Shown here: in pieces, positions 1-32,000 of the stretch | Layout of the letters: every line of letters begins with the position of its first letter | Position numbering within the stretch: the first letter of the stretch is position 1 | DNA from: Thermofilum adornatum | GTDB taxonomy: Archaea; Thermoproteota; Thermoprotei; Thermofilales; Thermofilaceae | Length of the DNA: 32,000 nt | NCBI RefSeq assembly: GCF_000446015.1 | Contig: NC_022093.1 | Coordinates: 870,001-902,000 of the forward strand | Direction of reading: 5' to 3' | Made by a program: the position numbers and the translations under genes | Notes under the pieces: generated by a model | Databases searched by the model: none | The model's input: only the letters and a program-made list of their open reading frames with translations | What the model was told of the DNA's origin: nothing

Positions 1-1105
1 TCACAGCTACCGAGGCAACGTTTTCCCCATTTGCTAGGTTTACCACGTCCTCCGGTGACAATATTTCTGCTAGCTGGTTGAGCTCGTCGTCTGAAAGCTT
101 CTCAATCGCGTGCAGGCCTTTAAGGCTGTCCTTTATTCGCTTACCCCAGTATTCATTATACTTGTCCTTGTACTCTGACAGCCTTTGTTTGGACAGGTTG
201 CCTTCTTCAAGGGCCTTCGCTGTGACTTCGGCGGCTATTTTTCCTCCAGCGATAGAGGTATGAATGCCTCCACCGGTTAAAGGAATGACTTGTCCCGCGG
301 CCTCACCTATTAGTATCGCGTGGTCTGTCACGATTTCGCTTAGCATCCCACCTATTGTCACGGCTGCGCCCCTGAACTCCAGTATGTCGACTTTCTTGAA
401 GATCTCTGGATGCATTTTGATGAACTTGTCTAGATACGCCTTGGGCGCTGCCCCCTGGACGCCTATGCCAACGTTTGCTAGGCGTCCGTCCTTTGGAAAG
501 ATCCACACGTAGCCCTTTGGTGCCACATCGTTGCCAAGGAAGAAATAGGTCATGTCTGGGTCGTGGACATCAACATTAGGCATCACGTACTGAATGGCTG
601 GGATGACTTTTCTCTCGCCCGGCTTCTCCAGGCCCAAGGTCCGCGAGACGAAGGATAAATAGCCGTCTGCGCCCACCAAAAGCTTTGCTTCGAGCTCCAT
701 TGTACGCGTCTTGACTAGCCAGTGGTCTTTTTGGAATGTGAGTTCTTTGACAGGCTCTTTCATGTATATTTCTGCTCCCGTAGAGGCTGAGTATTCGCCC
801 ATCACTCTGAGAAAATTCTTTTTATCGATTACGTAGCCCATTTCCCCCTCTTCTTTTACAATGACCTCTTTTCCATTCGGAGCAACAATCACTGCCCCCT
901 TAATTACATGAGAAATGAATCGGTTATAGTCAGATTTTTCTATCTCGGCAGTTTTGAGGACACGTGCGCTTATGCCCTCGCCGCAAGGCTTGACGGCTAG
1001 CTGTTCATTTTTCTCCACGACGGCAACCTTAAAACCCTTGGCGGCCAGTACACGGGAATACATGAGACCGGCTGGTCCAGCTCCAACCACTAATGCGTCG
1101 TACAT
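1..1105 (-). CDS. FAD-dependent geranylgeranyl reductase family protein (digeranylgeranylglycerophospholipid reductase-like); C-terminus runs off the window
   Basis: Absent from the ORF track because it is open at the window edge. My reverse translation from ATG (1105-1103) reads MYDALVVGAGPAGLMYSRVLAAKGFKVAVVEKNEQLAVKPCGEGIS... This shows a GxGxxG FAD fold and a PCGEG motif typical of archaeal GGR. The frame stays open to position 2. Confidence 0.85.
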   Translation of the reverse strand, partial: MYDALVVGAGPAGLMYSRVLAAKGFKVAVVEKNEQLAVKPCGEGISARVLKTAEIEKSDYNRFISHVIKGAVIVAPNGKEVIVKEEGEMGYVIDKKNFLRVMGEYSASTGAEIYMKEPVKELTFQKDHWLVKTRTMELEAKLLVGADGYLSFVSRTLGLEKPGERKVIPAIQYVMPNVDVHDPDMTYFFLGNDVAPKGYVWIFPKDGRLANVGIGVQGAAPKAYLDKFIKMHPEIFKKVDILEFRGAAVTIGGMLSEIVTDHAILIGEAAGQVIPLTGGGIHTSIAGGKIAAEVTAKALEEGNLSKQRLSEYKDKYNEYWGKRIKDSLKGLHAIEKLSDDELNQLAEILSPEDVVNLANGENVASVAV

Positions 1106-1124
1106 GTTAGTCCCCCTTGCAGGG

Positions 1125-1152
1125 TAATATTTAAAGGGGCGGTATAAAAATT
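1125..1152. promoter_or_regulatory. Divergent TATA-like elements in the 61-bp spacer between the reductase and regulator genes
   Basis: TTTAAATATT (minus-strand reading, 1125-1134) lies about 20-29 nt from ATG 1105. TATAAAAATT (1143-1152) lies about 20-30 nt upstream of ATGs at 1167/1173. The spacing fits leaderless or near-leaderless archaeal mRNAs. Confidence 0.4.
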
Positions 1153-1166
1153 ATACTTCAAGGGAA

Positions 1167-1625
1167 ATGTACATGGATGTGGACATGTTCTGGGAAGACG
1201 TCGAGAAAAGAGTGAAAAAGGTCATCGATGGGGTAGAAGAGACACTCAAGGTCATGCTTGAAAACAAGAAGTTAACAGTTGAGGAGGCACAGGAAATCTT
1301 GGATTCTCTTGCTCCAAGTTTTTCCCTGCTTGCTAGAAAAGGTGTTCTGCAGATTCTATACACATTGTTGCTTCTGGGACCATGCACGTTTACAGAGCTT
1401 CTAGAATCCTCAAAGGTAAATCGCAGAACGCTCTCTTTTCGGCTGAAACAGCTTCAACGTGAAGCAATGATAACTAGATATATAGAGACGGTCGACAGGG
1501 AGAGGCAAGGAAAGACTCTCTATGTATTGACAGAGAAGGGGAGGTCTGCGGCGCTCCTTGCCATCCCCCTTATCTACTACATATCGAAGATGCATAAATC
1601 TTCTAGTCTCCATAACTCGCTATAG
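1167..1625 (+). CDS. Winged-helix transcriptional regulator, HxlR/ArsR-like
   Basis: KGVLQILYTLLLLGPCTFTELLESSKVNRRTLSFRLKQLQREAMITRYIE...TLYVLTEKGRS matches the HxlR-type wHTH pattern (recognition helix plus wing, Y-x-LT-x-KG). The true start may be ATG 1173 or 1185. Confidence 0.7.
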   Translation: MYMDVDMFWEDVEKRVKKVIDGVEETLKVMLENKKLTVEEAQEILDSLAPSFSLLARKGVLQILYTLLLLGPCTFTELLESSKVNRRTLSFRLKQLQREAMITRYIETVDRERQGKTLYVLTEKGRSAALLAIPLIYYISKMHKSSSLHNSL

Positions 1626-2672
1626 AACAAAAGGATCTATTTCAAGAACTATTCTCCTAGGCCTTGGGTCTCCAGACCTAAAAAGAAGAGCGTTCCCCCT
1701 GGTTCCAAAAGCTATGTGGTCAAATTCTTCTCTGCCAAGCGAAAATAGGGAAGCTATGTCAGCAATGTAGCTCTCGGGTCCAGAGAGCGCCACCACGTAT
1801 CCTGCTAGCTGGAAGATCCTTGGGTCAAATTCTCGGGGGAGCTGTGTGACGGCAAGTATGCTCAGGCCGAACTTTCGTATCTCCTTGAATAGTCTTAGGA
1901 AGTAGTCTTTTAGCAGATGTGCCTCTTCTAGGACAACTATTAGGTCCACCCTATTTCTAGAACCAAGACTCCTCATATATCCTTCTAGTAGGAGAAGTAA
2001 AATCTGTGAAGCAGTGGCATGAAGCTCTCGCGAGACTAAGGTCGGAAACGTAATGTGGAGGTTCTTTTCAGCGAGCTCTCTTATTTTGAAGCCGTCCTCG
2101 GAATAGAGTTTTCGCAGATCATCATATATACGTTTGAGGTTGGGATCCTCATTTTTTACTCTTTCGAACGGATACAGACTTTTCTCTTCAAAGCATTTAG
2201 CTAGGATTTCTCTTAGAATGCTCCTATACCCGGGAAATGCATATATTTTCTCGAGGTAATAGGAAAGCTCGCTGGCAAGCTCTTCGGGGCTCCAGCCAGG
2301 GTGTTCCATGAAGTATATTTTTTCCACGGTGAGCTCTAGTCTCGTGTCCATTATGCTTGTATAGGATTTTTCGCTGTGTGGGTCTATTACCCACTCCTTT
2401 ATGCCCATTTTCTGGGCCTGCAAGAGGATATGTCTAGCAAGTGTTGATTTTCCTGAACCAGTGGATCCTACGATTACTCCATGCATGTTAGGCAATTTGG
2501 AGGGGTTAACCCTGACTTCTCTTCCTCTATCGTCTCGGCCTAGTATAAACCCATGAGTTTCTTCTGGGGGAGACAGTATACTGAAAGGGGTGAATATTGC
2601 TAGGTCGCCTGATAGACCGAAAGCCTCGCGTGAAAAGGCTTTTCTCATGTAATGATAAAGGGTTTCGCTCAT
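1620..2672 (-). CDS. P-loop ATPase of the HerA/VirB4/FtsK class (CedB/TedB-like ATPase domain)
   Basis: Walker A is GSTGSGKST about 70 aa from the N-terminus, followed by VIDPHSE, Walker B LIVVLEEAHLL and AVTQLP. This motif order is typical of VirB4/HerA (DUF87/AAA_10-like). ATGA start/stop overlap with the upstream ORF at 2669-2672. Confidence 0.75.
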   Translation of the reverse strand: MSETLYHYMRKAFSREAFGLSGDLAIFTPFSILSPPEETHGFILGRDDRGREVRVNPSKLPNMHGVIVGSTGSGKSTLARHILLQAQKMGIKEWVIDPHSEKSYTSIMDTRLELTVEKIYFMEHPGWSPEELASELSYYLEKIYAFPGYRSILREILAKCFEEKSLYPFERVKNEDPNLKRIYDDLRKLYSEDGFKIRELAEKNLHITFPTLVSRELHATASQILLLLLEGYMRSLGSRNRVDLIVVLEEAHLLKDYFLRLFKEIRKFGLSILAVTQLPREFDPRIFQLAGYVVALSGPESYIADIASLFSLGREEFDHIAFGTRGNALLFRSGDPRPRRIVLEIDPFVL

Positions 2673-3751
2673 TCTAGGACACCTAGAGGAAGCAGGGATT
2701 TTTTAAATATGAAACCCACAGTTTTCAGGATTTTTACCTCGTTTTGTGTAGCAGCTAAGAGGCCTGATACGAGGTATAAGCTTTCTCTTCTCTCCCATCT
2801 TCGTCTGCTTGCTGCAAAAAACTTTGCACTGCTGTGGATGACGGAAAGCTTGTCGAGCGCGGTACCAAGCTCGTAATCTCTATAGGCTTTCGAATCTATT
2901 TCGTGTTCTACGTGTAATGGGCCCGGCGTTAGCCGTAGTAGTAAGAATATTTTGTCTGAAATGCTGTAGATCAATTGGGCTCGGGAAAAGATATCGAAGA
3001 TTGAGGGATACGAATAGAAACTTTGAATAGAGTCTAGCGTATAGAGCTCAGTAGAGTTCTTCCTCCTGTATCCGTGAAGATTTCCTGGAAAACTTGCTAA
3101 GAGGAGTGCTGAGGAGACGGGAAACAAAACAGGTGTCTTAAAGAAAAGGATTGAACCAAGGATTGCTAGGAAAAATTTTCTCAATTTGTTTCTTTTCGCT
3201 TTTTCTATGAAATCTGGACGCAGAATTCTATAGACTTCTGAACCACTCATAGGTCTGAAACTTAAACCGTGTCTCTCAAATGAACGTTTAAGTCTATAAA
3301 CTTCGCTCTTTATTTTTTCAGGTAAAGCTTCGAATCTGTTTGTGCACATCCTAGTGACGATGAAATATCTTCCCCTGTCAACTACTATAAAATAGGTATT
3401 ATTTCCTGTAAAAGTTGTATTTATAAAACTCTGGGTATAAAACCAGAATCTCTTTTCGCTCAAGTCGTTAACGTTGTGGCGTACATCAAAGAGCTCAAAC
3501 CCTATGTAGATGCATGTCTCATGCTTCCTAGCTTCCATGCAAAAATCCTCATCAATCGAGATTTCTCTAAGCGGATAACCTCCCAAAGCGAAAATAAGCG
3601 ACCAGACGTATATCTCTGGGAAGAAGAGTAGAAGAGATAAACTAATTATGGCTTGTCCTACTAGCTTCTCCTCTGGTCTACTCATGAGAAATATTCCCAG
3701 AGCAAAAAGCAGAAGAACAAAAAGATACCTTGTCTTCACATCATTCACCAA
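2669..3751 (-). CDS. Membrane protein, unknown family (N-terminal TM helices, soluble domain, central TM hairpin, C-terminal domain); possible detached VirB4/CedB N-terminal part
   Basis: Hydrophobic stretches YLFVLLLFALGIFLM, AIISLSLLLFFPEIYVWSLIFALGG and FFLAILGSILFFKTPVLFPVSSALLLASF. Tightly coupled on both sides. Start is ambiguous (TTG 3751, GTG 3748 or GTG 3739). Confidence 0.6.
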   Translation of the reverse strand: MVNDVKTRYLFVLLLFALGIFLMSRPEEKLVGQAIISLSLLLFFPEIYVWSLIFALGGYPLREISIDEDFCMEARKHETCIYIGFELFDVRHNVNDLSEKRFWFYTQSFINTTFTGNNTYFIVVDRGRYFIVTRMCTNRFEALPEKIKSEVYRLKRSFERHGLSFRPMSGSEVYRILRPDFIEKAKRNKLRKFFLAILGSILFFKTPVLFPVSSALLLASFPGNLHGYRRKNSTELYTLDSIQSFYSYPSIFDIFSRAQLIYSISDKIFLLLRLTPGPLHVEHEIDSKAYRDYELGTALDKLSVIHSSAKFFAASRRRWERRESLYLVSGLLAATQNEVKILKTVGFIFKKSLLPLGVLE

Positions 3752-6323
3752 ATTTTCTCCTAATTCTCTTCCAAAGCCCTTCTAAAGAATCAAACCTGCC
3801 TTCTCCGAGATAAAACCTTCTAAGCCCCTCAACTTCGATTCTTTCCTCTCTTTCAAGTATATCAAGTGCCTTAAGTCTAAGCATTCTCTTTACATCTCTG
3901 TCTGCAAAGAAGCTCAGAGGGACTCTAAGCTTCCTGGCAAGAATCTCGAAACTTTTTGGGTCTAGAGAGAGACTTGAAAGGGCCTCGTCTACTTCCCGCA
4001 GGCTCGAAGCCTTTCTTACCTTGTCTATGACCTTGTCTATTATCTGAGTATTCTCTCCAGACTTCTCCAAGCTCTTCCTAACTTCCTCTAGATGTGTGGT
4101 TGCCTGCTCCTTATAGCGTTCAAGAAAGTCTCTGTAAATTCCTGGAAAATATACCTGGAGAACCTGGTCATTATCGTCACGCATCCTTTTGAGCCTAGGG
4201 TCGTAGCCCATAAGGTATAGCCTTAGATTGGAGTAGCTATCCTCTAGGCGGCTCTGCAATCTTTTGGCAAGGTACCCGCTTTCTCTATGCAGGTATCGAA
4301 TTGCATTTACACTTGCTACGGGAAGGCTTTGATCTGCAAACCTACTTGCTTTCTCTACCTTTGAAGCAAACATATACAGTTTTCTTGCTTTGCTTTCTTT
4401 GTAGTGTTGCCTCGCAAAATCTCCGAGATTCATTAGTGTGGCGCTTGTGAATCTTAATATCGCTGGAAGTGGTTTATGGGATAGATATTTTGGAGATTCC
4501 CGTATTATTCTCTTAGAGAGTCTGCCGATGGTGACTACGGGATGATCCTTCTCTACTTCTCTACTTAAAACTAGCTCCTTATAGAGGGTACTAGGTCGCC
4601 AATCAATTTTTATAACGTTACTGTTTAGAGACCAAATTCTTTTAAGCTTTTTAGCCAGAGACACAAAACTGAAATGCGTTGAGTGTTTAAGAGAACTGAA
4701 ATGAATGCTTATCGGTGAAAAAATAGCCACTGAATAATACCCAACCGTTAACAAGATCCCGCTAAACATTATGAAGACCAAGAGAAAACTCTTGTAGAGT
4801 GCTAAGAGAGGGTAGATAAAACTGTTAAAATTTTCCTTAAGCCACCCATCTATGTGTGACACCTTTTGCCACAATGAAAGGTATGTTGGTGCAGAGCTGT
4901 GATTCCAATACCCTATCCCGTGTATTATGATTTTCGGGGAGGAAACGTTCCCGGAAAAGACTCCGGAGCAGTTCTTCTTGCCGAACCATATCTTTATGCC
5001 ATACTCTCTAAAGTTTGGTACTTCATCTTTAAGAACCAACTTGTCTGATAAGAATCCTGGAATCGCGTTGCGGATACGTTCAACCCAGTCATCGTAGCTC
5101 TTTTTCCAACTGTCTAATGCTCCGAGGTCTGCTATAACTCCTGGAGGCATTTCGTTTGTTACCCTGTAGTATAGAGTCCAGCAAGTCCCGTTCTTACTTA
5201 TAAGGGATTCATTCAAGTAGACAAGCTGGAAGTCTCCCCCCCGGATAAAAAACTCTCTAACAGATGTGCTGGGCTCCAAGGCAAACTCGACAGTGCCATT
5301 CTCGTTTCTCGAAGGGCGTAAGGGCACAACGCCTTCATATGCCACAACGTGGCCCATAGTTCCTTTTTCAGACGTAATGAGGAATATGGGTAGCCACACG
5401 TTGAGTTCTAGCGTTTGATTTGGCTTGAGAGAGAACTTTGCTGGGTAGGCGTAGCAGCTGCAGTATGAATAGGGAGATTTTTCATAGCAACATGGATGTA
5501 AAGTGAAATTTGTCCAATAGTTAATTATCCAGAGGACTGTATAGTTCCCCGCAGGTAGAACTAGCTGGTCACCATTTTTACCCTTTACAACAAAGAGCGT
5601 CGAGTTGGCATCTCGGAGACCTATAAGTATTGTGTCAAGTGTAGGGGTATCAGAAAAGTCTTTTACTTTAAGTCTAAGGGTTCCAGTAGGACTAGGCATG
5701 GCTCCGAATGGAGGCATTGATGTAGGTATAGACTCTGTCTCAGAAATAGTGTATGGGAGAGCTAAAGAAAAAGCCAACAGTATCACAGAAGTTGGTAAAG
5801 CAAACTTCCTAATTTTCGGTACCAGGCTTAGAAGAATTATGGTTCTAGTTACGTTTCTTAGATTTCTTAAAGAATCTATTAGGAACCCTGTAATGCTTGT
5901 AATGAGCCAGGCTGCGCCTGTCTGAACTGAGAGGTATTCAAGCTGTGCAAGAACCGTATGTCGGAACAGGTCAAAATACTCGAGGGCGATTGTTGCCTCG
6001 GGTGCACCTAGTGTTGCGGCCAAGCTTATAATTGAATCAACAACTGCGCTGCCAAAGAGTAGTTGCAAAGCTCCAGTATAGGCTTTGTACAAATTTCCCT
6101 CAAGCTCTTTAAGTTTCTTAATAGAACAATCTATGCTTACCATTGCATATTGTGAGTAAAGTCTTAGCAGTATCACAACGACTCCTGCATAGAGGATCAG
6201 TTCTACAACTCTTTGCGACAATACGTTTAGCGATTGTTTCCGTCTCTGAGTAAACCAGTAGAAGAGAGCCTCGGCAACGACCAGAGAAAAAGCCAACCCG
6301 AACCAAACAAGTTCCTCGTTCAT
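3741..6323 (-). CDS. Large (860 aa) membrane glycoprotein: N-terminal TM bundle, sequon-rich ectodomain, TM hairpin, about 300-aa charged helical cytoplasmic domain
   Basis: Long uninterrupted ORF. About ten N-x-S/T sequons (NST, NYT, NFT, NQT, NGT, NES, NGT, NCS, NVS, NHS) are confined to the region between the TM clusters. Cys cluster HPCCYEKSPYSYCSCY. ATGA overlap with the upstream gene at 6320-6323. Confidence 0.7.
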   Translation of the reverse strand: MNEELVWFGLAFSLVVAEALFYWFTQRRKQSLNVLSQRVVELILYAGVVVILLRLYSQYAMVSIDCSIKKLKELEGNLYKAYTGALQLLFGSAVVDSIISLAATLGAPEATIALEYFDLFRHTVLAQLEYLSVQTGAAWLITSITGFLIDSLRNLRNVTRTIILLSLVPKIRKFALPTSVILLAFSLALPYTISETESIPTSMPPFGAMPSPTGTLRLKVKDFSDTPTLDTILIGLRDANSTLFVVKGKNGDQLVLPAGNYTVLWIINYWTNFTLHPCCYEKSPYSYCSCYAYPAKFSLKPNQTLELNVWLPIFLITSEKGTMGHVVAYEGVVPLRPSRNENGTVEFALEPSTSVREFFIRGGDFQLVYLNESLISKNGTCWTLYYRVTNEMPPGVIADLGALDSWKKSYDDWVERIRNAIPGFLSDKLVLKDEVPNFREYGIKIWFGKKNCSGVFSGNVSSPKIIIHGIGYWNHSSAPTYLSLWQKVSHIDGWLKENFNSFIYPLLALYKSFLLVFIMFSGILLTVGYYSVAIFSPISIHFSSLKHSTHFSFVSLAKKLKRIWSLNSNVIKIDWRPSTLYKELVLSREVEKDHPVVTIGRLSKRIIRESPKYLSHKPLPAILRFTSATLMNLGDFARQHYKESKARKLYMFASKVEKASRFADQSLPVASVNAIRYLHRESGYLAKRLQSRLEDSYSNLRLYLMGYDPRLKRMRDDNDQVLQVYFPGIYRDFLERYKEQATTHLEEVRKSLEKSGENTQIIDKVIDKVRKASSLREVDEALSSLSLDPKSFEILARKLRVPLSFFADRDVKRMLRLKALDILEREERIEVEGLRRFYLGEGRFDSLEGLWKRIRRKFGE

Positions 6324-7093
6324 GTTCTCAAGACGCTAATCATTACCGTGTCAAATATCGAGGCCAAGCCTATCCCGCCAATCGTTGCTAGAGTAGACGC
6401 AAAAATGCTAAGAGTCAGTGAACGCCCAAGCTCAACAGCGGCGTCGCCAATGATTCCAGCAATATTTATCCAGTCCGTAGGATTGATGGCTTGAGGTACC
6501 CTTATCTTCGAGAGTGCCTCGGCTGTTACCTGAGAGGAAAAAGCTATTGCAAGCGAGGTAGAAAGATAGAGGGATACCAGGGATATTCCAATTTTTCTAA
6601 GCCTTGGTATAGGTGTCAAGGTAGTGCCAAGAGCAAACAAGTAAGAAGAGACCATGGAAAATACCTGTGCAACGAACGAGAAATGCATGTAGAATATTGC
6701 TACTAGACTTAGCTCTGAGAGGCTCCAGCCAGTAGCTCCAGACAATACGCTGACAAGAGGAGCCGTTAGTGGTGTACTAGCGAGAATAGCTTTTTCGGTC
6801 TCTACAAAAAAGAGCATGTCTACAGCTTTTCTGCTTGCATCCCAGAAAATTCCTGAGGCAGTCGAGCATATATTGCTGACTTCCAAACTGTTCCAGAGAT
6901 TAATATTTAACCCGGCCATGCTGGCTAATTCAGAGGTTATAGAAAAAATCAGTTGCACGATAAAGATTAAGGCGAGGGATACAGTGGCATCTTCGAAATA
7001 TTTCAAAGCTGTCTGCCTCTGTCCAAGGCTCCAGTAAATAGAACCAAGGGCCAGATAAGCTGCAATGCCGGAGGCAATTATGAATATATCCAT
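6320..7093 (-). CDS. Polytopic (about 6 TM) membrane protein, VirB6/TrbL/CedA-like by size and topology
   Basis: 257 aa, almost entirely hydrophobic helices separated by short loops. Sits between the pilin-like ORF and the large membrane protein. The call rests on topology and context only; there are no diagnostic motifs. Confidence 0.55.
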   Translation of the reverse strand: MDIFIIASGIAAYLALGSIYWSLGQRQTALKYFEDATVSLALIFIVQLIFSITSELASMAGLNINLWNSLEVSNICSTASGIFWDASRKAVDMLFFVETEKAILASTPLTAPLVSVLSGATGWSLSELSLVAIFYMHFSFVAQVFSMVSSYLFALGTTLTPIPRLRKIGISLVSLYLSTSLAIAFSSQVTAEALSKIRVPQAINPTDWINIAGIIGDAAVELGRSLTLSIFASTLATIGGIGLASIFDTVMISVLRT

Positions 7094-7099
7094 TGGGAG

Positions 7100-7693
7100 C
7101 TACCCCGTGAATACTGAAATAATAATTTTCCAGCCCTCGTTCAGCAGAGTATTAAAAATCTCGGCAATTGAAGATATTTCGTTTATTCCAATATTTTTCA
7201 TGATGTTCACGAGTAGGAAAAGCAAGGGAATAATGGCGAGTGTTTCGACTGCTCTTAAAAATTTGCTTACGGCAAGACTTCTCCCAAAACTGCCACCTGT
7301 GACCCAGGAAACAACTGCGTCAAAAACTATGAAGAAGAAGCCGAGCAAGCCAATGCCAAAAGCTATGGCAAAGAGAAGTGCAACAGCGTCTCGAAATGGC
7401 TTAAAAATATTTGTTATGAGGTCTGAGGGCTGTGCAAGAATTATTCTTGTGTCTACAGTAACGATTTGAATGAAAAATAGCAGGAGCAACGATTTTAGAC
7501 GCTTTTTGTTGTCATGCAAGGCCTCTTCTATAGCGAGTTTTATTTTCCTGAAAGTTTCCTTGTCGGAAAAATTTTTTCTATCAAATTTAGCAATTCTCCT
7601 CAAATTATACTCATAGAGCACCCTGATAAGAATCAGTTTTAGCCGACTCATAACTCTCTGGCAAGATTTTGCTGGAACAATATAAGTTGGCAC
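7100..7693 (-). CDS. VirB2/TrbC-like pilin candidate with long N-terminal leader
   Basis: GTG start (alternative ATG at 7651). Basic n-region KKRLK, h-region SLLLLFFIQIVTV and c-region ending ILA|QPS. Then two hydrophobic helices (AVALLFAIAFGIGLLGFFFIVFDAVVSWV and AVETLAIIPLLFLLVNIM) joined by a basic loop (GGSFGRSLAVSKFLR). Confidence 0.5.
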   Translation of the reverse strand: MPTYIVPAKSCQRVMSRLKLILIRVLYEYNLRRIAKFDRKNFSDKETFRKIKLAIEEALHDNKKRLKSLLLLFFIQIVTVDTRIILAQPSDLITNIFKPFRDAVALLFAIAFGIGLLGFFFIVFDAVVSWVTGGSFGRSLAVSKFLRAVETLAIIPLLFLLVNIMKNIGINEISSIAEIFNTLLNEGWKIIISVFTG

Positions 7694-7718
7694 AAATTGG
7701 AAGTCTCCTCTGGCATCG

Positions 7719-7727
7719 CTATATATT
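7719..7727. promoter_or_regulatory. Palindromic TATA element (CTATATATT) in the 65-bp divergent spacer of the two operons
   Basis: Centre is about 30 nt from GTG 7693 (minus operon, near-leaderless) and about 36 nt from ATG 7759. GAGGGGT (7744-7750) is a Shine-Dalgarno-like element 8-9 nt before ATG 7759. Confidence 0.45.
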
Positions 7728-7758
7728 CCCTCAGGTAAAGGTTGAGGGGTAAAAAATC

Positions 7759-8478
7759 ATGAGCGATATTGTTGCCTTTGGAAGTGGCTATAAAGGTGGA
7801 ACAGGAAAAAGTGTACTATCGAGTTTGGTTGGATATACGCTTGCTGTGAATGGGAGAAAGGTTCTGCTAGTCGACTTGGGCGAGTACGGTAGTAGCACAA
7901 ACCTTTGCCTAGAGGAAGATCCCGGACCCCCATACTTGTCAGATTTCTTTTGGGGAAAAGCCACGTGGAGAGACGTCATAGTTGAAAGCAGTTATTCGTC
8001 CAACCTCTGGATAGCTCCAAGCTCCAAGGAACAAGGACCAATAGACGCGGAAAGCCTAGAATACCTACTGGACAACGCTAGTAAATATGTGGACTACGTA
8101 ATACTCGACCTGCCGTCTTATCCAGGGACACTTCTTGACCCCATAGTGTTGCTAGCAGACATAATTGTACTTGTAACCAACCCAGATAGGCTCTCTATAC
8201 TTGCTGTAAAAAACTGGATATCTACGCGTCCCTTTGCCAAAAACAATATCTTAAAAATTCCTGTTTTGAACAAATACCACTCTCTCTTGCACAAATGGCT
8301 GGACAAGATGCGAGAGGAGTACGGTGTAGTATTTCCCATAAGCTTTGACCCGGCTTTGACATTTACTTTTACAGAGACAATAAAGGAAGCCTACAGCCTA
8401 ATAAGTAAAAGAACCAGGGAAGAGGTCATGCTACTTGTACAGAGAATAAACAAGCCCCTCCTAAAGGTGACTGGATAA
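7759..8478 (+). CDS. ParA/MinD-family ATPase (TadZ/CpaE-like position)
   Basis: Deviant Walker A GSGYKGGTGKSV, then VLLVDLG, then Walker B-like VILDLP. The stop overlaps the next start (TAATG at 8476-8480). Confidence 0.8.
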   Translation: MSDIVAFGSGYKGGTGKSVLSSLVGYTLAVNGRKVLLVDLGEYGSSTNLCLEEDPGPPYLSDFFWGKATWRDVIVESSYSSNLWIAPSSKEQGPIDAESLEYLLDNASKYVDYVILDLPSYPGTLLDPIVLLADIIVLVTNPDRLSILAVKNWISTRPFAKNNILKIPVLNKYHSLLHKWLDKMREEYGVVFPISFDPALTFTFTETIKEAYSLISKRTREEVMLLVQRINKPLLKVTG

Positions 8479-8846
8479 TGAGCCACAAAAGACCCCTAGT
8501 CAATGAAGGTCAACTAGAAGAGAAGCCTCGAGAAGAAACCTCCAGCAAGCCACAGTTATCAACGCCTAGACCTGCAATTCTACAAACAAGGACAGACAGA
8601 AGTGGCGGCAATACAAGTGGAGACTTCGTCCAAAAAGGTCTAGAGGGTTTCAAGGCGGTTCTACAGTCTCTGGGGCTTGATTCTTCGCTAGCCTCAAAGC
8701 TAGAAGAAAAATACTTTGCAATAGATGAGGAAATCAGGAAAATAAACGAGAAAATAGATTCACTAGAAAGGGAAAGAAACAAGCTCCTAGCAGACAAAGA
8801 GAAACTGACCAGACTCCTCAAAATGTTTTCAGAAATAAGAAGCTGA
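8478..8846 (+). CDS. Small protein with disordered N-terminal half and C-terminal coiled coil
   Basis: S/T/P/R-rich N-terminus. The C-terminus EEIRKINEKIDSLERERNKLLADKEKLTRLLKMF is heptad-like. Translationally coupled between two ATPase genes. Confidence 0.55.
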   Translation: MSHKRPLVNEGQLEEKPREETSSKPQLSTPRPAILQTRTDRSGGNTSGDFVQKGLEGFKAVLQSLGLDSSLASKLEEKYFAIDEEIRKINEKIDSLERERNKLLADKEKLTRLLKMFSEIRS

Positions 8847-8851
8847 AAAAC

Positions 8852-10006
8852 ATGAAGATAAAGTTTAGATTCAAAGATAAAAAAGAAAAAGAACTTATCC
8901 CAGTAGAGGACTCTATTCCAAGAGACTCGATACTTATAGACAAAAATCCCTTGGGCGCCCTGTTTATACGGGACTCCACACTGTCTGTGATTCCATTCAA
9001 GGATGACGACGTTTGGGGCCCATTGGGAGCTCTCTTCGCATCCGACAAGGTTGAGGAAGCCTGGATATTCAAAGACAAAATAATTGCGACGCTCAGTAAT
9101 CTTGGTCGAATACAGCTCTCGCTAGACAATCTCGACATACGGGTCGAGGACATAATTTCTCGTCTAATTGCTCATACAGGTGTAAATGTTTCCTTTAGAA
9201 ACCCGCGCGGCGTCGCCGAGTACGGTAACTGGAGGATAGCTATACAGCTCCACTCCGGCGGACAACTACACGTTGTAGCTACAAAGATAAAAAAGGTGCC
9301 GCCAATCACGGAGATCCTTCCCCCAGAGATAAGTGTAAAACTCCTCTTGTTGATCTTAAGGCCTAGCACAGTTATTATTAGTGGGCCCCCAGGAAGCGGA
9401 AAGACAACATTACTAAGTAGCATAGTGGGGACTCTAGGTCAGCTATTCCCCTGGCTCCACATAGCCATAGTCGAAAAATACAGGGAACTCGACTTTCAAG
9501 GAGGATGGTTTTCACACGTTGTAAGCGAAGATATAGCCGAAGGAGTCAGGTACTCAATGCGGTACCTCCGCCCAGACCTACTAGTCGTCGGAGAAATAAT
9601 GGCCGAGGACTTCTGGAGCCTCCTCGAGCCATCGAGAGCAGGCATCCCGACACTAACTACCTTCCATGCTCCCTCGGTCGAAAAAGCCGTAAGAACTCTC
9701 AGCGACGCGCTACAGGTACATCTCAAGGGCTCTCCAAACGTCTACACATACCTCGACATAATAGTAAACACAAAAAAACTTGTGACCATTGACGGTGTAA
9801 AAAGATTCGTAAACGCGATATACATCTCAGACGGACAGAGAATACTACCAATATACCTCGACGGCCAACCAGTCGACGACAAACTACTCGAAAAAGCACT
9901 CCCAGACAAACTCTACATAGGCGACACAAAACAAGTAGAAGAAACCCTCCTCAGGCACCTCGTAAAAACCCACGTAGACAACAGAGTCCAAGCAAAGGTC
10001 ACATAG
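8852..10006 (+). CDS. Type II/IV secretion-family hexameric ATPase (VirB11/PilT/TadA/FlaI class)
   Basis: Walker A ISGPPGSGKTTLLSS, Asp/Walker B box RYLRPDLLVVGEIMAEDFW and His box TLTTFHAPSVEKAVRTL. The N-terminal domain carries a GNWRIAIQL...VVATKIKK pattern typical of this family. Confidence 0.8.
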   Translation: MKIKFRFKDKKEKELIPVEDSIPRDSILIDKNPLGALFIRDSTLSVIPFKDDDVWGPLGALFASDKVEEAWIFKDKIIATLSNLGRIQLSLDNLDIRVEDIISRLIAHTGVNVSFRNPRGVAEYGNWRIAIQLHSGGQLHVVATKIKKVPPITEILPPEISVKLLLLILRPSTVIISGPPGSGKTTLLSSIVGTLGQLFPWLHIAIVEKYRELDFQGGWFSHVVSEDIAEGVRYSMRYLRPDLLVVGEIMAEDFWSLLEPSRAGIPTLTTFHAPSVEKAVRTLSDALQVHLKGSPNVYTYLDIIVNTKKLVTIDGVKRFVNAIYISDGQRILPIYLDGQPVDDKLLEKALPDKLYIGDTKQVEETLLRHLVKTHVDNRVQAKVT

Positions 10007-10010
10007 CACC

Positions 10011-11420
10011 TTGAACCCGGAAGAGTTCTTCAGAAAAGCAGGACTAAAACCAAGACCACTACAGCTAGAAGCAGCCAAACAGCTCGCCGAAATGATCGAC
10101 ACAGGTTCAGTAGGCTTCCAGGCTCCCACCGGTTTCGGAAAAACAATTACAGTTCTAGCCGCGATATCACTTGCAGACGCGTTTCCAGTAACTTGGAGAG
10201 TCCGAACATTCGACATAGCGAAACGGGTCTCTGATGACTGCGCGCTCTTAGGACTTCCATTCTATATAGCTGCTGGACGCGAAAAACTCTGTCCTCTAAA
10301 AGAAGAATATAAATCAAACACCTACTATTTTTGCAGGTTTCTAAAATTTAAGTGTCCATTCTTTAAAGGTTTGTCAAGTATCAAACCAGAAAACATTTTT
10401 AGTGTCGACTATGACCAGTTGTTAAGAAAGCTAAAGGGCACAGAGATTTGTCCTTACTATGCTCAGCTCTATCAGCAAGCTCACGTCTACATTATTCCCT
10501 ATAGTCTAGGTTTGTCATTCGACGTCAACTTAGAGGTAATTGATGAGGCACATAATATGGTACTTGATGTTTATAGTATTCCTGAGGCAAAACTTAGAGA
10601 AGCCTTAGCTGAATTGGATATTCACTACGAACCCACAGGAGACCTAATCCAGCAAGCATTCATTGAGACTGCCCAGATGAAGATCGTAGAGCTACTCGAA
10701 CAGGGAAAAATGCCACTCATTGCGGGAAGAGTAATAGCAATGCTTGCCAGGGGAACCTTTATTTGGCGAGAGGAGGGAGAGATACACATTCTGAAATTTA
10801 TTCGACCAAGGAAAAGAACGATTTTCGTAAGTGCAACACTAGAACCTTTACAAAAAATATACAATATACCTGTTTTAGAAATACCTGTTCAGAGAAAACC
10901 AGAAGCACTCATTGCAACGTGGATGACGACTAGATTTCATGAATGGGACTATAAGATGGCTAAGGAATATAATGATTTGATTTTTCTCCTCAGAAAACAT
11001 TTCCAAAGAATAGTTGTATTTGCTACTAAAAGAGTAGCTCGTAGCCTAAGGGCGGACTACGTGGAAGAAGCCCCCAGTGATTGGAAAGGTGTATTTCTAC
11101 TTTTTTCCCGTGGTAAAAAAGGTGAAGGAGTAAATATAGAATCAGAAGTTGTTGTCGTAGCAGGAGCCCCATATCTTCCACCTTTTATACACGTAGAGAA
11201 ACTTGGTTTAACTCATGATGATGTGGCAACAATCACGACGATACAGAATATTGGGCGCACCTTAAGGCATCCTGAAAACAACCCTTTGATCATACTAGCT
11301 GACGATCGTTTTCGAAAACTGAAACCCACACTAGATAGATACTATACAAACATAGAGACGGATGATCTACACTCGTTAGATAAAGCGATACAAAAATACA
11401 AAGCTTCCCATCCAAGCTAA
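10011..11420 (+). CDS. XPD/Rad3/DinG-family superfamily-2 helicase, compact (469 aa), with 4-Cys Fe-S cluster domain
   Basis: Motif I QAPTGFGKT. Cys ligands are C94-x13-C108-x6-C115-x31-C147 ending in CPYY. DEAH box VIDEAHN, then FVSATL, GEGVNI and QNIGRTLRH. TTG start 4 nt after the upstream stop. Confidence 0.75.
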   Translation: MNPEEFFRKAGLKPRPLQLEAAKQLAEMIDTGSVGFQAPTGFGKTITVLAAISLADAFPVTWRVRTFDIAKRVSDDCALLGLPFYIAAGREKLCPLKEEYKSNTYYFCRFLKFKCPFFKGLSSIKPENIFSVDYDQLLRKLKGTEICPYYAQLYQQAHVYIIPYSLGLSFDVNLEVIDEAHNMVLDVYSIPEAKLREALAELDIHYEPTGDLIQQAFIETAQMKIVELLEQGKMPLIAGRVIAMLARGTFIWREEGEIHILKFIRPRKRTIFVSATLEPLQKIYNIPVLEIPVQRKPEALIATWMTTRFHEWDYKMAKEYNDLIFLLRKHFQRIVVFATKRVARSLRADYVEEAPSDWKGVFLLFSRGKKGEGVNIESEVVVVAGAPYLPPFIHVEKLGLTHDDVATITTIQNIGRTLRHPENNPLIILADDRFRKLKPTLDRYYTNIETDDLHSLDKAIQKYKASHPS

Positions 11421-11470
11421 CATTTGCTGTGGCAACCGGTTATACTTTTCTTATATGTAAAGACTAATAA

Positions 11471-11827
11471 ATGGGGTTAGATACAAAGTGGAAGGTTGCT
11501 ATGTCTGAGACCACGCAATGCATGATACAGGGTTGCAACTCGGCGGCAGACATAATCATAGAACTGAAGGGTCAGCAACTAGTGCTCTGCAGGACGCATT
11601 TCAAGGGACTTATCAGCCGTCTTTCACGTGTTGCAGAGAGAAGCGGGGCGGCATATCCTTCCAGGATAAAGCTTGTAAAGATGGAAGATGGAAAAGTAAA
11701 ACTATTAATCAGGAAGACACGTAGCAAAAAGAAGAAAGAAGAGGAAGAAAAAGGTACCAAGAAAAAGGGAAAGAGCAAGAAAGGGAGAAAAGCCCGCTCA
11801 AAAAGCTCGAAGAAAACAAAAAAGTAG
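11471..11827 (+). CDS. Small protein with putative zinc finger and poly-lysine C-terminal tail
   Basis: CMIQGC...LCRTH (C-x4-C...C-x2-H) followed by KTRSKKKKEEEEKGTKKKGKSKKGRKARSKSSKKTKK. The alternative start ATG 11501 keeps both parts. Confidence 0.5.
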   Translation: MGLDTKWKVAMSETTQCMIQGCNSAADIIIELKGQQLVLCRTHFKGLISRLSRVAERSGAAYPSRIKLVKMEDGKVKLLIRKTRSKKKKEEEEKGTKKKGKSKKGRKARSKSSKKTKK

Positions 11828-11835
11828 AGATGATT

Positions 11836-12348
11836 CTACCCTTTTTCGTGTAGATGTAGGAGCATTGAAGCCTCGTCTGAGAGTATCTTCTCTAGCTGTT
11901 GGGCCACTTCCTCGCTAACCATCTTTTTATTTACGGCACTCTTTAGTTCTTCCTTTTTCTCTTCTATGTCCCCGGCTGAAAGACTAACTGGCAGTCCAGA
12001 TTTCACGCAGTGAGTAATATACATGAGGGTTATTTCTTCGTAGGCCAGCCACAGTGTTTGATATTCTTCTTTGAGTCTAGCTATCTCCTCCTGTAGTTCG
12101 TCAAGCTTCTTTTTCACTTTTTCTTCACTTAAAAGGCCGAGATCAAGCTTGAGACTTAGCTCCTCTGTAGTCCTCAGATCTGTCTCTAGTTTGACCCTGA
12201 CCTCGCTAAGCCTATCCAGTAAATCTATCCTGAAAGCCTCCCATTCACGCACAGTAGTCTTTACAAAGGTATAGTAGTTATTCCAGAGCTCCTCCGCTTT
12301 GAGAAAACTCTCTCTAAATCTTTCCAACTGTTCACGTAAGTGTTCCAT
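11836..12348 (-). CDS. Coiled-coil protein with SHOCT-like motifs, paralog of the C-terminal part of 12350..13132
   Basis: E/K/L-rich heptad sequence. Shares ELW-x2-Y-x7-V-x-EWE-x2-R and x-SEE-x motifs with the upstream gene. 1-nt gap to the upstream stop. Confidence 0.55.
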   Translation of the reverse strand: MEHLREQLERFRESFLKAEELWNNYYTFVKTTVREWEAFRIDLLDRLSEVRVKLETDLRTTEELSLKLDLGLLSEEKVKKKLDELQEEIARLKEEYQTLWLAYEEITLMYITHCVKSGLPVSLSAGDIEEKKEELKSAVNKKMVSEEVAQQLEKILSDEASMLLHLHEKG

Positions 12349-12349
12349 G

Positions 12350-13132
12350 TCACTCCACCTCTTCCTTTATTTTCTCTAAACGTTGAATCTTATCCTCAAG
12401 CTCGGCCCTGAGCCTCATGTAGACTTCTTCAGAGATGCTCCCACTCTTGAATCTTTCCTCTAGTTTTGACAAGGCAAGCCTCAGTTTGGCCAACTCTGGC
12501 TTCGCCTCTGCAACCTTAACACGCTTATAATGCGGCAAAACAACTCTATCAAGATCCGCGAGTTTCTTCGTCAAGGCCTCCTTTTCGCTATTTTTTTCCG
12601 CCAGCTTTTTCTCTAATCTCGAGATTAAGTCAATATACTCTTCCTCGCTGATCTTTCCTTCATCGAGTAATTTTTCTAGACGTCCCTTCTCACTTATATA
12701 TGCATTGATAACGGCCTCTAGACCTGCCAGTTCCCGCTTTATCTTGTCCCTAAGCTCTTCCCATTCCTCTACGACTCTCCTAGCTTCACTTTCATAACTT
12801 TCCCATAGCCTTGCGAGCTCGCTAGCCCTATCGATCAGCCTGTCCACCTCGTCTGTGAAGCGCTCCGCGGAGACTTCTGTCGGAGAAACAATGAGGGTTG
12901 GCATTTCAACAGTAGGGACAGTTGCTGGAGGTGCTTCCTGCTGTTTAATCTCTTCTTTCTCGACTTCTAAAGCCTTTTCGGCCTGCTTGTGCCTAATATA
13001 GAACGGGCATTCCCAGTATTCTAACAGGCACGGCATAAAAGCCGGGTCAATCTCGGCGTTGTCTGCAAACCTACAGTAAAACTTGCCCTTCTCGTCCTTG
13101 TATAAGCCTGGACACACAGTTGCACGCGACAT
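12350..13132 (-). CDS. 4-Cys N-terminal module plus coiled-coil/SHOCT-like repeat protein
   Basis: N-terminus C7-x12-C20-x14-C35-x6-C42-P, then a linker, then a long coiled coil with LLDEGKISEEEYIDLISRLEKKL and FKSGSISEEVYMRLRAELEDKI (SHOCT-like). Confidence 0.6.
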   Translation of the reverse strand: MSRATVCPGLYKDEKGKFYCRFADNAEIDPAFMPCLLEYWECPFYIRHKQAEKALEVEKEEIKQQEAPPATVPTVEMPTLIVSPTEVSAERFTDEVDRLIDRASELARLWESYESEARRVVEEWEELRDKIKRELAGLEAVINAYISEKGRLEKLLDEGKISEEEYIDLISRLEKKLAEKNSEKEALTKKLADLDRVVLPHYKRVKVAEAKPELAKLRLALSKLEERFKSGSISEEVYMRLRAELEDKIQRLEKIKEEVE

Positions 13133-13269
13133 ACCTTACCTATGGAAAATACTTACTAGCTCGAATTTATATGTATGCTTTACTAAACATACCTCATCGA
13201 GAAAAAGGCAACAATCGACAACATAAAAAACTTTAATCAAGACCCTGAATTCCCCAACATAGGGTTTGC

Positions 13270-13497
13270 ATGTCTAGCAAAGAAATGGCATGCCGCTACT
13301 TTAGACCTACATCTAGAGGTCAAAGATGCATCTTCATAGGAGTAAAGGAGTGGCGAATTATGTCGGAGAAGTATCTGCAATTCTGCAGACAAGGAGGGGC
13401 AGGATGCCCTATCCTAGCAAGTATCTCGCTTAAAATATCCTCCCAGAAGAACGGCTTCCTCAAGGTAGGTGCAAATGGTCTGCTTAAAGAAGGCTGA
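13270..13497 (+). CDS. Possible small 4-Cys protein (uncertain)
   Basis: C8-x11-C20-x18-C39-x6-C46-P resembles the Cys pattern of the divergent gene 12350..13132. The ORF ends overlapping the start of the membrane protein gene. There is no other support. Confidence 0.3.
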   Translation: MSSKEMACRYFRPTSRGQRCIFIGVKEWRIMSEKYLQFCRQGGAGCPILASISLKISSQKNGFLKVGANGLLKEG

Positions 13498-14923
13498 CTA
13501 TCTCCTCGCATTTGGGGAAATCTTCCTTGCAACGGGTTTATCCCTTATCTTATATAGCAGGCAAAATACTTTTTTTCTTCCACCAGCTGTAATCTCCACC
13601 ATAATAATATTTCCCCTTACACTCTTAACTCTCCTTAGAAAACATACCAATCCACACCTTACAATTTCTTTGGTAGCCCCTTTTTTCCTCTCTACACCCC
13701 TACTTGTAATATCAGCAAGCCTCATCCAGAGTTACGCTAAAGAGGGAAAATATTCTTCACCATTCATCGCAGAGCTATTGGACAAAACGGGTAACGGCTT
13801 TATAACGGTAGGACTCTTAATAGCGGGAGTATTCTCTTTAGCATCATACCTCCTTGTGAAGGCATTAGTACTTCCAGGAGTAAAAGCCTTAACTCTTGAA
13901 GGCGGCAAGACTCTCGCCGAAGAATACATCCAGCCGCCACAATACAAAGTATCCTACCTAGCGATACCTCTAGGGATCCTATCCCCCTACCTATACAATG
14001 CATCTGCATCTACAATAGCAGTCCTCCCTTTTATAATGCTAGCTCCATTACCACTACAGACATCGACACTAATGGGACTACTTTTATCCATCATAGGCAT
14101 AAGTCTCAACCCTATGGCTGTAGCGATCTCTCTCATTCTCTACGCCGAGATTTGGAGAAAACTATGGAAAATTGGTACCTACAGACCAGCGTCTCTCATA
14201 ATTGGGACAGGAGTTTACATCCTTGTCTCTCTGCTTATATTCTTTACTCTCTTCGGTGCACAATTTACCATGTACCTTGTTACTGCAACTTTCTTAATTC
14301 TCATAGTGAGCTATGCAATAACTGAACTTGAGGCTAAAGGTATAGCGCTTTCCCCCTATCTTCTTCTCTTTGTTTCTCAAATTTTCACAAATGGCTCAAT
14401 ACCAATTTATACCGATGCTCTCCTTCCTCTTATCCTGTCGGCGTCGCCGCTTATAGTTTCAGCTCTATACTTGGATATATCCCTCAGACACATAGATGAA
14501 GAATGTGGAACCCTACTTTTCGAGTCTCTTCTTTTGCTTGTTCCCCTCGTTTTGGCGGCATTACTCTATGGAAACATAACAATAACACCTCCATCCCTTA
14601 CGATATCTACTAGCTATTCTCTCATAAGTTACCTTATACCTGTACTAGCACTTATATATTCCACAGTACAACAAGTGTCAATGAAAGGCAGAATCCCGCG
14701 CAGAATAGAGCCAACACTACTATTTTCTCTACATCCGCTCGGCTTAGCTGTATCGATCCTTGTTCCCAGAAATGAAGCCCTCCCACTTTTACTTCTAGCA
14801 TTGCTTCTGTCTGTAACGCGCCTCGTCCTATCAAGGCACAGTCAAATGTATAGTGAGATTGCTAGGTTTTTCCTGTTTGGTTATGCGATAGGCATCATTT
14901 CTAAGATTCTCTTGGTAGGTTAA
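13469..14923 (+). CDS. Polytopic integral membrane protein (more than 10 predicted TM helices), unknown function
   Basis: 484 aa, nearly continuous hydrophobic helices. The likely true start is ATG 13475, preceded by GGTAGGTG (13464-13471), a Shine-Dalgarno-like element. Confidence 0.7.
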   Translation: MQMVCLKKADYLLAFGEIFLATGLSLILYSRQNTFFLPPAVISTIIIFPLTLLTLLRKHTNPHLTISLVAPFFLSTPLLVISASLIQSYAKEGKYSSPFIAELLDKTGNGFITVGLLIAGVFSLASYLLVKALVLPGVKALTLEGGKTLAEEYIQPPQYKVSYLAIPLGILSPYLYNASASTIAVLPFIMLAPLPLQTSTLMGLLLSIIGISLNPMAVAISLILYAEIWRKLWKIGTYRPASLIIGTGVYILVSLLIFFTLFGAQFTMYLVTATFLILIVSYAITELEAKGIALSPYLLLFVSQIFTNGSIPIYTDALLPLILSASPLIVSALYLDISLRHIDEECGTLLFESLLLLVPLVLAALLYGNITITPPSLTISTSYSLISYLIPVLALIYSTVQQVSMKGRIPRRIEPTLLFSLHPLGLAVSILVPRNEALPLLLLALLLSVTRLVLSRHSQMYSEIARFFLFGYAIGIISKILLVG

Positions 14924-14989
14924 GAATTCTCAGCATTCTCGTCAACAAAACAATTATATCTAGAAGCAATGTTGGGTTAGGGCAAAACT

Positions 14990-15322
14990 ATGTTCGTAAA
15001 ACGTGAAGATGCCATTAGAGCTGCGCAGAGCTACCTAGCTAAAGCCATAATAATAAATTCACTCGTTGTTTTCATTTGGCCTCTCTACATTTTTTTCTCA
15101 AAGCACATTGGACTCGACACATACATAGCTCTGCTGTTATTGTTAACATCTATCGCCTCGCTGATCCTGGTATATTACATGAGGAGAGCCCTAGACGACT
15201 ACTCTATCTCCTCTGCCCTCAGTGTTTCACCCATAGCAACAATAGTAGGCCTGATAGGGGGCCTGATAGCCGTCGGCATCCTAGTCAAGAAGGCAACCGA
15301 GTCATTGAAAACAGCATTATGA
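14990..15322 (+). CDS. Small membrane protein (about 3 TM), unknown function
   Basis: Hydrophobic segments IIINSLVVFIWPLYIFF, YIALLLLLTSIASLILVYY and IATIVGLIGGLIAVGILV. TATA-like CAATTATATC lies about 33 nt upstream. Confidence 0.5.
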   Translation: MFVKREDAIRAAQSYLAKAIIINSLVVFIWPLYIFFSKHIGLDTYIALLLLLTSIASLILVYYMRRALDDYSISSALSVSPIATIVGLIGGLIAVGILVKKATESLKTAL

Positions 15323-15376
15323 TTCTCGTTGCGAAAAATTTATCTAAAAAACAAGTCTCCAGGAATAGGTGCAATT

Positions 15377-15850
15377 ATGTCCGGACAAGAACCTCTACAG
15401 ACACCTACACCCACAGTAAACACAGTAAAGCTAAGAATATATGGAGGCGTTCCACCGCGTGAAACTAAGATTGGAAAAGGATTCAGCATTGGCGAGATAA
15501 ACGCTTTAGGGCTCACAGTGAAAGAGGCTAGACTCCTTGGCATACGTGTCGACACACGCAGGAAAACCACACACGAAGAAAACATAAACTTGCTCCGAGC
15601 CTGGCTGGCAAAACTAAAAGAGCACCTGGAGGCTGGAGGAGCCCCGCCGAAGCCGGCATTCGCGTTAACCCTCCAGGCAAAGCCAGACCCTGGCAGGGTC
15701 TTCAAGGGAAAAACCATGTCCGGCAGAAAAATGCGTGGCCTATTGGCCATAAAATATAGACATACTCACCACAGAAAATGGAAGAAAAAACAGCTTGAAA
15801 GAATACATAAAAGAAGACACGAAGCTACAAGGCACAAGGGAGGAGACTAA
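15377..15850 (+). CDS. rpl13e: Ribosomal protein L13e (eL13)
   Basis: IGKGFSIGEINALGLTVKEARLLGIRVDTRRKTTHEENINLLRAWL matches the eL13 core (GRGFSLxEL...ARTIGIxVDxRRxN...N). I prefer ATG 15377, preceded by AGGTG, over the track's TTG 15329. Confidence 0.8.
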   Translation: MSGQEPLQTPTPTVNTVKLRIYGGVPPRETKIGKGFSIGEINALGLTVKEARLLGIRVDTRRKTTHEENINLLRAWLAKLKEHLEAGGAPPKPAFALTLQAKPDPGRVFKGKTMSGRKMRGLLAIKYRHTHHRKWKKKQLERIHKRRHEATRHKGGD

Positions 15851-15859
15851 TAGACCTCC

Positions 15860-16063
15860 CTATTCAGTTATATATTTCTCGACATATTCCCTAACAATCT
15901 TGGTCGAATGCTCTAGAACAATTTTTGAGCCACATCTAAAGCAATAGTATTTGCCCTCGATCTTTGCCACAACATCTGTACTCCCACATATACTGCACTT
16001 TGGCTTTTCACCATAATCCGTGTTAGACGCTGTAGTGCCTGTTGCATCTTTTTTCGAGGCCAT
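15860..16063 (-). CDS. Small zinc-ribbon protein
   Basis: CSIC-x17-CFRC (two CxxC knuckles) in a 67-aa ORF. Convergent with rpl13e with a 9-bp gap. Confidence 0.55.
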   Translation of the reverse strand: MASKKDATGTTASNTDYGEKPKCSICGSTDVVAKIEGKYYCFRCGSKIVLEHSTKIVREYVEKYITE

Positions 16064-16168
16064 ATTTTATTTTTCTAATGGTATAAACAATGGAAAACCA
16101 TAAATATGCTTCTGCAAGCACACGCAGTGATGACAACACAACCCAAAACTATGAAGGGAATAAGGTAC

Positions 16169-16471
16169 ATGCAGCCCCTAGACTACCTTAAAAACTATAC
16201 TGGCAAGAACGTCTTCGTAAAGCTCAAGGATGGAACGGAGTATTCAGGGAAACTACGCCTAACAGACAACGCGATGAACCTAGTGATGGACGAGACCAAA
16301 ATGGTTACAGAACTCAACAAGCTAGTGGCACAGCTAGGAACGGTCTTTATTAGGGGGAGCAACCTATTGTTTGTCTCCATCGAGCCTGAAAAGGTTACGT
16401 TCTTTGAGCAGAATCAGCAGCAACAGACTCAGCCGCAGGAAGAATCAAAAGACCTAAATGATGACGAGTAA
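16169..16471 (+). CDS. Sm-like (LSm) archaeal protein with Q-rich acidic C-terminal tail
   Basis: Sm1 motif VFVKLKDGTEYSGKLRLTDNAMNLVMDE and Sm2 motif VFIRGSNLLFVS. The ORF is open from 16106, but the Sm fold begins at MQPLDYL (ATG 16169). ATGs at 16130 and 16151 are also possible. Confidence 0.8.
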   Translation: MQPLDYLKNYTGKNVFVKLKDGTEYSGKLRLTDNAMNLVMDETKMVTELNKLVAQLGTVFIRGSNLLFVSIEPEKVTFFEQNQQQQTQPQEESKDLNDDE

Positions 16472-16475
16472 AATT

Positions 16476-16493
16476 ATTACTAGCAGTAATTTT
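16476..16493 (+). terminator. Short hairpin plus T-tract after the Sm gene
   Basis: ATTACT-AGC-AGTAAT (perfect 6-bp stem, 3-nt loop) is immediately followed by TTT(T). Confidence 0.4.
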
Positions 16494-16501
16494 CAGTAAA
16501 C

Positions 16502-16510
16502 ATTATAAAT
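16502..16510 (+). promoter_or_regulatory. TATA box for the SAM synthetase gene
   Basis: ATTATAAAT is centred about 29 nt upstream of ATG 16535, which fits a near-leaderless transcript. Confidence 0.5.
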
Positions 16511-16534
16511 CAATATGACCAAAGCTTCTACCTG

Positions 16535-17755
16535 ATGGCTCGAAAGAACATTATAATAGAAAAATCGAACTATATACCGCCTGCACAGCTCCCAGTAGAA
16601 ATAGTTGAGCGTAAAGGTACAGGGCATCCAGACTACATTGCAGACTCAATTTCGGAAGCCTCAAGCCGAGAATTATCAAAATACTACCTAGAAAGATATG
16701 GAGCCATACTTCACCACAACCTAGACAAAGTCCTAGTTGTAGGCGGACAGTCAAGCCCCAAATTCGGCGGCGGAGAGGTGGTTCAGCCAATATATATCCT
16801 TGTTTCTGGGAGAGCCACAACAGAAGTTACGACGCAGGGCGGCAAAGAAAACATACCGATAGGACCAATTATCCTGAAAGCCACCCGGGACTGGATCAAG
16901 AAAAACATGAGGTTCCTGGACCCAGACACACATGTAATCATCGACTACCGGATAGGGAAAGGCTCAGCTGACCTAGTAGATATCTATACCAGAGAAAGCA
17001 AATACCCAGGTGCAAACGACACGTCCATGGGTATAGGGTATGCCCCTCTCTCCCCCACAGAGAGAATAGTATTCGAAACAGAAAGACTACTAAACTCTCC
17101 AAAGGTGAAAAACGAGCTACCGGCAGTAGGAGAAGACATAAAAGTTATGGGTGTAAGAAAGGGAAACAAGCTAACCCTTACCATTGCAATGGCGGCCGTA
17201 TCAAGGTTCGTCCACAATGTTCAGGAATACCTAGACGTCAAGGAAAACGTCAAGAAACTAGTAAGAGAACATGCGTCTAGCCTGGCAGACCTAGACCTAG
17301 AAATATACGTCAATACAGGCGACGACCCATCCAGGGCAGACAGAGGAGGAGTCTATCTCACAGTTACGGGAACCTCGGCAGAACATGGAGACGACGGCGC
17401 AACAGGAAGAGGAAACAGAACCAACGGACTCATAACACCATTTAGACCAATGTCACTAGAAGCCACAGCAGGAAAAAACCCTATAAGCCACATAGGAAAA
17501 CTATACAATGTAGTCGCCTTCCAAGCCGCAAACGAAATATGCACCCTGGACCACGTCGGAGAAGTCTACATCAAACTGATAAGCCAAATAGGAAAACCCA
17601 TCAATGAGCCTCTACTGGCATACATTGCTATAAATGCTCCAGAAGATGTAGCTACACGCGTAAAGCATCAAGCGGAAGAAATACTCTCCAATCACCTAGA
17701 CAAGATAAATACTCTCTGGGAGAAGTTCCTCAAAGGAGAAGTCACAATATTCTAG
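16535..17755 (+). CDS. mat: Archaeal-type S-adenosylmethionine synthetase
   Basis: [17 protein letters not shown]...[24 protein letters not shown]...SGRAT...[18 protein letters not shown] are hallmark archaeal MAT motifs. 406 aa. Confidence 0.95.
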
Positions 17756-17807
17756 CCTAAGCGATATTTTTCTCAATAAATTCTTAAAATTCATACCATA
17801 TAACAAC

Positions 17808-19793
17808 TCAAATTCTTCCCATGCTACGTCTCCTTTCTTCTCGATAATCCACAAGGAGCCTTCTAAGCTTCTCCTTCTCCACATCCTCGCTCTGCCTGTT
17901 TACAGCTTTCTCAATTTCCTCTATAGGCAAAACAACAAAGTCGCCTATATCTTCAACCCCATTGACCCAGTCAATCGAAAGTGGAATAGTCCCAATGGGC
18001 AGTTTACCTTTAACCCTCTGTAGCTCATGTTGGTTTCTGAAAAACACGTATAGATTAGCGCTGGGAGGCTTAATTTCTCCTAGAACCCTAAACAAATAGT
18101 CCTCAGGTAGCTCCTTGTCCACAAATAAGTACTGGGCTCTTAACCCAGACTTGTCTAGTAAACGCGAAAGCTTCAGAACTGCGATTTTTTCACCAAGAAC
18201 AACTGAGTACATGGTCTCCTTGAGCCTTTTCTCCTCTAGAATAGTATTCTCGAGAACGCTCTTCAAAGAATTAATCTCGGACTGAAGCATCTCAATTCTA
18301 GCCTCCATCTTCGAGAATTCAGGATTCAGCCTTTTCCCAAGTTCCCTTAACTGCAGAAGCCTTTTTAGAGTCTCCTCGCTTCTTTGAGCCCTTTCCTCTG
18401 CCTTCCTAAGTTCATGCCTAAGCAGGGTATTCTCATGGACAAGTTCCTCGACAACCCTTTTCAGGAACTCTAATTCTCCCTGCATCTTTTCTATCTCTGT
18501 GCCTGACGAAAACTTATCAAACCGTTCCAAAGGCAACCTAAGCCCGACATGCTTCCTCATTGCCTCTTGGATGGCAATTGAGACAGGCTTACCCCTAATC
18601 ACCAAAAGCTTTGCCTCATCTATTGGAACAGGCAAATCATACTTTTCACCCTCTTTCTCGACTTCTTCGAATAGGGGTCTATAATACAGGAAAGCCTTGT
18701 ATGCAGCCGCAAGGGAATCTCTTTCATGCGAAGTTTTAACCTTTAATCCCCTCGCCTCGGCAGCCTCTAAAGCCAGCCTCCTTTTCTCATCGATACTTAA
18801 AGACCTACTAGGAACAAACAACTGGCACCCCAACGTTGCAGCTATTTTCCTAACATAGGCTGGGGGAGGGTTAACGTCCGTAGCTATAACTACTGGCTTC
18901 CCGATCGAATAGAGCCTGCGCATAAGGTCCCCCCTCCCCAGAAGCCTACCAGTCTCTAGTGAAAGAACCCTTCCATTCAAGTCTAGAACTGCGTAGCCAG
19001 TGCTCATCCCAGGATCAATGCCGACGATTAGATATTTCTCTGTCAAAGGTTTATAGGAAACCTTCGCCCCCAGGGGCTGAAACTCTATTTTTTCGCGGCC
19101 GACAGGCTCAATCCTAACAAATAACTCGTGCCCATCCTCGTTCTTTACTAGACCGTTTAGCTTCTCTCGTGGAGCATAAACTATGAATGTCGCACCTGTA
19201 AGCCCCTCGCCGCTCTTCCTGATGAAGAGGTCATAGTCGAGAGAATTTTTCCTCAGGGCTTCGGATATTTCTCGAACCTTTCTCTTCACCTGCAACTCTA
19301 TGTTCCTCTTGAATCTCTCGCGGCTCATTCCACCCTGGCCAGGAACCCTTCCCCGGCCAACACGGATCAGTGTTTCTTCCTCAAATACAAGTGCCTCTGC
19401 ACCCACGCCATTATAAGCAAGCAATGCGCAGACCTCTGCTGTTTGGAGGGGGTCTAGCTTCCCGCTGCAAATCCCTGTCAAGGCGCAGAGTGCCTCGATA
19501 CTTACTGTTTCACCATCTATGAATGTTACTTGTATTATGCGGGGGCTCCTCGGGAACCGCTTTAGAAACCTGCTTAACTCGTCTATGTTCGCTGCTAGCT
19601 CGTATACATTGTCGAGAGCCAGAGCGTCGACGTTTCTGTCAGAGACAATCTCAACTATTTTATCCAAATTGACTTCTCTCCACTTTTCAACAACTTTCCC
19701 GTCGACTACAAGGACAGCCGCGAATAGGAGGCTAGCCCCCTGAGGCGAGCTTCCGGGCAACACGTCAAGGCCAAGTATTCTCCTTAGCAACAC
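17808..19793 (-). CDS. DUF460-like archaeal protein: two RNase H/RuvC-like modules plus long coiled coil
   Basis: ILGLDVLPG...DALALDNVYEL (N-terminal) and LIVGIDPGMSTGYAVLDLNGR...VVIATDVNPPP (central) resemble RuvC/YqgF-type nuclease folds. Residues about 440-540 are heptad-rich. GTG start 5 nt after the rio2 stop. Confidence 0.7.
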   Translation of the reverse strand: MLLRRILGLDVLPGSSPQGASLLFAAVLVVDGKVVEKWREVNLDKIVEIVSDRNVDALALDNVYELAANIDELSRFLKRFPRSPRIIQVTFIDGETVSIEALCALTGICSGKLDPLQTAEVCALLAYNGVGAEALVFEEETLIRVGRGRVPGQGGMSRERFKRNIELQVKRKVREISEALRKNSLDYDLFIRKSGEGLTGATFIVYAPREKLNGLVKNEDGHELFVRIEPVGREKIEFQPLGAKVSYKPLTEKYLIVGIDPGMSTGYAVLDLNGRVLSLETGRLLGRGDLMRRLYSIGKPVVIATDVNPPPAYVRKIAATLGCQLFVPSRSLSIDEKRRLALEAAEARGLKVKTSHERDSLAAAYKAFLYYRPLFEEVEKEGEKYDLPVPIDEAKLLVIRGKPVSIAIQEAMRKHVGLRLPLERFDKFSSGTEIEKMQGELEFLKRVVEELVHENTLLRHELRKAEERAQRSEETLKRLLQLRELGKRLNPEFSKMEARIEMLQSEINSLKSVLENTILEEKRLKETMYSVVLGEKIAVLKLSRLLDKSGLRAQYLFVDKELPEDYLFRVLGEIKPPSANLYVFFRNQHELQRVKGKLPIGTIPLSIDWVNGVEDIGDFVVLPIEEIEKAVNRQSEDVEKEKLRRLLVDYREERRRSMGRI

Positions 19794-19798
19794 GTGTC

Positions 19799-20698
19799 CT
19801 AACCATTAACAGATAGTCGGCTTAAAAAATCTTCCCCCAACTGCTCTGGGTCAACGTCTACCCCATACTTCTTGGCAAAAAACCCAGCAATGTTTACTAT
19901 GTCCCTCTTCAGGTAAAACGAGGCCATAGGGTGACTGCTGGAAACCCACTGAGGCCAATCAATTAGGACAGGCTTCTCGCCCCTAGCGACCAACACGTTA
20001 TACTCACTGAGATCCCCGTGAACAACGCCAGCCTTAAAACTCTTCTCGACTTCCTGCAACACACTTTCAAAGAAAGCCTTTGGGTCTGTCAGCACTGGGA
20101 GAAGGTATAACTCGTCGCCCTCCACGTATCCAGTAACAATAACGTGCCTATTCCAGTCAATGGGCTCTGGCACCGCGACACCACTCTTCCACAAGATCTT
20201 CAGGGCCTCAAACTCCCTCATGGCGGCAAGCCTCCCAGCATACAGCCAGGAATAGTGCCTCTTGTCGGCTACATATTCCCTTACAAGCTTAACCTTTCTA
20301 AAACTCGTCCTCCCAACACGGTGAAACTTGACAACCACAATCCTGTCCCCCTCAGTCTTCCCGAGATATACTTCGCTCTCCTTCCCCTCGCCATACGGAG
20401 TAAGAGAAAGCTGAGACAAAGTCCCCCTCTTCACCAAAACATAGAGCGCCAAGCAGTCATACCCCCTAGTAGTCAGGACAAATCCTACAAACCCGCCCTT
20501 AAACCTCTGAACCAGCCCAAGCTTGTTCAGCTTCTTCAACCTAGCATTAACAAAGTCCTCCTCCAAGCCACTAATACTGGCAACCAATTTTACATCCACA
20601 TATTCATGATTAATCATCCCCCTCTCCACAGCCACCAACAACCTGTAATCATCCTCCCCCAGTTGCTTCAAGGCATCAACAGCAAACCGCGCGCTCAC
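19799..20698 (-). CDS. rio2: RIO-type serine protein kinase Rio2 (N-terminal wHTH plus RIO kinase domain)
   Basis: The N-terminal wHTH (DYRLLVAVERGMINHEYV...LNKLGLVQR) is diagnostic of Rio2. Kinase motifs: GEGKESEVY, VVKFHRVGRTSFR, VHGDLSEYNVLV, LIDWPQ. GTG start. Confidence 0.9.
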   Translation of the reverse strand: MSARFAVDALKQLGEDDYRLLVAVERGMINHEYVDVKLVASISGLEEDFVNARLKKLNKLGLVQRFKGGFVGFVLTTRGYDCLALYVLVKRGTLSQLSLTPYGEGKESEVYLGKTEGDRIVVVKFHRVGRTSFRKVKLVREYVADKRHYSWLYAGRLAAMREFEALKILWKSGVAVPEPIDWNRHVIVTGYVEGDELYLLPVLTDPKAFFESVLQEVEKSFKAGVVHGDLSEYNVLVARGEKPVLIDWPQWVSSSHPMASFYLKRDIVNIAGFFAKKYGVDVDPEQLGEDFLSRLSVNG

Positions 20699-20763
20699 AA
20701 CAACACCTATTCAGGAAAGAAAACCAGCAAAAATAAACCTTTCAAAACAGATCACAAGAAATA

Positions 20764-21219
20764 TCAGCCTCCAAGAGGATTTATCACCTCTACATTTAAT
20801 TCTACTCCAATCTTTTGGAAATGAATGTCACATGAAAAGACCACGTCAATGTAATCTTTCACTGGAAGAAAACAGAGGTAATCCCATATATGTATACCGG
20901 TCTTTGCACTTTCTTCGAGTGCATCTTTTAGATGCCCAGGCAACAGTGGAACCTTAATTATTTTATCATCTTCTAGTATAGCCCAAACGATTTTCTTGGC
21001 TTCTTCCTTTGGTACCTTAGTACCTCTAAAGGCTAAAACGTGATATATTTCTCCAATTTGATGGGTAGAAATATAAACTTCTAACTCTGGGAATTTTTCA
21101 CGAAAGAATTTCAGCGCTTCCTCATGCATTCTTAAAGCTTTTAGATAATCCTCCTGCGAACTAAAACTGCTAACTGAAGGCTTCTTCTTCGCTATAGACC
21201 TTATCTCTGTATCAATCAT
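20764..21219 (-). CDS. PIN-domain protein (VapC-like nuclease)
   Basis: From ATG 21219: an MIDTEI acidic start, a central STHQIGEIYHVL and a C-terminal VVFSCDIHFQKIG (xD-x-F pattern) fit the PIN acidic quartet layout. The track's TTG 21234 is a less likely start. Confidence 0.55.
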   Translation of the reverse strand: MIDTEIRSIAKKKPSVSSFSSQEDYLKALRMHEEALKFFREKFPELEVYISTHQIGEIYHVLAFRGTKVPKEEAKKIVWAILEDDKIIKVPLLPGHLKDALEESAKTGIHIWDYLCFLPVKDYIDVVFSCDIHFQKIGVELNVEVINPLGG

Positions 21220-21246
21220 AGCCTTCAAGAACAAGACCCCGAAAGG

Positions 21247-21504
21247 TTATATGTCATCATACTCGTATTCCTTATAATCTTCCGCAGAGGCTCCCTCGAT
21301 TGGTGTAGTGAGAAGTTGGATAAGTCTATTCCTGTCGCTTTTGCGAGGCTTAGAAAAATACTCGAGTAAAGCTTCAATAACAATCTCGCGGACTGGTCTG
21401 TTTTCCTCGAAATCATAAAAATTATTGTTTAAAAACCATTTTTTATCCACATTCTCTCTCGAAATCTCATCATAAATATGAAAACCAAAAATATAAGGAA
21501 GCAC
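21247..21504 (-). CDS. Possible ribbon-helix-helix (VapB/CopG-like) antitoxin; start uncertain
   Basis: ENRPVREIVIEALLEYFSK resembles the second RHH helix. It lies 12-27 nt upstream of the PIN gene. There is no internal ATG, only GTG starts (21504 or about 21450). Confidence 0.35.
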   Translation of the reverse strand: MLPYIFGFHIYDEISRENVDKKWFLNNNFYDFEENRPVREIVIEALLEYFSKPRKSDRNRLIQLLTTPIEGASAEDYKEYEYDDI

Positions 21505-21518
21505 TGTATTACATATAA

Positions 21519-21573
21519 GGATGATGAGGCAGCTCGCATTTGAAATGTGAAGATGCGACTCGAATGCTGATTA
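21519..21573 (+). ncRNA. Candidate C/D box sRNA (2'-O-methylation guide)
   Basis: Box C AUGAUGA (21521-27), 12-nt spacer, D'-like UUGA (21540-43), 3 nt, C'-like GUGAAGA (21547-53), 13-nt spacer, box D CUGA (21567-70). TATA-like AAATATAAGG (21488-97) is centred about 26 nt before 21519. Confidence 0.4.
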
Positions 21574-21575
21574 TT

Positions 21576-22298
21576 CTACAGGAACTGCAACAACCCTTGT
21601 CTCCTGAGCTCGATTACTGTTACACTTTTAGTTGCAGGTAGAGCAACATTGTAGACAGGAGTACTACCAATATAGTCTCTGTGAACAGTGCTCCTGTGCA
21701 GGTGGCCATGAACAACCACGTCGACGCCCTTCTTCTTTACTAATTCTGCCAGCCCCTCAGAAGACATCTGCCTCCAAAACCTCTCGTCCTCCCCCATCAA
21801 TGTACGGCACCTGGGGGGATAATGCGTAAGCAGTATAGTCAAATCCCCACTCTTCTTATCCAAAAGCTCTCCCAGCCTTTCAAGCCTCCTCCTATACGTC
21901 TCCACTATCCCCGGGACATTACGCTTCTGCCAAGGAGTAGGCTCATCCAAGACGCCAGTCGAGCCTACAACCCTAACCCTCAAGCCGTAAACCTCTACCT
22001 CTACAGCATCGTCCTCAAGCCACATGAAACCGCTACACTCCTCCCTCATCCTTCCCCTAGCCTCCTCGTAGTCCTCGTTTCCAAAAACTCCTACAACTGT
22101 CGCTTCTGGGAGAAACTTCTCACTCAGTTCCGAGACCTGCCTACACATCCTCCACTCGCCCCTAGCCACAACGTCGCCAGCTACAAGTACAAGCTTGGCG
22201 TCAGGCTGTAGCTTAGCTAGAGAGCTCGACAAATAATTCACGTAGAGGGGTGCATGCACATCGCCAAAAGCCACAACCCTGGGAGACCCAGTAGACAC
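21576..22298 (-). CDS. Calcineurin-like metallophosphoesterase
   Basis: Signature series VVAFGDVHAP, LVLVAGDVV, VFGNEDY, LLTHYPP, VVHGHLH (D-x-H / GD / GNH(D/E) / H / GH-x-H). GTG start abuts the upstream stop. Confidence 0.8.
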   Translation of the reverse strand: MSTGSPRVVAFGDVHAPLYVNYLSSSLAKLQPDAKLVLVAGDVVARGEWRMCRQVSELSEKFLPEATVVGVFGNEDYEEARGRMREECSGFMWLEDDAVEVEVYGLRVRVVGSTGVLDEPTPWQKRNVPGIVETYRRRLERLGELLDKKSGDLTILLTHYPPRCRTLMGEDERFWRQMSSEGLAELVKKKGVDVVVHGHLHRSTVHRDYIGSTPVYNVALPATKSVTVIELRRQGLLQFL

Positions 22299-22802
22299 TT
22301 ACCCAACCCTCCTCAAAACGTATAGGGTATCTCCTGAGCTTTCTAAAATCTTTTCTACAAGCAATTCCATGGGAAACTTTAAGGGCTCTCTAAGCAGGCG
22401 CTCCTTCACACCTAAAACCATTGCGCCGCCCAGCTTTAAGACGCGGGCAAGGCCGCTGATCGAGCCGGGAGCCTCGTGGATAACGGTTATACAGGCCAAG
22501 CCGTCCACACATTCGTCGCGGAAGGGAAGCATATTTATGTCACCCATAACAGCGTCACACAGACACCTACGCCTAGACCTGAAAACCTCTAGCATCCCAA
22601 TGCTCAAGTCAAGACAAATGTAGTAAGAGCCCTTCAAGAAGACCGACAGCAAGCCAGTGCCACAGCCAGCGTCAAGCACAGTTTCCTTCCCATAGAGGAA
22701 AGCCGAGGCCGCAAGGTTCTTGCCTGACTGCTCCAGTCCATAAAGCTCGTCATACCTCTCTGCAATAGTGTCGTAGTCGATAGACACATTTTTTATCCTC
22801 AC
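22299..22802 (-). CDS. Class I SAM-dependent methyltransferase
   Basis: Motif I VLDAGCGTGLLSVFL, then an acidic post-I LDLS and a motif IV-like ITVIHE. 167 aa. GTG start (a downstream GTG is possible given the TATA at 22808-22816). Confidence 0.8.
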   Translation of the reverse strand: MRIKNVSIDYDTIAERYDELYGLEQSGKNLAASAFLYGKETVLDAGCGTGLLSVFLKGSYYICLDLSIGMLEVFRSRRRCLCDAVMGDINMLPFRDECVDGLACITVIHEAPGSISGLARVLKLGGAMVLGVKERLLREPLKFPMELLVEKILESSGDTLYVLRRVG

Positions 22803-22910
22803 AAGTGAGAATATATACCTGCCTCAAGATTCGACATCAATGGAAAAATTAGCTAAAAGTCGACGTATTACCCGTTCAAAAACGAATTCTAATTAACAGA
22901 AAAAAACGCA

Positions 22911-22957
22911 GATAAATACCCCGCCACCAACACAAACCCCGACCCCGAAAAGGGGGG
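22911..22957 (+). promoter_or_regulatory. Promoter and strong ribosome-binding site of the S-layer-type gene
   Basis: TATA-like GATAAATA (22911-18) predicts a TSS near 22941. The G-run AGGGGGG (22951-57) lies about 10 nt before ATG 22968. CCCC-GAAAA-GGGG (22943-55) can pair over the SD. Confidence 0.5.
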
Positions 22958-22967
22958 AAACAAACAT

Positions 22968-25900
22968 ATGAGTAGAAAATACCTATTAGGAATAATAGCC
23001 CTAGTAGCAATACTCGCACTGACACTGCAAGCATACGCTGCACCTACGTTCCCAGCCCACAGGGCATGGAACGTGCTACAGTATCCAAATGGTCAGCCAT
23101 TCAAGAACCAAAACGTTATCATTGTCTACTTTAACGAGACAGGCAACTGTCTACTCGCATACGCTGTTGGAACAACAAATTCTGCAGGAAACATAACCCT
23201 AACAATTGCCCAGCCCGGAGGAGTAATAAATACTCCAAACACTGGCACAAGCTACAACATGTCAGTATTCTGGCAAGTCTACGGCAAAACATTCCTAGTA
23301 TACTCAACACGCACCAACGCCCTCAACCTACTCAACTCCACCATTCAGCTTACAAACATGATGAACTTCACCTTCCAGGCTCTAACAACGATTGGCGGTC
23401 AGCAGGTTCCGCTATACTTTGCTGACCCAGAGGTTTCTGGCAGGAAAGACATTGCCTACTTCCAGGTATACTTATACAACAAGAACGGGCCACAACTCCT
23501 GGCAGTAGAAGGAGACAACAATGCTATTTCAAAGGGAAGTGTTGTAGTTCCACTAGTTGAGGTCAACATAAAGCCGACACTTACACCTAACTGTTACCAC
23601 ATTGAAAGCCAAAAGAACGTGGCTCTCTACAAGGAGGTATACTGGCTCCTCGACCAGGGCGGAGGACAAAAACTGAAAATAATGGTAGGCAAAGAGAACG
23701 TAACATTCTCACTTTCTGGAACAACCCTCACTGCAAATGTTAAAGACCTGGCAGATGGCACAACATCTCCACAGACCTTCGACATAGTAAACGACTGGGG
23801 CAAAAAACCACTGAACGACGTTGCACACACCTTCCTAGCACAAGTAGTTGTCACAGACCCATGCGGCAACCCGATCTCCAACTGGGAATACCCACCAATA
23901 GGTATCGAATTCACTTCTCCAACATATGGTAAGCTCAGAGTAGGAAAAGCCTTCCCGAACGGGACAGCTCCAGAAGAAGGATACCAGTTAAGTGGTCACT
24001 ACTACTTCTGGTTACCAAACATATCCCTATTCTACAATGAAAAAATGGGCATCGCTGCCGAAATAGGAGGTATACAGGTATTTGCAGAAGCCTTCAACAC
24101 AACAAAACCACAAAGCGTAACATACAATAAACCATTCACCTTCCAGCCGCTCACAGTATCAACTAGCAATGGAATAGTAACATTAACAATAAAGGCAAGC
24201 ATAGTCAAGACCCAGATCACCATCAAGACCAGTGGACTCGTAGCCGTCCAGCCACTCCAGGGAGCAATTGTCCAGATAAGCCCAAGAGTCTTCGACCCCA
24301 ACACCTATACTGACGCTAACGGACAAGTAGCACTAATGCCATTCCAGATAGTTGGCGGCGGAACAACAACCTCTGGCACGCCAATAATCACAAGGAAGGG
24401 CACATCCCCAGGCTACCTGCCAGTCCCATATGGTTTATGGTCAACAGGCAAACTATACACCTACACTATTAACGTGTTATGGGCACTACCAGGAACAGAA
24501 AACTTCGTAGATGTAACTCCAGACCAGAACACAATACCACTAAACCTAACCAAAGCCATTGTACAGTGCTCAGTACAGTCTTTCAACCTATCCGCAAAGG
24601 TTTACGCTGTCAACTTTAAAGCAGTCGACCTATGCGGCCGCCCACTCACCAGCGCAGACGACCCCAACGCCACATTCATCCTAACCTACAAGTCCACCGA
24701 CGGGACAACCATTAACTTCCCAGCAGGACTCGGACCCAACGGAACAACATTCATGGCCTTCGTCCCAGGAGGAACATTTACTGTAAGCCTCTTCTTCAAA
24801 GGAGTCAGAATGGATCCCGTAAGTGGACCCAACCCACTAGTCGTTAGCGGGAACATCGGAAACATTAGCAAAGCCACCTACACATTCCCTGTCGGCGACC
24901 TCATCTTGAGGATAACCCCATGGGACGTCAAGGAACCCCTCGTTAACGTTTCAGTGCTCCTCGAATACTTTAAAGCCGGCGCTAGAACATACTACGAGGG
25001 ACCAAAGCTCACAGACTGTGAAGGCAAAGTAACCTTTACAAAGGTGCCCTTCGTAGTTGGACCCAACAACCTCGTAACTGTGACCATAAAGACAACTCCA
25101 TACACCCCCTACATACGCCACCCGAAGGACGATGGCCTACTAATTGGTAAATGGAACCTTACAGGCCTACTGAAGGGAATCAGTCCAGGATGCACAGTCG
25201 GGCCAATCGACGTGCCGACCTGGGTCTTCAGCTTCACACTTGAAGCAGTAGACCACAACGGCAACATACTCAAAGAGCTCCCAACAAGCAACGGCGCAGC
25301 ACCAGTAATCGTCGCCATAAACGACACCTACACAAAGAACGAGTACAACGTGACACAGGTATGCCAGGGTGGACCCGGCTGCCTCTGCTGGCCACTCATA
25401 AACGTAAACTACAAGATATTCAACACCACTAAGTCCGGCCCAGCAGGGCCATGGAACAACGGCCTGTCCGAGGCCAGGTTCAAGGTCACCGGTACACAGT
25501 GGGCAAACAGCAACTATCCACACCTATTCATTGCTGGAGCCAACTACAGCTTCGTCGTGTGGTACGGAGGAGTAATGGTCTACAACTACAACTTCACACT
25601 ACCAAGGCCAAGCGAGATGCTCGACTACAGTAAAGTCATAACTGCACAGGTTATACTCTACAACGAGACAAGCGGCAAGATGACCCTACAGAAGACCGAC
25701 AGCCTTGCCTATACATGGCTACTCGCTAGTGGCGGAAGAATCGAGCACCCAATCGTCCGCTTCTACGCGGCACCAGCATACAGCGGCCAATACAGCAACA
25801 AGCTCCAGCTCGTAACCTGGGTAGTCAACCTCGACATCTACACCTTGACGAAGGCAGGCGGAGGACTAGTCCCAGGACTCAACGTCACACTAATCAGGAA

Positions 25901-28112
25901 CGACGCAGTAAACTGGAAGACACAGCTAAAGGGCGACCTCTACGCCAACATCACAGTGCCAACTGAATACACCAAGTCTGCCAGTATGAGCTACGCGTGG
26001 AGCGCAGTTACTGGCCAGGACGGCAAAGCAAGCCTACCAATAGCAATATGGGTGCCCAAGGCAAGCGTCAGGCCTAGCGGCATAAAGTTCGGAGCAAGCA
26101 TCACAAACGTCTACGTGCTTGCAGGCAAGAAGTACGGTACACCAAGCGTCCCAGACACACCATCATACACGACAATTACTGGCATAGGCACGCTATATGG
26201 CTACAACGTCGGGCCATACAACATGACTCTCGACGCAATCTATAACGACGTCAGCCAGAGCCCAGACTGGTACAAGCAGTACGGCGGAAGCTGGGTAGGA
26301 CCATTCCGCGGACCAAAGGCGTGGATCGGAGCCAACTGGAACATGACACTGTGGAGCGGAGCAGCCAAAGTAGTCTACACCACTGCCATGGAGGGCGTAT
26401 GCCTCCAGGTAGTCGGGCCAGACTTCAGAGACAACATGATACCACTTGCAAACCAGCCAGTAACCCTCACAGTATATGGCAGTACAGGTGCCACAGCCAC
26501 CGTGGCCTCTGGCAGCACTGGAAATGACGGCACATTCCCAGTATACCCAGACAAGGGCTCAACCGTAGCCACACCAGTCGGAAGCAAGACAGTCTTCACA
26601 GGCAAACTCGTCTTCCTAGGAATCTCAGGCCTCAGTTATGAAGGCTCAACAACACTTAACCTCGACGCCGCGCTCGGCCTAAAGAACTATGGCTTAGACA
26701 CAGGCAAGGCCTTCGACCCAGATACCCTAGAACAGGAGATATCATTCACACTTGACAACAACATGCCAGGCGGCACATGCGTAACCCTAGAGTGGGATGC
26801 AATAAAGGTAACAGTCTTCGACTGGAGCGGCAAGCCACTAAAGAATATGATGGTCGCAGCTATACTCAGGGAGCCAAGAGCAAAGGCAATACCAAGCGTA
26901 GCAGGCTTCACAGCTGAAAACGGAAGCGTCATACTCTACGTACCACCAAGCGAGGAGAACAAGTACCAGCTCCTCGTCTACTGGCGTGACAGCTACTTGC
27001 TCAGGCTTGCCGGCAAGATTCCGAGAGAAATCGTGATCTTTGACACTGTAACTGACTACGACACGCCAAGAACTTACAAGCCTGGAAGCGGTACAACACT
27101 TGAGACCTTCGTTTACGTAGGCATAGTTATGCTCAAGAATGCCCAGGGACAGGCCCTTTCACCAGACATACTTAACAAGATAACTGTAGAGATACAGTGG
27201 CCAGACCAGGTAGTAACAACCCACAAGCCAGAAAACGACGGTAGAGTACCAATAATACTCAACAAGAACACCGCCAAGTCATGGCCACTCGACGCAAGCG
27301 CAAACAGGAGCCCAGACACAGACCCAAGAGACATAAGCCAGGCACCACTAGGCGCCTACAAGGTAACAGTCAACCTTGCTGGAGTAGGCACACTTGCACA
27401 GCAGACGATTAAGATCGAGAAGGGCAGGTTCGAGACAAGCACACAGATATTCGAAGTAAGGCTCGACATCTTCGATGTCAAACTGACCTTCGTGTCTCCA
27501 TTCGGCACACCTCTCGCCAACGCAAAAGTCACAATAACCAAGCCAGACGGGACCACTGTCTCTGACACTCTCGACGCAAGTGGTAGCATAGTTGTAAAAG
27601 AAGTACCACCAGGCAACCTGCAGTACACTGTAGCGGAATGGAACGGTCTACCAGTCCAGTTCAGCGGTAGCGTTGCACGTGCAGGCGAAATCGGAGTAAC
27701 AGTCACGAAGATAGGCAAACTCACTGTTAAAGTGCTTGGCGCAAGAGGACAAGGCATTGACGGCGCAACCGTTGCAGTCGAAAAGGTCGGCACATTCACT
27801 ACTGACGCTAGCGGCGTTGTAAGCCTCGAGCTCCCAAGCGGAAGCTACGGCGTAACTGCAAGCAAGGGCGGAAGAACTGCCAGCGCTACTGCAACTGTAA
27901 CAGACGGCAAAGAAACCGTGACAGAGCTAAAGCTTGACATCTTCCTGACACTCGCAGGCTGGGAGATGAGTAGCAACGAGTTCCTCGGACTCATACTGCT
28001 CCTCGTCCTACTCGTCCTCGTCCTCTTCATAATTGCACACGAATACGCTGTCTACAGACGCCGCCGCCTCGCAAAAGTCATTGCTCCAGCTGAAGGAACA
28101 CAGGTAAAATAA
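22968..28112 (+). CDS. Giant surface (S-layer-type) glycoprotein, 1714 aa, signal peptide plus C-terminal membrane anchor
   Basis: Signal peptide MSRKYLLGIIALVAILALTLQAYA|AP. About 28 N-x-S/T sequons by my hand count. Recurring beta-sandwich-like modules (x-TD-x-x-G-x-V-x-L). C-terminal TM LGLILLLVLLVLVLFII followed by YRRRR. Confidence 0.8.
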   Translation: MSRKYLLGIIALVAILALTLQAYAAPTFPAHRAWNVLQYPNGQPFKNQNVIIVYFNETGNCLLAYAVGTTNSAGNITLTIAQPGGVINTPNTGTSYNMSVFWQVYGKTFLVYSTRTNALNLLNSTIQLTNMMNFTFQALTTIGGQQVPLYFADPEVSGRKDIAYFQVYLYNKNGPQLLAVEGDNNAISKGSVVVPLVEVNIKPTLTPNCYHIESQKNVALYKEVYWLLDQGGGQKLKIMVGKENVTFSLSGTTLTANVKDLADGTTSPQTFDIVNDWGKKPLNDVAHTFLAQVVVTDPCGNPISNWEYPPIGIEFTSPTYGKLRVGKAFPNGTAPEEGYQLSGHYYFWLPNISLFYNEKMGIAAEIGGIQVFAEAFNTTKPQSVTYNKPFTFQPLTVSTSNGIVTLTIKASIVKTQITIKTSGLVAVQPLQGAIVQISPRVFDPNTYTDANGQVALMPFQIVGGGTTTSGTPIITRKGTSPGYLPVPYGLWSTGKLYTYTINVLWALPGTENFVDVTPDQNTIPLNLTKAIVQCSVQSFNLSAKVYAVNFKAVDLCGRPLTSADDPNATFILTYKSTDGTTINFPAGLGPNGTTFMAFVPGGTFTVSLFFKGVRMDPVSGPNPLVVSGNIGNISKATYTFPVGDLILRITPWDVKEPLVNVSVLLEYFKAGARTYYEGPKLTDCEGKVTFTKVPFVVGPNNLVTVTIKTTPYTPYIRHPKDDGLLIGKWNLTGLLKGISPGCTVGPIDVPTWVFSFTLEAVDHNGNILKELPTSNGAAPVIVAINDTYTKNEYNVTQVCQGGPGCLCWPLINVNYKIFNTTKSGPAGPWNNGLSEARFKVTGTQWANSNYPHLFIAGANYSFVVWYGGVMVYNYNFTLPRPSEMLDYSKVITAQVILYNETSGKMTLQKTDSLAYTWLLASGGRIEHPIVRFYAAPAYSGQYSNKLQLVTWVVNLDIYTLTKAGGGLVPGLNVTLIRNDAVNWKTQLKGDLYANITVPTEYTKSASMSYAWSAVTGQDGKASLPIAIWVPKASVRPSGIKFGASITNVYVLAGKKYGTPSVPDTPSYTTITGIGTLYGYNVGPYNMTLDAIYNDVSQSPDWYKQYGGSWVGPFRGPKAWIGANWNMTLWSGAAKVVYTTAMEGVCLQVVGPDFRDNMIPLANQPVTLTVYGSTGATATVASGSTGNDGTFPVYPDKGSTVATPVGSKTVFTGKLVFLGISGLSYEGSTTLNLDAALGLKNYGLDTGKAFDPDTLEQEISFTLDNNMPGGTCVTLEWDAIKVTVFDWSGKPLKNMMVAAILREPRAKAIPSVAGFTAENGSVILYVPPSEENKYQLLVYWRDSYLLRLAGKIPREIVIFDTVTDYDTPRTYKPGSGTTLETFVYVGIVMLKNAQGQALSPDILNKITVEIQWPDQVVTTHKPENDGRVPIILNKNTAKSWPLDASANRSPDTDPRDISQAPLGAYKVTVNLAGVGTLAQQTIKIEKGRFETSTQIFEVRLDIFDVKLTFVSPFGTPLANAKVTITKPDGTTVSDTLDASGSIVVKEVPPGNLQYTVAEWNGLPVQFSGSVARAGEIGVTVTKIGKLTVKVLGARGQGIDGATVAVEKVGTFTTDASGVVSLELPSGSYGVTASKGGRTASATATVTDGKETVTELKLDIFLTLAGWEMSSNEFLGLILLLVLLVLVLFIIAHEYAVYRRRRLAKVIAPAEGTQVK

Positions 28113-28148
28113 ACAGAGAACATTAAGCCTAAAAGCCAAAAAATAATA

Positions 28149-28163
28149 TTTTTTTCTTTTTTT
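28149..28163 (+). terminator. Oligo-T terminator after the S-layer-type gene
   Basis: TTTTTTTCTTTTTTT (two T7 runs) lies 37 nt after the stop codon. Oligo-T tracts are the known archaeal termination signal. Confidence 0.6.
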
Positions 28164-28223
28164 GTGCTTCTTCTCTTTACACATCTTTATATTTCTCTTT
28201 CTATATTTCCTTTTTGAAGCCAG

Positions 28224-28982
28224 ATGCTGAGTCTAGAATATCTCTTAGGAGTCTTGGGCTTCTATGAAATAAGTCCCGGTATAGTTCCCTCCCTTGGTAT
28301 GTCTTCTGTAACAAGGTTTAGTACTGGTGTTCATAGTTTGGATGATTTGTTGGAGGGTGGTGTCGAGGTTGGTAGTATTACTGAGCTGATTGGTGAGTTT
28401 GGTGCTGGTAAGACTCAGATTTGCCACCAGCTAGCTGTCATGGTCCAGCTACCGAAGGAGAAGGGAGGCCTCAACGCTAGGGCACTATACATAGACACAG
28501 AGGGCACCTTCAGGCCAGAGAGAATAATACAAATAGCAAGAGCAAAACAACTAGACCCAGAAAAGGCACTAGAAAACATAATCTACGCAAGGGCATACAG
28601 CGTGGAAGATGTTTTTAGGGTTCTCGAGAGATCTAAGCTAGAAGCTGTAAAGAGAGATATAGGCCTCATTATCCTTGATGAGGCTACACGTCTCTTCAGG
28701 ACAGAGTTCCTAAGGACAGGAGAAAGGATTTCCGCATACTCGAGGCTTCTCTCATTTCTCGAAGAGTTTTCCAGGTCCAGCATATCGGTTGTCTATACTC
28801 GCCAAGTTGTTTACAGCGATGGGATTATTCCAGCCTCGGCTGTTGTTTTCGACGGTTTTGCACATCTATCGTTGTTCCTGTCTAAGAAGGGCGACGTTTG
28901 GCAATCGAGGGCTCTAAGTAGTCCATGGAGCCGTAGAACTGCATATTACAGGATCTCTGAGGAGGGGGTCGTAGATGTCTGA
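28224..28982 (+). CDS. RadA paralog (RecA-fold ATPase core without the RadA N-terminal HhH domain; RadB/aRadC-like)
   Basis: FSTGVHSLDDLLEGGVEVGSITELIGEFGAGKTQICHQLAV...ALYIDTEGTFRPERI is near-canonical RadA/Rad51 core with a Walker A. Walker B is LIILDEA. The start may be ATG 28299. Confidence 0.85.
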   Translation: MLSLEYLLGVLGFYEISPGIVPSLGMSSVTRFSTGVHSLDDLLEGGVEVGSITELIGEFGAGKTQICHQLAVMVQLPKEKGGLNARALYIDTEGTFRPERIIQIARAKQLDPEKALENIIYARAYSVEDVFRVLERSKLEAVKRDIGLIILDEATRLFRTEFLRTGERISAYSRLLSFLEEFSRSSISVVYTRQVVYSDGIIPASAVVFDGFAHLSLFLSKKGDVWQSRALSSPWSRRTAYYRISEEGVVDV

Positions 28983-29517
28983 CCTTGTAGATTTGCTTCG
29001 CGGGGGGTTTGCTTTAGAAGTTTCTGGCAGGACTGGGACAGGTAGACGAGTATATGTTTTCAGTCTCCTGTCGAAGCTGGTGAAAGAAGGTAGCAATACT
29101 GTATACATGGACTACGCGTCGACCTTTTGGAGGGCCTCCAAGTTATCTCGCAAAGAATCTTTCTTGGACAAAGTTGTTTTTACCATGCCTACAGCGGTTG
29201 ATGATGCTTTTCAACTTTTAGCTGGGAAGCACGACTTCGTTGTTTTGGATAGTATCCCAAGGTTCTTTATGAGGTTTGGGAAAACATATAGGGAAAAGTG
29301 GGGCATAGTTGCCTCGTTGCTCGCTTTGGGTCTCAGGTTTGCGAGAGAGGGGGGAGGCTTAATAGCGATAAATTATGCTTCGAGGGGTCGAAGCTTTGGA
29401 GAAAACATTTTTGCCAGCTATTTTACTCACAGGGTTACACTCGAGGAAGACAGTGAGGGAGTCAGGGCTAAACTAATATATCCGTTCGAGGAGGAGTTAA
29501 CATATGTCCGTTTTTAG
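28975..29517 (+). CDS. Degenerate RecA/RadA-fold paralog with non-canonical P-loop
   Basis: LLRGGFALEVSGRTGTGRRVYVFSLL has the RadB/KaiC-like layout, but Walker A GK[ST] is replaced by GRR. Walker B-like FVVLDS is retained. 8-nt overlap (ATGTCTGA) with the upstream gene. Confidence 0.6.
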   Translation: MSDLVDLLRGGFALEVSGRTGTGRRVYVFSLLSKLVKEGSNTVYMDYASTFWRASKLSRKESFLDKVVFTMPTAVDDAFQLLAGKHDFVVLDSIPRFFMRFGKTYREKWGIVASLLALGLRFAREGGGLIAINYASRGRSFGENIFASYFTHRVTLEEDSEGVRAKLIYPFEEELTYVRF

Positions 29518-31339
29518 CGCCGTCAACGACAAGTCTATGAGCATCCTTGATCTTGCTAAGATCTGGCCTCTTATAAGAGAGTTCGAGGGCACCAGGCTTC
29601 AAAAGGTGTCGGAGCGCGGCAACGTCTTCTATTTCAGGTTCCGCGAGGGTGGAATTGTTTTTTCACCTAGGCGGGGGCTTGTGCCCGCAGAAAGCGACTC
29701 AGTTTTTCCAGTCGAGTTTGGAAAAACCAGGTGGTCTTCTAGGATAGAAGGCAAGAGGCTTGAGAGCGTTGCCCAGATAGCGGGGGACAGGGTTGTATGT
29801 CTAGACTTTGAGAAAGAAAAAGTTGTCCTTGAGTGGGTTCGGGAGGGAAACTTGGTCCTACTCGACGGCGAATCAAAAATCGTATATGCATTGGAGCCCA
29901 AGGAGATGCGTGACAGGACACTGAAGCCAGGTGAAACGTATAGGCCTCCACCTAGGCTTGGAGATATATTTTCTGAAGACATTGAGAAGCTTTACGAGTC
30001 TTTCAGGTCCATGCCTAAACGAGGAGCAATAGTCGCCTTTTCCTTGGTGACCTCGCTACCCCCAGATCTTGTTGCTGAGGCCATGTATAGGGAGGGAATA
30101 AGCCTCGACGCGAAGGCCGGCTCTCTATTATTTAGCCATTTTAGATCAGTAGCTACGAAAGGAATCGAAATTTTTTTAGAGTCCCTAAAGGACCCTTCTA
30201 GGGGTTACCATGCCGGAGGCTGGGTCTATTCGTTTAAACCGACACATGTAACTACAGATTTTGTTGAGGTTGAATTCCAGAAAGCATTTCCAGAAGAATT
30301 ACTAAGGCGCATAATCGCTGATATTACGCCAAGGGAGCAAACAGTTTCATCTGTACTTGAAAAAACATTGGAAGACTATTTGCGAAAAGTGAAACTTTTA
30401 GAAGAGAACATTTCCCAGATAGAGCAGATAATCTATGATTACAGGGCACTGGTGGAGGACAAAAAGCCTTGGAGCCTTATAGAGTCCACGCTGAGAGAAA
30501 AATACCAGTCAATAAAAAAAGTTGACCCATCGAGCCCGCTCATCGTAGTCGAACTCGAAGGTATAGAAATAGAAATAGATCCAAGCAAGAACGCTTATGC
30601 AAACATAGAACTACACTATGACAAGATCAAGTCTATCAGGAAAAGGCTAAGCGAAGCAAAGACAAAAGAGGAACAAGCAAAGCCGAAACAAGTCAAGCAG
30701 AAAATCGCCGCGTCCGGGCCTTGGTACACGCAGTTCCGCTATTTCTGGACTACAAATGGCTTTCTAGTGGTTGCGGGTAAATCGGCTGGACAGAACCAGC
30801 TTCTTGTCCGGAGATACCTGGAAGACAAAGATATTTTTCTACACGCCGATATACATGGGGCAGCTGCCGTCGTAGTAAAGACAGGCGGCAAAGATGTCCC
30901 TGAAAAAGACATATTAGAGGCGGCGCAGTTCGCCGCATGCTACTCGTCTGCTTGGAGGGGGGGACTCTACACGATAGACGTTTACTGGGTTCCAGCCAGC
31001 CAGGTGTCTCTTAAAGCCCCAAGCGGAGAATACCTGGCAAAGGGAAGCTTCATGATTTATGGGAAAAAGAACTATGTTAGGGGCGTTAAACTCGAATTAC
31101 TGATAGGTGTTAGCGAGAAAGGTGAACTGTTGGCTTTGCCTGCTGAACGCAACCCGTCAGATGGTTGTTTCTTAAAGATTACGCCCGGTCCCTATAGAAA
31201 AGACCTAGCAACAAGGAAGATAATAGAATTCCTAAAACGAGAATGTAACTTTAAGGCCAGAGAGGAAGATGTAGTCAAACTGCTACCGGACGGAGGATTC
31301 CACATTGAGAGGTGGAGACCATGGATTCCGAGTACCTAG
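29504..31339 (+). CDS. NFACT-family protein (archaeal Rqc2/NEMF/FbpA homolog; NFACT-N, coiled coil, NFACT-R/DUF814)
   Basis: N-terminal NFACT-N pattern (ILDLAKIWPLIREFEGTRLQKV...GDRVVCLDFE), a central coiled coil, and DUF814 motif GFLVVAGKSAGQNQLLVRRYLEDKDIFLHADIHGAAAVVVK. Confidence 0.85.
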   Translation: MSVFSAVNDKSMSILDLAKIWPLIREFEGTRLQKVSERGNVFYFRFREGGIVFSPRRGLVPAESDSVFPVEFGKTRWSSRIEGKRLESVAQIAGDRVVCLDFEKEKVVLEWVREGNLVLLDGESKIVYALEPKEMRDRTLKPGETYRPPPRLGDIFSEDIEKLYESFRSMPKRGAIVAFSLVTSLPPDLVAEAMYREGISLDAKAGSLLFSHFRSVATKGIEIFLESLKDPSRGYHAGGWVYSFKPTHVTTDFVEVEFQKAFPEELLRRIIADITPREQTVSSVLEKTLEDYLRKVKLLEENISQIEQIIYDYRALVEDKKPWSLIESTLREKYQSIKKVDPSSPLIVVELEGIEIEIDPSKNAYANIELHYDKIKSIRKRLSEAKTKEEQAKPKQVKQKIAASGPWYTQFRYFWTTNGFLVVAGKSAGQNQLLVRRYLEDKDIFLHADIHGAAAVVVKTGGKDVPEKDILEAAQFAACYSSAWRGGLYTIDVYWVPASQVSLKAPSGEYLAKGSFMIYGKKNYVRGVKLELLIGVSEKGELLALPAERNPSDGCFLKITPGPYRKDLATRKIIEFLKRECNFKAREEDVVKLLPDGGFHIERWRPWIPST

Positions 31340-32000
31340 AGGAAGTAATCCACGTTGACAGCCTAGAAGATATTGTCAAGGCAACAATTGATCAGCCAAG
31401 CATAGGGCTTGTATATGCACTTGGAGACAATTTCTACACGCTCGACTCATTATTTAGTTTCACCAGGAAGGGGCGTCGGGTAGTCCTCTTAGCCTCTAGA
31501 CCGGGACTCAACAGAGCCCTAAAGGAGCTCCTAAAGGACAGATATATCGTCGTCAAGAGAGAAATGAAGGCTGTAACCTATAGGAGTATCCTTCTATATT
31601 TCAACACAACTGGTCGAATACGTTTTTCCTTTTCCTTGCACAGGCTAGCAAGGTTCCCGGCGGTTGTTGTCGCTCCTAATACCTCTGTGAAAAAGACTAT
31701 CATGTTGATGCATGAAAACAACTCAATAGCTGTGGGCATAAGGGTTAGAGGAAAAATTTCCAAGGTTCTAACAATAGTTGATTTCCTCAACTATTCCCTC
31801 GAAAAAGGCTACTGTAACCGTGAAATTTTACTCGACGACACGCCTGTTTCTAGGGTTAGACCCATAGTCATCAGAGATACGAGAGACCTAGCGTCAAACA
31901 TCACAGATGCTCTGAAACGTTATGGTGCGGCACTAATCCAAGGAAACGAAGAATTCCTCATTGATGAATCTTCTCTTAGGAAGTACCTTATAGCAAGAAT
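31321..32000 (+). CDS. Hypothetical protein, partial (continues past window end)
   Basis: Not in the track (open at the edge). My translation from ATG 31321 (MDSEYLEEVIHVDSLEDIVKATIDQPSIGLVYALGDNFY...) has no stop through 32000. It overlaps the NFACT stop by 19 nt. No recognisable motif. Confidence 0.5.
   Translation, partial: MDSEYLEEVIHVDSLEDIVKATIDQPSIGLVYALGDNFYTLDSLFSFTRKGRRVVLLASRPGLNRALKELLKDRYIVVKREMKAVTYRSILLYFNTTGRIRFSFSLHRLARFPAVVVAPNTSVKKTIMLMHENNSIAVGIRVRGKISKVLTIVDFLNYSLEKGYCNREILLDDTPVSRVRPIVIRDTRDLASNITDALKRYGAALIQGNEEFLIDESSLRKYLIAR

Follow-up and report, generated by a model that had tools for sequence, protein, structure and literature searches.

The window, a 32,000-nucleotide stretch of the Thermofilum adornatum chromosome, holds at positions 1620-11420 a cluster of nine coupled genes arranged as two divergent operons (Table 1). 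An earlier, sequence-only reading had described these ORFs and the junctions between them, and all were borne out. On the minus strand, neighbouring genes overlap by ATGA at 6320-6323 and 2669-2672 and by 11 nt at 3741-3751, and a gap of 6 nt lies at 7094-7099; the plus-strand genes are joined by a TAATG arrangement at 8476-8480, followed by gaps of 5 and 4 nt. The motifs quoted for the ATPases are likewise present (GSTGSGKST, VIDPHSE, LIVVLEEAHLL, AVTQLP, KGGTGKS, SGPPGSGKTT, RPDLLVVGEI and TTFHA). The 65-bp spacer between the operons holds only for the longest, GTG-started ORF of the small exported protein. Orthologues and a MAG annotation start 14 codons downstream, at an ATG near position 7651, giving a spacer of ~107 bp and a protein that is probably 183 aa in length. 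The sequence of the intergenic region is not conserved between genera.

Table 1. Positions of the cluster genes, the divergent intergenic region and the adjoining regulator gene in the window
Feature	Position	Strand	Remark
HxlR/MarR-type regulator ORF, 152 aa	1167..1625	+	
350-aa ATPase ORF	1620..2672	-	
360-aa membrane protein ORF	2669..3751	-	
860-aa membrane glycoprotein ORF	3741..6323	-	
257-aa polytopic membrane protein ORF	6320..7093	-	
Small exported protein ORF	7100..7693	-	197 aa from GTG start
Divergent intergenic region	7694..7758	.	central TATATAT element
ParA/MinD-family ATPase ORF, 239 aa	7759..8478	+	
Coiled-coil protein ORF, 122 aa	8478..8846	+	
T2SSE ATPase ORF, 384 aa	8852..10006	+	
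XPD/DinG-family Fe-S SF2 helicase ORF, 469 aa	10011..11420	+	

The flanks of the cluster are housekeeping genes. The HxlR/MarR-type gene (Pfam HxlR, 8.5e-7) is convergent with the 350-aa ATPase gene, with a 6-nt overlap at its 3' end, and is kept at the same position in loci L005, L020, L025, L026 and L027, although not in L028 or L022; its product is possibly a regulator of the cluster, or it may merely be a conserved neighbour.

The host group is the Thermofilaceae (order Thermofilales), which are hot-spring archaea, and not the Desulfurococcales as had been supposed. Here, Thermofilum pendens and Infirmifilum lucidum keep the whole locus in synteny, and its gene order and coupling recur in several MAGs, showing that the arrangement is not due to chance. 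The chromosomal position and flanks are shared within Thermofilum, and on one side in Infirmifilum, which argues for long vertical residence and supports the view, already put forward from the sequence, of a resident and vertically conserved chromosomal locus. That the cluster is instead what is left of a conjugative plasmid or element that had integrated is barely credible. Such an origin would fit the ParA gene and the conjugation-type relatives of the ATPase, but no integrase, relaxase or replication gene was found at the locus, no tRNA that might have served as a target lies in the window, the block 1620-11420 is not flanked by long or exact direct repeats, and the GC content of the cluster is not distinct from that of its flanks.

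The earlier expectation that the two operons are inherited together holds in part. Of the lineages examined, all but L022 have the ParA gene next to the membrane operon, and it keeps this place even where the secretion ATPase has been lost. The core genes are again accompanied by the ParA, coiled-coil and secretion ATPase genes in a lineage that is only 29-40% identical, and adjacency of the modules across such divergence suggests functional coupling rather than coincidence. The association spans genera but is not strict, as evidenced by lineage-specific losses: the secretion ATPase and coiled-coil genes are missing in one Thermofilum clade, L025, L027 and L028 have no secretion ATPase, one distant cluster has no helicase, and one locus has neither this pair nor the helicase.

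The 350-aa protein is a soluble P-loop ATPase of the FtsK-HerA superfamily (Pfam DUF87, 7e-9), consisting of the catalytic domain only and with no TM segment. Its family profile matches both the VirB4 C-terminal domain (4ag5, 5e-14, over both ends) and HerA (4d2i, 2.4e-14), and hhalign gave a probability of 67.6% for the ATPase against residues 390-754 of TrwK. Among 26 family members, the CedD model and each of two VirB4 models match all 26 and the CedB model matches 24, whereas HerA models match only 7-9. The nearest outgroup of the family among 5.8 billion proteins is a CedD-like protein, and the alignment with VirB4 C-terminal domains runs end to end, including the C-terminal L-[ST]-x-x-E...RG-x-x-L region. 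These comparisons support a placement in the VirB4/CedB/CedD neighbourhood, with a resemblance to the VirB4 C-terminal domain and CedD, at scores far below the equivalog cut-offs (30 bits against 700 for CedB, and 43 bits against 600 for CedD). The original HerA/VirB4-class designation is supported on the VirB4 side, the matches to VirB4, CedB and CedD being steadier than those to HerA, with the qualification that the N-terminal domain found in VirB4 is missing.

The gene for the 360-aa protein overlaps the ATPase start with its stop codon (ATGA), and lies directly upstream of the ATPase gene in every membrane-gene locus, including the distant L007 and L022; the lone exception is L021, where the ATPase is an orphan. 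The protein has candidate TM segments at residues 5-23, 31-56 and 194-219 and a conserved C-terminal motif, YRxYExGTAxDKLS...RRRWERRE. It has no family or PDB match, and no similarity to VirB3, the VirB4 N-terminal domain or a CedD-like N-terminus was found. We propose that it acts as a membrane anchor in place of VirB3 and the VirB4 N-terminal domain.

For the 257-aa protein, AlphaFold2 predicts six long helices (pLDDT 88.8, pTM 0.82, from a 22-sequence alignment). In a Foldseek search of the PDB, R388 TrwI/VirB6 (7o3v_J) ranked seventh, with a probability of 0.85 and TM scores of 0.40/0.40 over 266 columns. This is the best natural full-length PDB match of the model, but at E 0.3 and TM 0.40 it is not significant, and a designed helical repeat protein does equally well. 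Sequence searches of Pfam and the PDB gave no match, and hhalign against 10 VirB6 sequences gave a probability of 0.3%. The family comprises ~20 representatives, all traceable ones being from Thermofilaceae or Thermoprotei MAGs. The likeness to VirB6 and CedA that had been noted for this protein is retained for its six-helix architecture, with the fold match short of significance, but finds no link in sequence; the protein is a candidate channel or platform subunit of the VirB6/CedA/TedA type.

The N-terminal 196 residues of the 860-aa protein are paralogous to the 257-aa protein (hhalign probability 95.9%, E 6.5e-9, 179 columns). They are followed by an ectodomain at ~200-500, a TM region at ~502-540 and, C-terminally, a charged helical domain. 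The sequon-rich character of the ectodomain was confirmed, with 11 N-x-S/T sequons, all at residues 157-474 and bracketed by hydrophobic segments. The protein has no Pfam or PDB match, is homologous to a 1118-aa protein of L022 (2e-11), and, like the 257-aa protein, has no sequence or profile similarity to TrbL/VirB6. A pair of VirB6-like paralogues of which one is extended is reminiscent of CedA/CedE and of the 'extended VirB6' proteins (PMC11868833).

In the small protein, a leader containing a signal-peptide-like h-region precedes a pair of hydrophobic helices, which a W-x-T-G-G-S-F-G-R-S loop connects, and an amphipathic helix forms the C-terminal part; the hydrophobic segments of the protein are at residues 69-87, 106-124 and 152-170. 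A signal-peptidase-type site, A-x-A|Q-P, is aligned in four orthologues, and orthologues of 136-139 aa carry a plain short signal peptide. This layout and cleavage site match the published description of TedC, and its gene, with a polytopic membrane gene directly downstream, recalls the placing of tedC ahead of tedA in Ted (PMC9905601). Likeness to TedA, TedC and CedA, as to TedB, was judged from their descriptions. The small protein has no PDB sequence match, and no sequence or profile similarity to TedC, CedA1, VirB2 or TraA was found; a single-sequence model is of low confidence (pLDDT 57.7), and the fold search with it was uninformative. Of the VirB2-like assignment made earlier, the layout stands, and the protein is a candidate VirB2/TedC-like pilin.

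The plus-strand operon begins with a ParA/MinD ATPase with the deviant Walker A motif KGGTGKS (Pfam AAA_31 3e-12, ParA 8e-9, archaeal MinD 1e-9). This component had been put forward as possibly new to loci of the Ced/Ted class, but is already reported for Ted loci (PMC9905601, PMC11823120). The coiled-coil protein has only weak, coiled-coil-type matches. Where present (orthologues occur in L005, L020 and L029), its gene always lies between those for ParA and the secretion ATPase. The latter protein (Pfam T2SSE, 4e-12) had been called a VirB11-type ATPase, an assignment that was not upheld: its family profile matches archaeal GspE (2oap, 2.6e-12, residues 50-357), DotB (2e-11) and PilT, CpaF and FlaI (~1e-10) ahead of VirB11 (1e-7), which by profile places it nearer to the ATPases of archaeal type IV filaments (GspE, FlaI and CpaF).

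This affinity, which includes the N-terminal domain, raises the question of two side-by-side systems, as with Ups pili beside Ced, in which the minus-strand operon is Ced/Ted-like or otherwise novel and the ParA, coiled-coil and ATPase genes are left over from, or satellite to, a MinD-associated archaeal type IV filament (TFF) system whose pilins and platform are elsewhere or lost. For instance, the orthologue in the distant cluster L029 (31% identical) is followed by a pilin-like gene with a class III signal (MNKRG|VAEL...) and a gene for a 362-aa polytopic protein, MinD-associated TFF subsystems are present in Thermoproteales and the ups neighbourhood has a helicase (bioRxiv 10.64898/2026.04.22.720090), and one clade has shed the ATPase and coiled-coil genes while keeping the rest. 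We consider this arrangement quite unlikely, given that no platform or class III pilin homologue is in the window, that the 362-aa protein has no T2SSF Pfam match, and that ParA stays with the membrane operon after loss of the ATPase, with the modules adjacent even in the 29-40% identical lineage.

The final gene encodes, as had been recognised, an XPD-like Fe-S helicase. It is of a compact XPD/DinG form (Pfam Helicase_C_2, DEAD_2 and ResIII; TIGR rad3, 6e-9), with the full motif set (GxGKT, DEAH, SAT and QxxGR) and four cysteines (C94, C108, C115 and C147) invariant across orthologues. With PADLOC, the helicase matches type IV CRISPR DinG (7e-21) and the 350-aa ATPase matches, over its full length, the defence-associated small ATPase mad8 (3.8e-20), as might be expected of an anti-virus island built around these two proteins. 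PADLOC holds defence models only, so these matches represent the nearest available relatives of generic families. A defence role is highly improbable, as the other seven proteins have no convincing match to a defence model, no methyltransferase, nuclease, Cas or other MADS component was found, membrane or exported proteins account for four of the nine gene products, and the synteny between housekeeping genes is fixed across genera, unlike that of variable defence islands.

A more serious contender, if still an unlikely one, is that the membrane operon specifies a surface filament, adhesion or protein-export apparatus with a HerA/FtsK-type ATPase, unrelated to DNA and positioned by ParA, with the helicase an ordinary repair neighbour. 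The large, glycosylated ectodomain fits adhesion, the membrane operon encodes neither a relaxase or nuclease nor a VirD4-type coupling protein or DNA-binding domain, and the helicase is missing in L022 and in L029, the latter encoding a secreted protein of 830 aa and many small proteins that resemble pilins. Against this, the closest annotated relatives of the ATPase (CedD, CedB, VirB4 and TraC) translocate DNA. In addition, in all Thermofilum and Infirmifilum loci the helicase gene adjoins the ParA gene region, either 4 nt from the secretion ATPase gene or directly after ParA, and Ted loci also carry ParA together with DNA-processing genes (PMC9905601), as the cluster here carries ParA and a helicase.

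Taken together, we somewhat favour the reading of the cluster as a resident Thermofilales chromosomal machine of the Ced/Ted class. The archaeal Ced and Ted systems, which exchange DNA, represent type IV secretion or conjugation machinery that has been domesticated. The ATPase family, the synteny and the protein layouts speak for such a machine, as originally suggested, while the membrane parts have no sequence link to VirB2, VirB6, TedC or CedA1; most parts of the cluster are too divergent to be recognised by sequence. CedD and VirB4 homologues have been described in Thermofilales by Wu et al. (PMC11868833).

In a machine of the Ced/Ted class, the small protein would be exported by Sec and cleaved at the A-x-A|Q site, and the mature two-helix form, seated in the membrane, may polymerise into a pilus or short conduit. 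The 257-aa protein and its paralogous domain in the 860-aa protein may form a membrane platform or channel, with the N-glycosylated ectodomain crossing the S-layer to touch a partner cell and the helical domain extending into the cytoplasm. The 360-aa protein, adjacent and translationally coupled to the ATPase, would dock this soluble, VirB4-CTD/CedD-like and presumably hexameric enzyme at the membrane, where it would power the extraction of pilins, the translocation of DNA or both. From the divergent operon would come the ParA/MinD ATPase, as in Ted loci, and the coiled-coil protein may be an adaptor for a second, dispensable motor, the secretion ATPase of archaeal type IV filament ancestry. 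The helicase would unwind chromosomal DNA to a single strand that a narrow conduit can carry. DNA would be the substrate of such a machine; the absence of the helicase from L029 and L022, and of the secretion ATPase from one Thermofilum clade, speaks against this scheme. The locus is undescribed, and its gene set probably represents a new variant of Ced/Ted-class machinery, with DNA exchange as its presumed function.

The most economical reading of the nine-gene cluster is a Ced/Ted-class, conjugation-derived envelope machine, a reading that we favour by a modest degree. It is suggested by the combination of a motor ATPase from the VirB4/CedD neighbourhood, a probably Sec-cleaved, two-helix pilin-like protein encoded beside a VirB6-like protein, and a ParA companion. 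Such a machine would stand apart through a motor divided between two proteins, a channel protein in duplicate, one copy bearing a glycosylated extension, a second ATPase of the type IV filament (TFF) type, and a dedicated Fe-S helicase. Our support is kept modest because DNA is taken as the substrate from the relatives of the ATPase and from the linkage to a helicase and ParA, and because no sequence-level test of pilin or VirB6 membership was passed; these two assignments draw on the architecture of the proteins, on the order of the genes and on a single weak fold match. If the substrate were something other than DNA, the cluster would encode a different kind of surface apparatus, an alternative that the same ATPase relatives and helicase and ParA linkage make unlikely.

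All nine open reading frames of the sequence-only reading were borne out at their coordinates (Table) when the sequence was re-read, and every motif it had quoted is present in them. The tight junctions it described are likewise on the sequence. In the minus-strand operon these are ATGA overlaps at 6320-6323 and 2669-2672 (the latter joining the stop of the 360-aa gene to the start of the ATPase gene), an 11-nt overlap at 3741-3751, and a 6-nt gap at 7094-7099 between the stop of the pilin-like gene and the start of the 257-aa gene; in the plus-strand operon, TAATG at 8476-8480 is followed by 5-nt and 4-nt gaps. The divergent spacer measures 65 bp with a GTG-started first minus-strand gene, but is probably about 107 bp, since the orthologues and a MAG annotation begin that gene at an ATG 14 codons inside. 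Alignment of the divergent intergenic region revealed no conserved element, and a scan for sigma-70 promoters and terminators, with a bacterial model not applicable to archaea, gave no enrichment.

Table. Coordinates of the cluster genes, of neighbouring features in the window, and of features in homologous loci from other genomes
Feature	Sequence	Coordinates	Strand
350-aa ATPase gene	window	1620-2672	-
360-aa membrane protein gene	window	2669-3751	-
860-aa glycoprotein gene	window	3741-6323	-
257-aa polytopic protein gene	window	6320-7093	-
First helix-turn-helix of the 257-aa protein	window	6982-7062	
197-aa pilin-like protein gene	window	7100-7693	-
239-aa ParA/MinD gene	window	7759-8478	+
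122-aa coiled-coil protein gene	window	8478-8846	+
384-aa secretion ATPase gene	window	8852-10006	+
469-aa XPD/DinG-like helicase gene	window	10011-11420	+
HxlR/MarR-family regulator gene	window	1167-1625	+
Three small genes	window	11471-13132	
1714-aa protein gene	window	22968-28112	+
252-aa RadB/Rad51-family paralogue gene	window	28224-28982	+
Lone ATPase homologue	L021	10001-11101	
Filament-like gene, distant cluster	L029	12395-12823	-
Filament-like gene, distant cluster	L029	11305-12393	-
Filament-like segment, distant cluster	L029	17736-19769	+

The Desulfurococcales setting first supposed for the cluster gives way to the Thermofilaceae, order Thermofilales, where its homologues lie. ATPase homologues occur only in this family and in related uncultured Thermoprotei, with identities of 59% in T. 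pendens, 51-53% in Infirmifilum and 30-38% in distant MAGs; an identical protein is encoded on a 358-kb contig of MAG GCA_038873655.1. The full nine-gene, two-operon locus is also found in T. pendens Hrk5 and I. lucidum, with order and overlaps alike and with an HxlR and geranylgeranyl-reductase flank common to all three loci, a recurrence that argues for a resident, vertically inherited system. Joint conservation of the two operons is complete in these two species, but some lineages are without plus-strand members. The constant unit across loci is the five-gene minus-strand operon. ParA adjoins it in all loci except L022, the XPD-like helicase adjoins in every Thermofilum and Infirmifilum locus, and in three loci of one Thermofilum clade (L025, L027 and L028) ParA is followed directly by the helicase, the coiled-coil gene and secretion ATPase being absent. 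A genome-contig scan with the ATPase alignment, which used a generic P-loop pattern, returned only Bacilli and other bacterial loci, and a metagenome scan with the pilin alignment only two near-identical loci.

Conjugation-related genes might also be the mark of an integrated conjugative element or plasmid. This candidate was rejected as extremely improbable: no integrase, relaxase, att repeats or tRNA target was found at the block, the direct repeats flanking it are short, imperfect and at chance level only, its GC content is that of the flanks, and synteny is kept across genera. The window has no tRNA, and the earlier preference for a resident system holds.

Several neighbouring genes were also recorded. 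The HxlR/MarR-family regulator gene is convergent with the ATPase gene and overlaps the 3' end of the latter by 6 nt; most Thermofilum and Infirmifilum loci keep it at that position, but L028 and L022 are without it. The three small genes adjoining the helicase gene encode proteins of 118 aa (C-x2-C, lysine-rich tail), 170 aa (coiled coil) and 260 aa (Cys-rich N-terminus and coiled coil); they are kept in T. pendens, peptidase M24 and translin genes stand there in Infirmifilum, and they are probably outside the system. The 1714-aa protein, encoded about 11.5 kb from the cluster, has C-terminal CarboxypepD_reg and SpaA-like domains and is presumably a giant surface protein, and the gene of the RadB/Rad51-family recombinase paralogue (4.5e-51 to Pfam Rad51), with an NFACT-family gene next to it, is 17 kb away. 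In another genome, the lone ATPase homologue of L021 (38% identity in the aligned region) sits between NOG1 GTPase and eIF5A genes, with no membrane partner within 10 kb.

The 350-aa ATPase belongs to the FtsK-HerA superfamily (Pfam DUF87, 7e-9) and consists of the catalytic domain alone, with Walker A (residues 69-77), Walker B and a C-terminal VirB4-type region; it is soluble, with no transmembrane segment. Its family profile matches HerA (4d2i) at 2.4e-14 and 4ag5, a C-terminal domain of VirB4, at 5e-14, in the second case over both protein ends, and hhalign places 298 columns onto residues 390-754 of R388 TrwK, in the C-terminal domain (probability 67.6%). When 26 family members were compared with curated models, CedD was matched by all 26 (best 1.4e-19) and was the best-matching ATPase model for every one of them; VirB4 CD1110 and VirB4_plasma were also matched by 26/26, CedB by 24/26, TraC by 17/26, and the HerA models by 7-9. 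The nearest protein beyond the family, from a search of 5.8 billion proteins, is CedD-like (8e-82 to the CedD model). Such matches place the ATPase provisionally nearer the conjugation and Ced ATPases than the HerA repair helicases, and CedD and VirB4 have been noted in Thermofilales by Wu et al., at the ATPase level only (PMC11868833); the window family may be one of these. The HerA/VirB4-class label stands in so far as VirB4, CedB and CedD models match more family members than HerA models do, but the polypeptide has no N-terminal domain or membrane anchor, its alignments reaching only VirB4 C-terminal domains, and it falls far below the equivalog cut-offs for CedB (NF041017, 30.3 bits against 700) and CedD (NF053655, 43.2 bits against 600). 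CedB and CedD, in contrast, carry a transmembrane segment and N-terminal domain in one polypeptide. The ATPase also matches mad8, a small defence-associated ATPase, over its full length (3.8e-20). A defence island was nonetheless rejected as very improbable, the matches of that kind being only generic ATPase and helicase ones.

The 360-aa gene lies directly upstream of the ATPase gene, its stop in overlap with the ATPase start, wherever membrane genes occur, including the two most distant loci. Its product has two N-terminal transmembrane helices, a domain of about 130 residues and another hydrophobic stretch, and the domain at its C-terminus is highly conserved. Profile comparisons of the family with VirB3, the N-terminal domain of VirB4/TrwK and the CedD-like N-terminus found no similarity, nor did searches with the protein against Pfam, NCBIfam and the PDB. 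From the strict linkage, the 360-aa protein is proposed to anchor the ATPase in the membrane and to do the work of VirB3 and the VirB4 N-terminal domain.

In the case of the small protein, the VirB2-like two-helix layout was upheld, but neither sequence nor profile comparisons linked it to any known pilin. The core shared by orthologues consists of I-F-x-P-F, a first hydrophobic helix, the loop W-x-T-G-G-S-F-G-R-S, a second hydrophobic helix and an amphipathic C-terminal helix; in the window protein the hydrophobic segments are at 106-124 and 152-170, joined by the conserved short loop. By inspection, four orthologues have a hydrophobic h-region ending in the site A-x-A|Q-P ahead of the core, and versions of 136-139 aa have a short classical signal peptide alone. 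Against PDB sequences, the family profile matched no chain at E<=10 except three chance matches; the file presumably includes the pilin chains deposited as 8DFT, 8DFU and 8EXH. Comparison with TrwL by hhalign was not significant (probability 0.75%). The single-sequence model has helices at 91-132, 134-167 and 173-196, and its low confidence (pLDDT 57.7) makes the Foldseek search of the PDB uninformative. A cleavable Sec-type leader is present in VirB2, TraA and TedC and absent from CedA1; the window protein, with a probable leader by inspection, would differ in this from the Ced pilins. The same overall layout has been described for TedC and the bacterial VirB2/TraA pilins (PMC9905601).

For the 257-aa protein, an exhaustive representative search yielded about 20 true relatives of 250-380 aa, the traceable ones all from Thermofilaceae or Thermoprotei MAGs; some 80 of the 104 matches were spurious, being TPR proteins aligned to residues 11-37, and word-indexed searches returned 2-3 proteins only. 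The first helix-turn-helix at those residues, AAYLALGSIYWSLGQRQTALKYFEDA, itself scores as TPR_8 (8.7e-5), and a similar W-x-x-G-x-R-x-x-A-L hairpin is also seen in the 860-aa protein and, weakly, in the pilin-like protein. The AlphaFold2 model built with these relatives is confident and has six long helices (pLDDT 88.8, pTM 0.82). Foldseek found nothing in the PDB at E<=0.001, and the best natural full-length match by TM-score was TrwI/VirB6 of the R388 type IV secretion system (7o3v_J; probability 0.85, TM 0.40/0.40, 266 columns, rmsd 8.4 A, E 0.3), which is a hint only, because a designed helical repeat protein scores similarly. The VirB6-like description is kept for a polytopic, six-helix protein encoded beside the pilin gene, but without a sequence or profile link: none of 22 members of the 257-aa family matched the TrbL Pfam model at E<=1, the family matched no PDB sequence, and hhalign against ten proteobacterial plasmid VirB6 sequences gave a probability of 0.3%. 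These profiles were shallow, and a relationship might yet emerge from a deep HHblits profile.

In the 860-aa protein, homology to the 257-aa protein extends over residues 1-196 (E 6.5e-9 and probability 95.9% by hhalign), so the operon encodes one short and one extended paralogue, an arrangement reminiscent of the paralogous polytopic proteins CedA and CedE and of extended VirB6 proteins. Profile comparisons of the 860-aa family with VirB6 and the PDB found nothing. The sequon richness of its predicted ectodomain was confirmed, with all 11 N-x-S/T sequons in residues 157-474, bracketed by hydrophobic segments at 171-193 and 502-540. An N-terminal hairpin related to the cognate pilin has been reported for CedA/CedA1 and VirB6/VirB2; here, hhalign pairs the pilin family weakly with the opening hairpin of the 257-aa proteins over the W-x-x-G-x-R-x-x-A loop, a match that is not significant (E 0.005, probability 7%).

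In the plus-strand operon, the identity of ParA/MinD is clear, and ParA has been noted before in the company of Ted loci (PMC9905601, PMC11823120). The 384-aa ATPase belongs to the T2SSE superfamily. Its family profile, N-terminal domain included, is closest to archaeal GspE (2.6e-12), followed by DotB (2e-11), PilT, CpaF and FlaI (about 1e-10) and VirB11 (1e-7), whereas the single-sequence NCBIfam list is topped by VirB11 and TrbB, but with 38 bits where the cut-off is 250. The GspE-side profile, together with the context in the distant locus L029, means that 'VirB11-type' is not the best label; by family profile the protein is nearer archaeal TFF ATPases. The XPD-like Fe-S helicase proved sound, with GxGKT, C94/C108/C115/C147, DEAH, SAT and QxxGR invariant in five orthologues: it has Walker A, four clustered Cys residues lying between motifs I and II, and motif VI, and it also matches rad3 and DinG models, with Pfam DEAD_2 and Helicase_C_2 barely above their cut-offs.

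A distant version of the cluster (L029 and L007) lies on a single 148-kb contig. There, a pilin-like gene (139 aa) is paired with a 258-aa gene; the next operon encodes ParA, a coiled-coil protein, a secretion ATPase, and 142-aa, 362-aa polytopic and 102-aa proteins; further on are genes for an 830-aa protein, for several small proteins whose N-termini form hydrophobic helices, and for 1086-aa and 266-aa proteins; and then come the 367-aa partner and the ATPase. No helicase is found in it. Orthology to the window genes extends to the pilin (40%), the 258-aa protein (29%), ParA (32%), the secretion ATPase (31%), the 367-aa partner (25%) and the ATPase (37%), and this presence of both modules indicates that they stay associated over a long evolutionary span. 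The 142-aa protein has a class III prepilin-type N-terminus, MNKRG|VAEL (MNKRG|VAELTYIIVLIAML); further small proteins have similar N-termini, for instance a 197-aa protein beginning MVLKSRG|QILLLAVIIFGML. An apparently complete type IV filament module is embedded there, with the pilin/VirB6-like pair on one side and the ATPase block on the other, and the secretion ATPase of that genome looks like its motor.

The MinD-associated archaeal TFF systems, and the Ups pilus with a helicase in its neighbourhood (bioRxiv 10.64898/2026.04.22.720090), resemble the window in the secretion ATPase with a MinD/ParA partner and in the helicase adjoining the ATPase operon; they resemble L029 in that one of its operons combines pilin-like genes of class III signal with a polytopic protein gene. 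The window differs in its short ATPase (384 aa) and in that this module is joined head-to-head to an operon with an ATPase of the HerA/VirB4 type. The reading as a complete type IV pilus locus was rejected, as the window has the ATPase only, without a platform protein or class III pilins; tblastn found no homologue there of the L029 142-aa and 362-aa proteins, and the other L029 filament-type genes have none. The cluster might instead be two juxtaposed systems, one of them a TFF remnant, as the filament-type ATPase would allow; with both modules recurring together in a distant lineage, we regard this as rather improbable.

Among known systems, Ted (TedC pilin, TedA, TedB and TedD; Thermoproteales, Pyrobaculum calidifontis; PMC9905601, PMC11823120) shares with the envelope machine favoured here a chromosomal location, a small protein of two helices with a cleavable Sec-type signal (a probable one in the window), whose gene immediately precedes that of a polytopic membrane protein, a VirB4/HerA-class ATPase close by, ParA/MinD and DNA-processing genes in the locus, and hyperthermophilic Thermoproteota hosts without Ups. 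TedA and TedB are set beside the window proteins by description only. In contrast to Ted, reported from five genera, none Thermofilales, the window has a small protein without detectable similarity to TedC, a catalytic-domain-only ATPase paired with a separate membrane protein, a second, extended polytopic paralogue with a glycosylated ectodomain, and a secretion-superfamily ATPase and XPD/DinG helicase as companions where Ted has Rad50 and HerA. Ced (CedA, CedA1, CedA2, CedB, CedD and CedE; Sulfolobales, Desulfurococcales; PMC11868833, PMC11823120) is also resident and chromosomal and is joined to the window by the CedD-side relationship of the ATPase, but its genes are scattered and UV-induced, whereas the window genes form one compact locus. 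The MPF_T secretion systems (R388 Trw, Agrobacterium VirB) share a secretion-superfamily ATPase, there VirB11; the window is without VirB3, VirB5, VirB7-10, VirD4 and relaxase, and profile comparisons with VirB2, VirB3, VirB6 and the VirB4 N-terminal domain were negative.

More tentatively, and doubtful as a whole, the cluster may represent a third archaeal conjugation-derived DNA-exchange lineage, sequence-unrelated to Ced and Ted ('Thermofilales exchange of DNA'). Its VirB4-type motor would consist of two subunits, one in the membrane and one catalytic, its channel would be built from the short and the extended glycoprotein paralogues, and the XPD/DinG Fe-S helicase with ParA would take the role of relaxase, feeding single-stranded chromosomal DNA into the conduit. 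If so, the helicase with ParA would be the long-sought DNA-processing component.

Chromosomal DNA exchange by domesticated conjugation machinery is described in archaea only for Ced (Sulfolobales, Desulfurococcales) and Ted (Thermoproteales), and the processing of donor DNA and the full protein make-up of the envelope complex are still to be settled (PMC11823120, PMC11868833). The remark of Wu et al. on the ATPases excepted, a full-text literature search returned no account of this locus or of any Thermofilum Ted/Ced-type locus. With five of the nine genes lacking a family assignment above curated cut-offs, such systems almost wholly escape Pfam and NCBIfam annotation. A compact, operon-organised Thermofilales version would, if true, extend the class to another order, with a candidate pilin, two channel paralogues, split motor, ParA, second ATPase and helicase gathered in one locus. 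This would provide a parts list of candidates for the DNA-processing and anchoring components, foremost the 360-aa anchor and the XPD-like helicase, and candidate partners could be tried in genetically tractable Ced hosts.

Follow-up and report, generated by a model that had tools for sequence, protein, structure and literature searches.

Within a 32,000-nucleotide stretch of Thermofilum adornatum DNA (NC_022093.1, positions 870,001 to 902,000; hereafter the window), the minus-strand gene at 7100-7651 probably encodes the precursor of a VirB2/TedC-type conjugative pilin, which would polymerise into the filament of a chromosomal apparatus for DNA exchange in Thermofilaceae, Ted-like and derived from type IV secretion. 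We consider it likely that this pilin is a new and highly diverged member of the VirB2/TedC kind. The strongest support for the pilin reading comes from gene context. An earlier note on this DNA had proposed that an open reading frame at 7100-7693 (minus strand) encodes the filament subunit of the locus; we confirmed that the frame is present and real, with homologues and conserved columns, and the filament-subunit reading survived the tests applied here, since the protein is laid out as TedC is, a TedA homologue lies next door and a split TedB lies in the same operon. The coordinates of the features are given in Table 1.

Table 1 Features of the probable pilin-precursor gene and its surroundings. 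Positions are those of the window; residue numbers count from the GTG at 7693.
Feature	Positions	Strand	Remarks	Mean top-residue frequency
Divergent partner operon	7759..11420	+	ParA/MinD-like ATPase, 122-aa coiled-coil, VirB11/T2SSE-class ATPase, XPD-like helicase	
TATA-like box CTTATATT	7679..7686	-	Centre ~31 nt upstream of ATG 7651	
Probable 5′ non-coding stretch, 42 nt	7652-7693	-	Coding only in the GTG-start version	
Probable pilin-precursor gene	7100..7651	-	Favoured start ATG 7651, 183 aa, stop TAG 7100-7102	
Leader as a whole		-		about 0.35
Leader n-region, residues 15-62	7508..7651	-	Basic, helical, predicted cytoplasmic pre-segment; absent from distant members	
Signal-peptide-like unit, residues 63-87	7433..7507	-	KKRLK, h-region SLLLLFFIQIVTV, c-region ILA	
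Predicted mature pilin, 110 aa (Q88-G197)	7103..7432	-	AlphaFold2, family conservation	
Helix alpha1, residues 98-132, hydrophobic	7298..7402	-	A..FG.G..GF small-residue motif, invariant W130	0.60
Basic loop GGSFGRSLAVSKFLR, residues 133-147	7253..7297	-	Most conserved part of the protein	0.73
Helix alpha2, residues 148-166, hydrophobic	7196..7252	-	Nearly invariant P156, likely kink	0.68
Helix alpha3, residues 171-196, amphipathic, ends ...VFTG	7106..7183	-	AlphaFold; TedC counterpart ends ...VVTG	0.53
ORF257, TedA/VirB6-like polytopic membrane protein, 257 aa	6320..7093	-	6 nt downstream of the pilin-like gene	
ORF860, 860-aa membrane protein	3741..6323	-	TM bundle, ectodomain, TM hairpin, helical cytoplasmic domain	
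ORF360, N-half of split TedB/VirB4-like protein (TM anchor and VirB4 N-domain)	2669..3751	-	hhalign	
ORF350, ATPase half of split TedB/VirB4-like protein	1620..2672	-	hhalign, Pfam	

As the earlier note had claimed, the pilin-like gene is the first of a minus-strand operon, which comprises five tightly packed genes and is faced across a short spacer by a plus-strand operon. Its immediate downstream neighbour, ORF257, is a homologue of TedA. When 12 members of the ORF257 family were compared with six sequences regarded as TedA because their genes immediately follow that of TedC, hhalign gave a probability of 98.1% (E 1.2e-13) over 238 columns, which is almost the whole length. In Ted loci the gene order is tedC-tedA and the gene at the position upstream of tedA is the pilin (Beltran et al. 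2023, PMC9905601); the placement of ORF257 reproduces this order, with the pilin-like gene directly upstream of the TedA-like gene. The 6-nt gap between the two has no room for a terminator, so nothing shows the excess expression of the pilin that the earlier note had associated with its first position. Among 120 genomes of the class, pilin-like and TedA-like genes occurred in exactly the same 15, which span at least two taxonomic families, and the two genes were adjacent in 14 of these; in the other (G021) the best matches lie on different contigs. The pilin-like protein also displayed weak similarity to the TedA-like N-terminus (E 0.0038, probability 8.7%). This echoes published resemblances between CedA1 and CedA, in which a pilin and the N-terminal part of its channel protein are alike, and between VirB2 and VirB6.

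The VirB4-like TedB ATPase is represented in the operon by two genes. Against 12 TedB/VirB4-like proteins of ~680 aa, P. calidifontis TedB among them, ORF360 aligned with template columns 82-365 (probability 89.8%, E 1.8e-6) and ORF350 with template columns 393-740 (probability 100%, E 3e-39), and together the two frames (1620-3751, minus strand) correspond to one TedB/VirB4-like protein of ~680-700 aa in Thermoproteaceae-like genomes. ORF350 further matched Pfam DUF87/HerA, with NCBIfam CedD, VirB4 and CedB matches below cutoff, and a BLASTP comparison of ORF360 with a 698-aa VirB4-like protein returned nothing. The two genes overlap by ATGA, and the split is kept in Infirmifilum and Thermofilum relatives. 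As judged from these alignments, ORF360 and ORF350 are a naturally split VirB4/TedB.

The remaining gene of the minus operon, ORF860, resembles in layout and position the giant open frame (over 2,862 aa) located after tedA in P. calidifontis (region L049:416-9001), without significant similarity between the two proteins by BLASTP or hhalign. The N-terminal bundles of both carry the motif V/I-P-[KR]-[IL]-R-x-[FIG], comparable to IPRLRKIG of ORF257, and in other genomes large proteins encoded at this downstream position were weakly matched at their N-termini by the ORF257 profile. These sequences suggest that proteins of the ORF860 type may be TedA paralogues fused to an ectodomain and a cytoplasmic domain.

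The divergent operon is conserved beside the pilin-like operon in relatives. In two Thermofilum sp. metagenome-assembled genomes (L003 and L004, locus 7843-9892) it is without the VirB11-class ATPase and the coiled-coil gene, and the XPD-like helicase comes directly after ParA, which means that not every such locus includes the secretion ATPase. In both Infirmifilum and Thermofilum, the two-operon locus lies in chromosomal synteny beside genes for geranylgeranyl reductase and an HxlR regulator; two of three relatives examined also have a peptidase M24 gene at its opposite end. The locus is, like Ced and Ted, a domesticated system of the chromosome rather than a plasmid.

We then consider the predicted mature domain. 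Kyte-Doolittle analysis gave three hydrophobic segments (68-88, 99-134 and 144-171), and AlphaFold2, run on a 27-sequence alignment (pLDDT 85.9, pTM 0.62), predicted helices at 98-132, 134-166 and 171-196 (35, 33 and 26 residues) and a short helix at 89-96. The full-length model contained the same helices, with an uncertain leader. Two long hydrophobic helices are thus predicted to be joined by the basic loop TGGSFGRSLAVSKFLR and followed by an amphipathic C-terminal helix, and the loop carries the positive charges R138, K144 and R147. This agrees with the two-helix hairpin with a basic loop that the earlier note had described, an architecture of VirB2 type. By contrast, the tail after helix 2, given there as about 45 aa, is ~31 aa long (167-197) and is predicted to form the single helix at 171-196; nor is the C-terminal extension atypical, as had been thought, since TedC (8DFT) also has a third helix. 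Conservation is highest of all regions in the loop and lowest in the leader (Table 1). If the signal peptide is cleaved, the positive-inside rule would place both termini outside and the loop in the cytoplasm. VirB2-type pilins have the same topology, and their loop lines the pilus lumen; the loop of the window protein is correspondingly predicted to be cytoplasmic in the membrane pool and lumen-facing in the pilus.

The closest likeness in layout is to TedC of Pyrobaculum calidifontis (PDB 8DFT; Beltran et al. 2023, PMC9905601), whose gene is likewise chromosomal and directly upstream of tedA. We located TedC in genome G093 as a 153-aa ORF bearing the published AVA↓QA site, and it matched PDB 8DFT chain A with an E value of 7.5e-64. 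Its elements stand in the same order as those of the window protein: a Sec signal peptide cut before Gln (AVA↓QA in TedC versus the predicted ILA↓QP here), then a mature domain (110-131 aa across the two proteins) in which alpha1 leads through a short loop bearing an invariant Arg into alpha2, and a turn containing Gly connects this to alpha3 and a ...TG end. The two proteins nevertheless lack similarity at the BLAST or HMM level and differ in several details. The leader is 22 aa in TedC as against 73 aa with a basic pre-segment here, the window protein has a short N-terminal tail without the Gly/Thr-rich or N-x-T stretch, and the loop motif is GGSFGRSLAVSK here as against GPTxFxRxG in TedC.

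Profile comparison of the pilin-like family with 13 diverse TedC-family sequences from class genomes produced a single colinear hhalign alignment of 79 columns that starts at the end of alpha1 and continues to the C-terminus on both sides (score 27.1, E 0.0015, probability 17%); in it, R138 is matched to the loop Arg that is invariant among TedC-family members. Shuffling the columns always gave lower scores, with a maximum of 23.3 in 200 global and 21.1 in 200 local shuffles. Rebuilt mature-only profiles gave the same register against TedC (E 0.0095, probability 4%), and chance transmembrane matches reach similar E values, as with an ABC-2 permease in the window's genome (E 0.006). Direct homology to TedC is therefore weakly detectable and not significant by HH-suite probability, so that the alignment is suggestive rather than proof. 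HMM and phmmer searches in both directions detected no similarity between the pilin-like family and TedC; the family HMM had no match outside Thermofilales-like families in the 120 class genomes, and a TedC search in Thermofilaceae had none either. When the full-length and mature-domain models were compared with the PDB by Foldseek, no pilin was retrieved (best E 3.0 and 4.3). The result stands among the points against the pilin reading, although it decides little: short helical hairpins are poor queries, and the two solved archaeal pilins themselves superpose at only 6.5 Å RMSD (PMC9905601 supplement).

The gene could instead encode a non-polymerising inner-membrane component of the same Ted-like translocon, forming part of the channel with the TedA-like proteins and no filament, as proposed for CedA2. 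We regard this as rather unlikely. Operon context and topology fit such a component equally well, and so do the weak similarity to the TedA-like N-terminus, the 6-nt gap without a terminator and the lack of a structural match to pilins by Foldseek. Against it, the protein corresponds to a solved pilin in each of its elements, signal peptide and third helix among them, and the minus operon holds no other pilin candidate. Moreover, the gene at this position of Ted loci is the pilin (PMC9905601), and the most conserved part of the protein is the very loop that would line a lumen. These points favour the pilin reading over that of a channel component.

The predicted leader also bears on the pilin reading. 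The signal-peptide-like unit that the earlier note had placed at residues 63-87 is present as described and is followed by QPSD, with a predicted signal peptidase I cut between A87 and Q88. Distant members of the family (134-144 aa) have ordinary Sec signal peptides of 20-25 aa, for instance MVKKIIAILAAVSSVLAASVALA↓QPGEE, MRWKLLFLTLLATLSYSVSA↓QPKPE and MGYKLQVPCLLLIGLLAARAAA↓QPEGD, and their cut sites ALA↓QP, VSA↓QP, VFS↓QP and AAA↓QP align with ILA↓QP of the window protein. Because the ends of the distant signal peptides align there, ILA↓QPSD is a conserved family feature, and the comparison points to a cleavable Sec signal peptide with A-x-A↓Q-P in register across the family, in keeping with the cut proposed in the earlier note. 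Some Infirmifilum members have degenerate sites (LLS↓TP and APS↓LL), and signal cleavage in these is less certain.

Upstream of the signal-peptide-like unit, only one of the 48 alignment columns of the pre-segment (residues 15-62) is occupied in at least 70% of sequences, and AlphaFold confidence is low. From the alignment, this basic pre-segment of ~53 aa is an add-on confined to the Thermofilum/Infirmifilum genus group. The long cytoplasmic pre-segment of the earlier note accordingly stands as a genus-only feature, but at ~53 aa rather than ~60. A long leader as a property of the whole family was rejected, given the ordinary signal peptides of the distant members. The 73-aa genus-specific leader is the sole feature without precedent among archaeal pilins, and it recalls the bacterial propilins TraA, VirB2 and TrbC.

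A quite improbable reading is that the protein is never cleaved and spans the membrane three times, the signal segment acting as a permanent anchor while the basic N-terminus works in the cytoplasm, for example in docking ParA or ATPases. The n-region is indeed far longer than normal and conserved within the genus, the Infirmifilum members just mentioned have no clean A-x-A site, and the h-region plus c-region spans ~20 residues. However, the plain signal peptides of distant members are cleavable with the site in register, the h-region here contains Asp and Arg, and the bacterial propilins TraA, VirB2 and TrbC combine long leaders with cleavage. If the leader of the proposed pilin is removed, the ~53-aa pre-segment might serve as a pro-domain, either holding the propilin assembly-incompetent in the membrane or docking it to the ParA, VirB11-class or VirB4-like ATPases, so that regulated leader removal would gate pilus growth; with the split TedB, the VirB11-class ATPase and the XPD-like helicase, the locus would then be a Ted variant with its own DNA-processing motor. 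We offer this as a speculation that is unlikely to hold.

The pilin-like family itself is real, conserved, very small and narrowly distributed. A search of 5.8 billion proteins returned 13 close homologues of 164-197 aa, all from Thermofilum, Infirmifilum or metagenome contigs, with 38 invariant columns, a strongly conserved C-terminal region of ~110 residues and an N-terminus of varying length. An exhaustive profile search of 1.84 billion representative proteins yielded 15 clusters at 50% identity, whose members all belong to Thermofilum, Infirmifilum and uncultured Thermoprotei related to them. With 13 close homologues, 15 clusters and 38 invariant columns, the gene is not a chance ORF. The 15 of 120 class genomes that contain the family belong to only two families of the window's own order, and it was not found in the 60 genomes of families f14 and f15 (Pyrobaculum and relatives). 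The window's genome, a complete 1.75-Mb chromosome, has a single copy.

Scans of the window protein against Pfam and NCBIfam gave no match. Pfam TrbC/VirB2 (PF04956) matched one of 21 family members, below the gathering threshold (E 0.46), a per-member Pfam scan with E up to 10 gave noise only, and a profile search of PDB sequences gave only a chance match to CD81. That the gene encodes an unrelated small membrane protein, lying beside machine genes and with a generic two-TM hairpin look, accords with the low information content of helical hairpins, the low hhalign probability and the absence of a Foldseek match, but is highly improbable in view of its co-occurrence with the TedA-like gene in 15 of the 15 genomes having either (adjacent in 14, in at least two families), the conserved synteny and a real hhalign score above all 400 shuffles.

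Two further identities were considered and rejected. A VirB3 would lack a signal peptide, unlike the window protein, and would accompany VirB4, a place taken here by the TM anchor of ORF360. A type IV (class III signal) pilin was dismissed since the cut site lies after the hydrophobic core, not before it.

As regards the start codon, ATG 7651 is more likely than GTG 7693 on comparative grounds. The N-termini of all homologues but one lie at or after the Met aligned with M15; the exception (P0002) is uninformative on the start codon because the upstream DNA of its contig is identical to that of the window. In a relative with 59% identity (L005), an in-frame TGA lies three codons upstream of the shared Met, and an A/T box lies 25-35 nt upstream of the shared Met in 10 of 10 related loci. 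The corresponding box of the window, CTTATATT, falls within the putative GTG 7693 extension. These three observations speak against the GTG start adopted in the earlier note, and with ATG 7651 the leader becomes ~73 aa rather than the 87 aa given there, within a precursor of 183 aa. The box CTTATATT is a candidate promoter for a leaderless or short-leader pilin mRNA. The spacer (7677-7730) holds two TATA-like boxes, this one (7679-7686) and the palindromic AATATATA (7720-7727). The spacing of AATATATA suits the plus-strand parA operon and equally a leaderless GTG 7693, and that of CTTATATT suits ATG 7651.

We propose the following mechanism for the putative pilin. The 183-aa precursor would be brought to the membrane by its Sec-type signal segment (residues 63-87), preceded by the basic pre-segment of ~53 aa. 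Signal peptidase I would cut after ILA87, the conserved site, to leave a 110-aa mature protein with its N-terminus outside. Alpha1 would cross inward, the basic loop GGSFGRSLAVSK would lie on the cytoplasmic face, alpha2 would lead back out and the amphipathic alpha3 would rest outside, and the 110-aa hairpin would be stored in a membrane pool. Subsequently, the TedA-like channel and the split TedB/VirB4-like ATPase may extract subunits together with lipid and stack them into a hollow helical pilus, its lumen lined by the conserved Arg and Lys of the loop. Such a pilus would link cells for the transfer of single-stranded DNA.

To our knowledge, Ced and Ted are the only archaeal conjugation-type pili known structurally. 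Compared with the Ted locus of P. calidifontis, the locus described here has TedB split in two, and a VirB11-class ATPase and an XPD-like helicase next door. The Ced pilin CedA1 (Aeropyrum pernix, Sulfolobales), compared here by description, is likewise an archaeal chromosomal VirB2-like hairpin with VirB6-like and VirB4/HerA-like partners. Its likeness to the N-terminus of its channel protein is weakly seen for the proposed pilin as well, but CedA1 is reported to be unprocessed (PMC9905601), in contrast to the predicted cleavable signal peptide of the present family. The bacterial propilins VirB2, TraA and TrbC (Pfam PF04956 and PF05513) resemble the proposed pilin in several respects: their leader is long and has a basic N-terminal stretch ahead of its hydrophobic core, signal peptidase I removes it, and the protein forms a hairpin of two or three helices whose basic loop faces the lumen (PMC9905601). 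They differ in having a leader of ~36-51 aa as against 73 aa here, and the window protein has no Pfam match; in addition, no cyclisation or acetylation factors are evident in this single-membrane archaeon.

Ted has been reported in five genera of Thermoproteales (PMC9905601), and VirB4 and CedD are present in Thermofilales (PMC11868833). In the literature searched on Ted components and Thermofilum, no Ted pilin or channel is described for Thermofilaceae beyond the VirB4/CedD remark (PMC11868833). The gene would fill the place of the pilin in Thermofilales, as its neighbour would that of the channel protein. It would also mean that these pilins have diverged too far for ordinary sequence searches to find them, whereas TedA can still be recognised, which yields a practical rule for finding such pilins, namely to search immediately upstream of tedA. 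In addition, a plain signal peptide appears to have grown into a long bacterial-style propilin leader within one genus, a tractable case for the study of how propilins are processed. With strains of Thermofilum and Infirmifilum in culture, the prediction is directly testable.

Two minor observations were made alongside. In family f14, an AT-rich region (L021:6853-9091, genome G069) contains a TedA-like gene beside a VirB4-like ATPase and is pilin-free upstream on a short contig, and a similar f14 AT-rich region with a polytopic membrane gene is found at L023:8505-11878 (genome G060). The VirB4-like ATPase at these loci is either a 299-aa ATPase or a 698-aa protein with TM anchors, and neither locus has an adjacent pilin ORF of at least 70-80 aa; they may be integrated conjugative elements rather than Ted loci. 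Within the window, a 1,714-aa ORF at 22968-28112 (plus strand) lies in a region whose G+C content (~47-53%) is higher than that of the rest of the window.
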